Below are positions 1 to 64,000 of a stretch of DNA of 64,000 nt, piece after piece. Every line of letters begins with the position of its first letter. Position 1 is the first letter of the stretch. The DNA is from Chrysochromulina tobinii (Eukaryota), in contig JWZX01003377.1 of the NCBI GenBank assembly GCA_001275005.1, forward strand, positions 1 through 64,000. The letters are read 5' to 3'. The position numbers were made by a program, and so were the translations under genes. A model generated the notes under the pieces. It ran no database searches and was not told the DNA's origin. It was given only the letters and a program-made list of their open reading frames with translations.

Positions 1-3000
1 AGCAGCGCGTGCTGCTGCTGCTCGACGGCCTCGACGAGGCGGGCGCCGAACGTGTGCGCATCGAGAAGCACGTTGCCGAGGTGCTCGCGCCCAAGGGGTT
101 TGTGATCCTGTGCACCTCGCGCCCGGCCGGCCTGGACGAGGCGGGCTTCGCCGGGTTCCACAGGCTGACCCTCGCTCCGCTGAGCGACGCGCAGCAAGAG
201 GCCTTCCTCGCCACGCGGCTCGGCGACGAGCGTGCGTCCGCGCTCAAGTCCTACCTGCGCGACAAGGTGCCGCTCGACACCGGCGGCGACGCCGGCACGA
301 AGCGCCGCGTCACCGCCAACCCCCTCATGCTCTCGATGGTGTGCTCCATTGCGCAGCTGCGTGTCGGCATCGACATGCCGACTACCACCGCCGAGCTGTA
401 CGAGGTGGCGGCCGGCGCGATGCTCAAACGGTCGGGTGTCCCCGTGTCGGACGACGCGCGCGCGCTGCTGCAAGCCACCTTCTTCGAGGCGCACGCTCGA
501 CGAGCAGCGCATCATCACCGAGGCGCACCTTGCCGCCGCAGCCGCGCGCATCGGCATGCGCGTCGGCAAGGCCGCCGCCCAGCGCGCGGCCGACGAGCTG
601 CGCACCCTTGTGGCGCGAGATGGGCTGCCGCTCGTGCGCCTTCTCGAGGCGAAGCCGCTGCAGATGCAGGCCTTCCACCTCTCCTTCCAGGAGTACTATG
701 CGATGCGCGTCATTGGCGAGGGCAGCGTGCAGCTGCCGTCGTTTGCCTGGGGCGTGTGGTGGACGAACGCCGTTCTCATGGGCGTGCAGGCGGGTGGCGC
801 GGCGTTTGGCGACGCGTTCGTGAAGGCGGCGCAGCTGCCGGCGGCGGCCAAAGCGGCGGCCGTGCCAGCCCAGGAGGCGTGGCGGCTGCGCGTTGTCGCC
901 ACGCTCGTGCGCAAGGGGCTGCCTACCGTGTGGCTACCCACGGCGCTCGAGGCAGCCAAGGGCGTGGCGCGCGAGGCGGCACGCGAGGCGGGGAAGCTGG
1001 CCGCTGCCGAGGCGCTCGTCGTGGGCATGCGCGTGCTCGCCCTCGACGAGATCTGGCAGCCGGCCGTCGTCGAACGCGTGGAGGGCGACACGGTGGACGT
1101 CAAGATTCAGGGGTGGGAGGAGAAGGAGGGCTTGCCGCGCACCCAGGCGCTCGTTGTCGCCTCCGACGGCGCGGGCGCGCTCCTCCGTCTCGCCGCGGGG
1201 GCGGGCGACTCGGCGCTCGTCCAGGCGCTGCTCGACGTGGGCGTCAACCCGTTTGTCGCCGACGAGCGCGCCAACACGCCGCTGCACCGCGCCGCCGCCG
1301 GTGGGCACGTGGCCATCTGCCGTGCGCTCCTCGCAAAGGGCGCCGACAAGGATCAGGAGAACACGCAGAGTCAGTCCGCAGACGATGCAGCACGGAATGC
1401 CAAGCAGCACGCCGTCGTTCGCCTCTTTGACCCCACGCTCTCGGACCGCGAGTTCACCGACGAGGCGTGCACGCGCACGGTGCGGCTGCGCGCCGCCGCG
1501 ACGGGGGACGTGTCGACCCTCGCACGCACGCAGGACGCGGGGAGGATCACGGCGCTCATGGTCGCGTCCCGCCGCAAGCAACACGCGGCCGTCGTCAAGC
1601 TACTGGCATCTTCAAACGCCTCCACGCTCAATGCGCTCAATGCGCAGAGCGCCGAAGGCTGCACCGCGCTCTACCTCGCCGCAGAGGAGGGTGCCGAGAC
1701 GATCGTGCAACTGCTCCTCAATCGAGGGGCAGATGCGGCGCTCGCCGATTCCGATGGTGACACTCCGCTCATGCGGGCGAGCGCTTTTGGACACGAGCGT
1801 TGCCTTCTCGTCCTGCTCGAGGCAAAGGCCGACCCAAATAAGGCGCGGCCCGACGGCAGGACCGCCTTGATGTCAGCTGCCCAAAATAGCCACGAGCGGT
1901 GCGCTTTCGTCCTGCTCAAGGCGGGGGCAGCCGTTGACGAAACCGAGGAAGACGGTTGGACGGCGCTCATGTTTGCTGCCCAAGATGGCCACGAGCAGGT
2001 TGCTCTCGTCCTGCTCAAGGCGGGGGCCGTAGTGAACACTCGGCTTCCAAATGGTGAGACGGCGCTTAACCTGGCATGCCAAAATGGGCATCTGGCGTGC
2101 ACGAAGGTGCTGCTGGACGCGGGAGCCAATGTCGAGCTCGCCCAGGACGACGGCCGCACCGCCTTGATGAAAGCTGCCAAAAACGGCCATGAGCAGGTTG
2201 CCCTCGTCCTGCTCGAGGCGGGCGCCGTCGTGGGCGCTCAGGACAGCGACGGCGAGACTGCCTTGATGTTAGCTGCCGATAATGGCCATGAGCAGGTTGC
2301 TCGCGTCCTGCTCGAGGCGGGCGCCGTCGTGAACACTCAGAACAACGACGGTTGGACCGCCTTGATGTCCGCTGCCCAAAATGGCCACGAGCAGGTTGCT
2401 CTCGTCCTGCTCAAGGCGGGCGCCATCGTGAACACTCGGCTTCCAAACGGCGAGGCGGCGCTTAACCTGGCATGCCAAAATGGGCATCTGGCGTGCACGA
2501 AGGTGCTGCTGGACGCGGGAGCCAATGTCGAGCTCGCCCAGGACGACGGCTGCACCGCCTTGATGAAAGCTGCCCAAAGCGGCCACGAGCAGGTTGCTCG
2601 CGTCCTGCTCGAGGCGGGGGCGACCGTTGACGAAACCGAGGAAGACGGTCACACAGCGCTCATGATGACGGCCGAAGATGGCCACGAGCGATGCGCTCGC
2701 GTCCTGCTTGAAGCGGGCGCCGTCGTGAACGCTCAGGACAGGGACGGTGAGACTGCCTTGATGTTAGCTGCCCAAAATGGCCACGACCTCTTCCTTCGCG
2801 TCCTGCTTGAGGCAAAGGCCGACCCCAACAAGGCAACGTCCGACGGCGAGACTGCCTTGATGTTTGCTGCCCAAAATGGCCACGAGCTCTGCCTTCGCGT
2901 CCTGCTCGAAGCGGGCGCCGTCGTGAACGCTCAGGACAGCGACGGCGAGACTGCCTTGATGTTAGCTGCCCAAAATGGCCAGGACCTCTGCCTTCGCGTC

Positions 3001-3087
3001 CTGCTCGAGGCGGGCGCCGTCGAACTTCCAGATGCTGATAGGAAGTCGAACCCGGCTTGTGGAGTGATGTGTTGTGCGTTGATGTAA
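1..3087 (+). CDS. NACHT-type STAND NTPase + Tudor/SH3-like module + ankyrin repeats (NLR-like), 5'-truncated, apparent +1 frameshift at ~495
   Basis: Walker B LLLLDGLDE, TSRP and NPLMLSM motifs in the 9..1430 frame. After FFEAH one extra G (495) moves the reading to the 232..3087 frame (LDEQRII...FHLSFQEYYA, a NACHT-associated winged-helix-type motif). Many 33-aa ankyrin repeats follow (GxTALMxAAxNGHxxxxxxLLxAGA). Ends CGVMCCALM*. Confidence 0.85.
1750..3020 (+). repeat. Tandem ~99-bp ankyrin-coding repeats, near-identical at DNA level
   Basis: For example ~1981-2190 and ~2377-2586 are almost identical, and gactgccttgatgttagctgcc recurs several times. Confidence 0.85.
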
Positions 3088-3176
3088 ACTCACTTCTACC
3101 GATTATCCCTCGACCCACGCTGGGCTTTTCACAGGAAAAAAGGTCAGCAAATTCTAAAGACAGCTCAGCGCAAAAC

Positions 3177-5701
3177 ATGCTCAAACTTCAGGTCCTGCTC
3201 CTCCTCATGGTGCCCTTTGGGCTGGTTGCACTGTACCATCACCTCAGCTATGCGACCTCTCGCCCTCACACGCTCGCCGGCCGGCCTCGTGGTTCTTCAC
3301 TGCCAAAGATTGGCCTACATTCGGACAGTGGAGCCCTCAAACACACGGAGGAGGCCCTCTCCAGTTTGGCCTCCGAATCGGCCGCTGCCACCAAAGCGGC
3401 CGACGAACCACTGGGGGAGCCGGGTGCTGAGGATGACGATTCGCAGGCTGCAGATGAAGAGGCTGCCGACAAGGTTGTGGCGGAGGAGGAGGAGGACGTG
3501 GAGCAGCCAGCAGCGAAGCCCAAGCAGCAGAAGCCAACTGGAACAGCTGCTGTAGCAGGGCAGCTGGCTCAAGCGACTGTCGGCGCTGCGGCCGGCGAGG
3601 ATGTCGCTGCTGCATATCCCGCGCCAACGCTCAGCAGCACCCGATTGCTGGACGGCTCCGAAAACTACCTACCAGTACCCGACGCGGAGAGCGCCGACCC
3701 GAGCGATCTGCGCTGGCGCGCGTCCATCCCGGATGCATGCAACCCCCCGGCGGATGCGGCGAGTGCACCGCTCGACTCTCCCGCACCGACGCTGCCCGCA
3801 GGCTGCGTGTGCCCGTCGGGCCGGCGGCCGTACCATACGATCCTCACGGCACAGGTGAGTACATACCAGCGCTGGCAGACGCTCATCTTCTACCACCACT
3901 TCAAGAAGCAGCAGCGACTGCATCCGTGCACCGAGATGGTCGGCTTCACGCGTCTTCTCGCATCCAACAACGGCGGCCCAGACGACCTTATGCAACTCAT
4001 GCCCACCGTCGCGGTGCCGCAGCTCGGCTTTGATAAAACTCGTGGCTTTCAGGTGCGACGCGCGCGGGGTTCAGCACGGCTACGCGCGCGGGGTTCAGCA
4101 CGGCTACGCAGCAGCAGCAGCACCAGCACCAGCGGCAGCGGCGGCGGCGGCAGCACCAGCACCAGCACCAGCACCAGCACCAGCACCAGCACCAGCACCA
4201 GCACCAGCACCAGCACCAGCACCAGCACCAGCTCGCGCGCCGCGGCGCCAGCACTGCCGAGCCTGGGCCCTGCGAACGAAGGCGCGCGCGCGTGACTGTG
4301 TGGCCTCGTGCCCGCCTCATGATTGCGCAGGTCATCAATCGGCCTTGGACGGTGCTCCAATTCTTGGGGATGCCCGAGTTTGCGCAGCGGATCACCGAAT
4401 CATACGTGTACATCGCCGAGACGGACCACCTTCTGCTGCACGACATTCCCAACCGCGCGACGCCCAAGCTCAACGTCGCCTTCTTCTTCCCTTATATGTC
4501 GCCAGTGCCCACGGAGCAGGCCACCGTGGTCAAGCGCTACTACGACGGCAACCATCTGACGGTGCAGCCAGTGGGGCCGTCGCCCGCGATCGTGCATGTA
4601 GACAACCTCAAGAAGCTGACGCCGCTCTGGTACCAGCTCTCGGTCGACCTCAAGGCCGACGGGGCCGCCGACCGAGCCTTCGGCTGGGTGCTCGAGATGT
4701 GGGGCTACTCGATTGCATGCGCGCGAGTGGGCGTCAAGCACTACGTGTGGCAACAGATCCAAATCGAGCCCTCGTCCACGTGGCACCAGAACGTCTCCGC
4801 CGAGAACCCGTACATCTACCACTACACGTTCGGTGTCGAGTACTCGATTGACGGCATCCCGATGGTTGGCGCCGTGGGCGAGTGGTCCCTCGATAAGCGC
4901 CACTACTTCGGCGCGCCGCCGCCGCGTAAGCTCGACGAGCCGCCAGCGTGCGCGCAGGAGTGTGCCTGGACGTGGTGGCGCTTGTTCAACGAGGCGACTG
5001 CCGCGCTCGGTGACGTGTACCCGGCTCAGTCTGGCGGCAACCTGCGCTCGTTCAACCCGGCGGCGGCACAATCCGACTCCGACGTTGGCAAACTCGGCCG
5101 CGCGATCACGCGAACGGGCCCGTGGGTCGTCGACGGCAAGAAGGGCCCAATCCTTTTCCACTCCATGGGGCGTGTCTCAGGCGCCCTCGGGCAAGGCACG
5201 TGGTCCGTAACGGGCGAACTGACGATCTCCCTCAACCTGTGCGGCCACTCCACGCTCACCTTCGACAGCAGCGAGACACCGACCAAGTTCACAGTCGGAA
5301 GCGCGGGTGCCCTCCGCCTGCGCGCCAGCGCGCTCGGCGCAGCCGGCGCCCTCGACGCGATCTGGACCTCATCTCGCGACCCCAAGTGGCAGTCCAGCGA
5401 CGTGGACCATGTCGGCGTGAAGCGGCTCCTCGGCACCGGACCGTGGGCGTGGGCGGGGATCTCGACCATGGCGTTCTTCGACCATGGCGTCCTCGTCACT
5501 CCGTGGGGCCACGGCACCTACGTGCCCGACCGCGAAGCCGCGGACGTTGTGCTCCTCACGTTTGCGGGCATCGTCCACCGCGTAACTACCCATGAGTGCC
5601 ACAAGTTCACTTCGGTGCGCGCGAGCGACGGCAACAAGGTCGAAGGCTGGATCCAGCTCGGCGGAGGGTCGCCAGGCTCCAAATGCCATCAGCAGTGGTG
5701 A
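3177..5701 (+). CDS. HPAT: Hydroxyproline O-arabinosyltransferase-like glycosyltransferase (GT95/HPAT), 2 exons: 3177-4052, 4331-5701
   Basis: N-terminal signal anchor. GT-AG intron 4053-4330 gives the in-frame join GFQ|VINRPW. Motifs YIAETDH, FGWVLEMWGYSIA, YIYHYTFG and WSLDKRHY are typical of plant HPAT. Confidence 0.85.
4058..4229 (+). repeat. Intronic repeats: 24-bp direct repeat x2 (4058-4105) and (AGCACC)13 microsatellite (4152-4229)
   Basis: Directly visible inside the HPAT intron. Confidence 0.9.
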
Positions 5702-6076
5702 GGCCGGCGTTAGAGCCCTGACGCAAACGTGACGCGACGCGCGCGGTTTTTTCGCGATTCGGCATAGTTATGCGAGGATCGTCTGCTGTGTAATTCGTTT
5801 TTGAGGATGACACAGAAGAGTTGAAGTGCGAGACATCAAGATCAAGAATTCCCGCGCATCGTACGGAGCTCAGCTAGTCAGCAATGACAGTTCCTAGTAC
5901 GAAGTACCGCTCTAAGCCGCGAGCCGGCACGAGCGCGCCCGCCCGGTGGCGGGTCGTGCGGAGCGAGAGCGCAAGCGGCGACGAGACGCCCAGCGCCGAG
6001 AACCCCCGGCGGAACGACGCCCATTGCCTACATGTAGCCTACATGTACTAGAGGTCTAGACCTTTCACTTAAGAAG

Positions 6077-7444
6077 CTAGACGTCGACAGCCGACGTCTT
6101 GAGTCGCCTTGTGACGACCGGCGCCACGTCCGTCGGGGCCCGCGAGCCGAGCGTGAAGATCGCCTCGAAGTTGCGCGCTGGCCACGTGTCAATCATTTGT
6201 GAGGGCTCCTCCTTGAGAACGGCAAGCTGCAGCGACTCGTTGAAGACGAGGCCGGCCGCATTCGCCTGCTGCTCGTAGACTCTCCACGATGAGTAGTCTG
6301 TGTGGGGCGCGAGCCGCAACGCGGCGGGGTCGGTAGGCAGCGAGGTTTCAGGAAACGCCGCACTCCAGGAGTGCACAAGGTCAAACCATATCTGCAGATC
6401 GCCCGGATTGTCCCACTCACGGAGAACGAAGGCGCCACGTGGGCCGAGCGCGGCGGCGATGAGCGCGTACACGCACGCGCGCATTCGGCTCGTGGGCAGG
6501 TGGTGGAAGGTGACCGAAGAGAAGATGAGGGCGAGTCCCTCGCCAGTGCTTGCCTCGCGCAGCGGCGCCACCAGCGCCGCGGCAGCCTCGCAGTATGCGG
6601 ACTCGTCCTTCGGGTCAGGGAGCACGTGGCGCACATATTGGCCCGCCGTGTCGTTGAGTTCGTACACTTCGATGCAGTGCAGCTGGCTCGCATCCGCATG
6701 CAAGTGGCTCCCGAGCTCTCGGAGGGCCTCACCATCGCCGCAGCCGAAGTCGAGTACGACGCAGCTGCGCGTCTGCCAGCACTGTGGGCGCGTCAGCTCG
6801 AGCAGCTGGCTCGCCCACACGCCCGACACCGGAGGCGGCCGTTTGTACGGCGGCGGCTGCAGCCACGCAGCGAGCGCTCCGAGCACATCGAGGTCGACGC
6901 GGCTCGGTGCCTCCTCGTCGACCCACAATCCCGTGTACGCGACCGGCACGCCGTCGCTGCACGTCTGCTCGACGAGCTGGAGAAACCCGTTGACGCAGCT
7001 CTGCTCGCCGCAGTCCAGACCCTGTGTGTCGTGCTCGATGGCGTCCTCAAGCAGCCTTGAGACTGAGGCATAGCGAAAGGTGCGGCAAACAATGCTCTGT
7101 TGTGCAGAGGGCGGCTCCTCACGAAGGAGCGCCAGACGCGCCTTGGCTGCCGCCCGCATGCGCTCGGCGTCTGTTGGTGGGTCTGGATCACCTGTGATGC
7201 GGCTGTCCCTCAATCTCCTACTGCTGCTGCTCTGATGCTTTGCGGGTGCGGCATAGCCGTGCGCCCTGTTGAAGCCGAATTGAAGGAACACCAGAGCAAC
7301 GAAGCCGCCGAATATTGATGTGCATGATGGCCGCGTACTGCCACTGGCCGGTCTGTGCTGCTTTGACGGTAAGTGAACGTTGGCAGGCGGTATGTCGACG
7401 ACGGCCGGCCACTCGGGCGTCGCGTCAACACAAGGTCGTCGCAT
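6077..7444 (-). CDS. Class I SAM-dependent methyltransferase with an N-terminal hydrophobic segment
   Basis: Motif I VVLDFGCGDG, post-II SSVTFHHL, and LGPRGAFVLRE. Confidence 0.75.
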   Translation of the reverse strand: MRRPCVDATPEWPAVVDIPPANVHLPSKQHRPASGSTRPSCTSIFGGFVALVFLQFGFNRAHGYAAPAKHQSSSSRRLRDSRITGDPDPPTDAERMRAAAKARLALLREEPPSAQQSIVCRTFRYASVSRLLEDAIEHDTQGLDCGEQSCVNGFLQLVEQTCSDGVPVAYTGLWVDEEAPSRVDLDVLGALAAWLQPPPYKRPPPVSGVWASQLLELTRPQCWQTRSCVVLDFGCGDGEALRELGSHLHADASQLHCIEVYELNDTAGQYVRHVLPDPKDESAYCEAAAALVAPLREASTGEGLALIFSSVTFHHLPTSRMRACVYALIAAALGPRGAFVLREWDNPGDLQIWFDLVHSWSAAFPETSLPTDPAALRLAPHTDYSSWRVYEQQANAAGLVFNESLQLAVLKEEPSQMIDTWPARNFEAIFTLGSRAPTDVAPVVTRRLKTSAVDV

Positions 7445-7696
7445 GGCGTGAAGCTACCGGGTGTGAAACTGATGTCTGAGAGTGTGAACACACCCCAAGT
7501 TAGACTATATTTCTTTGTTCTCTTTGGTGCCGGCGTTAAGAGCCATTCCCTGGAACATACTCGCCTGTACCGTCTTTTCATGAGACCCGACGAAGACAGA
7601 TCCCCCACGCCACCCAGTCGCAGCACGCTCATATCAGGATCTTCCATCCAAGGAGTCTGCATCTTGGGCTCATTTTGGCCCAGCACGCGCACCGGT

Positions 7697-9325
7697 TCAA
7701 TTCCACAAGGTGACATCGGTTACCTTCCGATTGTCGCCCGGGGTGTAGTAGTGAAAGCCGTTGACGCCGGCATGCGACACATCGATACGCACTTCGGGAT
7801 GATCGGCGTCGACCTGCGCGATCAGAAAGTTGTGCGGTCTGGGCACGCTGGAAAATGTGAGCCCGCCCACGTTCGTGAAGAGCTTGCTGGAGGTGGACAT
7901 GGCCACGTGGTTGTGCCCGCAGAAGACGCCCTTCACCATCGGACGGTACGCTTCGGGCACCACATCTGTGCCCACGCTCATCACCTCGGGATGGTGCCCG
8001 AGGACGTACACGATGCCGGCGTCGCCGTGCGTGCGATGGACCCAATCGAGCGACTGCTCGAGGTAGGACTGCTGCGCGGGGTTGTCGCCGCCCAGATTCG
8101 TGTTGAGGACGATGGCGTACGACCGATTGGTAAGTGCGGGCAATGCCTTCATGTAGAAGCCGACCAGCTTGAAGACGTCCGTCTGCGAGAACACCTCAGT
8201 TTCACTGAAAGAGGACGTGTATTTCACACCGAGGTCGTCGGTGACGACGTTCGCGGCGAGGAGAGCACCCGCCCAAGCTTGGGTGGCGTTATCTTGCTGT
8301 TTGAAGATGGAGTCATGCGGGCCGTCGTTGTTGCCGGCGGTCCAGACGATGTTGGCCGCGCTGCCACCGAAGCGCTTGAGGACATCGCTCATCATGCGGG
8401 TCAGCGTGAGGTTCACCGCCTTCGCATTGTCCGCCTTGCTCGGCGAACCATCGAACGAGTGCGCCTGCGAGTCGCCTACGAAAAAGTAGACCGTCGCATT
8501 CGCGGCGGCCTTGGAGTAGTAGTGCGAGGCGTGGATGTCTACTGGCGGATCGGCCAGAATAAGCTCGCACGTCGACGGCACCGAGTGCTTGTTCTGGCAC
8601 GAGAACATGTTCTCGAGCGTTGCGTTGTGGAAGCGACTGACGCCGGCGTCGGTCAACAGTTGGTCGTACTTTGACGACGTAGCCGTCGTTGCGCCGTCGC
8701 TCGGGTTCAGCGGAGGAGCCGAGGGTGATAGGTACCATGGCTCCACGTGTGAGTCCGACGAGATCAGGATGGTGACGGCATCCGCGCCGAGCGGCGGTGA
8801 GGGTGCCATCACAGGCAGCTGGTCTCGTGGCGCTGGTGTGGCGCACTGGGTGCACGTGCCGAGACAATGGCCCTTCAACCACGCAGCCGCCGGAGTCGTG
8901 CACGCACGCACGTGCAAGGCAAAGAGCTCCTCGAAGCCCATGGCGGGTTCCGTTGCTTCCGAGTGGCCGGTGGAGCGGTGGCGGTGAACGCCACACTCGA
9001 GGAAGCTAACAGCGTCTAGGGTTGGATCAACGCACTGCTTTTCGCCGAATGGATACCGTTCGAATGGAGAAGAGCGTCGCCGCAAATAGGCCGCCGACGC
9101 CAGAGGCCATGGCTCGGCAGAGGAGAGGATGCCAACGGCCATCTCAAGTCCAGAGACGATGCCATCTCCATCATGATCCATGGTCTTCAGGGCGCTGCGA
9201 AGCTCGTCAACAATGTAGGGCGCGACAGTTGTGCTCTCGACTGCACCAGCTGCGCCTACTACGAGGTGAGCGACGGCGCCTACGACAAGGAGTCGTCGAC
9301 AAACAGAAGTCGCAAGGGCCCCCAT
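7697..9325 (-). CDS. Secreted calcineurin-like metallophosphoesterase (acid sphingomyelinase/endopolyphosphatase-like) with an EF-hand
   Basis: Metal-binding motifs SDSH, VGD, AGNND, GHHP, CGHNH. EF-hand DHDGDGIVSGLE. Hydrophobic leader after ATG 9325; the ORF is open to 9418. Confidence 0.75.
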   Translation of the reverse strand: MGALATSVCRRLLVVGAVAHLVVGAAGAVESTTVAPYIVDELRSALKTMDHDGDGIVSGLEMAVGILSSAEPWPLASAAYLRRRSSPFERYPFGEKQCVDPTLDAVSFLECGVHRHRSTGHSEATEPAMGFEELFALHVRACTTPAAAWLKGHCLGTCTQCATPAPRDQLPVMAPSPPLGADAVTILISSDSHVEPWYLSPSAPPLNPSDGATTATSSKYDQLLTDAGVSRFHNATLENMFSCQNKHSVPSTCELILADPPVDIHASHYYSKAAANATVYFFVGDSQAHSFDGSPSKADNAKAVNLTLTRMMSDVLKRFGGSAANIVWTAGNNDGPHDSIFKQQDNATQAWAGALLAANVVTDDLGVKYTSSFSETEVFSQTDVFKLVGFYMKALPALTNRSYAIVLNTNLGGDNPAQQSYLEQSLDWVHRTHGDAGIVYVLGHHPEVMSVGTDVVPEAYRPMVKGVFCGHNHVAMSTSSKLFTNVGGLTFSSVPRPHNFLIAQVDADHPEVRIDVSHAGVNGFHYYTPGDNRKVTDVTLWN

Positions 9326-9481
9326 GGGTCGCGCTACTCGCGGGGCCTGCTTCGGCGTGGCCGACGCGCCGTCGGCCCTGAGAACTCGAGTTCCGGAATG
9401 TACCATCATGTGAGTCAAGTACCGTACCCGTAATCGAGCCGTTTTCGCGCTCTGCGGACTTGTTCACGCGTGCAACTGTGA

Positions 9482-10702
9482 ATGAGACGCGCAATGGCGA
9501 CCTTGAGCCGGCGTATACAGGCGACGGACGCGCCATGCATCGTCACGATGCAGCAGATGATGCGTGGACGCACTGACATCCTCTCCCTCGCGCAAGGTAT
9601 CGTGCACTGGTCTCCGCCGCCAGAGGCCCTGGCGTCCGCAGCACAGCTCGTCGGAGAGCACAGCACGTCGCTCTACGGCGCTGACGACGGCCTGCCCGAG
9701 GTGCGTGCTGCGCTCAAGACGAAGCTCGCACAAGAGAATAGCATCACTGCTTCCGAGGTCATGGTCACCGCCGGCGCCAACCAAGCCTTCACCAACATCG
9801 TGCTCTCTCTGCTCGATGCCAGCGATGCGTGCGCCCTCTTCAAACCATACTACTTCAACCACCTCATGGCGCTGCAGATGACGGGCGCGGGTTCAGGCGC
9901 AGACATCTTCATCGCGCCCTCGACGACCGAGCTGCAGCCGGACGTGAACGCGCTGCGGGGCGAGATGCACCAGCGGAAGGCCCAGGGTCGGCCGCCCATC
10001 AAGCTCGTGACCGTGTCCAACCCTGGCAACCCGACCGGTGTGATGATCCCAAAGGCGCGGCTACTCGAGCTGAGCGCCGTGTGCGCCGAACACGGCGCGT
10101 GGCTCGTGATCGATAACACCTACGAGCATTTTGCGTATCCGAACGAGGCGCCCCACGAGTGCATCGAGGCGGCGCACATTGTCAACGTCTTCTCCTTCTC
10201 GAAGGCGTTCGGGATGATGGGCTGGCGCGTAGGCTACCTCGCGTACCCGCCGCCGCTCGCGCCCGAGCTGCTCAAAGCCCAAGATACGATCGTCATCTGC
10301 CCGTCCATCCTCTCGCAGCGCCTCGCGCTCGCCGCCATGGCGCCCGGCCGTTGCTGGGTTCACGAGCGCGTCAGCGGCCTCGCCGAGCAGAAGGCGCTCG
10401 TGCTCGATGCGCTCACGACGGCGCTCCCCGCGGGCTCGATCCAAGGCGGCTCCGGTGCCATCTACCTCTTTTGCAAGCTGCCCGTCGAGGACGACCTCGC
10501 CGCCGTGCGCTGGCTCACCAAGAAGCATAAGGTCGCGACGATCCCCGGCAGCGCGTGCGGCATGCCTGGGCACTTTCGGGTCTGCTACGCGAACCTGCCG
10601 CTTGAGTCGACACGCGTCGCGGCTGAGCGGTTGCGAGCAGGCCTCGCCGAGCTCGCCGCCGGTGGCGTCGACCTCTCAGATGAGGCTCTAGCACAGCTGT
10701 AG
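9482..10702 (+). CDS. PLP-dependent class I/II aminotransferase, ISS1/VAS1-like aromatic aminotransferase
   Basis: SLAQGIVHWSPP, VTAGANQAF, NPGNPTG, DNTYEHF and SFSKAFGMMGWRVGY (PLP lysine). Confidence 0.9.
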   Translation: MRRAMATLSRRIQATDAPCIVTMQQMMRGRTDILSLAQGIVHWSPPPEALASAAQLVGEHSTSLYGADDGLPEVRAALKTKLAQENSITASEVMVTAGANQAFTNIVLSLLDASDACALFKPYYFNHLMALQMTGAGSGADIFIAPSTTELQPDVNALRGEMHQRKAQGRPPIKLVTVSNPGNPTGVMIPKARLLELSAVCAEHGAWLVIDNTYEHFAYPNEAPHECIEAAHIVNVFSFSKAFGMMGWRVGYLAYPPPLAPELLKAQDTIVICPSILSQRLALAAMAPGRCWVHERVSGLAEQKALVLDALTTALPAGSIQGGSGAIYLFCKLPVEDDLAAVRWLTKKHKVATIPGSACGMPGHFRVCYANLPLESTRVAAERLRAGLAELAAGGVDLSDEALAQL

Positions 10703-10995
10703 CGTTGCTGATCTGGCTTCAAGTTCGCCGGGATGCTCAGATCCCTTGACCCTCAATACATGCAACTCCCTAGCCGAGGGCGAGCGCGAGCGCTCGATAC
10801 TCATGTAGGAATGATATTACATTCGCGTTTGTCGCTTTGTCCTGACTTCTGCGGGCTCGCTCGAGGCCAGCGCCATGTACAGCACGCCATGCTAAAGCCA
10901 TACGCAACGCAACGTCTCACAAGACCGGCGCCATGCCTAACTGAGATCGTCTGGTTCGTCGTTAGACGAAACTTGATGCAACGGTCTCGCTGCAA

Positions 10996-11004
10996 CCGAG
11001 AGAC
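10996..11004 (+). promoter_or_regulatory. Candidate nitrate-regulon element CCGAGAGAC upstream of CNX2
   Basis: Part of the 14-mer CAACCGAGAGACAG (10993-11006), which is identical to 28639-28652 in the NR/cyt b5 promoter. About 49 bp before ATG 11053. Confidence 0.6.
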
Positions 11005-11052
11005 AGGCCAAGGACTCGCTGTCCCCGACGGTATCGAAAAGCCGTCCGCCCC

Positions 11053-12450
11053 ATGCCGATAGCTGTCGCGAGGACAGCAATGATGCACATCGGGCGTGCT
11101 GGCTCTTCTGCGTGTCCGCTGGCCCGCATGCTCTCCACCAACGTCGCGGTCTCTCCACGTGTGCAGCTGCTGCGCCAACGCTTCGCCGTCGAGGCGCTGT
11201 CACCTCAGGACTTCATCGCAGGGAAGCCAATGCCCGTTGCTCCTGATCGGTCCTCCGCTCGCGCCGACAAGACAGCCACGCACGCCGACCACTCCGTCGC
11301 GCGGGCCGCCGTCGAGCTTCGGCGGCAGGACATTCCAGCCGCTGCGGCCACACCCTTCGTTGACCCGGCGCTCTCCGATCGCTTCATGCGGAACCACACG
11401 TACCTGCGCATCTCGCTCACGGAGCGCTGCTCGCTTCGCTGCGTGTACTGTATGCCCGAGAACGGCGTCGACCTGACGCCCGACGCGCGGCTCCTCCGCA
11501 CGGATGAGATGATGCGCATCGCGCGCCTCCTCGTCAATGCGGGCGTCAACAAGATCCGCCTGACCGGCGGAGAGCCTACGGTGAGGCGCGACCTGCCGGA
11601 GATCGTGGGCGGCTTGAACACACTGCGCCCAAACGGGCTGCGCCAGATTGCGCTCACGAGCAATGGCATCGCGCTGCCGCGCATGCTCCCATCCCTCGTG
11701 CTCAACGGCCTCGATCGCCTCAACATCTCGATCGATACTCTCGACCGCGACCGTTTCATCAAGATCACGCGCCGTGACGGGCTCCCGCGCGTGCTCGAGG
11801 CAATTGACCTCGCGCTCGAGCTCGGCCTCGCGCCCCTGAAGCTCAACTGCGTCCTTATGGCTGGCGTCAACGACGACGAGCTGCTCGCCCTCGCGGAGCT
11901 CTCCCGCGCTCGCCCGATCGACGTGCGCTTCATCGAGTACATGCCCTTTGACGGCAACAGGTGCGGAGACGCACGATGGGTCCCTCGGAGTGCCTCGAAA
12001 TGCCTCTGAGTCGCCTCTGATCGCCTCCGATTGCCATTGATGGCCTCCCTCATCAGGTGGAAGCACGAAAGCATGATGCCGTTTGAGGACATGCTTGGGC
12101 GGCTCAAACGCGAGCACCCGACGCTCGCGAAGCAGCCGACGCCCGCAAACGACGTGGCTGTCTCCTGGAAGCTCCCCGAGTCCGCCGGGTCAGTTTCGTT
12201 CATCGCGTCGATGACGCAACCGTTTTGTGGAAGCTGTAACCGAATTCGTTTAACTGCCGACGGGAGCCTCAAGGTGTGCCTCTTCGGCAGCCGTGAGGTG
12301 TCACTGCGCGACGCGATGCGCGAAGGCGCGACGGACGCGGAGCTGCTCGAGCTCGTGGGCGGCGCGCTCCAACGCAAGCACGCGGCGCATGCGGGCATGC
12401 ATGCGATCGCCGCGACGAAGAATCGTCCAATGACGACAATAGGTGGCTGA
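11053..12450 (+). CDS. CNX2: GTP 3',8-cyclase (molybdenum cofactor biosynthesis, MoaA/CNX2/MOCS1A), 2 exons: 11053-11960, 12057-12450
   Basis: Radical SAM motif YLRISLTERCSLRCVYC, LTGGEP, IEYMPFDGN, C-terminal CGSCNRIRLTADGSLKVCL and terminal IGG*. GT-AG intron 11961-12056 joins NR|WK in frame. Confidence 0.95.
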
Positions 12451-12716
12451 GACCTATCTGAGAGTGCGAGCGTGCGGTCTGTGTTGACCCTGCAGCTCAC
12501 CGGCATCGAACGGTCGGATAAAGGAGGTGACTCAAATGCGAGGGACTCTGAGTCCTCTGTGTGCTCATCTGATGAGCGATACATGTATCCGCTGGTGCCA
12601 TGCTCTAGATTGAGAAAAGCCAGTCTCTCACATCGGCTGTGGAATCAGAGCGACCGGTAGGTGGAGAGTTGAGACACTCTCGCTCGCGCATTTTCTCAGA
12701 GACACCCCCGACAAAC

Positions 12717-13643
12717 ATGCGCTACACCATCCTCGCCGCGTCGATCGCGGCCATGCACGCGCTCGACATGAGCTCGGCACCCTTTCTGCAGCGCCCGCAG
12801 CTGGGTGCGCATCGTGCGAGTATGCTTATCGCACAGGCAGGAGCTGTTGCAGCGCCACCGCTCCTCGCGCTGCCGCTCGACGGCTTCAATGGCGCCGTGG
12901 CTGCCGGCGAGAAGAAGGCGAACATGCCCGCCGATAAAATCTTTCATCTTGGTATCCTCTCCGGTGCTCACATCGGCTTCGGTGCCTTCCTCATGCTTTC
13001 GATCGGTGGTGCATGCCCTGGCCTCGCGGCAACCAACCCGGGGCTGCAGAAGATCGTCCTCGGCGCCTTTGGCCTGCCCTTCGGGCTGATGATGACCCTC
13101 CTCTCGGGCGGGGAGCTCTTCACCGGCAACACCGCCCTCGTAACGATGGCGCTTCTCGAGGGCAAGGCTACGATGGGCCAGCTCATCAAGTCATGGTCGG
13201 CCTCGTTTGCGGGCAACTTCGTCGGTTCCGTTCTGCTCGCCGTGCTCGTCTTTTACGGCAACACGCTTTCGGGCGGAGGCGCCTCGATCGCCGTCTCGGC
13301 CGCGAAGACGTCTCTTACGTTCACGCAGGCCTTCGTGCGCGGCGTCCTGTGCAACTGGCTCGTCACCATGGCCGTGTACCTCGCCTCGTTTGCGAAGGAT
13401 ACCGCGGGCAAGATGGTGCCGATCTGGTTCTGCATCTCTGCCTTCGTGGCGCTTGGGCTCGAGCACTCGATAGCGAACATGTTCATCATCCCACTCGGCA
13501 TCTTCTCTGGCGCTTCCGTCTCGTGGCCCACCTTCCTTTTGAAGAACCTCCTCCCCGTCACGTTGGGCAACACTTTCGGCGGCGCCGTCTGCGTGGCCCT
13601 CGCCTTCTGCATGGCGTACGGCAAGCTCAGCAAGAAGGAGTGA
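12717..13643 (+). CDS. NAR1: Formate/nitrite transporter (plastid nitrite transporter NAR1 family)
   Basis: FNT motifs LPFGL, GGELFTGN, GNFVGS, RGVLCNWLV, GLEHSIANMF, VTLGNTFGG. Signal-peptide-like leader. Confidence 0.92.
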   Translation: MRYTILAASIAAMHALDMSSAPFLQRPQLGAHRASMLIAQAGAVAAPPLLALPLDGFNGAVAAGEKKANMPADKIFHLGILSGAHIGFGAFLMLSIGGACPGLAATNPGLQKIVLGAFGLPFGLMMTLLSGGELFTGNTALVTMALLEGKATMGQLIKSWSASFAGNFVGSVLLAVLVFYGNTLSGGGASIAVSAAKTSLTFTQAFVRGVLCNWLVTMAVYLASFAKDTAGKMVPIWFCISAFVALGLEHSIANMFIIPLGIFSGASVSWPTFLLKNLLPVTLGNTFGGAVCVALAFCMAYGKLSKKE

Positions 13644-14185
13644 GGCGACTGTTTTGCGGAAGGATCACACGCGTGTAAACGACAACAAAAATGTGACAGC
13701 TCGACCACGAACACGACGCGACAGGCCAAGAACGTCAACGAGCAGGCACAGCGCTGCCTCAAGTATAATAACGTGATATTGTAGAAATAGATATGCCCGT
13801 TGTAGGGTGTATTGGTCTAAGTGTCGGATTTTCTGGTTAACGTTTTTCCCCAACCGTCACGGGCAGCTGTCGCCCGCACCCTTTGCTGCGCCGACCCATC
13901 GGGGGAAATCGGGGGAGCAGCGAAGTGCCAGACTACCGTCGAGATTTGTGCGAATCAAAACCGGAACCGTGTGCCTCGTCCGCTCTCCGCAACTCCGGAC
14001 CGCACACATCGTGAAGCGCGCACACAATCTTCACCTGAGGAGCCGCTCTGCTCCGAACGGCGCGAAGAGAAACGGCACGTCACAAGAGCACCCACCGGCC
14101 CACCGCGAGCCGCAGCATCGTCGGCTGCAGCCGAGAGCAAACGAGATCTCCTCTCGATCTCGACCTCCCTCTGCATCTCATCTCT

Positions 14186-16683
14186 TCAGGCAGGTACAGG
14201 CTCGACGTACACGCGCTTTTCCTTGACATAGAGGTAGCGCTGACCGAGGGCCCTCGCCGTCGCCGCGGCGTCCTCATACACGAGCGCAGCGTACCATGGG
14301 CCACCGTCCGGTTTGGCCGGCGTGGGTGCGGCGCGCGTACCTCCTATGGCGTGAGGATAACGACGCTCATCAGTGGCACTCAATGGCAATCAGTGGCGCA
14401 CCTCCTTAGGGGTCCAGCGAAGCTCATCAGTGGGAATCCATGGCACTCCATGGCCATCAGTGGCGCACCTCCTAAGGGGTCCTGAGATTCGAGCGTGACG
14501 CGCGAGATCGTGCCATACGGCTGGAAGCTCGTGCGGATGGCTGTGAGGTCGAGCGGGGCCTGGCGACACTCGATGGCGAGGGTGCGCGGGACGCCGGCCG
14601 AAGCAATGGCCGCCGCGATGGCGTGGCGCTTGCCTTGAAGATGCTCATCCAGCTGCTTGGTGCCGCTGAAGCAGACGCCGCACACCTCGCAGCCTGGGCC
14701 GCTTACCTGCCGCTTCTTGCGGGTCGATTGGCCGTCGGCACCGACAGCGCCCACGACGGCGCCCACACCGACGGCGGGTGAGGGCGCTGAGGCCGCTCTT
14801 GCCGCTGCCGCGTCGCCGTCGCTCACGGCCGCGGCGAGCGCCGCACTGGCGGCCGTATTGGCGGCCGCATTGGCGGCTGCGTTGGCGGCCGCATTGGCGG
14901 CCGTATTGGCGCCCTTAGTGCGCTTGTCGGCCTTGTGAGTCTTGGCAAGGGCCATCAGCCTGTCCCAACGCTCGCGGCCGCCGGGCACGTCTCGAAAGTC
15001 GCCCGCACGGCTCTCACTGGCTAGCAGCACTGGGGCGGCGAGGGCTCCTTGCTCGAGACCCGTCCAAAGCGCCTCGTACACAAGCCAAATATGCCACACG
15101 TCCGCGGCGGCATACGAGGCCGCCGCCGCGCTGAGCGGTAGGGTTCGAAAGGGCGAGTGACCAGCGTCGAAGAGCGCGCCGAATCTCTCCTTGAGCTCCG
15201 CCACCGGAGCGGCGACCTCTCGCGGGCAGTACGTGGCGGCGAGGCGCGAGAGGCCGGTAGGGTATGGCAGTCCACGGTCGACGAGTTGCTTGTCGGCTGC
15301 GGCTGCCTTTGCCGGGGTCGCGTATTGGCGGCGCATCTCGGCGGCGAGCGAGACTACTCGAGTGAGCTCGCCGGTGGTCGCGGCATGGCAGAGTTGCACG
15401 TCGAGCACGCCCTGCAGTCTGATGCCCATCAGGTACTGGAGGGCGTGCGAGTCGGCTCGTGGGTCGCACATGACCTTGAGATGACGTGGAGACTCGAGCC
15501 ACGGGCGAAGGAGCGCTGCGAGTGGCTCACGTGGGAGAGAGGCGACGTGGACGAGCAGCACCGCGTCGACCGAGGGCAGGTAGACCTGGAGCAGGTCGAT
15601 AGCACACGTGGCAGAGGGCGTGAGATCGCCCTCGAGATCGAGGGCCACCAACGGCTCCGCCTGTATCGCCAGCAGCGCCAACCCCACCTCGAGCATCGAG
15701 CGCAGCAGCCGCACGCCGTGCTTGGGCGCGCTGGCCGCCACGGCGCTATCCGCCTCGGTGGTGGCCATGGCGGCGGCGGCGGCGGCCTCGATGGTTGCCT
15801 TGAGCTGCTTGATCTGCGGCTGCAGCTCGGCCGCCTTTGCATAGTCCTCGGCCGCCACCGCACGCTCGAGCGCCGCTTGAAACTCGGCCAGGCGCGAAGG
15901 GGCTGCCGTGGGCGGAGGCCAGGCGGCCGTATACGGGGCGCCCGAGAGCATCTGATGAGCGACGCGCGCGCCTCGGCTGAGGAATAACTCCCCACAGTCG
16001 GCGCACTTGAACTGCGTGCCGTTGGCTGTGAGCGCCGCGAGGGCGACGGGCGCAGCTGGCGAGGGCAGTGCCGCCGGTGGCGCGACGCGAGTCGCGGCCA
16101 AGCCAAGGATGGCGGCGGAGGACGAGCTGGGCGCGGCGTGGTTGGGAGCCGCTGCTGCTGGCGGCTGCACGACGACGCCGGTCGCTGCGCGAGGCGAGGC
16201 GCCGGCGCTTTGGTCGACCCGCGGGCGCTTTACTCGATCGTCTCCCTCGCCCGCTTGCGTCGTCATCTTACGCTTCTCAATGCGACGCTGGGCTTGGCCC
16301 GGCGACTTTTTCCTCTTCTCTCCGGGCGTGGTCTGCGCGGCCGCGGCTGGAGTAGACGACGTGGCACAGGCCGGTGCCGCAGCCGGGGTAGGAGCGGCGG
16401 CCCGAGCGGCGACCGCCACGGGCGCTGGCACGGGTGCGGATGCGGGTGCGGGTGCGGGTGCGAGTGCGGGTGCGGGTGCGGGAGTGCGCGCCGCCGGCGC
16501 AGGCAGATTGGGCGGCCCCGGTTCCAGTGCTGCCACAGGAGGAGGGGTGGCCACCACGGATGGCGGCGGAGGCTGCCATTCTGCCGGCGTAGTGGCGGTC
16601 ACCCCACGGGTAACGCACCGCTTGCACAAGCCGCCATCGCTGCCAGGGGGCAGTGAGCGACGGCAGCGTGAGCATGTCGACAT
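14186..16683 (-). CDS. 3'-5' exonuclease (DEDDy, EXD1/Egalitarian-like) with zinc fingers, a UVR-like coil and a C-terminal RRM; 2 exons: 16683-14469, 14343-14186
   Basis: Exonuclease motifs VALDLEG, KVMCDPRADS, VLDVQL, YAAADV. Zinc fingers CADCG..H and CEVCG..HLQGKRH. Intron 14468-14344 restores the RRM (FQPYGTISRV...YAALVYED...LYV). Confidence 0.78.
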
Positions 16684-16961
16684 CGCCTGTTCCGTCCACA
16701 AAAACGAGACACGTCGCCGGGGTTTTCCAAAAGGATACTAATCGCATCCCCTTCGGGGGTGCTGCGATCGAGGTCGGACCGAGGACTGACCGGTGCATGC
16801 TTGTCCCTGTCGGACAAGTACATGAGACAAGTTCTCCCCTTGAGGCGATCGACTCGCGTTGATTCCGTGCGAATCTCCCCTTGTCTTGTCAACTTCCGAG
16901 AATTCCGAACAGGTTCGCACGGCGTGTCGCTTCTTGACACGGAATTACCGACGGCCAGCAC

Positions 16962-18210
16962 ATGGACGCCACCAAAACGAGCATGGTTGCCTCTACGAGC
17001 CAATACGCGATGACCACCGAGATGACCGGAACGACGCGCGAGAACGACGAGTGGCTGCGCGACGCCTTCGACGCGCTCGTCTCCGAGTCGGCCGAGCTGC
17101 CGCCCGATCAGCGTTTGTATCATGTACGACGCGGTCGACGAGTCCGAGGTGCGCGAGCTCATGGGGCTCGTCTTCCGCAAGCGGCTGGACGCACGGCGCA
17201 ACACGAAGCCCAAGAAATCCGACGACCAGCTCCTCGTCTGCACGCCCTTCAACCCGAACGGCTTCCATTTCGGCAAGATCCAGAACGAACGCGAGCGCAT
17301 CGTCAAGCTGCAGCTGAGCGCATCGTCAAGCTACAGCGTGTTGACCAACAAGTTCCCGCTCTTCCCGAGGCACATGCTGCTGACTGCCGACGCGCTCGTG
17401 CCGCAGCAGATGAACGCCACTCACCTGCGCGCCATCTGCGAGCTCCAGCGGAAGTCCAGCTTCTGCGCATATTTCAACTCGTGGTGTGCGAGCGCGTCCA
17501 TCAACCACTTCCACGTGCACCTGATCGACGAGTTCCCGCCGGTGACGTCGTTCCCGCTGATAGCGGGCCCGCTCGTGATGGGCGTGCGCTGCCTCCAGCC
17601 TGAGGGCTTCCCGGGCTTTTGCTACGTCTTCCCCAAGAGCGCCGCGTTACCGATCGTGGACACGATCATCTCGGCGATGCAGGTGGACAACCAACCGCAC
17701 AACTTGCTCTTCACGCCGCGGTTCATCTACGTGTTCCCCAAGCCGCACGTGCGCCCTGCGAGGTCTTTCGAGCTCTACCCCGAGACCGTCGGAGGGCCCG
17801 AGCTCATCGGCTCGTTCACAGTCTACAACCGTGAAGTGTACGACGGTCTGCAGCTCGAGCACATCGCTGAGCTGTGCCGCATCAATACGGCACCGCTGCC
17901 CTCGTGCGTGCTGCTCATGCCGGCGAGCTCGAGCTTGGGCGACGAGGCCGCGGTGGTGGGCACGGCGCGTGCGCACGACGACTTGAGTATGACCGAGACC
18001 GCCACGGTCAAGCGGCTAGGGGGCAGCATCCCAAACGTGAGCGTCACCACCGGCATGCTGCCCTCGCTCCCGCTGCAGCGCACACGGTCCGAGGGCATGC
18101 CCTCGATACCGTTGCAGCGCGATCGCTCGCTGCACATGGAAGACTGGCCGCAGGACCGACCGATTGCGCGCGCGCTCAACTCGAACATCAACAAGGACTC
18201 CATCGCATGA
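16962..18210 (+). CDS. HIT-superfamily nucleotide phosphorylase/hydrolase (GDP-hexose phosphorylase VTC2/GDPGP1-like or Ap4A phosphorylase-like), apparent +1 frameshift at ~17114
   Basis: PFNPNGFHFGKI, NKFPLFPRHMLL, YFNSWCASASINHFHVH. The 16962 frame joins the 17122 frame if one T is removed from cgtttgtatc. Alternatively the gene starts at ATG 17122. Confidence 0.72.
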
Positions 18211-18544
18211 GATTATCAGCCCCGACATGAGAACCGCTCCCTTTGCCCCCCTTGCTGGCTGAGCTCTTGAGGTCGTGAGCCCCTTAGCCACAACGCCGTC
18301 TTGCGCGCCCGTCGAGTTGCCGTGTATCGCTGCATACATGTTGTACTCGGATCGCTCGCCACACCTTCTGAGAGTAATTTGCTTACAGTTTCGCGACAGT
18401 GCACAGTGACCACAGTGTCCTCGCACATCTGTGTCGTGGCACGCGTGCGTGCGTCTAGATGGCGAGGTAGCAAATTACTTGGTAAGACTTTTAATGGGTT
18501 GTGGCCGAAAACGGCAAGTTCTCGGATTCGTCAATCGTGTCCCC

Positions 18545-18553
18545 GCGAGAGAC
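18545..18553 (+). promoter_or_regulatory. Candidate nitrate-regulon element GCGAGAGAC upstream of the orphan motif-repeat gene
   Basis: Same core as in the CNX2, NiR, NR and NRT2 promoters. About 48 bp before ATG 18601. Confidence 0.55.
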
Positions 18554-18600
18554 ACTGTGCCAGCGTCTCTGCATCATTGCAAACAAGAAAGCCACAGCTT

Positions 18601-19478
18601 ATGGCCGAGGCGTTGGCCGAGCGGGCTCTGACCGAGGTCGCGACCATGCCGAGGAATGACAGCTCCGTCTGGGACTGGCCAGCAGGCTCGGCGCCCCCCT
18701 CTCAGGGCGCCTCATTGCACAATGGCAACGTGTTTGTTCCAGACAAGCAGGCGTCGCCGCCAGTGTCCCAGGGCAACTCAAAGCACAAGGGCACCCAGTT
18801 CGGTCCCGACGGGCAGTTGCTGGTGTCGTCGATGAAGAAGTCCCCATCCACGCTGTGGTTCTGGGAGACCAAGGAGTCCTCTTTGCCCTCTTCGCGCAAC
18901 AACTCGGTGCGCAAGGGCACCGCTTTTTCTGAGAGTGTCTTTGGCGAGCACCCGGAGAGACCTTCGCGCAACAACTCGCTGCGCGGCGGTAACGCGTTTG
19001 CAGGGGGCATCGCCGAAGAAACTACCGCACCGACGAACGCACCGATGAAGCGCAACAGCTCCTTCTCCTTCCTGTGGAACTGGGGCAAGTATCGCCGGGA
19101 TGGTGAGGACGCCCCTGGCAAGGAGGCCGAGAGCGAGGATAGCGTCGCAGCTTCAAGGATTTCGGATGCTCGATTCGCGGCAGCTTCGAAGACTTTGGAT
19201 CCAGCCGTCATGCCTCCGAAAGGGATGATGAAGAACCGATCGATCGGTGAGCCGAACGGGACTCCCAAATCGCGCCTCTCCCGCCTCGCACACTGCACTC
19301 GCACACACAGCCGTGCACAGGTCATCATGACGCTTACTCACCCCTTGCACCGTCTGCATTCTTCTTGCATACTTCAGGCTCGTACATGTGGAGCTGGGAT
19401 GCGATGCGCGCCTCGCCACCTAGCTCGCCAGGTGCGTCTGGGCACGCAGGCGCGAAATTCGTCGTCAACGATGAGTGA
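18601..19478 (+). CDS. Orphan 248-aa protein with alternating basic-x-x-S...WxW and S-x-(H/R)-x-G-x-x-F motifs; 2 exons: 18601-19246, 19378-19478
   Basis: GT-AG intron 19247-19377 gives KNRSIG|SYMWSW...SGHAGAKFVVNDE*, which completes further copies of both motifs. This shows the 1170-aa ORF in the track is two genes read through. Confidence 0.75.
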
Positions 19479-19683
19479 CTGGCAGGCACCGGTGCGGGTC
19501 CATCACGTCGCGAAACCGAAATACCGTAACCGCCAACTCTATCCTATTCCCGGGGTAACGAGCACGCGTCGCGTCTCGCAAGAAGTCTTTCACGTGTGTC
19601 GCGTTAAAACATTCACAGAATTGTCGAAATTTATTTCGCGGAGTCGCTCCGCGGTGCGAGGCCACCGCGCTCTATCTACCGCA

Positions 19684-21813
19684 ATGAGTGGAGGCGATGC
19701 GCCCATACCGAGTAGTGAGCTCATTGAGCCGGATCTCCGCGCCATTATCTACCGCAATGACCTGGTTGCCTTGCGACGGCATTTGGCCGAAGTGCCGAGC
19801 AGCATTAGCAATGTCGACTCAAAAGGCCGCAACCTGCTCATGATCGCCGCGTCCGCAGGCGACGCGCGGCTCGAGGTGGTGAGGCTTCTGATTGCGCACC
19901 GTGCCGATGTCAACACGCAGCAGTACCAAGGTATCACGGCCCTTATGTTTGCAAGCATGACCGGCGCGAGCCTCGTGGCTATGCAGCTGCTCGCGGCCAA
20001 GGCCGACACCAAGATCCAGGATGGGCACGGGCTCACGGCGTCAGAATATGCGCGGCTCAAGGGGCACGACGATCTCGTGGCGCTGATGCATCAGCCTCTT
20101 CATATGCGTGCCAACGAGGTCGCTGCGAGCACCCGCCGCGCCACCAACTCATCGGACTCGTCGTCCTCGTCCTCGTCCTCAGCGGCACCGTGCACAGCTG
20201 CGTGTTCTGCTGCGGTCGTTGCGACGGCGAGTGCCTTCGCAAGGTCGAATTTTGTAGCACCGGGAGAGCCGGCGCAGCAGATGCTGCCCGCTGCGCTGCT
20301 CGAGGCGGCACAGGAGGGTGACTGCGACGCAGTGAGGGCATACATAGCATCCGGCGGGCGCGTGGACGCAGTAGACGAGGCATTGCAAGGCTCGATGCTG
20401 CACGCCGCGTGCTCGGCGGGGCACCAGCCGCTCGCTACGCTGCTACTCGCGGCGCGCGCAGCCGTTAATTTGGCCGACGTCAACGGCTGCACTGCCCTCT
20501 CTGTCGCGTGCTTTGCGATGGCGCACGGCTCGGTGCAACTGCTGCTCGATCATGCTGCCTCGGTCAACTGCCAGGATGCCGTCGGGCTGACGCCGCTGAT
20601 GGTGGCGGCACTCTCGGGCTCTGTCCAGCTCACGCGCAGCCTGCTCAGTGCGCACGCCTCGCGCGATCTACGCGACCAGCACGGCCAGACCGCGCTCATG
20701 TACGCACAGACTAAGTCGCATCTCGCCGTTGTGGCTTTGCTCAAGCGGCGGAGCTACAGCCGGGCTGGCGGCGGGCGCGTCGCCGAGCGACGCACGACGC
20801 CGGAGGAGGACGAGCTGGCGGCACGGGCTGCAGACGAGCTTCTCATCGAAGAGGAAGCTGCGGCGGCGCAGGGAGCCGCCGCCGCCGCACGCGCGAAGGC
20901 GAAGCGGCGAGCGAGGAAGAAGAGGCCGAGCGGACACGCTCCAAATGGCGTCGACAACGCTGACTCGAGCGAAGCTTCGTCGATCGACCCCTCTTCGGCT
21001 GAGCCGTCATTTAGCAGTGACGTGTCCGGGGCGGCATTCTCGGTGCCTGTGCGAGCTGACGAGTACGAATACAGCGGCGCCGACTTGTCTGTTCACAGTG
21101 ATCCCTCTTCTGGATCCTCTTCTGATCCTCTGATGAGCCTTCATCGACGAGACACTCTCCTTTCCCCATCCTCTTTGGATGCCGATCCACGTGGCATTGA
21201 GTCGTCTTCCCCTGCACAACGCCTGCACGAACCCCGCGACTCATGCGAGCCAGCGAGGCACGCTGCCTCGCTTGCTGCGCTCACAGGCGCATCTGCCGGA
21301 TCACCGTTGGCTTCGGTTGACCCGCGTTACTTATCTCTCTACTTGGCAGAGGCGGTGGCTGCCGAGGCGGTGGCTGCCGAGGCGGAGGCTGCCGAGGCGG
21401 CGGCTGCCGCGGAGTCTGTGGAGCAACTTGTTGAGAGCCCGACGTCAGTGGAGGACACACCACTGCCACTGCCACCGCCGCCGCCGCCGCCGTCGGTGCC
21501 GGGACCTGCAACAGCACCTTCGCCGCCGCCGCCACCGCCGAGCACACCACCACCACCGCCTTCCAGCGATGCAGCAGCTGCGTCCTCGCTTCAAGCGCAG
21601 CTTGAGGCGCTGCAGTTGCGGCTGCGCGAGCAAGAGGAGCGCATGCTGTGCGTCGTCTGCTTGGAGCGAACACGCTCGCACGTACTCCTGCCCTGCGGAC
21701 ACAAGTGTCTGTGCTCCAGCTGTGTGGATACGGTTCTCGGCACGGGCGCCGATGCAGTGTGCCCCCTGTGCCGCACGCCTATTCAAAAGGCGCAGCGGGT
21801 GTTCGACACGTGA
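19684..21813 (+). CDS. Ankyrin-repeat + C-terminal RING (C3HC4) E3 ubiquitin ligase
   Basis: Two ankyrin clusters (GRNLLMIAA, GITALMFAS, GCTALSVAC, GLTPLMVAA) and the RING CVVC...PCGHKCLCSSC...CPLCR. Confidence 0.85.
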   Translation: MSGGDAPIPSSELIEPDLRAIIYRNDLVALRRHLAEVPSSISNVDSKGRNLLMIAASAGDARLEVVRLLIAHRADVNTQQYQGITALMFASMTGASLVAMQLLAAKADTKIQDGHGLTASEYARLKGHDDLVALMHQPLHMRANEVAASTRRATNSSDSSSSSSSSAAPCTAACSAAVVATASAFARSNFVAPGEPAQQMLPAALLEAAQEGDCDAVRAYIASGGRVDAVDEALQGSMLHAACSAGHQPLATLLLAARAAVNLADVNGCTALSVACFAMAHGSVQLLLDHAASVNCQDAVGLTPLMVAALSGSVQLTRSLLSAHASRDLRDQHGQTALMYAQTKSHLAVVALLKRRSYSRAGGGRVAERRTTPEEDELAARAADELLIEEEAAAAQGAAAAARAKAKRRARKKRPSGHAPNGVDNADSSEASSIDPSSAEPSFSSDVSGAAFSVPVRADEYEYSGADLSVHSDPSSGSSSDPLMSLHRRDTLLSPSSLDADPRGIESSSPAQRLHEPRDSCEPARHAASLAALTGASAGSPLASVDPRYLSLYLAEAVAAEAVAAEAEAAEAAAAAESVEQLVESPTSVEDTPLPLPPPPPPPSVPGPATAPSPPPPPPSTPPPPPSSDAAAASSLQAQLEALQLRLREQEERMLCVVCLERTRSHVLLPCGHKCLCSSCVDTVLGTGADAVCPLCRTPIQKAQRVFDT

Positions 21814-22588
21814 GAAGCCTCCCCTGCCACGGCCGATCGTTCGCGATCCTGCCGCCCGAAACTGATCGCGCGCTTGGCGCGGGAGACCCCTGTCGTTACC
21901 CTGTCGTGTCTCCCCGAGCCGAACCGACGTCGACAAGTCCAAGTCGCATCGTCTCTAGTCTCCGATTATTTCCGGCGCCGGTAATTTGCTCCAATCCGGC
22001 GCGGGCGCCGCGCATGTACCTGATACAGATTTACGAGGAGCCGAGCTACCCGCGGTAAGAATATAAGGCCCGGGGGACCATGCCGGGGACGGCCGCGCGT
22101 GACTCGGTGGTCGCGAATCGCGTACTTCAATTTAGTTGTGGAATGATGAATGTATAATACAGCTGAACTTCTACAGCTGAACTGCTACGCAGCCCTCGTC
22201 GATCCCGAATCCGAGCGGAACACAATCATCGGGACAGGTGCCGCACACGCGACTCGCGTGCACGCACATGTCCATCCGATCCCCCCTCTTGTGCGGCCCA
22301 TGAACTGGGTTGAATGTGCCGGCAAAGTGGTTCCATCACTTCGACTGTCTCAGCAATGCCGGCACCCGAGCCGGCTCCGCATGGTCCTCTTTGTTCTACC
22401 TTCCCACAGAACGCCACCCATTGGCCACCGTCGAGACACGTCGACTAGACGGTCGTCACTCACATCTTGCCGAACGGCTTGCCGAAGAAGCCCTCCCTCC
22501 CTCGTTACGGCCTGCCTGGCTCGCGTCCGGCCATGCTACTCATGAGGTGCGTGTGGTAGTGCAACAGCGCGCCTGCGTAGCTCCTCCC

Positions 22589-24454
22589 CTACTCTGCATT
22601 GGCCGTCCACCACTGCTCACCAAGGCGGTCCCACTTGCTACCCTTGGGCGGCGCGAGCGGCTTGGTCCCCTCCTTCTTGCGCCCGCCAAACTTGGACACG
22701 ATGATCTTGACGAGCTCGGGCACGAGATCATCGTGATCGAGCGGGATGCCCTTCTTGTACGGCTCCAGAGAGAGGAAGGCGTGCTCACCAATTTTGCCGC
22801 CTACGAAGAGGTCGCAGCCAGGCACGGCCTTATCCTTCCCCTCGGCCTCGTTGAACTTCTTCGCGGGCGCACCCATGATACCTATGTCGGCCACCTGCAC
22901 CTGGCCGCACGAGTTCGGACAGCCGGTCCAGTGGATGCGGAGCGGGCGCGGCACCTCGACGAGCGCCTCTAGTTTGCGAGCGACCGCGTCCGCGTTATTC
23001 TTCGTCTCCACCAGCGCAAGTCCGCAGAACTGAGCGCCCGTGCACGAGACGGTGTGCCCGATGATGTGGCCCGGGTACACCGAGAACCGGCCAGCGTTCA
23101 GGGCCGGCTCGGCGAGGAGGGCATCGACACGCTCGACAGGCACGTTGGGCAGGATGATGTTCTGCTCGACCGTCAGTCGCAGCTCGCCAGCAGAGTACTC
23201 GTCCGCAAGCTTGGCGAGCGTGCGGCACTCGTCGGCTGAGAGGCGTCCGACGGGCACGTGCACGCCCACGCGCACGAGCGCCGGGTTGGGCTGCGCGTGC
23301 ACTCCGAGGAGCTCGCGCCGCTCGAAGAGCGTCTCCGGCTCGGGCTGCGCGCGCTGAGCCAGCGTCGCCAGCTTCGCGCCATTCTTGGCCATCTCCGCCA
23401 GCACAGCCTCTCTGAACTTCTCGACGCCATACTCCTCTACGAGCCACATGAGACGCGCCTTTTGACGGTCGCCACGCGCGCCCTCGTCGCGGAAGATGCG
23501 CAGGATCGCATCGCACAGCTGGACGGAATGTTCGACCTCCGCCGGCAGCCACAGATCCATAGGGATAGAGGCAGCCACGCGCTTGATACTCATGTACCCT
23601 CCGAGAACGACGTTGAAACCCATCGCACCCGTCTCCTTGTGCGCGACGGGCACGAGTCCGATGTCGTTGATATGCGTGTGCGCGTAGTCGTCGCGCGAGC
23701 CCGAGATGGCAATGTTAAACTTGCGAGGCAGATTTCCCCACTTGGGGTTGCCACGTGCTCCGGTCGCGCTGTCGATCGTGTACCAATCATTGAGGGCGTC
23801 ACAGTACGGGCGCGTGTCAACGAGCTCAGCGGGGTCGATGCCCGCGAGGGGCGAGCCGACCATGTTACGCACGTTGTCGAGTGCCGACTGGAACGAGGTC
23901 TGGTTGCGCACGTGCAGCCCGTCGATGATCTTGTCTGCGTCCTCGAGCGCGACGCCACGCAGCTGAATGTTCTGGCGCGTGGTGATGTCGACGACGCCGA
24001 TCTCGGGCCCATAGGGCTCGACGCACTCGGCGTAGAATCGCATCTGCTCGGCGGTGACGATGCCGTTAGGCGTCCGCAGGCGCATCATGAAGCGGCCTGG
24101 CGTGCGCTTTCCACGGTGCAGCAGACCAACCCACTTGAGGCGCTGGTCCATGTCATTCTTCTCAACCTCCTCCCACGTGAGCGTGCCCGCGCGGATGGCC
24201 TTGGCGATCTCGTAAACATCGGTGAACGCGGAGGTGCCGTCCTTGGCGAGCTTGAGTTTCTCAATCGGGTTGCCCGTTTTGGCACGCTCGATCGTCTCCT
24301 CGGACAGAAAGGAAGTGCCCGTCGGGACTTTGAGCGAGAGGGCGCGCGAACGGCCGACGGCCGGCGCCGGCGCGAATGCAAAGGCGTGGTCCAGCTGTAG
24401 CGCCGACGTGGCGTGCAGCGCCGCGACGGACGCGGCAAGGTGCGTGTAGCGCAT
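22589..24454 (-). CDS. NII1: Ferredoxin-nitrite reductase, plastid-targeted
   Basis: RLKWVGL, FMMRLRTPNG, DITTRQNIQLR, NLPRKFNIA, and siroheme/4Fe-4S ligands CTGAQFC and GCPNSCG. Signal peptide followed by an AFAFAP-type leader. Confidence 0.97.
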   Translation of the reverse strand: MRYTHLAASVAALHATSALQLDHAFAFAPAPAVGRSRALSLKVPTGTSFLSEETIERAKTGNPIEKLKLAKDGTSAFTDVYEIAKAIRAGTLTWEEVEKNDMDQRLKWVGLLHRGKRTPGRFMMRLRTPNGIVTAEQMRFYAECVEPYGPEIGVVDITTRQNIQLRGVALEDADKIIDGLHVRNQTSFQSALDNVRNMVGSPLAGIDPAELVDTRPYCDALNDWYTIDSATGARGNPKWGNLPRKFNIAISGSRDDYAHTHINDIGLVPVAHKETGAMGFNVVLGGYMSIKRVAASIPMDLWLPAEVEHSVQLCDAILRIFRDEGARGDRQKARLMWLVEEYGVEKFREAVLAEMAKNGAKLATLAQRAQPEPETLFERRELLGVHAQPNPALVRVGVHVPVGRLSADECRTLAKLADEYSAGELRLTVEQNIILPNVPVERVDALLAEPALNAGRFSVYPGHIIGHTVSCTGAQFCGLALVETKNNADAVARKLEALVEVPRPLRIHWTGCPNSCGQVQVADIGIMGAPAKKFNEAEGKDKAVPGCDLFVGGKIGEHAFLSLEPYKKGIPLDHDDLVPELVKIIVSKFGGRKKEGTKPLAPPKGSKWDRLGEQWWTANAE

Positions 24455-24509
24455 GATGACGTCGGAGTTTCAGGTGGTCCAAAGACGGACGGGGAGGACC
24501 GAAGAGCAT

Positions 24510-24518
24510 GTCTCTCGG
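24510..24518 (-). promoter_or_regulatory. Candidate nitrate-regulon element CCGAGAGAC upstream of NiR
   Basis: Reverse complement of gtctctcgg. The 12-mer GTCTCTCGGCAA (24510-24521) is identical to 30260-30271. About 56 bp before ATG 24454. Confidence 0.6.
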
Positions 24519-25186
24519 CAAAACTGCAAGTTTGCAGGTCTAGTTTGGCAGTCATCATCTTTTCGATGAATCGACTTGCCAAATCAAGCAACCAATCAAG
24601 CAATAGAGGACGGAGCTGTGTGTCCTGTGGGCGGAGCTATTAAGTTCGCACACTGAATGAACGATGAAGAGCGAACATAACATCACAGAGATAGGCACAG
24701 CACGAGACAACAATCATCCACAGACTCGAGAGTCACACACGTGGCCGTCCGCGAACGCGCGAGAGACGCCGAACTCGCCTCGGCCACATAGCACACACAT
24801 AGCACAGAGCTAGAACAGTCTTGCAGTCCTTTGTCCTCCCCATGCGTTCTCGCTCGCCTCGGCGAGCGCCTCTGCCTAGCTCTCTAGACCACACGAGCCC
24901 CCCAACTGGCTAGAGACGAGCACAACTAGCATCTCCACTCTAGACTGCCATCTGTGGCGCGCACGCCCCCATGCCATCTCCTACGCCCCTGCCCATGCCC
25001 CCCGCCTGCCGAGACGTACCTCACGCGAACTCGCCCCTGCTGTGTGCACCGTGTACGGCCGGCGGCCGGCGCCCACGACGGCGCCCATGAAGAGAGGCGC
25101 GCGCCTGATCTCGATCGTGATCGCCCCCACCCACACTTACCCCGCACTGGAAGCAGCAGTGCACTTTCGATGCGGCGTGTGGCCGG

Positions 25187-28100
25187 CTAGAAGCAGTGCA
25201 CGTTCGCGGCGACGTGGCCGGCCTTCTCGAGGTTCGGCTTGCATGCAAAGTTGATCATCGGAGGCGGGCCGCACATGAAGATCACCGTCTTCTCGGCCGG
25301 TTTCGGCAGGTGCGCCTCGACCATCTCCTGGTTAATGAAGCCAATCGAGTACTTCCATGGCTGCTCCTCTGGCTGCACGTCAAGGGTGTACCACACCTGC
25401 ATGCGATGCCATTTGTGACCGTCAGCGATCATCAGTGTGCAATCAGAGTGCAATCAGAGTGCAATCAGGGTGGACTCATCGGGCACTCGCGTGCACTCAG
25501 CTGGCACTCAGATGGCAACAAGAGGCGCCGCTCACCGACACGCGTGGATCCTTTGCGAGCTCATCGAGGAGATCCTTGCAGAGGATGTCGTCCACAGTCC
25601 GGTTGGCGAAGAGGATCGAGATCTTCAGATTGCGCGCCTTGTTGGCGACAAGCGCGTGGCACGTCTGGAGCACGGGGATGATGCCCGATGACGAAGCTCA
25701 TTAGTGGCAATCAAGTACGATCAAGGGCAATCACGGGAGATCGCACCTGGAGCACGGGTGTGATGCCCGAGCCGCCGGCGATGAAGCCGATCGTGTCGAA
25801 GGGTGTCTTATCCCCCGAGGGTGTGTGCGTGAAGGTCGTGAGCGAGTCGGTGTTGAAGATGCCCTTCGGATGCATGACCTCGGTGTTGAAGATGTACCTG
25901 TGGTGAGGGGGAGGCCATCCGTGTGAGGGGAGGCCATCCATGTGAGGGGGAGCCAGTCCGTGGCCATCAGCGGCTGATGAGGGAGGCAATCAGTGGCTGA
26001 TTAGGCAGGCAATCCGTGAGAGAGGGAGGCAGTCCGTGGCCATCAGCGGCACTCGAGAGCACTCAGCGGCCCTCAGCGGCAAAACTGGACGTACTCGCCG
26101 AGCGGCCCCTTGACGTCGATCGTGTCGCCCTCCTTGAGACCCTCGAGGATCTGCGTGAGCTTGCCTCCATCGGGGAAGCGCGGGTGCACGTTGGCAAAGT
26201 ACACCTTGATGACGAAGTCGACGTACCCCGCGCCGCAGCCCATGGGAGTGTACGCGCGCATCACGTTGGCGCCATCGGGCCCCTTGGCTCGAATGAAGAG
26301 GTGCTGCCCCACTGGCAGCCCGAGCTCATGCTCCTTGGAGGGCAGCTGGAAGCGGAAGACGCGCGTGTCGTGCGAGATCGTCTTCTTCCACTCCAGCGGC
26401 AGCGTCACGTACTTGGCCTTGTCGAGGGTGAGAGGCGGACCGGCGGGTGTGGCAGGCGGCGGAACGGGCAGCGCGCCGGCCGGCTTGGCGCCAGCGAGCT
26501 CGCCAATGTAGTACTCGTCGAGCAGCTTCCACGCCTTGCTGGAGTGCAGCGCCTCGAAGTCCTCTGTGCAGTCCTGGCCGGCGGTGATCAAGATAGAGGC
26601 TTCGCCGCCTGGATGCAGGGGCAGGTACTTGGTCGCGTCGTACACCTGATGAGGGACGCAATCAGACTAGAGCTCAGTGGCCATCCGAGGCACCCACGAG
26701 GCACTCACGAGGCACTCGCACCTTCCCCTTGACGACGATCCAAACGTCCTCCTTTGTATTGTGCTTGGCAACGTCCTCGAGGGAGTACGTCTTGGCGCTG
26801 GCCGGTGGCGCCGCCTTGGGCGCCTCCACGACGGCTGCGCCCGCCTTACCAAACACCCTCTCCTCGAACCAGCCGCCGAAGTTGCCTGGGCCCGCGAGGG
26901 TCGGGTGCTGGAATTTTAGGGCGGGCATCTTCGTCCTCGGGTCGATGATGCGGTGTACCTTGACGCGAAAGTAGGAGTTGTTCATCATGCCCATCACATT
27001 CCACGTGAGGGCCTCGGGCTGACGATTCATCGCCGCGTCCCAGCCGCGGCACAGGAGCTCGGGCGTCTCGCACTCGTAGATCTTGCTCAACGGCACCTCG
27101 AGCTTAAAGAAGACCCAGCACCAGTAACGGCCATACCTAATGAGGGAAGGTCATCGGAGGCACTCAGAGACCATTCCATGGTACTCGCGGCGCCGTGGTT
27201 GAGCACACGTACTCGGTAGGCGTCTCCGGATGTGTGAGCTCGGACAGAGTCCATGACTTGCCGCCGTCGATCGAGACCTCGACGCGGATCACCTTGCGCC
27301 CGCCGCCGGTGTAGCAGTACCCGCTGATCGGGTACGTCTGATCCGGCTTGCTCAAAGGAACGACTTCGAGATGGCCCGGGTAAGCGATGGCCGAGTTGAT
27401 GTTGAGCTCGTTAATGATGTAATCGGGCTTGTACCACCAGCCCTCGGCGTTGGCGATCTCGGCGGTCACGTGCTCGGGCAGCACGCGGTTGTCGTTGAAG
27501 TGGAAGAAGTTGTCGCTCTCCTCCGTGGTCACCTGATGAGGAATGCAATCAGAGGCTCAGACGCTCCGTGGCAGAGGCCATCCGAGGGTCATCAGAGGGT
27601 CAAAAACGGGCCCTCAGAGACGCAACCTGACACGTAATCACGCACCGTGATTTCGTTGAGCCATTTGATCATGCGACCGCCGATGTACCCGGGGATGATC
27701 AAGCGCAGCGGGTAGCCGTGATCAGGTGTGAGCCGCGCGCCGTTCTGCTCCCAGGCCAGGAGCACGTCGCACGCCGGATCCATCGCCGTGAAGTAGGTGA
27801 TCGAGGTGCCGTACCGGCCCTTCGGCATCTTCTCTACCCCGACGAAGCACACGTGGTTCGCGCCCTCCTTAGGCGTCTTGATGCCGCAGGCTTTGAGAAC
27901 GTCGCACAGACGCACGCCCTTCCACACCGAGGTGCCGACGCCCGAGGCGCCCCAGTTGAAGCCGATAGTCTGCGCGGTGAGATTCTCCTCCTTGCGCCGG
28001 TTACCCGCGCACACGAGCGTGATCGGCAGCTCGCGTGACGGCAGCTTAAGAAGGTCATCCATGGTGAACGTCGTCGGCTTGCCCACGAGGCCCGTGACGC

Positions 28101-28552
28101 TCAGCCGGTGCTCCTCCCACTTGATGTTCGGCACGGCGCCGTGGTTGCGCACGTAGTGCAGCCTGCATGCGGCGAGAGCCGACGGCCGACCACGCAACAA
28201 GCACGCTCAGTTAGAGCGGCGTGCCGATGAAGCGCATGCCCGGGCACGCAGAACGCACGCCCAGGCACGCAGAACGCACGGAAGTGGCGGGCAAGCTGGA
28301 ACGCCTTTGCAGGGCAGCAACGGGGCATAAAGCTGGCACTCACGCAGCAGGTGTGATGAAGCCGCACTCCATGAGCTTGGGCAGCGGCGGCTCGACGTTG
28401 AAGGGGTGCTTGCCGGTCAGGCGCACGAGATCAGGGTGGCGTGGGATCCAGTTATCGGGCGTGTCTTTGTCCCTCTCGTCAATATCCTTGAGATCGATCT
28501 CCGTGGAGTGGAGCGGCGATGGGATTGTCATAGATCCGACGCCGGACGACAT
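25187..28552 (-). CDS. NIA1: Assimilatory nitrate reductase (Moco, dimer, cyt b5, FAD and NAD(P)H domains), 8 exons, 833 aa
   Basis: Exons 28552-28344, 28162-27646, 27532-27213, 27136-26722, 26645-26095, 25897-25747, 25664-25536, 25396-25187. All introns are GT-AG and in frame (2502 nt total). Motifs RLTGKHPFN, LHYVRNHG, LVCAGNRRKE, DHGYPLR, YWCWVFF, WNVMGMMNN, HPGG, RAYTP, AGGSGITP, CGPPPM. Confidence 0.96.
25397..28343 (-). other. Seven NR introns (28343-28163, 27645-27533, 27212-27137, 26721-26646, 26094-25898, 25746-25665, 25535-25397); six share a degenerate CTGA(T/G)TGCC repeat signature
   Basis: Splice sites deduced from frame continuity. The shared 3' end ...(c)cctcatYag is seen in introns 2, 3 and 4 and also in the CNX2 intron. 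Confidence 0.8.
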
Positions 28553-28641
28553 GGCTCAGTGCTGAGATGGCAGCGATCTACGGGAAGAAGATGCCGATCC
28601 TTCGTTCGCGGGAGACAGCGGGAGAGAATTTCCTAATACAA

Positions 28642-28650
28642 CCGAGAGAC
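28642..28650 (+). promoter_or_regulatory. Candidate nitrate-regulon element CCGAGAGAC in the bidirectional NR / cytochrome b5 promoter
   Basis: The 14-mer CAACCGAGAGACAG is identical to the one upstream of CNX2. Confidence 0.6.
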
Positions 28651-28809
28651 AGAGGGACTGCGTTTCCAAACAAGGACAGCATGCCCACCAGAACTAAAGA
28701 GCGTCGTCGGGTGGTGGCGGCGGCGGAGTAGCAGAGAACATCTAAACAACCCCGACGGTACTCTCGTGAACTATTGACGAAGTCGGCGTCGGCGGCACAC
28801 GAGGCGCAA

Positions 28810-29229
28810 ATGGACGACGATGGCGCTGATCTCTCGGCTTACCCGGTTGATGCGCCGACGGACGTGACCGCTGCAGTGAGGGATGCACGAGCTTGCCTGA
28901 AAGCGTGGCCCACCTACACGCTCGACGACGTAAGCAAGCACAGGACCAAGGACGACTGCTGGATTGTTGTCAACGACTGCGTGATAGACATGACATCTCA
29001 CGTTCGTAACCACCCGGGATGGAGCAACGGCAGCAAGGTGTCGACTTTGCTCGCCATCTTGTCGGCCATGGGACAAGACTGTACCGATGATTTTGAGACG
29101 GTCCATTCTCAGCATGCAAAACGACAGCTTGTGGCCTTCAAGATTGGTGTGCTCGAGCAGCCAAATAAAGGTGTGCGCAGCATACGATACCGAACGTGGG
29201 AGGAGCTCGAGGCCGCAGGAGTGGTGTGA
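28810..29229 (+). CDS. Stand-alone cytochrome b5-like heme-binding protein
   Basis: YTLDDVSKHRTKDDCWIVV, HPGW and GQDCTDDFETVHS retain both axial histidines. Divergent from NR. Confidence 0.88.
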   Translation: MDDDGADLSAYPVDAPTDVTAAVRDARACLKAWPTYTLDDVSKHRTKDDCWIVVNDCVIDMTSHVRNHPGWSNGSKVSTLLAILSAMGQDCTDDFETVHSQHAKRQLVAFKIGVLEQPNKGVRSIRYRTWEELEAAGVV

Positions 29230-29274
29230 TCCATTCGACACAAGAAATGCGAGGCACCTGCACCGTCCATTCTG

Positions 29275-29480
29275 CACCTGCACCGTCGCCAACTGAAAGG
29301 TGAGGCACTGCGACTCGACCTTGTCAACTCGCCTGCAAATGGCTTGATCTCATCGCGGTCAACACGCGCATCACCGCCCGCGACCCGGCGATGGACTGCA
29401 TCCACTCGCACAAAGACGAGCTCCTCAGGGCGTGGCTGCGTACTCGAATCATCTCGTCTCCGTGCCTGCAGATGGCGGTT
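29275..29480 (+). pseudogene. Degenerate fragment of an NRT2 copy
   Basis: cgcgacccggcgatggactgcatccactcgcacaaagacgagctcctc closely matches NRT2 32311-32358. The flanks align with indels to about 32185-32410. Confidence 0.8.
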
Positions 29481-29885
29481 ACATGGGCGCAACGACCGGC
29501 GCCTAGCCGGCCGACAGCTCGCGGCGGGATACGTGCGGATCTTTACCTTGAAAATGGAAGATATGGGCCGCTTAGAGCCTTTCATTGTAGATCAAAACAT
29601 GAACCAACATTGTCACACAGGGCATTCAAGGACGGGAAAGGTTGCCACCGCGCACCGAGTCACTGTCGGACACAGCCACGCTGTAAAACGCATGTATCAT
29701 GCGGGTACACGGTAGGCCGGCGCCTGCTCAAATTGTAAGAGTTCAATGGGCCAGAATCGCAGACCGCATGCATCGTACGGCAGATTCACTCGGGAGTGGC
29801 AGAGGAGCGGCGGAGCGGCCGCGAAACGACTTCGCGAGGTCTACCACATCACGATGTGCGCAGCCCTTTTGATGGCTGCAGATGC

Positions 29886-30194
29886 TCAACTCTTCTTCTT
29901 CGTCGTCGAACCCCCAGTCGTCGCCGCTCTGGCCTTCTTCTCTTCGGCCTCCCGCTCGCCTTTGGTTGACATCCGATCCGCCTCCTCGCGCAGCTTCTTC
30001 CGCCACTCCGAGTCCTCCATCTTTTCCGTGAGAAGAGACCCGATCCACATTGCCATAAGCATCCAAGTCGCTGTCTTTGCCCAAGCGCTGGAGTCCATGT
30101 GCGGGAACATCGCGAAGGTGATTGCCACCGGCATCAGCATCGACTTCAATGGTGGCATCCTTGTCGGCATGAGCGAGCGGATGAACGCTGCCAT
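29886..30194 (-). CDS. Orphan 102-aa small membrane protein, head-to-head with NRT2
   Basis: ATG-initiated ORF with two moderately hydrophobic segments, a charged tail and C-terminal KKKS. The shared promoter element lies upstream. Confidence 0.6.
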   Translation of the reverse strand: MAAFIRSLMPTRMPPLKSMLMPVAITFAMFPHMDSSAWAKTATWMLMAMWIGSLLTEKMEDSEWRKKLREEADRMSTKGEREAEEKKARAATTGGSTTKKKS

Positions 30195-30259
30195 CCTCGA
30201 TCGCGGTTGGACGACGAAGAGGCTCGCGGCACGAAAGGGGGACGCGCCCTCTCGCGCTA

Positions 30260-30268
30260 GTCTCTCGG
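30260..30268 (-). promoter_or_regulatory. Candidate nitrate-regulon element CCGAGAGAC upstream of the 102-aa orphan
   Basis: 12-mer identical to the NiR promoter copy. About 66 bp before ATG 30194. Confidence 0.58.
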
Positions 30269-30573
30269 CAATTCGTCACAACTTTCGGGAAAAGGACACA
30301 TGTTCACTCAACCTTTCCACGGTGTGTCTGTGTCTCAATAACTCACTCACTCACTCACTCAACTAGGAACCCTAATCATTAATCGCGTACTTCTTGTTAA
30401 ACGTGAGAACCACGACGCGAGTGTGATCGTAAAATAAGTTTGATCGCCGATCCTCAGCGTATGTGCGTGCAGAAATAATATGATGCACTTAAATGAAGTT
30501 TCGTTACAAAGTTGCCGCTGATTTCTATCCGCGGTCTTGGAACTCTCCTTTTTTGGTCGCTCTTTAGACGCAA

Positions 30574-30582
30574 GCGAGAGAC
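30574..30582 (+). promoter_or_regulatory. Candidate nitrate-regulon element GCGAGAGAC upstream of NRT2
   Basis: CAAGCGAGAGACAA (30571-30584) matches the CNX2/NR 14-mer at 12 of 14 positions. About 58 bp before ATG 30640. Confidence 0.6.
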
Positions 30583-30639
30583 AAACACACAGACCGTCCC
30601 CTCGTGAAGTCGGGCCTTTTGCATCGATCTGCTTCCGCC

Positions 30640-32800
30640 ATGCCGTCCGTGGAGGAGCTTGAGAAGGAGGTTGACCGGTGAGCCCATGCCCACGCACCAT
30701 CTCGCGTGTCTTTCTGGATGTGCTTGCGCTTCACACTGACTCATGTGGAACGCTTCCCGATGATGCGCGCGCAGGCTCCACGACCTGGCTGAAAGCAAGG
30801 GCATCAACTCCCGCGGCACCAAAGACATCTTTGGGTGAGTCATCAACGCTAGCAAACGCGACCTCCACGACCTCCGCGAACTCCGCGAACTCCACGAGCG
30901 CGCGCGTCGCCACCTGCCCCTCCACGCGCATCGTCCAAAATCCCTCGAGTACCCCCCTACCGCCTCACCCAACTCATTCAAATTCCGTGCCGCGTGTGCT
31001 CCCTCGCCTGTCGTGTTCGTGCGCGCAGCAATGTCTTCCCGTACCCCGTCAACGCCGAGCACAAGTCCAAGGTCTTCACCACGGTCATCTGGACGTGCAA
31101 GCAGCCTCACATGCGCACCTTCTGGGCCGCGTCCTGCGGCTTCTTCGCCACCTTCTTCTCGTGCTTCGCGCCGGCGGCGATCGGCTCGTACATCAAGCGC
31201 CCAGCGCCCGAAGGCCTCGACCTCACGGCCGAGGAGCTCGTGCTCGGTGGCAACCTGGCCGTCACCGGCTGCATCCTGATGCGCTTGGTCGCCGGCGTGA
31301 TGTGTGACCGAATGGGTGCTCGAAAGACCTTTGCTATCTTCTTGGCCGTCGGCTGCCCGGGCATGATCCTCATGATGTGTGCAACGACCCCGGGGCATTT
31401 CATCGGCGCACGCCTCCTCATCGGCCTCTCGCTCGCGACCTTCGTGCCCTGTCAAGTGTGGGTCACCCAGTTCTTTGACAAGAAAGTGGTCGGCGGCGCC
31501 ACCTCCACCGCCGCCGGCTGGGGCAACGCGGGCGGTGGCTTCACGCTGCTCATCATGGGCCAGCTCATGCTCTTCCTCCGCGACAGCACGGGCGACATCA
31601 GCCTCTCGTGGCGCGTCTGCTTCATCCTCCCCCTCGTCATGCATATTCTCTCGATTATCTTCATCATGTGTTGCCGCGACCTTCCGGACGGCTCATACAA
31701 GGACCTAGAGACCTCGGGCGCGAAGCAAAAGGCCAAGGGCAAGTTAGGTGGCGACGTGGCCATCATCGGCTTCACCAACGTGAACGCGTGGATCATGTGC
31801 ATGACCTACGGCCTGTGCTTCGGCATCGAGCTCACCATGAACAACCGCCTGACCGACTACTTTGAGAACTACTTTGGTCTCCCGAACGAGCAGGCCGGCC
31901 CGCTCGGCGCCACCTTCTCGCTCATGAACCTCTTCGCGCGCTCGTGGGGCGGCCTCCTGTCCGACTGGTGTGCGGCTCGCTGGGGCCTGCGTGGCCGCCT
32001 CTGGGCCATGTGGATCATGCAGGTCTGCGAGGGCCTTATGTGCATCGCCACGGGCGCCGTCACCATGAATTACGATGGACCGCACATGCCCAAATACAAC
32101 CCCATCAAAGACGGACTCCCAACTTCGGTTGGGAAGATCGTCAACGGGACCTGGGACGCGCCGGACTGGGCGGGCTACTCGACCACCTTCACCTTTGCGA
32201 ACCGCAAGGTGGCGCCCTGCGACTCTGACTTGGTCAAGTCGCCCTCGCACGGCTGGGTCGGCGACGTGTGGACGCCGATGCCCATCCCGGTCAACACGTT
32301 CATCACCGTCCGCGACCCGGCGATGAACTGCATCCACTCGCACAAGGACGAGCTCCTCGGGGCAACGCTCGCGTGCGTGATTATCTTCTCCATCTTTGTG
32401 CAAATGGCAGAGGGCCTGCACTACGGCGTCGTGCCGTACATCTCCGCGCCCAGCGCTTGGCGTCGTCTCGGGCATCATCGGCGCCGGTGGCAACGTCGGC
32501 GCGGTCTACTCGGGGCTGGCCATCATCCCGGCCAAGACGCGTTACGACGAGGGCTTCATCCGGCTCGGATGGATTGTCATCGTCACATCTGTCTCCATGT
32601 TCTTCCTCTATTTCCCCGAAGAGGGCGGCATGGTCCTCCCCAAGGGGCTCCCTTACGATCCCCAGCTCGTCAAGCCCAAAGCGGGCGCCAAGGGTTCTGA
32701 CGAGCTCGACTTCAATGCCCCGAAGGAGGGGACGACCAAGGTGGTGACCGTCACTATTGAGGGAGTACCAACAAGCACGAGGACGGCTTCGACGGCTTGA
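30640..32800 (+). CDS. NRT2: High-affinity nitrate transporter (MFS NNP family), exons 30640-30677, 30775-30834, 31029-32800, apparent +1 frameshift at ~32446
   Basis: FPYPVNAEHKSKVF, PHMRTF, nitrate signature AAGWGNAGGG, YGLCFGIELT, MNLFARSWGG, and (after the shift) RPALGVVSGIIGAGGNVG. Two in-frame GT-AG introns. Confidence 0.93.
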
Positions 32801-33693
32801 TCACGTTTGCAATACAATCTGAACGGCGCACAAGGCGCCTACGCATATCTCGCGCGGATGGCGCAGTAAAGATGGCGCAGTGAGGGGGTACTCTGGCCAA
32901 ATGACTCTGGCATGAAGCGCATATGGGCGCGTGAGGAACATATGGAATCCGAGATGCACATGGTCGGAAGAAGTGACCTGCGGGATGGGAATTATGACGG
33001 CACCCGGCGTCTTCACACGGCTTATGTCTTCGATAGGGTCCCAGAAGGCAGGCGGCTCGGGCAGTGCAACGTGAAGAGTAGATGGGCGGGGTGACTGAGA
33101 AACCTCTGCTCTCTCAGCTGCTCAGCCGACTGCCCGGGGGGGGGGGGGTCGGGGTCTCGGGGACCGCCTACGTGAAGGCCTTTGAGCTATGTCGAGCGCG
33201 CTCAAGAAGGCGACCCGTGGCCCCGCGCGGCCGGCGGCACGGCCGACCGGGGGCGCCGCACCGTGCCTCCGTCGGGCGGCGAGCCGGGAGACGGCCGGGC
33301 TAGGAGACCGGGCGGCCGCCGGGACGCGGGACTCGACCGGGACCGCCCCATTGTAAATTAAATTGTGTTCTTTGTTCGAGGTGACCACTTAACGACGTGC
33401 CAGATTATCGCACCCATCCCCGATAGTTCAGTAGATACCGTGGAGCTTGGATCGCTAGTGTGGACCGCTCAACCGGCCTCCTTAAGCGCGTTCCTCGCGC
33501 TCGCCGGGACGCCGCTTACGCCACACGCGGCAGAGCGTGCGCGCGCGCCTGACACCTCGCCGGCCCCGCCGCTCATACAACGCGGCTATATGTCAACATG
33601 CGGATGCGCTTGCTGTGTTGCTGCTCATGTTGATGCGGCAGCGGGCGTGTGGGTGTGCGGTCACTGCGGATCGTCTGGCACAACGCCCTTCGG

Positions 33694-35330
33694 TCACTGC
33701 AGATCGTCTGGTACGATGCCCTTGACGTGATCGTCGGTCACGTCATGGCCTGCGGCCCCGGCCGCGCCCGCCGCGCCGTGGAACATCTTCTTCTTCCACT
33801 CATTGATGTCGAAGTAGATGTACTGGCCCCTTTGGGTCTCGTCTGCGCCCTGGCGGCTCGCCTTGGTGAACCAGAGCTTGAGGTCCTTGTGGTAACGCCA
33901 GCCGCGGTTGTACAGTTCGGTGGCCGCGTACGCCTGGAGTGTATCGCGCGGCATGTTGTAGAAGATGTAGAAGAGCGTCTCGAGCTGGAACTTGGAGAAG
34001 TGCCCTGTCTTGAGCGCTGGCGGCTGCATGTAGTAGCACTGCGGGAGCGAGTACTCGGGGTCGCGCTGTGCCGGGCTGTCGGCCCATGGCGAGGCGAAGG
34101 TGGCGTAGAGGCACTCTGATGAGTTGAGGTTGAGGCCGAGGGTGGTGAGGTCGGTGCCGAGCGCGAGCGTGTTCAGGTCCTGGTCCGTCATGCGTACCAC
34201 GGATAGCAACCCCATCAGTCCGTACCGATCCGTGCCGCCGCGCGCGCCCAGGTCGGACGACAACGACGGCAAGGAACGCTGCACCCCCCCACCGCCACCG
34301 AGCGCGGCCGGGGCGAAGCCGAAGCCGCCGCCCACGGGGCCGCCGAGCCCGCCGCCGCCATCGCTGCTCGCGGGCGCTGCGCCCGGCAGCGCCGGAAAGT
34401 CCTCGCTCTGGATGGCGAATTCAGAGGCAGAGGGCGGCGGTGCCACGCCGATTGCGGCCTGCATGCTCGGCACGCCACCGACCTGCTGCGCACGGAACTG
34501 CTGCATGCTCGCACTTGTGGTGGCGGACGAGCGCGGCCCGAGTGAAGGGAAGTCGCTGATGTCGAACGAGGGTGACGCGCGCACGCCGCCCATCGCAGCA
34601 CCGCCGAGGTCACCTGCGCCCATCCCCGCGCCCATCCCCAGCCCCCCGAGGCCGGGCTGCAGCCCCGGCTGGTGGAGGCCCGAGAGCGTGGAGGACATGC
34701 CGAGCGGTTGGTGGGGCGGGAGCCCAAGGCTTTGCGCCTTGTTGATCATCGCCAGGATCTCGCCCGACGGGTTGTAGCTCGTCTGCGCCGGCTGCATCGC
34801 ACCGAAGCTGTTGTTGCCGAGGCGCGAGCCACCGAGGCCACCCGTCTGCGGCGACGCGCCGCCGCTAAGGCTGAGGCCCGAGGTGGGCGTGGGCACGCTG
34901 CCCAGCCCGGACATACTGCGCGAGCCGACGCCCATGCTGCCCAAGCCGCTCAAGCTGCTGCCACCACCGCTGCTGCCAAAGCTGTTGTTGCCCATGCGGA
35001 AGGTGCTGGATGCCGCGCTGGGCATGCCGCCGAAACCCATTGACGACTGCATCTGCGCGCGAACGAGTGCGGCGACAGCAGAGGGCCGTAAGCGATGTGC
35101 GCCCGGCCAGGCGCGCTCGGCGCGCAGGCGGCAGAGCACCGCAGGGCAACAAATCGGGGCAGAATGGCTTATTGTTCGTCAGCAGGCAGCAGGAACGCTG
35201 TCGAGCTGGGCGCAGCGCGTGCCTGCTGCTGCTGTTGCGCCTGCTGCTGCTGAAGCTGCAACAACTGCTGCGCGTGCTGGACCTGCTGGACCTGTTGGTA
35301 TAGTTGCTGCTGCTGCTGCTGGTCGTACAT
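33694..35330 (-). CDS. NOT2: CCR4-NOT complex subunit NOT2; exons 35330-35223 and 35052-33694 (GC-AG intron)
   Basis: NOT box DRYGLMGLL...LALGTDLTTLGLNLNS...FQLETLFYIFYNMPRD...RGWRYHKDLKLWF, plus FxxSEDFPALPG. A polyQ first exon joins in frame through a GC donor. Confidence 0.9.
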
Positions 35331-35477
35331 GGCGGAGACGAGTTTGCCTCCGCGGATGTAAGTTTGCCGCCGTTTCGGGCACTTCCCACAAAGGAACACC
35401 CCGAAGAAGAAGAAGAAGAATGCCTCCGGGAATCCCTACGTTTCGATCTCTAGATTCCTCATGAGTTTTGAGGCACG

Positions 35478-36047
35478 ATGACCGACGGCGCGAATGGCAA
35501 CCTCACCGTCGAGAAGCTTCGGCGTCTGCGCGAGCAGCAGGTCGCCGGCGTGCGTCGCTACGACCTCGCGCTTGACCACTCGCCCGTCGACGAGGAGACG
35601 AGCTCCAATGCGGGTGGGCAGCTCGTGCAGGACTTCCGGGAGCGCCTGTCCGTGCGCGAGCGGCTTGTCTTGGGCGCGTGCTGCACCTTATGGATCGGCT
35701 GCATCGTCATCGGGACTGCCCTCGCTCCACCGCCCCAAATCCATGGTGTTAACCATGCTCGTGGTAACCTTGCGGCAAGGTTCCGACCGCCTCCGCCGCC
35801 GCCACCGCTGACGCGAAACGATACACCGCGCGCATTATGGAGCTCACTCAGCAGCGGCTCCCGGCTGTCCGCCGTCGAGTTGAATCACCGATGGGCCAAC
35901 GGGACGGCCCCATCCGTGCCGCAAGAAGTACGCAGTGCGGTGGTGGCGAGCGACGATGTACCGCTGGTGCTTGCGTGGTGGATGTCACAGGCCCCAGCTG
36001 GCGGGCACCTTCCAGGAGCAGCAGCAGGAGCGGCAGCAGTACCGTAG
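35478..36047 (+). CDS. Hypothetical 189-aa single-pass membrane protein
   Basis: ATG ORF with one TM-like segment and a Pro-rich stem. No recognised domain. Confidence 0.45.
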   Translation: MTDGANGNLTVEKLRRLREQQVAGVRRYDLALDHSPVDEETSSNAGGQLVQDFRERLSVRERLVLGACCTLWIGCIVIGTALAPPPQIHGVNHARGNLAARFRPPPPPPPLTRNDTPRALWSSLSSGSRLSAVELNHRWANGTAPSVPQEVRSAVVASDDVPLVLAWWMSQAPAGGHLPGAAAGAAAVP

Positions 36048-36299
36048 AGGCAGCTGCGCCTGCGTGTATGTGGCAGCTGCTAGAGTACTGATGATGCATG
36101 GGCAGCTCCACTGGTTTACGTCAATGTGTGCATGCACAGGAAGGCAAGGCAAGGCAACGCAAGTGCTATACGTTGAACGTTCGTAGAGTTCAGAGTGTCA
36201 CCTATGAATAGGTACGTAAAGCTGAACTCAGCCGATTTTTACGGTAGTGGGGACGTGTGACGGTGTGAGGAGCGAGGGGAACGCGAGTTTTTTTTTGAC

Positions 36300-37376
36300 A
36301 TGCCTAACGTGTGCGTCAATTGCATGCGTCAATCAGCCCACATTTTCAATTCAATGGTGGCGTGTCCTGGGGGCGCCGTCGCGTCGGCCGTGGTGACGCT
36401 CTCGATTGGAAGCCGCCCGTTTGTCGGAATCACCCTTCCATTCATGAAGGCATACGCCGAACGCATTGGTGCCGCTTTCCACGTCGTCAATCAGCGTGAG
36501 CACGAGGCACTGCAGACCGCTGGTACGGCCTACTCCAGCAGCACGTCGTCTGCTGCGTCACGCTTTCTCAAGCTGCCGCTGCTCGAGTACTTTTTGAAGC
36601 GTTACGAGCGCATCCTCTTCCTCGACGACGACATTCTTGTGAGCGCGAACATGCCAGACCTTTTCGCGGCAGTGCCGTGCGACGCCATAGGCGCGACCGT
36701 TGAGCGGCACAAGCCGGTCGGCTGGCACGCGACACAGTGGACATCAGCGTGCGATCTGTATGGCATGAATCATGCCTGTGAGCCAAAGCGCTGGCAAATC
36801 TGGAACTCGGGCGTCATGTTGCTCTCACGCGCCGTGCACGCACCGCTGCTTGCTGCTGGCTGGAAGCGCGACGCACATCGTCTGAGCTGCCGCGTGCTCT
36901 GCGACCAGCTCTATCTCAACGCACTCTTCAAACGTGCTGGCGCACGCGTGTGCGATCTGGGTGCCGCATTCAATTTTGTTGGAAGCGAGCTGCGCCGGGC
37001 GCTCGTCGTTGGCGGCGGCTCCGAGGCTGCAGGCGTGGCCATCGGTCGCAGGCGCGCCGCAGTCTCGGCTGCATGCATGCTGCATCTGACGCGCAAGGTG
37101 CCCAAGCTGTACACGGCTGACTGGGTTGCCCGCCGCTCGCTCTCGCGTTCCGCCGACGTGCTGCAGTGCGACGCGAATGCGAGCCACGCACGAAGGAGCA
37201 CGCACGAGACAGCAGGACGACAGCGGCGCGCTCTGCTCACCTCGCTGCCCAAGCCAATGCCTGCTGGCAAGTACGACATCGGCACGGTTCTGTGCCAGGG
37301 GCAGCCCTCGACGTGCCGGCTGCAGCCCTGGGTGACCGAGAACGGCAAGGTGAGCCCGCCGTTCGATCGTCGTTGA
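36300..37376 (+). CDS. GT-A fold glycosyltransferase (GT8/GT34-like)
   Basis: KLPLL...YERILFLDDDILV (DxD), WNSGVMLL, CDQLYLN. The start may be ATG 36354. Confidence 0.75.
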   Translation: MPNVCVNCMRQSAHIFNSMVACPGGAVASAVVTLSIGSRPFVGITLPFMKAYAERIGAAFHVVNQREHEALQTAGTAYSSSTSSAASRFLKLPLLEYFLKRYERILFLDDDILVSANMPDLFAAVPCDAIGATVERHKPVGWHATQWTSACDLYGMNHACEPKRWQIWNSGVMLLSRAVHAPLLAAGWKRDAHRLSCRVLCDQLYLNALFKRAGARVCDLGAAFNFVGSELRRALVVGGGSEAAGVAIGRRRAAVSAACMLHLTRKVPKLYTADWVARRSLSRSADVLQCDANASHARRSTHETAGRQRRALLTSLPKPMPAGKYDIGTVLCQGQPSTCRLQPWVTENGKVSPPFDRR

Positions 37377-37773
37377 TGACCCTCCGGCGCCTATACCTCA
37401 AAACGATCAACGCGCGCGCGCGGCGTCGACGGGACGCGACGCGAGGACCCCGGACCCCGCAGGCACGCGCGAAGATCAAGATCATGCCCCCGCACGTAGC
37501 TGCGCGTCGGTGTGTCGGTAAGAAACGTATAAGAAACGTTGGTACGTTGCGTGCACGATGCGGCGTGTGAATGGAACAATTTGTGGAATGGAACCGAACC
37601 GGGGGCATTAAAGCGGTTCCACCGTCCTCATAAAAAAATTCCTCTCCGGACCGCGTGCAAATGTCTAACGTCGGCGCGTCGAAGGCGCGAGATGAACAAA
37701 GAACACGCCGAACCGTTGTCGCAGCTACTCGCGACGCATTGCGGTCGACACGGTAGTCGCTAGTCGGTCGGTT

Positions 37774-38457
37774 TTATTGCGCATGCTCTTGCACCAAGAT
37801 GTGCAGCATGTCTCTCGTGATCGGCGATCGATCAAGCGGGCAGGCGCCTCTGGCATCGAGCTCGCGCGAGATGCAGCCGAAGCAAAACTCGTGACCGCAG
37901 CCGCGCACGCGAGTGCGCCTCCACATTGGCTGTGCGGCACAGATGCAGCAGCTCTCGCCCTCGTCGACACAATCGACCGGCTGCTCAGGGGCGGTGCGTC
38001 CATTGTATGGAAGCTCGGACCAGCGCATGCCGCGTGGCATTCCCGTGGTTCCACGATCAAAGAGCCAGTAGTGCCCATTGTTGGGCGCCATCGCACACAG
38101 TTGGCAAGGCCGGAGCACGTGGTAGCCGACTGCGCCGCCACAGTTGCGACAGTGAACGTTTATGGCAAAGCAGTTGCACGTTGGAAGGGGTGTTTGCTGG
38201 GTGCTCTCGCTCAGCGCCTCTGTGGGAATGTCCGTTGAGAACAGCGACGAGCTTGGGTCAGCCACGAGCACGACCTTGACGCCGCGCTCTGAGAGAGTCG
38301 TGCCGCATTCGGAGCAAGCGAGCGAGATGACAGCGGGATCCTCGTCGCTCTCCTCATCGTCGCTTTCCTCATCGTCAACACTGCTCGAAATGTTGTCGTC
38401 TTCACCAACTGATCGGGCGCGTTCGGCCGCCGAGACGACGAACTCGTCGAGTGGCAT
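37774..38457 (-). CDS. FAM72-like zinc-binding domain fused to a C3HC4 RING finger
   Basis: LACSECGTTLSERGVKVVLVAD...LFSTDIP...CNC...CRNCGGAVGYHVLRPCQLC...NNGHYWLF (FAM72 signature), then CCIC...CGHEFCFGCI...CPLDR. The 5' end is uncertain. Confidence 0.8.
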   Translation of the reverse strand: MPLDEFVVSAAERARSVGEDDNISSSVDDEESDDEESDEDPAVISLACSECGTTLSERGVKVVLVADPSSSLFSTDIPTEALSESTQQTPLPTCNCFAINVHCRNCGGAVGYHVLRPCQLCAMAPNNGHYWLFDRGTTGMPRGMRWSELPYNGRTAPEQPVDCVDEGESCCICAAQPMWRRTRVRGCGHEFCFGCISRELDARGACPLDRSPITRDMLHILVQEHAQ

Positions 38458-38605
38458 ATGTTCACGCACCTGGAGGGCAAACGGGAGCGGTCTCTTGTGA
38501 GCAAGTCAAGTTGACTTGTGAGCTGCGACCGCTCTGGGGTGAGGATCGTCTCTTTTCGGCGATTCCCCCCGTAAAATCCATTCACAGTTCAAGAAAACCC
38601 GATGT

Positions 38606-40372
38606 ATGCGAGCACTCTTATTGACGCTCGTCCTGACCTTCGTCGCCGTCGCAGCGACGAATCAATCCACCCTTGGTGACGTCAATGGCGATGGGCAGGA
38701 TGAGGTCTCCGAGGAGGAAGAGGTCAAACTTGGCGAGCACCTCATCATTGTTTCCTACAGCCTCGTCGGCCTAATCGGTATCGCCATCTGGGCAGAGCGC
38801 CGGCACATCCCCTCTTCGGTCGCGGCCATCGTTGTCGGCAGCACGCTCGGGCTCGTGATGCGTCTCGCGGGCGAGAATAGCGCACCGAAGACGAGCGCAA
38901 TCCACCTCCTTGAGTACTTCAACGAGGAGTTTTTTCTCTATTTTCTGCTGCCGCCCATCATCTTCGAGGCGGGTTTCTCGCTGTCGCGCCACCACTTTTT
39001 CCACAACCTGGCCACCATCCTTATCTTTGCCGTGGTCGGCACGATCCTGACCATGCTGCTCATCGGCTGCGCCGCGCAGGCCGCCGGCGCCGCTGGATGG
39101 TTCCGATCGGGCACAGCCGATGCGCTCGATTTTTCCAACCCGAAGGACGCGTTCCTCTTCGGAGCTCTCATCTCCGCGACCGACCCGGTCGCCACGCTCT
39201 CGATCATGGGCGCCTTCAACGTGGAACCGCTCATGTACACGCTGGTCGCGGGCGAGAGCGTGCTCAACGACGCGGTGGCGATCGTGCTCGTGCGCATCTT
39301 GGACGAGCTGGGTCCCGAGGCGTTCTCGAGCCCTTCCGCGCTCCTCGTCGGGCTGTACATGTTTGTGGTCGTCTCACTCGGCTCGCTGCTGACGGGCATC
39401 ACCATCGCCGCGAGCTCAGCGCTGCTGCTCAAGCGCGTCGACCTCTCGCACCACGCGAGCCTCGAGCTCGCACTGCTGCTGCTCATCGGATACGCGGCGT
39501 ATCCAACGGCCGAGGCGCTACACTGCTCGGGCATCCTCGCCCTATTTGCATGTGCCGTCTTCATGGGCCAATATCACGTGCACACGCTCTCGGCCGAGAC
39601 GGCCGCCGCTGTCGGGCTCGTGCTCAAGGCCCTCGCACACCTGGCCGAAACGTTCGTGTTCATGTACATGGGTTTGGACCTCGTGGCAAAACGCGGCGCT
39701 GTGGACGACCTCTTCGACGAAGACCATGGGCTCGCGGGAGTGGACGAGAGTCGCTCGACGCGCCACTTCGTGGCCTTTGCGGTCGTGGTCGTGCCAGCCG
39801 CGCGCGCCGTGGTCGTGCCGCCGCTCGTATGCTTCGCTAACTTGTGGCGCGGGCGCAAGCGCAGCCTCAGCCTGAACGAAACGATCTTCCTTGTTTTCGC
39901 TGGCCTCCGTGGTGCCATCGCCTTTGCGCTCGCACGCAACGCCGCCTCTGCGCACGGGCGCACGCTCATCGCCGCGACGACCGCCGTCATCGTCTTCACG
40001 ACCTTCGTCCTCGGCGGTCTCACACGCCCCATGCTCGGCTGGCTCGGCATGATCTCGCCCGAACCTCGCGACGGCGAGGAGGCGAGCGGAGCCAACTCTG
40101 AGCGGCGCACCCGGCGCGACGATGGCGGCGAGTTCGGGCGCCGGTGGGAGCGACTGGACGCGAGGGTCTTCCAGCCGCTTTTTGGTGCGCCCGCGGGGGC
40201 GCTGCAACGGCTCCACAAACTGCCGATGGAGATGCAGCCAGGCCTGCGACGTGCGGCCGATGGCGCCATTTTGCCACCCCGCAACGATGGCGACGAGCGA
40301 GAGATGAGGATCGAGCTCGAGCCGCTCTCGGCGCATGGGCCCGACGGCGAAGAAGCAACGGAGAGAACATAA
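38606..40372 (+). CDS. Na+/H+ exchanger (CPA1, NHX/NHE family)
   Basis: FFLYFLLPPIIFEAG, FGALISATDPV, GESVLNDAVAIVL, AGLRGAIAFALA, and multiple TM segments. Confidence 0.93.
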   Translation: MRALLLTLVLTFVAVAATNQSTLGDVNGDGQDEVSEEEEVKLGEHLIIVSYSLVGLIGIAIWAERRHIPSSVAAIVVGSTLGLVMRLAGENSAPKTSAIHLLEYFNEEFFLYFLLPPIIFEAGFSLSRHHFFHNLATILIFAVVGTILTMLLIGCAAQAAGAAGWFRSGTADALDFSNPKDAFLFGALISATDPVATLSIMGAFNVEPLMYTLVAGESVLNDAVAIVLVRILDELGPEAFSSPSALLVGLYMFVVVSLGSLLTGITIAASSALLLKRVDLSHHASLELALLLLIGYAAYPTAEALHCSGILALFACAVFMGQYHVHTLSAETAAAVGLVLKALAHLAETFVFMYMGLDLVAKRGAVDDLFDEDHGLAGVDESRSTRHFVAFAVVVVPAARAVVVPPLVCFANLWRGRKRSLSLNETIFLVFAGLRGAIAFALARNAASAHGRTLIAATTAVIVFTTFVLGGLTRPMLGWLGMISPEPRDGEEASGANSERRTRRDDGGEFGRRWERLDARVFQPLFGAPAGALQRLHKLPMEMQPGLRRAADGAILPPRNDGDEREMRIELEPLSAHGPDGEEATERT

Positions 40373-40644
40373 AATCGTGGTTCACCAGGGAATAGGCAAC
40401 TTTAATGCACAAATCGCGTGGCGGAGGCCGGGCCGTGGTGGGCTGCCTCGAGGACCCGACACTGCGAAACGGGATCCGTGGCGAGCTCCGCGCGCGTGAC
40501 ATGCGACCGTCATACGCCCGGATCGGCATGCGATAAAAAGCTTTTAGTACGTCGTTTAACGGCGAGGCTTCCCCTCCTATATTCATAAATATTCAGAGCA
40601 GTTGTACAACTTGCATCTTCTTGCATCGCCGCTAACGTTCGCGA

Positions 40645-42447
40645 TCAATCGAGCTCCTCGATCACGACGCCATCTTCGGCGGCTTCCACAGTGATCGGAT
40701 CACCCATGCCCCCAGCACTCGCGCTCAGGGAGGTGGGCGGGTGGGGCGTGGGGCTATGCGCGGGGTGGCCAAAGAAGTCACTCATCGTCATCTGCCGGCG
40801 CTTATTGTCGCCCACGACGTCGCCAAACGGCCGCTTATGCTTCTTGCCATGCTGAACTGTGACCTGCCGCAGCGGCGGAGCCGCTTTGCTAGGTGCGGTA
40901 GCACCTGCGGCCGCCGTCGGCGAGCTTGAGCCATTTTCGGGCGTGGGCTGCGCGGCGGCGCCGGCGGCGCTGCCGCAGCAGACGTGTCCCTTCTTCTGCA
41001 GACCGCAACGCCCGCATCGATACCCTTGCATTGGCTGCGGCGCGGCCTGCTGGGGTCGTGGCGTTGGCAAGGCCTGCTGCTGAGCCTGCTGAGCCTGCTG
41101 CTGTTGCGACCGCTGCTGCGCCAGCTGCTGAGCCTGCTGCTGCGCCTGCTGCTGCGCCTGGGCCCGGCGCGCTTGCTGCTGCTGCGCGGCCTCGCGGGCA
41201 GCGGCCTCGCGCGCCTCCTGCGACTCGCGAGCCGCTTGCACACGGCGAGCACGCTGCTCAGCATCGTGCTGCGCCGCGCGCTCGGCTGCGGCGCGCTGCG
41301 CATGCTCTAGGCGTGCGGCTTCTCTCTGCGCCCGTCGTGCGGATTCTAACCTGGCAGCGGTTTCGGCTGCAGCACGAGCGGATTCTATTCTGGCAGCTTC
41401 CGACACACGAAGCGCCTCCTGACGCTCAAGCTCCTGGCGAGCCGCCACTTCTGCCGCCCGTTGCCGCAGCACCTCACGCGCTGCCGCCTCCAGACGCGCT
41501 TGCTCCTGCTCTTGTGCCTTCGCGGCCCGCTCAGCATCGACGCGACGAGCGGCCTCTGCCCGCGCTTGCTCCTCGACGCGATGAGCGGCCTCTGCCCGCG
41601 CTTGCTCCTCGACGCGACGAGCGGCCTCTGCCCGCGCTTGCGCCTGCTGCTGCGCCTGCTGTTGCGTTTGATCCCTATTTGCGCACATGGCGTGGTCGCA
41701 CTCCCTGCGAAGCGTCGCGACGGCCGCATCGACGTTGTTTTGTGCGCGAGCATAGACGAAGCGCGCCAGCCGGTCGGCGAGATGGCTCTTGTTACCCGAG
41801 GTTAGCTGGCGATTAGACAAGAGCACTGCCTTGAGGACGTTCGATGTGTAGCGGTACGCCTCGTGCATCAGCACGACGAGGTGCTGTTGACATTGGCTGT
41901 TCATGGCGTTGGCTGCGGCACACGCTGCAGCTTGCTGCTGGGACCATTGCTGTTGGGCCGAGCGCGCTTGGTCGAGTGCAGCTCGCTTGCTCGCGTCGCT
42001 TAGGACAGCGAAGGCATCATTGATAACCTGGAAGGCGACTGTTGCGGACGGGTGCGAACACTTATCTGGATGCACGTGTAGACACCGCTTTCGAAATGCC
42101 TTTTTGATCTCGACATCTGTCGCATCGACGGCCACACCAAGCGATTTGTAAGGATCGTCGCGCGTACGAAGAATTTCATCGACGGCCACCGACTCCGACG
42201 TCGAAGATGTGGCGGGGGCGGGGGCGGAAGCTGCGACGGGAGCGGATGCAGGAGGCGGCTCTCGGGCGGCGGCCGGCTGTTCTCCTGCTGAAGGAGGTGC
42301 AGTTCCCGCTGAAGAGCTCTTCGCAATGGCCTCGCGGCAGCGCTGGATCAGGTCAGCCTTGTCAATGCATCCAGAAGTGTCCAGACCAGCACTCGCGATG
42401 ACGTCCTTCAAGTCTCGGACCGAGAGGCTCGCGATGAACACCTCCAT
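40645..42447 (-). CDS. J-domain (DnaJ) protein with SAP-like modules, a coiled coil, a zinc knuckle and a C-terminal PIP box
   Basis: LSVRDLKDVI...CIDKADLI, J domain with HPDK, LKAVL...LTSGNKSHLADRL, YRCGRCGLQKKGHVC, RQMTMSDFF. Confidence 0.82.
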   Translation of the reverse strand: MEVFIASLSVRDLKDVIASAGLDTSGCIDKADLIQRCREAIAKSSSAGTAPPSAGEQPAAAREPPPASAPVAASAPAPATSSTSESVAVDEILRTRDDPYKSLGVAVDATDVEIKKAFRKRCLHVHPDKCSHPSATVAFQVINDAFAVLSDASKRAALDQARSAQQQWSQQQAAACAAANAMNSQCQQHLVVLMHEAYRYTSNVLKAVLLSNRQLTSGNKSHLADRLARFVYARAQNNVDAAVATLRRECDHAMCANRDQTQQQAQQQAQARAEAARRVEEQARAEAAHRVEEQARAEAARRVDAERAAKAQEQEQARLEAAAREVLRQRAAEVAARQELERQEALRVSEAARIESARAAAETAARLESARRAQREAARLEHAQRAAAERAAQHDAEQRARRVQAARESQEAREAAAREAAQQQQARRAQAQQQAQQQAQQLAQQRSQQQQAQQAQQQALPTPRPQQAAPQPMQGYRCGRCGLQKKGHVCCGSAAGAAAQPTPENGSSSPTAAAGATAPSKAAPPLRQVTVQHGKKHKRPFGDVVGDNKRRQMTMSDFFGHPAHSPTPHPPTSLSASAGGMGDPITVEAAEDGVVIEELD

Positions 42448-42632
42448 GCGTCGCCGGTGCCGGTACTGTACAAAAGATGAGGAGTTTCGTGAAATGGAAG
42501 AGGGCGCGGGAAATAGTGAGGACTTCACACGATATTCACACGTCGTCAACAGAAATTTTGTCACAAAAACCAGCTCCACTAGACGCTCGCCGAGCCATCC
42601 GGAACCCGAGCGCTGCAGATGGCTCGCTTCGC

Positions 42633-45131
42633 TCACCGTCGCCACCCGCGACGGCCGCGACAACGCGAAGCGGGCTCGTCCTCAATCGCATGCGTATCGA
42701 TGAGTGCGGGCGTCTCGCCCGCGCTCACCTTGCCGAGCCACGCCTGCGTGCGCGCCAGCAACACAAAGCACGCGCCCTGCGGTGCGGTCGTCTCGCCCCT
42801 CGCTGCCTCGTCGTCAGCGTGCGGCAGCAGCCGGAGCGTAGGAAGCGCCTGGGGCTCGGAGCATGCGACAGAGACGAGGCGAGAGAGAGGCAGCGACGTG
42901 GATCGTTGTGTGGCGAGGCACACGGCGACGAGAGCAGCGCCGCCGCCGTCGGCCGTCGCATCCACGTGCACAGCATCCGCTGCCGGCCCAAGCAGCAGCA
43001 GCAGCAGCGTGTGCGTGCTGACGAAACAAGCAGCCCCGATGCGCTTGCCATTTCCAATCCAATGTGTCTGCCACGACGGCGCCGCGACAGTGCCATCCGC
43101 CTCCGTGCTGCTGGTGTCCTCGGCATCGTCACGCCAGCGGCAGACCTGCACAAATCGCGCACCGGCGACGGCTACGTGCTGCGGGCCCAGGGCGACGTGC
43201 GCCCTCCTTGCGAAGCCCGATCGCAGCGCCGAGGGAGGTGCGCCGAGCCCGCGCGGCCCCCCAGCCTCTGCTTGGCTGAGCAAAAGGTCCGCGGCGCTCG
43301 CGAGCAACTCGAGGGTGCACCGGCGCCCATCACGGCGCCCTTCGGCAGCCCGCCCGGGATTCGGACGCCCATCACGGCGCCCATCACCGGAGCCCATCAC
43401 GGCGCCCATCACGGGATTCGGACGCCCATCACGGCGCCCGGGATTCGGGCGGCCTTCGATGACGAGGCGAGGCGTGTCCGCTCCGTCAAATGTCTTCTCA
43501 TGCGCCACCTGCCTAATTTGGATCGCCGTCTCGAGCGTCACGCGCCCATAGAGCGAGCGCCATGCAGGGGCACCGATCGCGGAGGCAACGAGTGCATGAG
43601 CGGCGGTCGCGTGGGCGGCGGTCGCGTGAGCGGCGGTCGCGTGGGCGGCGGTCGCGTGGGCCTCCGGCCGCCATGCCCAGAGTGTCCGCGAGCCCACCTC
43701 ACCGCTCGCGTCCACCCACACCAGCACCTCCACCTCGCAGCCCGGCTCGCCCACTCTCCCCGTGCATAGCCCACGTACGCGCGGGCCTGGCGTCATCGGC
43801 AGCGCCACCATGGCTGCCGTCGGCGCGCCGAGCGCCGTCTCGGTGGACCGACCGTTGGGAGACCACGGAGCACCGACCGTAGCGCCAGCTCCCCCATGCA
43901 GGTGCAGGAGCGCAAGGCGGCGCCTCGAGTCCTCCGCCTCGACGGGCGTCGTCGCGGGCGGCACCAGCCCGAGGGTGGAGGCGGCGGCGAGGGTGGAGGC
44001 GGTGCGGGCAGGCGACAGGGGTGGCGCGACGGGCGTCGTCGCGGGCGGGCCGACTGCGGCCGTCGCGTCCTCGCTTGCCCCGTCGGCAGGCGCGTCGTGC
44101 GCATCGTCGTGGTCCTCATCAGCCCTGCTGTACGCGTCGGCCCGGCACAGCCAGTGCGAGGCGTGGGCGGCGTGGCACCAGTGGACGAGGCACGGCCCGA
44201 TGCGCACGTGTGCACCGGCCGCCCAGTACGACGCGAGGCGCCACTCTTGCCAGGGCGGCGCCGCCGGCGGCAACCGAGACGGCGTTTGCGCTGTGGACGG
44301 CTGTGCGGCAGCATCGGCGACCATGCGAACAGGGGGCGCCTCGACTACTCGCGCGGCGCGGCTCCTCCGGGCTTCGGGCTCCTCCACAGCCTCCCGAGTG
44401 AAGGGCGCGCAGTCGTAGAGCGCCACGTCACCCTTCCAGCCGCAGAGTGCGAGCCATCGGCCATCATCGCCGCTTGAAAAGTCGAGGGAGAGCACCCGTT
44501 CGCATGGGCTATGCATGCACCAGGCAAGGGCTGGCGCGCGTCCCCATCCGGCAACCGCGTCGCGCATGCGCACAAAGATGCGCCCATCCACGGCCGCAAG
44601 GGCAAGGAGCCCACCATCGTCAGAGAAACGACACGCGCAGAGCATGGAGCCAGCATGCATAGTGACGCGCGATTCGTGGCCGGCATCGGTCGCGCTGCAC
44701 AGCAGCGTGAGGCCGTTTGCGCCGCCGACGGCGAACGCGCCGCGCCCGCCGCCGAGCGCGGTAACGTCAAAGCCAAGTGGACGGCAGTTGTGCAGAGGCA
44801 GCTGGCCGCGAAGGTGCGCGCGCAGCGTTGCGGGTGCGGATGCTGGGGAGGTGGTAACAGCGCTCCCGTCATCGCCAACGACGACAAAGTAGCTCAGCGA
44901 CGTGCGGCTCGCAACGGCGAAGAGCGCGCCATCAGCAGAGCAAGCGATGACCTCTGCAGCCGGAGCACACGGATCCTTGGGCGTACGCACACGTTGGAGC
45001 GTCTGTGGCGGCGTGGTCGCCGAAGGAGCAAGGACGACGACTGAGCCATCGTCTGTCAGCGCACACACGAAGCGCAGCCGGCCGCGCGGCGCGGCGAGCG
45101 TCGACGAGAGGCCAACAGGCTGCGACAACAT
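42633..45131 (-). CDS. Probable WD40/beta-propeller protein; exon structure uncertain
   Basis: Strand-like repeats ACSADGALFAVA, CRFSDDGGLLALAAVDGRIFV, LSLDFSSGDDGRWLALCGWKGDVALYD. The repetitive segment ~43320-43465 may be an intron. Confidence 0.55.
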   Translation of the reverse strand: MLSQPVGLSSTLAAPRGRLRFVCALTDDGSVVVLAPSATTPPQTLQRVRTPKDPCAPAAEVIACSADGALFAVASRTSLSYFVVVGDDGSAVTTSPASAPATLRAHLRGQLPLHNCRPLGFDVTALGGGRGAFAVGGANGLTLLCSATDAGHESRVTMHAGSMLCACRFSDDGGLLALAAVDGRIFVRMRDAVAGWGRAPALAWCMHSPCERVLSLDFSSGDDGRWLALCGWKGDVALYDCAPFTREAVEEPEARRSRAARVVEAPPVRMVADAAAQPSTAQTPSRLPPAAPPWQEWRLASYWAAGAHVRIGPCLVHWCHAAHASHWLCRADAYSRADEDHDDAHDAPADGASEDATAAVGPPATTPVAPPLSPARTASTLAAASTLGLVPPATTPVEAEDSRRRLALLHLHGGAGATVGAPWSPNGRSTETALGAPTAAMVALPMTPGPRVRGLCTGRVGEPGCEVEVLVWVDASGEVGSRTLWAWRPEAHATAAHATAAHATAAHATAAHALVASAIGAPAWRSLYGRVTLETAIQIRQVAHEKTFDGADTPRLVIEGRPNPGRRDGRPNPVMGAVMGSGDGRRDGRPNPGRAAEGRRDGRRCTLELLASAADLLLSQAEAGGPRGLGAPPSALRSGFARRAHVALGPQHVAVAGARFVQVCRWRDDAEDTSSTEADGTVAAPSWQTHWIGNGKRIGAACFVSTHTLLLLLLGPAADAVHVDATADGGGAALVAVCLATQRSTSLPLSRLVSVACSEPQALPTLRLLPHADDEAARGETTAPQGACFVLLARTQAWLGKVSAGETPALIDTHAIEDEPASRCRGRRGWRR

Positions 45132-45314
45132 GTTGTTACCGGTATCGCAAACATGAAAGTTCTAAACGGCGGATGTGAGTGTCCGGAGTCTCGAAGGAGG
45201 GCGAACCACTGGCTGTGAATAGGAATTGCCCACACAGCTGACGAAGATGGCGAGAAGGTCGCCTCTTTGCCTTGCCGGCCATTGAGCACAGTGTGCCTGC
45301 CGACAATCTAAATC

Positions 45315-48300
45315 ATGTCTCTCGACAGCATCGAGGTGTGCCTCTGCCCAGCTGCCATCGAGCTGAGCCATGCTCTAATGGCCTCCAAGCGACTCCGCGA
45401 CCTAATGCGGCTGGCTCTCCTGAATCCTCTGAGCGTGCCTGCTGCCTGCGCAGGTGCAAGGCCGGCGGTACTCCGTCTTCGAGTACGTCTACCTGCGTCC
45501 ATGGCCTAACTCCGAGCCGTGGGTGGCGCGCATCGAGGAGATCGTTGCGAGCATCGGCAGAAGCAACAAGGTGCAGCAAAGCCTCTCTGTGCGCTGGTTC
45601 TACAGGCGGCGCGACCTGCTGCCGTCAGGCGAGTGCGAGTTTCCAGCGTGCGACAACGAGGCGCGCGAGGTGTACCTCGTGCCAGGTAAGCTCGACCAGG
45701 TCGAAATCAAGACACTCCTAGGCTCGTGCAAGGTCGTCTGCTCGACGGACGTGCCTGACCTGGCTGCATACCTCCAAGAGGACGACACCTACTTCTACCG
45801 GTACGAGTACGACCTCGCCGCCGCTAAAGCTCGATCCGTAGGCACCGCCCAGCGCGACAAGCAGTGCCCACTCTTCCGGCTTCCCGGCGGCAAGCCTCTC
45901 GGTTCTGAGACGGTGGACGCACCGGCGTCGGTGCCGGCGTCAGCAGCCGGCGCAGAGCCGTCAGCAATGGCGCCGCCTGCTGCGAGGCCAGTCAAGCGCG
46001 CGCGGCTGGACACCGCCGCGCCGGCGGCCGCAGCGCCAAGCGCAGTGCTGGGTCCAGGTACCGCAAGCAGTACCGCAGGCAGCGAGGGCAGCGGCGGCGG
46101 AGGCGCTGGCGGCGGCGCTGGCGGCGGCGCTGGCGGCGCTGGCGGCAGCAGCAGCCGGAGCGGCAACAGCAGCCGAGGTGTTGCTGGCGGCGGCCGCAGT
46201 GCGGCTCCCCTAGGGTGCGTCATGATGGCAGATGCCTCTTCGCCCTCACGCAGCCACTCCACGAGGAGTGGGCCTGCAGGCGCGCATGCATCCTCGGGTC
46301 CATCCACGGACGGCGGCACCAGCGGCGCTGGTGGCGGCGGCACTAGCAGCGAAACCAGCGCTGGTGGCGCCAGCGGCGTTGGCGGCGTTGGCGGCAGCAG
46401 CAGCAAGAATGGGCCTGGAAAAGGCCCGGTCGTGCCCGAGCTATCTGTGCCGAGCACTGCCGCGGTGGCCACGGCGGCGATAAGTGGCGGCAGCATTAGA
46501 GGCAGCAGCAGCGGCGGCGGCGGCAGCGGGCTCGTCGACTGCAAACCGAGCTCGTCCAGCGATAGGTCGTCCCAGCCGGCCGCGCCGATGGCCATGGCTC
46601 TAACCTCCGCTGCTCCAGCCACCGCTGCGGCCAGCTCCGTAAGGATCGCCTCCGCTGCAGCTCATGTCGCCCTGACCCCCTCCGCTGCAGCCGGGGTCGC
46701 CCCGGCCGCCGCCGCTCCCTCTGTCCCATGGGCCGCCAACTTGGTGGGCCACGCCGCCGCCTCAGCCGTTCCGTGGGGCGCCCCGCCCCCTCCGGGTGCG
46801 CCCGTCACGGCGCCTGCAGGGCATCGGCCGCCGGGCAGCATGCCACGACGAATGCTGCCCGGCAGCGGCGAGGGTCCCCTGAGCCTCAAGGATCGGCTAC
46901 CGATCAAACGGAACGCGACCCCGGACGACCGGCTCGCGGCACTGCAGAGTAAGCTCGATCGGATGTGGCCGCCCTTCCTAAACACAAAGGTCGGCTTGCA
47001 TCAGCGTGAGTTTGTGGCAGTCATCCCCGGCCCAGGCGAGAAGTACGCGGGCGAGCTGTGCGCGCGTTGCCTAGTCGACGGTTGCGACCGAAAAGGCAAT
47101 CTCTTCCACGTGAAGAATCTGATGACGCATGCGGCACCGCGGGGAGGGCAGCCCTCGCGCGTGAGCGCGGCGATCAAGCACGCCGGCGCGCTGGCGGTAC
47201 TACTTGGGTACACGCCGGCGCTGCCGCCCTTGCCGCCGCCTGGCATGGGTGAGCGTAACGGCAAGCACAAGAAGGTCAAGGGCGCGGGCGCGGGTGGTAG
47301 TGCCCTCGGAGATGCGCCGGCCACCGCCGCCGCCGCCGCCGCCGCCGCCGCTGGCCTCGAGGGAGTCGAGCACTCGATGCTCATTGAGCTCGCCGCCGTC
47401 GATGAAATGGCCGCGAGCGCTGTGGCTGCCGCGGTCGCCGTTGCAGCCTCGGCCGCCCCAGCTGAGAGCCAGCGCGCGCCGTCGGCACTGCCGCGCCCGC
47501 GTCCAAAAGCGAGCGCGGCGTACATGGGCATGGGAGCTCTGGGCCAGTCGGCGGGCGACATATCTGCCAAGCGGCCATTCGTCAAGACGGAGGTGCTGTC
47601 GTCGTCGGCGGCGGGGCCGAGCGGAAGCACGGGTGATAGTACGCAGCTGGTGCGCACGACAGCCATGGCACCCGTCAAGTCGCATGCGGACAGCCGCAAC
47701 TTTTTCGGGCACGAGGTTGGAAAAGATGGCCTCCAATTCATCCATTACCGTGGCATGAAGCTCGCGTTCCAAACGGGCAGGGTGCTGCTCGTACGTCGGC
47801 AGGAGCTCGGCACCAACCCAGCCAAGAACGTCAAATTCTTGGGCAGCCTGGCTGGCGAGGAGGTCGAGTGGCTCGGTGCGCTTCGGGCTGCGCAGGAGCG
47901 CGCCAAAGCGGCCGGGCTCTTCCTGTCTCTGTTCCGTCGGTACGACGAGATGCACATGGCGCAGCCGGGCGGGCTGGATTCTAACCACTGCCTGCATCTC
48001 TTCAACCACTACCGACCGTTCGGTAAGAAGATGATCAACAAGTGGGAGACGTACATGCCAGTCGCGCTGCACCGCACGTACGATCGGCTCTACCGGCAGC
48101 CGCTCAGCCTCAGCGGTGAGCAGCTCGCCGCGCTCGACTTCCATACTCTCTTCGACAAGCTGCGTGCAAACGAGCGGCTCCCGTTCTCGCATGCGGGCGC
48201 CCCGACGAGCGACGGCAAGGGCGGGGCGGCTCTGCCGGTGGGCGAGCGCAAGGCGCGGTGCCTGCTGCTCGTGACGCGCCACTGGGCTAGCACCCGCTGC

Positions 48301-51300
48301 TACTCGCTTGGGGAGGCTGTCGTCGCGCGCTACGCGGATGGCCGCGAATGGTTCACGGGCGAGGTGGCGGGCGTCCGCTCGCCCGAAGGCTCGGCGGCCG
48401 CTGACGGTAGCGCGTACGCGTACGACGTGCAGTACGACGATGGTGACTTTGAGCCTGCGGTGCCTGCCGAGCGCGTGCTTTCCCTAAGAGCTGAGGAGGG
48501 GCGGTGGGAGTACGTGGTCATCGGGCCCGAGGAGGCGACACGCACGCTGCCCGATGATCAGTCACATCCTTGGTGGCCCAACACGGAGCAGTTTGTCGAC
48601 TATGTGCGCGTGGAGGCGACCAAGGCGCAGCTGCGCAAGGAGGTGGCCAGCCTGCGTGGGCACGTGGCAGAGCGGTACGCCGAGCACGCGCACGAGCGGC
48701 CTTGGCCGTTGGATGACATGGAGCGAAAGGAGCGCGAACAGGCACAGAAGGCCGCCGCTGCCACCGCACCCAAGGTGATCGGGCCCAAGGCGCGCCTCGC
48801 GCAAACCGAGGGCGAGGCGGAGGCGGCAGCCGCTGCGGCGCACGACGCGCGCGTCGCGGCGGATCTGCACGCGCCCGAGCGACGGGACGAGCTCATCTAC
48901 ATGTTCCGCAAGCTCGCTCCCCTCTTTCTGGCGGTGATGGACGCGGACTTGCGCTACTCACACCTGCAGCCACACCAGCCCGATTGCGCGCGCATCTGGC
49001 CGCAGGAGCTGCACGAGCTCGAGCGCTGCTGGGTGTGCGCGCCCGTCGCGCAGATCGCCGTGGGCACGCGCCAAAAGTGCGACGTGTGCGAGACGTCGAT
49101 CCTGGACCGGCACTGGGCATGCACCGTCGCCGGCTGCGAGTGGGAAGTGTGCTTGCAATGCCACCGGCAGGGAGAGAAGCGGCGCGCCGCGCGCCGCGAG
49201 CGGTATGAGCGGCTGCAGCGTGGCGACGTGCCCGCGCCGCGCCCGGTGGTCCACGCGCCCTGGTACACGACGCAGTCGGGGCGCTCGCTCTACGGGCAGC
49301 AAGTGGTCGAGCGCCCACGGCCAGCGTACCTCGAGAAACCGCGCGAGCCGCCGGTGCCCTGGATCGCCCGGCGCAACGCGTACGAGGGCGACGAGGCCTC
49401 GCTGCAGGCGAAGATCGACCTCGTCTTCCCGGCAGTGACCAACAAAGGCGGCCACGCGTGGCGCGAGTTCGTGGCGGACCTGCCCAAAGAAGGCAAGTAC
49501 GCCGGCCAGCCGTGCGCACGCTGCGCTGTGCCCAACTGCACGATGAAGGGCAAGCTCTTCCACCACAAGAATCTGGCCACGCACGGCAAGCCACGCGGCA
49601 ATGGCTCGCGCTCGAACGTCTACTCGCGCGCGCATGAGATCGCGCTCCATATTTGGATGAGCACCTTCGAGGCGACCACCGAGACGGTCGAGCAGGTCGA
49701 GGCGCGCTTGCCCCGCCCCGACGACCCGAACGCGCCGCCGCCGCCGCCGCCACCCAAATCGTCCAAAAAGGGAAGCGCGTCTTCGAGTGGCCGGCGGCCG
49801 AAGGCGAGCCCGGCGTTCGTGGGTACGGGAGGCGAGTCAGCCACCAACGACGGCGCTTGTTCCGCGTGCGATGGCCATCACCGGCCGCACACGTGCGGGC
49901 GCTCGCCGTCGGCGCCTCCCGGGACCAAAAGCGCCAAGATCAAGCGGCCCAAGAAGGTGAAGCTCGCGCTCGGGCAAAAGATGGCGGGCCAGGCGATGGC
50001 GCTGGCCGAAGAAGCTCGGCGGCTCGTGGGTGACGACATTCTCGAGACCGAGGGGTGGCGCAAGCGCCAAAGGGTCTCAAAGGTCGGACACGCCGAGACC
50101 TTTGAGAGCTTCCCATCCGAGCGACAGACGTCCCGCACCGCGATCGCGCTCAAGAAGCGCTACTACGACAAGGCCCTCGCGGCCGGCGAGGTGCGAGCGA
50201 AGGCACTCGCGAGCGGCGGAGATGAGGATGAGATCAGCTGCTTCTGCGACACGGACCGGCACCTGCCCACAAACGACATCCCGTTCGACGGCGTGTGGGT
50301 GTGCTGCGACCTATGCCACCGCTGGTGCCATGGCGAGTGCATCGGGCTCAACAAGAAACAAGCGGACGCCCTCAAAGAGTACACGTGCCCTGTGTGTGAG
50401 GCCTTCCCGCCCTCGCTCATCGACAAGACCCTCAAGAATGGGGGCAACGGGGCCAGCCTCAAGAATGGGGGCAACGGGGCCAGCAGCGGCGGCAGGAGCA
50501 ACGGCGCTGCGGCGGAGGCGGAGGGCGGAGTGGCGCAGCCGAGCTTGTGTGGCGCTGCAGCGGCGGCGTCGGCGGCGTCGGTGGCGGACGAGGACGACGA
50601 GGAAGAGGACGAGGACGAGGGCGAGGGCGAGGGCGAGGAGGAGGAGGAGGCGAGCTCGAATGCGTCGATGGCATCCGCGAGTGGCGAGGAGGAGTGCGAT
50701 GAGGCGGTGGTGGCTGCGCACGGAGTGGGCATGGAGGCCGGTGACGAGAGCGAGGAGGACGCCGAGGGCGGCGGTGGCGGAGGCGGCGAGGGCGCGCGCC
50801 CGATCTCCGACGACGAGATGCCTATCTCCGACGACGAGATGGGCATGGCGGGCGGCGGCGGCGGCGAGGGCGAGGCCAGCAATCGAGCCCGCAGCTCGCG
50901 AGTGGAGGACGTCGACGTCGACGACGAGGAGGAGGCTGAGGACGAGCACGATCGCGACGGCGAGGAGGCTGAAGCGGGTGGCTATCGCGACAGCGGCGAA
51001 GGTGCGATCTTTGTGGACGAGAGCGACGACGACGATGCGTTCCACATGAGCCGCCCGGCACGGCACCCGGCCCACGCGCGTCGAGGACGGAGCACGGCTG
51101 CTGAGGCGGATGATGACTTTGACGACGACGAGGATGCTGGCCGTGCGGAGGAGGACGAGGAGAACGAGGACGAGGAGAACGAGGACGAGGATGGCGAGGA
51201 GGACGATGTGGACGGCTTCGGTGAGGGCGGGGAGGAAGGCGAGGAAGGCGACGAGGACGCTGAGGCGCTGCTTCTGCAAGAGGCGGAGGTGCTCGGCGAC

Positions 51301-52463
51301 GACCTCGGCGACGACCTCGGCGACGACCTCGGCGACGACCTCGGCGACGACCTCGGCGACGACCTCGGCGACGACCTCGGCGATGAGCTCGGCGACGAGC
51401 TCGATGAGGAGCTCGGCGAGGAGCTCGGCGAGGAGCTAGCGGGTCTGAGCGGTGCAGATGCCGCGGACGCTGCGGCTGGCGGCGCGAGCTCGGTGGCGCT
51501 GCCCGGCCCACCAGCAGCGGCTGACGCAGGGATGGACAGCGGACTGGAGGACGTGGGTGAGGTGGCCGACGCGGTCGAAGCCATGGCTCAGGCTGCAGAG
51601 GCAGAGGCGGCGGCCGAGGCGGAGGCGGCGGCCGAGGCGGCGGCTGCCGCAGCGTCCGCAGCGACAGCCGAGGCAGCCGCGCTCGCCGGGATGGCCCCGC
51701 ATTCACATTCACATTCACATGCGCACGCCAGGATGGCCCCTCACATGCCCCCTCAACCGCCCGCCGCGCCTGCGTCGGAGGTGGTCTACTCCAGCAACTT
51801 GTCATCGGCCACCGCCCCTAGCAAGGACGATGATCCCATGGCCGATGCTGAGCACCCCGGCGCACCGAGCGCGCCAGCGAGCGCGCCAGCGAGCGCGCCG
51901 GCGAGCGCGCTGACGAGCGCGCCGCTGCCGCCAGGGAGCCTGTCGGCAGCTTCGTATGAGGCCATCTTGACTGCCCTGAGCCGCTCGTGCCAAATTTGTC
52001 GGCGAGGCGTGGGCAAGTGCCGCCACTATGGCGGCCCGGGCCACCTGCCGCTCCACCCGAGCGCCCTCCCGAGCGCCCAGAGCGTTCAAAGCGCCGCGCC
52101 GCGCGCCGCGCCGCGTGGCTCGCTCAGCGTGGCCGGTGCTCCGAGTGCCCTCAACCCCGTCTCCGATTCGGACGCTGGCGAGAGCGCGATGGCGCCCACG
52201 ATGGCGCGCGCGGCATCCCCGGCGGCGGCCCCCTCAGAGGGCGGCGACTCGGCAGCGGCGCGAGCGCTGCTGCGCGACTGCTCGGCGCGGCGCCCCGGCG
52301 GCACTTCCATCGCCGTCGGGTCTGAGGTGTGCATCCTGCGCCCCGGCGCGCTTGCGAATCGTCTTGGGATCGTCACAATCGCGCGCTCGGGCTACTACCA
52401 AGTGCGCCTCCATGCGCCCGGCACGGCGCCTCCGCGCAAAACGCCGAGCCAGAGCACCGGCGA

Positions 52464-52504
<41 letters not shown>

Positions 52505-55500
52505 AGGGCGAGGGCGAGGGCAAGGGCAAGGGTGAGGGCGAGGGCGGCGAGTCGCCAAACATCCTAGCGTCCGGTGGCCTTGGCGGCTCGTCTGGCGATG
52601 CCGTGCCTGTGTCTGGCAGGCCTGCGGAGGCGCCGCCTCAAGCGCCCGAGGAGGCGCCGCCGGAGGGGGCGCTCATCTTTTTCCGAGGCAAGGAGCTCTG
52701 GCTCACCGACGACGGCGAAGCGCCGCCGCCCTCGCCGCATCCAATGGCGCGCGCTCCTTTGTACCTTGCGCAGCAGCGGCCGGACCCGGCGCTTGCAGCT
52801 GCAGCCGGAGGCTTGTCGGCGCTCGTCACGGCGCCCGCGGCCGGCGAGGCCGATGGCGTTGATGCCAATACGGCGCGATCGTGGTGGCAATCTTGGATGG
52901 GGGTCGAGGAGAAGCGCAAGCGCAAGCCCACGCAGCTGTATGACGCGGGCGACGGCGGCGAGTACTCGGCCTTCGGCGTGCCCAGCCGTCTGTCCGATCT
53001 AGATGACCATTACGGCGCGCGCCCGCCGCGACGCGAGCGCAACGACTCCGACCACGGGCTGAGCACCGGGTGTGAGGTGCTCATCCTGAAGCCCGGGCCG
53101 CTCGATAACCAGACGGGCGTCGTGCAGAGCATGCACAACGGCTACTTCCAGGTGCTCACCGAGGGGGGTGAGCACGTCAACCTGCGCGCCAAAGAGTGCC
53201 AGGTGCTCGCTCAGGGCATCACCCGGGGCATGCCGCGCCCTGTGAAATCCATGGCGCCCGCGGTCAATGAGTACAACGCGCCGTATAACCCGGCGGCTTA
53301 TGAGCCAACAAGCATTGTCCCTTCGGCGCTCCCGATCGCACCGTATCGGTCGTCGCTCAACGCGCACAACCGGTACGATGGGACGATCTTTGGCGGCAGC
53401 GGCGGCGTTGTGCGCCACGGCGCCAACGGGCGCGTGTACACGTCGGTGGTCAAGGCGCGGCGCGTGACGGATATTGACGTGGGACACACAGTGACGGTGT
53501 CGAACGGCAAGGTGCACGCGGGCGCCAATGGCAAGGTAGTGGCTGCACGTAACGGCTACCTGATCGTGCAGCTCAGCACGGGGGTGTCCGCCTACTTCCG
53601 CGCGCGCGACCTCGTGAAGACGGGTGGCAAGTCCGAGCCGCGCGAGTCGATGCCGCTCGTCCACCCTCTAAAGATGCCGCAGCGCCGCGGCGAAACTAAG
53701 TCGACCGGCGGCGGCGGCGGCGGCGGCGGCGGGGGCGGCGGCGGGGGCGCCGGAGGCGGCGAGCGCAGCGACGGCCGGCAACGTCTCTCATGGCGCGACA
53801 ACGTGCAGGAGGAGGAGGAGCAGGCGCAGGCGCCGCACGAGCATGTGTACGAGCGCGCCGTCAAGATGCCACGCGAGGAGCTCGCCAAGCTTGTCGAGAC
53901 AGTCGAGTCGCTCGTGGCGCAGCTGCCGCCGGAGCGCGAGGTGGCCAAGCATCCACCTGTGAACTTTGCGGGCGCGTCGATCCGCATGGGACCCTCGTCT
54001 GACTCGGCGCGCCAGCTCGTCGACTTCCAACAGCGCTGGCGGCGCGGCGAGCCGGTCGTGATCCCGGGCGTGCAGGACAAGTTGCGCCGCTCGTGGTCGC
54101 CGCGTGGCTTCCTGCAGCGCTTTGGGGCCGAGCAGGTCCAGATGATCGATTGTCGGGATGGCAAGTCGGTGCACTGGCTCACGCTTGCCCACTTTTTCGC
54201 GGGCTACCTCCAGCCCTGGACTCGCGCCCTTTGCCCCGACACCTTCCGCCGTATGATGCTCAAGCTGAAAGACTGGCCTCCGGACCAGGACTTCCAGGGC
54301 AAGATGCCGGAGTACTTTGAGGACCTGATGCAGGCGCTCCCCGTCCCGCAATACACGCACCGCGACGGCGTGCTCAACCTCGCCAAGTACTTTCCACGCC
54401 AGTACGTTCCGCCCGACCTTGGGCCTAAGATGTACAATGCGTACGGGCGGCACGCGAGTTGGCGCGGGATGGATCCTGCAACCAAAAAGGGTGGGCACAC
54501 CAACCTGCACTGCGACGTATCGGACGCGGTGAACGTGATGGTCGACGTGGGCTTCGACGAGGGCGAGAACGATTCGGATGAGGAGGACGAGGGGCTGCTG
54601 CTGCACGATGACGAGCTCGGCGAGCTCTCCTCCCAGCACGGCGCCATCTGGGACATTTACCGTTGGGAGGACACGGAGGCGATCCTCAAGCTCCTGCACG
54701 CAGTCGCCCGCGAGCGCGACATTGAGATCACCAACAACCCAGTGCACGACCAGCTCTTCTACCTCGACGACACGCTGCGCAAGCGGCTGCGCGACCAATA
54801 CGGCGTGCGTGGCTGGCGCTTCGTCCAGCGACACGGCGACGCCATCTTCATCCCAGCTGGATGTCCTCATCAGGTGCGCAGCCTCTCGTGTGCCTATCCT
54901 TCTCCTCTCGTGTGCCCACCCTTCACCAACTGCCATCTTCACAACTAGTGTGCCAACTGCACATGCAAACACCTCGTGTGCCATCCTCACACCGCATGTG
55001 CCGTCTTCATCCCATCAGGTGCGCAACCTCTCGTCGTGTGTCAAGGTGGCACTCGACTTTGTGTCGCCCGAAAACGCTCACCGATGCGTGCAGCTCACGG
55101 ACCAGTTCGCCAAGCTGCCGCGCGGCCACCACCTGAGCGAGGACAAGCTGCAGGTTAAGACGATGCTGCTGCACGCGCTGCATCACATCTCGGATGCGTT
55201 GCTGCGCACGGGTGCCGCCGCCAAGGCGAGTGTCGAGATCGCCAACGCCGAGCGCGCCGCGACCGCGCGCGCCGAGGCACTCAAGGCTGCGCGTCAAGCC
55301 TCGCGTCAGTTATATGCCGCCAAGCGCAAAGCAGCCAAGGAGGCCGAGCTCGCTGCGGCGGCCAATGCCGAGGGATCCGTCGCGGAGGGTACCGTTGAGG
55401 AGCGGGTGGCCGCCGCAGTGGTCGCCTCCGCTGTCGAAGCCGCCCTTGATGCCGTCTTTGGCGCGGATGCCCCTGATGAGGTTGATGACGAGGCCATGCT

Positions 55501-55759
55501 CATGGAGGACGAGGCACAGCCGGTGGAGAAGCCGATGGTGTACACGACCACGCCGGCGCAGCCGCTCCCACAGCCGCCTCTCGAGCAGGCGACGCCGAAG
55601 CCGCCACAGCAGCAGCCGCAGCCGCCGCCGCCGCCGCCGCTGCTGCAGCCTCCGCAAGCTACCCAGACCGCGGCCGGCGTCATGAGCACGACGTCGACGA
55701 CGACGACGACCATGGAGGTCGACGACGAGACGGTGTTGCTCATGTGCAGCGGCGAATGA
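45315..55759 (+). CDS. ~3393-aa KDM3/JMJD1-type JmjC histone demethylase with BAH, Tudor, Cys-rich zinc finger, PHD and KOW/Tudor-like repeats; exons 45315-45335, 45454-54873, 55019-55759
   Basis: BAH (YVYL...PWVARIEEI...VRWFYR), Tudor ([11 protein letters not shown]), [18 protein letters not shown] (CFC...[15 protein letters not shown]...YTCPVC), and JmjC ([50 protein letters not shown]) with intact HxD...H. Confidence 0.9.
51292..51436 (+). repeat. 12-bp coding tandem repeat (CTCGGCGACGAC)n, encoding LGDD/LGEE
   Basis: Directly visible inside the acidic region of the JmjC gene. Confidence 0.9.
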
Positions 55760-56132
55760 GCGGCTATGATGAAAGAGCAGGCGGTTGAAATGTGACGGGC
55801 AGTAGCTGCGTGCAACATACACACACCGGACGAGGACACAGGAGAACACAGAACAGGCTCGCATGAGTTTGGACCGCGGACTGATTTCGCGTACTTTAAT
55901 ATACTGAGCAAGCCCGCGGGCGTCCGCTCCGGCTTAGGACTAAGACTTTTTCGCATCCTCGAGACGTCGAGGTCTCGAATGAATGTTTACAGTCTGTTTC
56001 TCTCCTTCCAAACATGTCGAATTTGGAATGCATCCAAACATTTGTCGAATTTCTCCACTCTTTTCCCTCGACCTCCCGCGGGTTACAGGGAGGCCGTCAG
56101 CTTCCTCGTCCTCGTCCTCGCCCTCATCCACC

Positions 56133-57365
56133 ATGCAGTTCGAGCATGACACCCTGCTGATGTCAGCACGCCTATCCGGGCGCACCTTGCCGCAGGAATG
56201 GAAGGCGGAGGTGCGTCAGCAGCAAGGGGCTGAGTACGCCGGACAATACCTCTATCACCGGACCCGAGCCACCAAGCAGTTTGCGCAGAAGCATGACCCG
56301 CCCGAGTACACGATGACTGGCGTCCACGCCGGTGCCGATACAGACGTTTGGGCGCCAGATAAGAAGACGCGCTTCGAATCGACGGCCAGCGTCTCTTACC
56401 GCAATGACCCAAAGAAACGCGACTCGCCGTCGCAGCGCTCGCCGCTCGAGCGGCGGCCCAGCATGCGCGAGGGCGAGTCGCCGACCGGCGACCTGAAGCC
56501 TGGGCCGACGACGTATCCGCGGCGGGAGTACTCAACCCTTCCGACGGCCGAGGAGGAGATGCGGAAACTTTCGGTAAGCTATGAGCGGTATGTCGACGGC
56601 GATCGCTCCACCGAAGTCGTGCCAGCGGTCGAGTGGCTGTCGCGCGCGGATGCAAACCCGCTGGTGCACCGGAAGGATGCCCCGCCTATGCTGCCGCGCC
56701 ACTCGGCACGCGACCACCTGAGCGATGTTCGCAAGCAGCACGCGCTCTTCGATCCTGCGCGGCCTCAGATACAGACGGTCGTGCGCGTGACGCGCCGGCA
56801 GACAGCGGACGGCTGTTCTGCGGAGGAGCGGAGGAGCGCGCTCGTCAAGGACCAACAGGCTGCGAAGATGCGCGATGTGCTCAAACAGCAGCAGGCGGAG
56901 AAGAACGCCCGCGAGGCGTCCGAGGCCAACGAGCTGCTCGAACTCTATTCGATGGGCATCCGTGGTGTGCTCTCCGGTACGGAAGCCTACAGCCAGCCGG
57001 GCGACAAGGGAAAGCCCCGCCCGGTCACGCGCTCGCAGACGGTCGCCGACCGCGACGAGCAGGCTCGCCAGGCGCCGGCGCCTGCCACCGCAGCGTTCGC
57101 GGCGCGTGAAGCGGTCGCGCGCGCAGCCGCTCGCGGATTCCAACCTGCCGAATCCGCACCTGCGGCGGAGAGGCCACTGCCGAAAAGCAGTCCTGAGAAC
57201 GAACTTTCTTGGGTCAAGGGTGGGAGCGTGCCCATCGTGAAGGCCACGCGCCCTAAGGAGGTGCCACTGGTCTTCCCTCCGGGTACCTTCGACATCCGGC
57301 AGCAGGACGCTCATCACAAGCTCAAGCAGGCCCAGCGCTTCGCCCCGACCCGCGCAAGCGGCTAG
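56133..57365 (+). CDS. Hypothetical protein
   Basis: Long ORF with a good ATG context (ccaccATG) and coding-like composition. No recognised domain. Confidence 0.6.
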   Translation: MQFEHDTLLMSARLSGRTLPQEWKAEVRQQQGAEYAGQYLYHRTRATKQFAQKHDPPEYTMTGVHAGADTDVWAPDKKTRFESTASVSYRNDPKKRDSPSQRSPLERRPSMREGESPTGDLKPGPTTYPRREYSTLPTAEEEMRKLSVSYERYVDGDRSTEVVPAVEWLSRADANPLVHRKDAPPMLPRHSARDHLSDVRKQHALFDPARPQIQTVVRVTRRQTADGCSAEERRSALVKDQQAAKMRDVLKQQQAEKNAREASEANELLELYSMGIRGVLSGTEAYSQPGDKGKPRPVTRSQTVADRDEQARQAPAPATAAFAAREAVARAAARGFQPAESAPAAERPLPKSSPENELSWVKGGSVPIVKATRPKEVPLVFPPGTFDIRQQDAHHKLKQAQRFAPTRASG

Positions 57366-57833
57366 AACCAACCTGAGAACCAACCACGCGAGAATCACGC
57401 ACACGCGCAACATGATGCAGGCCCGTTCAGCGCGGCGACGTTCTGTGAGAGCAACGTTTGGGTGTCCCTTGGTGTGCGTGTTCACGATTCGCAGTGTCGC
57501 ATGTTCAGTGTACGACCTAGGGGTGGGACGACAATCCCTCGGCGTGGACGGCGCGCGACCGGTCTCCCGCGAGGCCGCGTCGGCGCGGTGGGTCCGTCAC
57601 AGTGGGGACACCGCGCGTCTGGTCGTATAGTCTGGTCTCAGAGTCTGTCTTCAATACGAGACAGTACACACTCGTACGATACTCGATAGTCTATACGAAA
57701 CCTATAATTTCTATTACCGTACGTGTGGATGTTAACGTAAGACTATATACGAAACACTATTAAAGCGAACGAGCCCGGCGATCCGCGCGGGGATCAATAC
57801 GAATACGATATGCGTCCGCGCGCGGATGCTGGT

Positions 57834-58907
57834 TCACGTCCTGTAGCGGTCGAGCAGCGCATTGATCTCGGCGTCAAAGTCTCGCGGCGGTGGTCGCGGC
57901 TCGTTTAGATCGTCAACGAGGGAGGCGATGCGCTGCTTGATGGGTGGGATTCCTGTACGGGCGGCCTCGGACTCCTCAGCCAGCCGGCGCTGCTCGCGCT
58001 CGAAGAGCTTCTGCTCCTCACGCTCAATACGGCGCATGTTGGCCTTCGCCGCACGTGGCTCGAGTAAGGTCGGGGGGCTCACGAACGGCTCGGGTCCGCC
58101 GCGCGCCTTGCGTGCGAGCTGAGCCCCGTGCCGGCTGCTCTCAGCAAGGGCAGTTGCGCGCCGATGAGCAGCGGCCTGTGCAACCCCTACAAAGCTGCGC
58201 TCGCCAGCACTCGCGTCTCTCTGATCAGCGAGCGCAGCGCGCTGCTTCTGCAGAGAGAGAGAGTAGTCGACGAGCGCAGCGTAGCCCGCCTGGGGGTGCG
58301 GCGCGTCCCGCTCGAGCATACGAGCGCGCAGCGCGCGAGGTGTGAGCTCGCGCATCTCGGACAGCTGGGCGATCTGGGCGGAAGGCGGCGCGGGCGATTC
58401 CGGTGGCAGCGTCGCATTCTGCGCGGACTCGGCAGGTCGCGGCGGGTGCAATGCGGGCGGCGGCAATAGCTTTGCAGCCGAAGATGCAAGCGTGCCGCTC
58501 CGAGCGAGGTACGATGGTGGACGCAATGACGGCGATGGCGGCTGTGTCATGAGCATCGGGGGCGTCCCTAGCTGCGCTGCATTGCACTCGGTGGTTTCAC
58601 GCGGTCCCGACAGCGCCTCCACACCGCGCTCGAAGCGCGACTCGTGCCCCATCGGTGCGGCCACCATCCACTCCTCACGCGGCCACACGTCTATCCTTGG
58701 AGAGGAGGCGGCGGTCGGCGCGGCGGCCTCGAGGGCGGCCTCATCAAGCGAAGTGTGCACGGCCATCGCCACGGCTACGCGCGCAGCGCCTACCCAATCG
58801 TTGGCCAGCACGTGATGTCGCAATGCGTCAGCAGCGAGCGCCGTCGCAGATAAGTCACCATCTGACCAGCCAGTCTGGACCGGGACCGGGTGGTGATGGT
58901 GATGGTA

Positions 58908-58960
<53 letters not shown>

Positions 58961-59504
58961 CGAGCAGCCTCTCTGCGCTGCTGCGAGGCCGGCGCCGCCG
59001 CTCGCCGCCGCGCATTTCGGCAGCGCGACGCTCGGCTGCCGCCTGTGCCGCCAACTCCGCCTCCTCTGCTGCTGCAGCGGCCACCTGCTCCGCTGCTTGA
59101 GCCTCGGCAGCGGCTCTCTCCGCGGCTGCAAGACGTTGCTTGCGCTCAGCGTCAGCGGCAGCCGCTCGCTTTGCAGCAGCGGCTGCTGCCACGTCGGCTA
59201 CGCTCGCCGCCGCCGATACCGCCCAGCCCTTTTTCGGCCGGTTGGGAGGGGCGATACGTGGCAGCGGCGAAAGCGGGATCTCGGCATCCAGCTGGCGTAG
59301 CTCAGTGTCCAGCTTGAAGCGCTCCGCCTTCTTTTGCAGTTTGCGCAGCCGCCTATCTATCGGATCAGGCGGCGCAGAATTGGCTTTTGGATGTCGTCTA
59401 GACACCGCCGCGGGCCGCTCTGCCCTGGGGTCGGCCAGAGTCGACCGCATTAGTCGTCCGTCCGGGGGCCAATTACCGTCATCATCCAGCCCCTCCTTTC
59501 TCAT
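57834..59504 (-). CDS. Hypothetical coiled-coil protein with a polyQ/polyH tract
   Basis: Long ORF, (CAG)n at ~58909-58956, Ala/Glu-rich coils. Confidence 0.55.
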
Positions 59505-59748
59505 TGTGAGGGTCACCCGCACTTCGCCGAGCGCGCCCGACTCCCCTGTGGGGAAAACGGGGAGTAGTGGTCATCATCTTCAATTCCGAAGAGAGCTCAC
59601 ACTCGGACTTGCTTGGGCGGGTTGAAAGAATGGAGAGAGATTCGTGACTGTTATCTGTTTGGGATTGTTTAGGGGGCAGGTGGTGCCGTCCGCCGGTGGG
59701 TCGGGCAAAAATACTCACCAAGTAACGTACTTGGACTGCCAACGAGAG

Positions 59749-61230
59749 CTAGCCCACACCGCGGCTAACGTCTGTCGAATCTGCCTCGACGCGCGAGCAC
59801 TTTGCGGGCCGTTGCTCATCTAGATCCTCGGGCTCGGCAACTGCCGCGGCGTCTGACCGGCCCACCGCCTCTGCCTCATCCGCTGCGACCGGCACGGGCG
59901 CCCCCTCAGCTCCCGACCAGTGGTCGGGGCGACCGACCACATCCTTCGCGTGCTGCTTGGTCGCCTTATAACGACCCTCCCCCGGCTTGAGCGTCGGTAA
60001 CGACGCTCCGGGCTTCCACCAGTTGGGCTTGCGCCGCCACGAATTGGCCGTCAGCTCGATGGCCGCGGGCAGGTCGGGTGGCGGCTCGAGGATCGCTGGG
60101 CAGAAGGCACCCCCCGGCTGCGTGAAGTGCGGGTGCGCAGCGCACGCGGCGGCCGCTGCATGCAAGTCAGCGAGCGTCTTCGCGGATTGGATGAGCCGGA
60201 AGGGCTCGAGCTTCCCCGCGCCCTCCAGCATGAGCATCGCCGTGTACTTGAGGTTGCCTAGTGGGCACTGAGTCGCCTCACCGAGCTCAAAGTAGCGCTT
60301 GACGCACTCCGCCTGTGTGAGCATGGTGTGAATGGTTGGAGGCGCAGCCGGCGGCGCGGCGGTGGCAGCCGCAGCAACGGCGGCAGCAGCGGCAGCGGCG
60401 GCACCACCAGCTCGAGTCACATCCCATCCGTCGACGAGCAGCGAGGACGACCGGAATATGGACGGGTTCCACAGCGCACCACGCGCGAGCATGAGTGAGT
60501 CCGCGCCGGTGATCGCGAGCGCTCGTGGCACGTCCTCTGGCGCGAAGACGTCACCGTTGAGGATGACCGGCAGCGAGCGTGGCAGCGTCTCGCGCAGGAT
60601 GGCGAACTGATCCCACTGTGCCCAGTGTCGCGGCCGATCGTGACGCCGGCGCGCGTGCACGGCAAGCGCAGACACGCCGCACGACTCGATGAGCTTAGCC
60701 AGCTCGATCGTCTCCTGAGTCGCATCGAGTAAACGGATCTTGCATGTGAGGGGCATCGACGCGGGCAGGTTGCGCCGCAGCGTCGTCAAGATATCGCGGA
60801 TACGCTCAGGCTGTGAGAGCAGCGCCGACCCCATGCCGCCCTGCACAGAAAACTTGACCGGGCAACCCATGTTGATGTCAATGGCTCGCACATCTGCGGC
60901 TGCGACCTGGGCGGCCAGCAGTGCTGCTGGGCCCGACGCAGTGCCGAGCTGCAGGACCACGCGTTCGTTCGGCGTGGTTCGAAAGACCACACGCCCGCCA
61001 CCGCGCTCGTTGTTCGACTCAAAGTCGACGGTGCCGAGTGCTGCATTCACCACGCGCTTCGACTCGGACAAGCACCGATCCACGATTTCCTCGGAATACA
61101 CCATCGACGCGCCCTGCTCGGCACAGAGCGTACGAAAGGCGAGCGAGTTGATGCGCACCATCGGGGCCAGAATCATCGCATTGCGGTACGACCATGTGTC
61201 GTCAGCATCGTGCACAGCGCAGCCTGCCAT
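59749..61230 (-). CDS. DUS2: tRNA-dihydrouridine synthase (DUS2-like)
   Basis: ILAPMVR, YSEEIVD, VVLQLGT, IDINMGCP (catalytic Cys), GGMGSALL, TCKIRL, AVHAR, VILNGD, MLARGA. Confidence 0.9.
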   Translation of the reverse strand: MAGCAVHDADDTWSYRNAMILAPMVRINSLAFRTLCAEQGASMVYSEEIVDRCLSESKRVVNAALGTVDFESNNERGGGRVVFRTTPNERVVLQLGTASGPAALLAAQVAAADVRAIDINMGCPVKFSVQGGMGSALLSQPERIRDILTTLRRNLPASMPLTCKIRLLDATQETIELAKLIESCGVSALAVHARRRHDRPRHWAQWDQFAILRETLPRSLPVILNGDVFAPEDVPRALAITGADSLMLARGALWNPSIFRSSSLLVDGWDVTRAGGAAAAAAAAVAAAATAAPPAAPPTIHTMLTQAECVKRYFELGEATQCPLGNLKYTAMLMLEGAGKLEPFRLIQSAKTLADLHAAAAACAAHPHFTQPGGAFCPAILEPPPDLPAAIELTANSWRRKPNWWKPGASLPTLKPGEGRYKATKQHAKDVVGRPDHWSGAEGAPVPVAADEAEAVGRSDAAAVAEPEDLDEQRPAKCSRVEADSTDVSRGVG

Positions 61231-61366
61231 GCGCACACGCTGTGAAAGGGCGGTGAATTGGCTGTTAACAGCTGCTCACCCTATCTCCCGAAACATCTCC
61301 TTTTTTCTTCATATAAGTCTTTGTTTTGACCACACATGAAATTGGTCCACACTGACCGCTAACAAA

Positions 61367-64000
61367 ATGACTGACGGTCAGGAGCGCGTGCGCTTGCGGG
61401 CGCGCGAGGGCGAGGCTGTCGAGTGGACGCGCCGGGTGGCCCAGCAAGCAGGCACGCTCAAAGACATGATGGACGACGCTCCAACCGAAGATGGCGTCTA
61501 CCCGGTGCCGATGATTGCAGCGGCAGAGCTGGCAGTGCTCCGGGAGATGTGCGAGGCCGACTCCATGCCGGCTCGGCTCGAGCAGTGCTCGATCTCGGAG
61601 CTCTTCAGGCTCGTCGAGGGCGCCAGCTTCCTCGACGCCCCAAGGGCGCTCAATCATGCGCAGTGCGCCCTCGGCACACGCCTCAACGGCAAATGTGCCA
61701 ATGAGCTGAGAGAGCTGCTCGGCGCAACGGAAGGCTTTGGCAATGCGGATGAACGTGTGGCGGCACTCGCCGAGCCGGCGTTCTCGCCGGAGGGACAGCT
61801 GTCAGAAGCCACGGTGGGCTCTGCGGGGGGAGCACCCGCGCTGCTCCAACCGCAGCCCTCGCTGTCGGGGATGGCAGTCACAGACGATGCCAAGGAGGTG
61901 GCGCTGGGCATGGTCGACGTGGGCACGCTGGTCGAGCTCAAGGGCGTGAGCCAATCGTGGTTGGCGCTCGCGCGGCGCGTGCTCTGCTCCCGCCTCAGCC
62001 GCTGCGAGGGTCAGCCCGCGCCGACTCAGATGGCTGAGATCACCGATCTCAACATCAAGGTCCTCGTCGACGCGGGCCGGCCATGGGAGGCGGCGGCGGC
62101 GGGGAGGATGCTGCCCAACCTGGCCCGATTGCGTTGGGAGGGCTTCGAGGTGAGTGTGGCCGCGGTCCGCGAGGTGGATCTGGACGAGAGGGATGAGGAC
62201 GAGGACGAGGAGGAGGGCCTGTTCTTTGGTGGCCCTGCCGAGAGGCCACGGAGGGCTTGGAAGCTCCTTGGAAGCTACACTGCTCTCCTCAGCTGCATCG
62301 AGGGAGAGGGCGAGCCGCCGCTCGAGCTACTGCTTGCAGCTGTCGCCTGCGCCGGCTCTGGCGAGATTCGCGGCATACCGGTGCAGATGATGCGCGACGA
62401 CTCCGTCTCTGAGCTCGACCTGCAAAAGATAAATATCGGCGTCGAGGGTGGCATGCTTCTTGCGCACCTCGTGCCTGTCATGGGCAGGCTGACAGTGGCC
62501 AACCTCCTGGGCAATCAGCTTGATGCGGAGTCCGCCAAGATACTCGCTGAGGTCGCCAAGCAGAAGGGCATCTCGCTCTGCGGCATCCAGCGCGACCAGA
62601 CCACCGCTGACTTCTCCAACCAGGACCTCAAGCCGCCCGATGCGATCCTGCTGGGGTCGGACCTGTCACAGGCTGTTGTCACAGACGGGCTGACGAGCAT
62701 CAACCTCTCCGGAAACCAGATGTGCGGCATTTGGACTGTCTGGAGCAACCAACTAGGCACCTACACCGCAGAGGGCATCACTGCAATCGCCGACGCCCTG
62801 CGTGTTAATGGCGCATTGACGTCCGTCAAGCTCAGGGGCAACGAGCTCGGGGACGAGGGTTGGGGAGCCATCTTTGCCGCCATCTGCGCCAACAAGGACA
62901 GCAAGATCATGTCCTTGGATGCGTCCGGTGAGAACATCGGCCTTGCTGGTGGCAAGCTGATCGCCAAGGCGCTCTGCACGAGCGTCACAGGCACATTGAC
63001 GTCCTTCAATCTCAGGGGCAACAAGCTCGGGGAAGAAGGCTGGGGCGCCATCTTTGCCGCCATCTGCGGCAGCAAGGACAGCAAGATCATGTCCTTGGAT
63101 GCGTCCGGTGAGAACATCGGCCTTGCTGGTGGCAAGCTGATTGCCAAGGCGCTCCGCACGAGCGTCACAGGCGGGCTGACGGCCCTGAATTTGTCCTTGA
63201 ACAGCCTCAAGGATGAGGGCGTAAGCGCAGTCTGCAAGGCCATCCAGAGCAACAAGGAGACCAAGATTGCGTCACTCAACTTCGAGGACAACGGCATCGT
63301 CGGGCCAGTTGGAGCAAACGCTGTGGCGGCTATGGTGGCCGTAACAGGCGCACTGACGTCCGTCAAGCTCAGGGGCAACGAGCTCGGGGACGAAGGCTGG
63401 GGCGCCATCTTTGCCGCCATCTGCGGCAGCAAGGACAGCAAGATCATGTCCTTGGATGCGTCCGGTGAGAACATCGGCCTTGCTGGTGGCAAGCTGATCG
63501 CCAAGGCGCTCCGCACGAGCGTCACAGGCGGGCTGACGGCCCTGAATTTATCCTTGAACAGCCTCAAGGATGAGGGCGTAAGCGCAGTCTGCAAGGCCAT
63601 CCAGAGCAACAAGGAGACCAAGATTGCGTCGCTCAACTTCGGGAGCAATTGTATCGGTCCAGTTGGAGCAAACGCTGTGGCGGCTATGGTAGCCGTCACA
63701 GGCGCGCTGAAGAGCATCAACCTCTCCGGAAACCAGCTGTGCGGCATCTGGACTGGATGGAGAGGCCAACAACATGGCACCTACACCGCAGAGGGCGTCA
63801 CTGCAATCGCCGACGCCCTGCGCGTTAATGGCGCGCTGACGAAGCTGTCGCTCGCCCACAACAATTTGGGGGAGGAGGGCACCAAGGCCATTTGCGAGGC
63901 ACTAGAACAGAACACGACGCTTAAGGAGCTCGACATCCGCGACAGCGACATTGGTGGTTCAGCAGGAGCCAAGCACGTGGCCAAGATGGTAGGCGTCAAT
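61367..64000 (+). CDS. Skp1-like + F-box-like + RNI-type LRR fusion protein; runs off the window end and is absent from the ORF track
   Basis: Manual translation from ATG 61367 shows no stop: VRLRAREGE...AQQAGTLKDMMDD...ELFRLVEGASFLD...LNGKCANELRELLG (Skp1 fold), TDDAKEVALGMVDVGTLVELKGVSQSWLALA (F-box-like), then LxxLxLxxNxLGxEG LRRs. Confidence 0.82.
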   Translation, partial: MTDGQERVRLRAREGEAVEWTRRVAQQAGTLKDMMDDAPTEDGVYPVPMIAAAELAVLREMCEADSMPARLEQCSISELFRLVEGASFLDAPRALNHAQCALGTRLNGKCANELRELLGATEGFGNADERVAALAEPAFSPEGQLSEATVGSAGGAPALLQPQPSLSGMAVTDDAKEVALGMVDVGTLVELKGVSQSWLALARRVLCSRLSRCEGQPAPTQMAEITDLNIKVLVDAGRPWEAAAAGRMLPNLARLRWEGFEVSVAAVREVDLDERDEDEDEEEGLFFGGPAERPRRAWKLLGSYTALLSCIEGEGEPPLELLLAAVACAGSGEIRGIPVQMMRDDSVSELDLQKINIGVEGGMLLAHLVPVMGRLTVANLLGNQLDAESAKILAEVAKQKGISLCGIQRDQTTADFSNQDLKPPDAILLGSDLSQAVVTDGLTSINLSGNQMCGIWTVWSNQLGTYTAEGITAIADALRVNGALTSVKLRGNELGDEGWGAIFAAICANKDSKIMSLDASGENIGLAGGKLIAKALCTSVTGTLTSFNLRGNKLGEEGWGAIFAAICGSKDSKIMSLDASGENIGLAGGKLIAKALRTSVTGGLTALNLSLNSLKDEGVSAVCKAIQSNKETKIASLNFEDNGIVGPVGANAVAAMVAVTGALTSVKLRGNELGDEGWGAIFAAICGSKDSKIMSLDASGENIGLAGGKLIAKALRTSVTGGLTALNLSLNSLKDEGVSAVCKAIQSNKETKIASLNFGSNCIGPVGANAVAAMVAVTGALKSINLSGNQLCGIWTGWRGQQHGTYTAEGVTAIADALRVNGALTKLSLAHNNLGEEGTKAICEALEQNTTLKELDIRDSDIGGSAGAKHVAKMVGVN
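62695..63840 (+). repeat. Near-identical LRR cassettes in the order C-A-A-B-A-B-C
   Basis: C 62695-62820 and 63712-63840. A 62821-63000, 63001-63180 and 63358-63537. B 63181-63357 and 63538-63711. Confidence 0.9.

Follow-up and report, generated by a model that had tools for sequence, protein, structure and literature searches.

At positions 18601-19478 of the forward strand we identified a real two-exon gene, which has its own transcript, is spliced and is not joined to the neighbouring ANK-RING gene. The window analysed is the whole 64,000-nucleotide stretch of contig JWZX01003377.1 from Chrysochromulina tobinii. Judged by sequence similarity, the gene (hereafter the motif gene) is not an orphan, as the earlier note on this DNA had it, and belongs to an unnamed conserved family.

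A spliced gene within a read-through frame

The gene is hidden within an open read-through frame (18271-21813, + strand) that measures 1180 aa from stop to stop; the earlier note had proposed such a masked two-exon gene, correctly, inside a frame it put at 1170 aa. The spliced coding sequence of 747 nt begins with the ATG at 18601-18603, terminates with a TGA ending at 19478 and encodes 248 aa, and the mature transcript measures ~0.92-0.95 kb once the intron is removed. The elements of the gene are as follows.

18561..19645 (+), transcript: RNA contigs with 5′ ends at 18561-18569 and 3′ ends at 19611-19645
18601..19246 (+), exon 1, coding part: residues 1-215 and the first base of codon 216
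19247..19377 (+), intron: 131 nt, GT..AG (GTGAG...TTCAG), phase 1
19378..19478 (+), exon 2, coding part: remainder of codon 216 through residue 248, then TGA

The splice (19245/6 to 19377/8, skipping 131 nt) was present in RNA contigs of all six runs (X1, X2, X3, X9, X10 and X14; six coded studies, possibly from one campaign), in support of the intron predicted at 19247-19377. The identical spliced sequence is found in database protein P0003 and in contig L001, a chimeric contig that joins at 18565. Runs X1 and X2 additionally contained a minor intron-retaining contig, at depths of 10.7 and 9.4, respectively, whereas the junction contig had depths of 23.4 and 15.2.

The ANK-RING E3 ligase gene (19684-21813) adjoins the motif gene on the same strand. 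RNA depth was zero at 19628-19700 in four of four runs and the contigs stopped at 19611-19645, before the ANK-RING gene, in line with the independence of the two genes that had been claimed. The RNA-free stretches (18411-18556 and 19628-19700) were weighed only jointly with the consistent contig ends. Contig depth in four runs was ~26-41 for the motif gene, ~20-214 for NRT2 and 35-137 for NiR; the motif gene seems to vary less, but contig depth is a measure that cannot rank genes.

The automatic database models P0004, P0005 and P0006 run through the intron and conflict with one another. Automatic annotation conceals the family, in that all database models of this species have the intron read through or frames fused.

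A bipartite repeat unit and its family

The 248-aa protein contains four copies of motif A (WxW; W24, W86, W159 and W220) and five of motif B (S-x-[HRK]-x-G-x-x-F; S38, S60, S102, S126 and S236), the numbers anticipated from the DNA alone and with the flanking residues then given. Equally as anticipated, A4 and B5 exist only in the spliced product, A4 straddling the intron, which breaks the fourth repeat unit between ..RSIG and SYMWSW.

18646..18678 (+), motif A1, MPRNDSSVWDW: residues 16-26; R, S, W, D and W invariant across 6 homologs
18712..18735 (+), motif B1, SLHNGNVF: residues 38-45
18778..18801 (+), motif B2, SKHKGTQF: residues 60-67
18832..18864 (+), motif A2, MKKSPSTLWFW: residues 78-88
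18904..18927 (+), motif B3, SVRKGTAF: residues 102-109
18976..18999 (+), motif B4, SLRGGNAF: residues 126-133
19045..19083 (+), motif A3, MKRNSSFSFLWNW: residues 149-161
19225..19397 (+), motif A4, MMKNRSIG then SYMWSW: residues 209-222, intron-split
19437..19460 (+), motif B5, SGHAGAKF: residues 236-243

The repetition of the motifs exceeds chance: among 100,000 composition-preserving shuffles, four WxW were reached in one and five copies of motif B in none (shuffle maximum, 2). It had been described as an alternation of two motifs. However, the sequences, in which the B serine mostly follows the last W of WxW by 12, 14 or 16 residues, identify the repeat as one bipartite unit of ~35 aa, in which basic-x-x-S..WxW is followed by S/T-P-P..R-x-x-S-x-H-G-G-N-x-F, and the protein as a chain of four conserved units. 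The B partner of A3 was lost in the window protein and kept in homologs.

A word-based search yielded 10 matches, and a family profile matched 79 clusters at E≤1e-3 (59 at ≤1e-10 and 25 at ≤1e-30) among 1.84 billion representatives, all 79 being small proteins built of the same bipartite unit. For the 17 clusters whose names were looked up, there was no name beyond "hypothetical protein", and a literature search with queries other than the motif strings found no description of such a protein. Motif B occurs in 1-7 copies per family protein, always paired with WxW, and basic residues flank the WxW motifs across the family. In the 191 strict B units, the family consensus has S/T at -4 (94%), R (64%) or P (26%) at -3, then G-G, N/S and F (86%). 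All 22 invariant columns of a 6-sequence alignment fall within the motifs or the S-P-P linker. Furthermore, homologs with identities down to 26-42% retain the motifs in their order as well as the position of the intron, and the unspliced models of distant homologs (P0041, P0044, P0045 and P0057) share the break point at the intron. Among closer relatives, a comparison with the 93%-identical P0005 gave no significant avoidance of the motifs by substitutions (3 of 14 differences in 84 of 215 residues; Fisher p 0.26). A related-locus search with a 3-sequence alignment recovered 7 loci, namely 6 from the same species or strain and one transcript-like 1.4-kb contig, so that the genomic relatives recovered are near-identical strains only.

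Domain searches detected little else in the family. Neither P0003 nor any of 5 homologs matched a Pfam-A family at E≤1, apart from two noise matches far under the cut-offs; of a further 45 family members, 43 had no Pfam match, one had a sub-threshold chance match and one (P0089) carried DnaJ and ankyrin repeats, which lie outside the repeat part and are fused to B-type motifs and one WDW. The window protein is predicted to be intrinsically disordered, as had been suggested: AlphaFold2 on a 22-sequence alignment returned a mean pLDDT of 50.6, a pTM of 0.16 and no secondary structure, and the composition is 77% S/T/P/G/A/N/R/K/D/E/Q, with no Cys. An ESM Atlas look-alike search with P0003 gave no usable match, and the best hit of a PDB profile search, which produced nothing meaningful, was the disordered tail of ATG9A (E 0.11). 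We infer that the protein is cytosolic, because its N-terminus (MAEALAERALTEVATM) has, by reading, no hydrophobic leader of the signal-peptide kind.

A kinase-type serine stands beside most motif copies, and the window protein contains eight [RK]-x-x-S sites. An ELM-style pattern for 14-3-3 sites was weakly enriched: it matched the window protein 5 times versus 2.25±1.4 in shuffles (5 or more matches in 1257 of 20,000; p ~0.06) and, family-wide, 1.74 versus 1.08 times per 100 aa. None of the nine A and B serines has Pro at +2. The conserved H-G-G-N-x-F and WxW cores surpass what a 14-3-3 site needs, and the reader may therefore be other than 14-3-3.

Gene neighbourhood and the start-site box

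The motif gene lies between NAR1 (12609-13640) and the NiR/NR/NRT2 genes, 5 kb from NR, with a MoaA-like gene at 10966-12006. The same stretch also contains three non-N genes (an exonuclease-domain gene, a DUF4922-like gene and ANK-RING); therefore position alone is weak evidence for a link to nitrogen.

Four transcripts, those of NiR, NRT2, the motif gene and a small ORF of membrane-like character, have the box CGAGAGACA 2-23 nt upstream of their 5′ ends, and further copies were found at two genes.

18545..18554 (+), box GCGAGAGACA at the motif gene: 7-15 nt upstream of the RNA contig 5′ ends 18561-18569
24510..24517 (-), box (CCGAGAGACA) at NiR: 2-21 nt upstream of contig 5′ ends 24507, 24492 and 24488
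30575..30582 (+), box (GCGAGAGACA) at NRT2: ~18 nt upstream of the RNA contig 5′ end (~30601, derived from record coordinates)
30260..30267 (-), box at the small membrane-like ORF (29886-30275): 23 nt upstream of the minus-strand contig end 30237
10997..11004 (+), box (CAACCGAGAGACAG) at the MoaA-like radical-SAM gene: upstream of the coding part
28643..28650 (+), box (CAACCGAGAGACAG) in the NR 5′ leader: orientation opposite to that of the NR gene, which is on the minus strand

In addition, a one-mismatch variant of the box is present at the NAR1 5′ end, and no box was found upstream of the ANK-RING gene. Across the window, CGAGAGAC has 9 copies versus 3.7±2.0 expected, a number reached by 2 of 100 shuffles. 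The nine include the four copies that precede mapped 5′ ends by 2-23 nt, each oriented as its gene; six belong to the motif gene or to genes of the N pathway or of Moco, and the other three (24760, 37810 and 45317) are away from known N genes. Of the nitrate promoter box reported earlier, a shared promoter-proximal element beginning at 18545 does exist, but instead of being specific to nitrate it could mark start sites in this organism generally. We know of no nitrate-regulon cis-element in this lineage, and regard the box as a candidate for one. GCAAATTAC with at most one mismatch occurred 5 times versus 4.0 expected. An inverted repeat, AGTAATTTGCT / AGCAAATTACT (18373-18383 / 18469-18479), was rejected as the box: three sister-strain contigs lack the 23-nt indel that holds one of its arms, and their sequence deviates in the other arm.

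Proposed function and alternatives

The reading that we tentatively favour is a phospho-switched multivalent adaptor, co-regulated with nitrate assimilation through the CGAGAGACA box. The disordered chain of four bipartite units would serve as the multivalent adaptor, and phosphorylation of the adjoining R-x-x-S serines would switch the aromatic binding motifs. Basophilic kinases of the CDPK/SnRK/AGC type would be the likely writers, because R or K stands at -3, and 14-3-3-type readers or other partners would bind the units. The box common to the NiR and NRT2 transcript 5′ ends would, in turn, bring the motif gene under co-regulation with nitrate assimilation. Serine phosphorylation, partner binding and any role in nitrogen metabolism are what we infer here.

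Two known systems offer partial parallels. In plants, hinge 1 of NR is a switch made of a phospho-serine and 14-3-3. The motifs resemble that site in having a basic residue at -3 or -4, a Ser and then hydrophobics, most evidently in A2 (M-K-K-S-P-S-T-L-W-F-W), and in their nitrate-pathway context; unlike it, they are placed on a separate disordered protein and lack Pro at +2. The NR of the window has, between its Mo-co dimer and cyt b5 domains, the hinge GKAGAAVVEAPKAAPPASAKT, in which there is no basic-x-x-S-x-P site, so the earlier remark that hinge 1 lacks the plant 14-3-3 site was right. Trp motifs of the WxW type are also bound by appendage and MHD domains of vesicle coats, the known examples lying in acidic stretches. 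Two Trp one residue apart in a disordered region are common to both, whereas the WxW motifs of the window protein have basic flanks with Ser and come coupled to an H-G-G-N-x-F module.

The adaptor reading competes most closely with a somewhat less likely one, in which the product is a general phospho-regulated disordered protein, for example a membrane-peripheral Trp switch released by phosphoserines, with no link to nitrogen, the box and location being coincidental or reflecting a general promoter. A start of the form M-G-x-x-x-S/T, as in myristoyl-switch membrane proteins such as MARCKS, is typical of N-myristoylation and is present in 7 of the 79 family members, and the basic flanks of the WxW motifs would also suit a membrane switch; however, the window protein has no such start (MAEALAE), and the H-G-G-N-x-F core would be unneeded in a membrane anchor. 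As to nitrogen, the non-N genes that interrupt the cluster and the three box copies away from known N genes favour the absence of a link, and the six copies at N-pathway or Moco genes or at the motif gene speak against it.

By analogy, the protein might also act as a scaffold of the sticker-and-spacer kind, condensing or clustering an oligomeric enzyme of the cytosol; NR, encoded 5 kb away, is the obvious candidate. EPYC1, like PYCO1, links Rubisco by repeated Trp-containing motifs. PYCO1 is reported to bind Rubisco via a repeated KWSP motif, the Trp of which is essential (PMC10288592). The window protein shares with PYCO1 (diatom) and EPYC1 (Chlamydomonas), where such motifs confer multivalent binding, a chain predicted to be disordered with tandem conserved short motifs, here aromatic. 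In contrast to these plastid proteins, which have transit peptides and bind Rubisco, it has no evident leader, other motifs and serines suited to basophilic kinases; by reading, the lack of a plastid-type leader makes Rubisco an improbable target. With only four units and no prion-like low-complexity spacers noted, we consider a scaffold unlikely.

The earlier note had also likened motif B to the tail of AMT1 ammonium transporters, for which the plant pattern is (S/T)-x-H-G-G-x-A-Y. E. coli AmtB ends ..LDVNSHGENAYNA (NSHGENAYNA), and the family consensus S-x-H-G-G-N-A-F agrees with its N-S-H-G-E-N-A-Y at 5 of 6 core positions if F is counted as Y, the window copies being degenerate. The resemblance is confined to a short pattern, H-G-[G/E]-x-A-[Y/F] after S/T, and nothing indicates homology or shared function: unlike AMT/Mep/AmtB, the window protein and its homologs have no transporter domain, and their motif is repeated and paired with WxW. 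Work on AtAMT1;1 describes the C-terminal tail of plant AMT1 as a phospho-switch: near T460 the tail is packed against intracellular loops, and it becomes looser with a phosphomimic (PMC13745463). One could imagine, by analogy, that S-x-H-G-G-N-A-F modules mimic the AMT tail, acting in trans as kinase or phosphatase decoys or docking on the cytosolic loops of the transporter. The motif gene sits among N genes, in keeping with this idea, but the likeness, noticed post hoc, is limited to 6 residues. Of the five B copies of the window protein, just one retains H-x-G together with an A-[FY]-like end and two have R for H; AMT tails contain nothing equivalent to the WxW half, and none of the window's 22 large ORFs is an AMT gene. 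We regard such mimicry as improbable, below the scaffold. Ranked between these two, and thus also very unlikely, is the broader proposal that the family is a trans-acting N regulator, that is, a cytosolic phospho-decoy or adaptor whose AMT-tail-like modules (S-x-H-G-G-N-A-F) are each wired to a Trp clamp (WxW), with a start-site box common to NiR, NRT2, NR and a Moco gene. If this were true, one disordered protein would couple nitrate assimilation to the control of ammonium transport or NR activity, and control would be exerted in trans, as opposed to sites inside the enzymes as in plants.

More improbable still is that the protein is a substrate or adaptor of the adjacent, same-strand ANK-RING E3 ligase, the ankyrin repeats of which would bind the repeated motifs. 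The fusion of DnaJ and ankyrin repeats to B-type motifs in the distant family match P0089 is suggestive, but P0089 is a single weak match (E 1.2e-7) with only generic ankyrin similarity to ANK-RING (40% over 89 aa), and the transcripts of the two genes are separate, with the box missing at ANK-RING. Finally, a non-functional locus, whether an ORF of low complexity that is transcribed or an artefact of annotation, could account for the discordant automatic models (P0004, P0005 and P0006) that read through the intron, but its likelihood is negligible given the conservation down to 26-42% identity, the 79 clusters and the clean splice, which recovers the conserved unit at the C-terminus.

How the use of nitrate and ammonium is controlled post-translationally is well known in plants but hardly in algae with complex plastids, which dominate much of aquatic primary production. 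The motif gene, a conserved, well expressed and unannotated member of a nitrate cluster that carries the box of the pathway, is a concrete candidate to test for such control.

Gene model and transcript

The two-exon gene lies within eukaryotic DNA (G+C about 63% in the window), in a plus-strand frame of 1180 codons without a stop (18271-21813). Its first exon opens with the ATG at 18601 and a 215-codon stretch, and removal of a 131-nt intron (19247-19377, GTGAG...TTCAG) joins G|GC, yielding a spliced CDS of 747 nt that ends with the TGA at 19476-19478 and encodes 248 residues. The same spliced sequence is present, exactly, in the 256-aa database protein P0003 and in the metatranscriptome contig L001. 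The latter is chimeric: its nt 1-1277 have no match in the window, which it joins at 18565.

The stretch was found in 21 public runs, 17 of which are RNA by record. We compared six RNA runs (X1, X2, X3, X9, X10 and X14) from six coded studies, which may be one campaign; the evidence consists of Logan contigs, not raw reads, and contig 5' ends are approximate. All six runs carry the splice joint 19245/6 to 19377/8, with 131 nt skipped between GT..AG borders, and a 189-nt intron-retaining contig is present at depths of 10.7 in X1 and 9.4 in X2, versus 23.4 and 15.2 for the junction contig. The RNA contigs start at 18561-18569 and end at 19611-19645, and cover is zero at 18455-18556 and 19628-19700 in X1, X2, X3 and X9. 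Thus, the transcript is separate from those of the upstream DUF4922-like gene and of the ANK-RING gene (ATG 19684). The hidden spliced gene proposed in the earlier note is therefore borne out by its ATG, intron and contig joints, and the RNA contigs display neither fusion to ANK-RING nor lack of splicing. Furthermore, in four homolog models (P0041, P0044, P0045 and P0057), similarity ends exactly at ..S-I/L/M-G/S.., the intron position of the gene; we take this break to mark the same intron, which the gene callers would have failed to remove.

Nitrate-assimilation neighbourhood and the shared box

The window holds a nitrate-assimilation cluster, broken up by unrelated exonuclease-domain, DUF4922-like and ANK-RING genes. 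A cluster of this kind is reported for Chrysochromulina sp. (PMC6400420), which is compatible with a haptophyte source.

Genes and ORFs in the window
9482-10699, PLP aminotransferase
10966-12006, MoaA-like radical-SAM gene (TIGR02666, 1e-73)
12609-13640, NAR1 formate/nitrite transporter
minus strand, listed between NAR1 and the DUF4922-like gene, exonuclease-domain gene
17026-18207, DUF4922-like gene
19684-21810, ANK-RING gene
22592-24469, minus strand, ferredoxin-type NiR, intronless in RNA contigs
24698-28723, minus strand, NR, at least seven introns as CT..AC joints
28732-29226, cyt b5 ORF
29886-30275, minus strand, small ORF with a hydrophobic stretch, transcribed, divergent from NRT2, box upstream
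30640-32697, NRT2, ATG at about 30640, two 5' introns
42636-45161, minus strand, 842-aa ORF

The TIGR02666 match is under the cut-off because the MoaA-like ORF is partial. Minus-strand ORFs within 25190-28206 hold the NR domains (Mo-binding, dimerisation, cyt b5, FAD and NAD). The small ORF matched no Pfam family, nor NAR2, and the 842-aa ORF no Pfam or NCBIfam family. A plus-strand frame at 45433-54945 is open for 3171 codons, with a C-terminal JmjC as its only recognised domain.

Some RNA contigs differ from the window. One base is missing at 17118, in the DUF4922-like ORF (3 runs), and another at 28553, next to the NR start codon (2 runs), which may reflect strain variation or an assembly error in the window. 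A replaces T at 24208 (NiR) and G at 29394, each in 4/4 RNA runs, by strain difference or editing. NRT2 contigs from four runs jump back from 31999 to 29351, suggesting that a segment 3' of 31999 is repeated at 29351-29431.

The earlier note named a nitrate promoter box, and 18545, where that note began the feature, is the first base of GCGAGAGACA. Counting both strands, the window has 9 copies of the 8-mer CGAGAGAC versus 3.7±2.0 expected, and 2 of 100 shuffles reached 9. Four copies, gene-oriented, are located just 5' of mapped contig starts, and two further ones share the longer form CAACCGAGAGACAG.

Copies and variant of the box
ends 18554, plus strand, two-exon gene; contigs begin 18561-18569
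24518-24509, minus strand, NiR; contigs begin 24507, 24492 and 24488
ends 30583, plus strand, NRT2; contigs begin at about 30601 in three runs, from record coordinates
30267-30260, minus strand, small membrane-like ORF; one contig ends 30237
10997, CAACCGAGAGACAG, upstream of the MoaA-like coding part
28643, CAACCGAGAGACAG, within the NR 5' leader in inverted orientation; the NR ATG follows about 90 nt later
12697-12704, one-mismatch variant CAGAGACA, at the NAR1 contig 5' end (12695)

The window scan detected no CGAGAGAC copy ahead of the ANK-RING, DUF4922-like and exonuclease-domain genes. This distribution supports a start-site-proximal element common to the nitrate/Moco genes and the two-exon gene. 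The box may also be a more general element, copies having been scanned within the window; three (24760, 37810 and 45317) are unexplained, the last (45317-45324) lying 156 nt 5' of the minus-strand 842-aa ORF, in its orientation.

An 11-nt inverted repeat 5' of the gene (AGTAATTTGCT / AGCAAATTACT, 18373-18383 / 18469-18479) was rejected as a conserved element. A third copy of its 9-nt core GCAAATTAC (10/11 nt) is found at 21980-21990, in the interval that separates the 3' ends of ANK-RING and NiR. In the sister-strain contigs L003-L004, a 23-nt segment with one arm is missing and the other arm differs (L002 covers the indel only), and thus the repeat is an indel polymorphism.

A family of disordered repeat proteins

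All copies of motif A (WxW; W24, W86, W159 and W220) and motif B (S-x-[HRK]-x-G-x-x-F; S38, S60, S102, S126 and S236) described in the earlier note are present in the 248-aa protein, the final copy of each in the spliced product only. Among 100,000 protein shuffles, four WxW arose in 1 and five motif B in 0 (maximum 2). The gene is not the orphan it was taken for. A word-based search returned 10 matches, including same-species models, and a six-sequence profile recovered 79 proteins of 87-472 aa at E<=1e-3 (59 at <=1e-10, 25 at <=1e-30) from 1.84 billion cluster representatives. Five homologs (P0008-P0012; 26-42% identity) share both the motifs and their order. Pfam gave no match in the studied protein and these five homologs; among 45 further members, 43 were without a match and 1 had a sub-threshold chance match, while P0089 carries DnaJ and ankyrin repeats ahead of B-type motifs. 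The 17 clusters looked up derive from JGI, ENA and Logan only, with "hypothetical protein" as the sole name.

Motifs A and B are the two halves of a single family-wide unit: [M/L]-[R/K]-R-x-x-S-x-x-W-[D/N]-W, joined by a brief S/T-P-P linker to [S/T]-[R/P]-x-x-S-x-H-G-G-[N/S]-x-F. The last W and the B serine are mostly 12, 14 or 16 residues apart. Among 191 strict B units, position -4 is S/T in 94%, position -3 is R in 64% and P in 26%, and the final residue is F in 86%. Positions of the four units are kept between species, and the columns that are invariant among the six aligned sequences (R, S, W, D, W, S, S, S, G and others) all fall within units. In the studied protein, unit 3 has lost its B half, two additional B copies occur, and the B copies are degenerate versions of the consensus. 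Three members (P0078, P0079 and P0100) bear a second repeated motif, G-P-D-L-S-T/A-F-Q/R, absent from the studied protein; three others (P0056, P0058 and P0067) make up a subfamily that begins M-G-x-x-x-S/T and shares a conserved C-terminus, ..P-W-A/G-I-K-x-K-Y/F-G-S/A-D-x-E-R-P-V.

The AlphaFold2 model (22-sequence alignment) has a mean pLDDT of 50.6 and pTM of 0.16, no residue reaching pLDDT 90 and one 3-residue turn but no helix or strand. The protein is 77% small/polar, with no Cys, pI 8.8 and GRAVY -0.71, and a PDB profile search and ESM Atlas gave no usable match. It is best described as a disordered chain with conserved linear motifs, and its family of disordered repeat proteins is conserved and undescribed.

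Possible function

The protein has 8 [RK]-x-x-S sites, and in 5 of its 9 A/B copies a serine stands three residues after a basic residue. In most units, the basic-x-x-S serine adjoins the invariant aromatic motif, with S/T-P sites in the linker, a layout that would suit a phospho-switched linear-motif protein. We infer a multivalent adaptor, the WxW and H-G-G-N-x-F motifs of which would bind partners in a manner gated by phosphorylation. The leading candidate partners would be 14-3-3-type readers. An ELM-style 14-3-3 pattern is only mildly enriched in the protein (5 matches versus 2.25±1.4 in shuffles) and occurs 1.74 versus 1.08 times per 100 aa family-wide. As the earlier note stated, the NR hinge is devoid of the plant 14-3-3 site, with no basic-x-x-S-x-P in ..FGKAGAAVVEAPKAAPPASAKTYSLEDV.., the segment that links the Mo-co dimerisation domain to the cyt b5 domain.

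A general membrane-peripheral switch is a possible, if doubtful, alternative, to which the M-G-x-x-x-S/T start of 7 of the 79 members points. A sticker-spacer scaffold, by analogy with PYCO1 (PMC10288592), appears unlikely. Mimicry of an ammonium transporter tail is more improbable still. The E. coli amtB product ends ..EREGLDVNSHGENAYNA, so that the family core H-G-G-N-A-F is close to its H-G-E-N-A-Y. The plant AMT1 tail has the form (S/T)xHGGxAY. In AtAMT1;1, according to a 2026 structure paper (PMC13745463), the tail region around T460 packs against intracellular loops of positive charge, and T460D loosens it. The likeness proposed in the earlier note covers six residues and, having been found post hoc, remains a lead. 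That the protein is a substrate of ANK-RING is the least probable of these alternatives.

For the adaptor reading, position in the cluster and the box suggest a possible link to nitrogen. The observation in the earlier note is confirmed and extended, and its interpretation partly supported. The candidate gene and the box are directly testable and hence of moderate-to-high interest for algal nitrogen biology.
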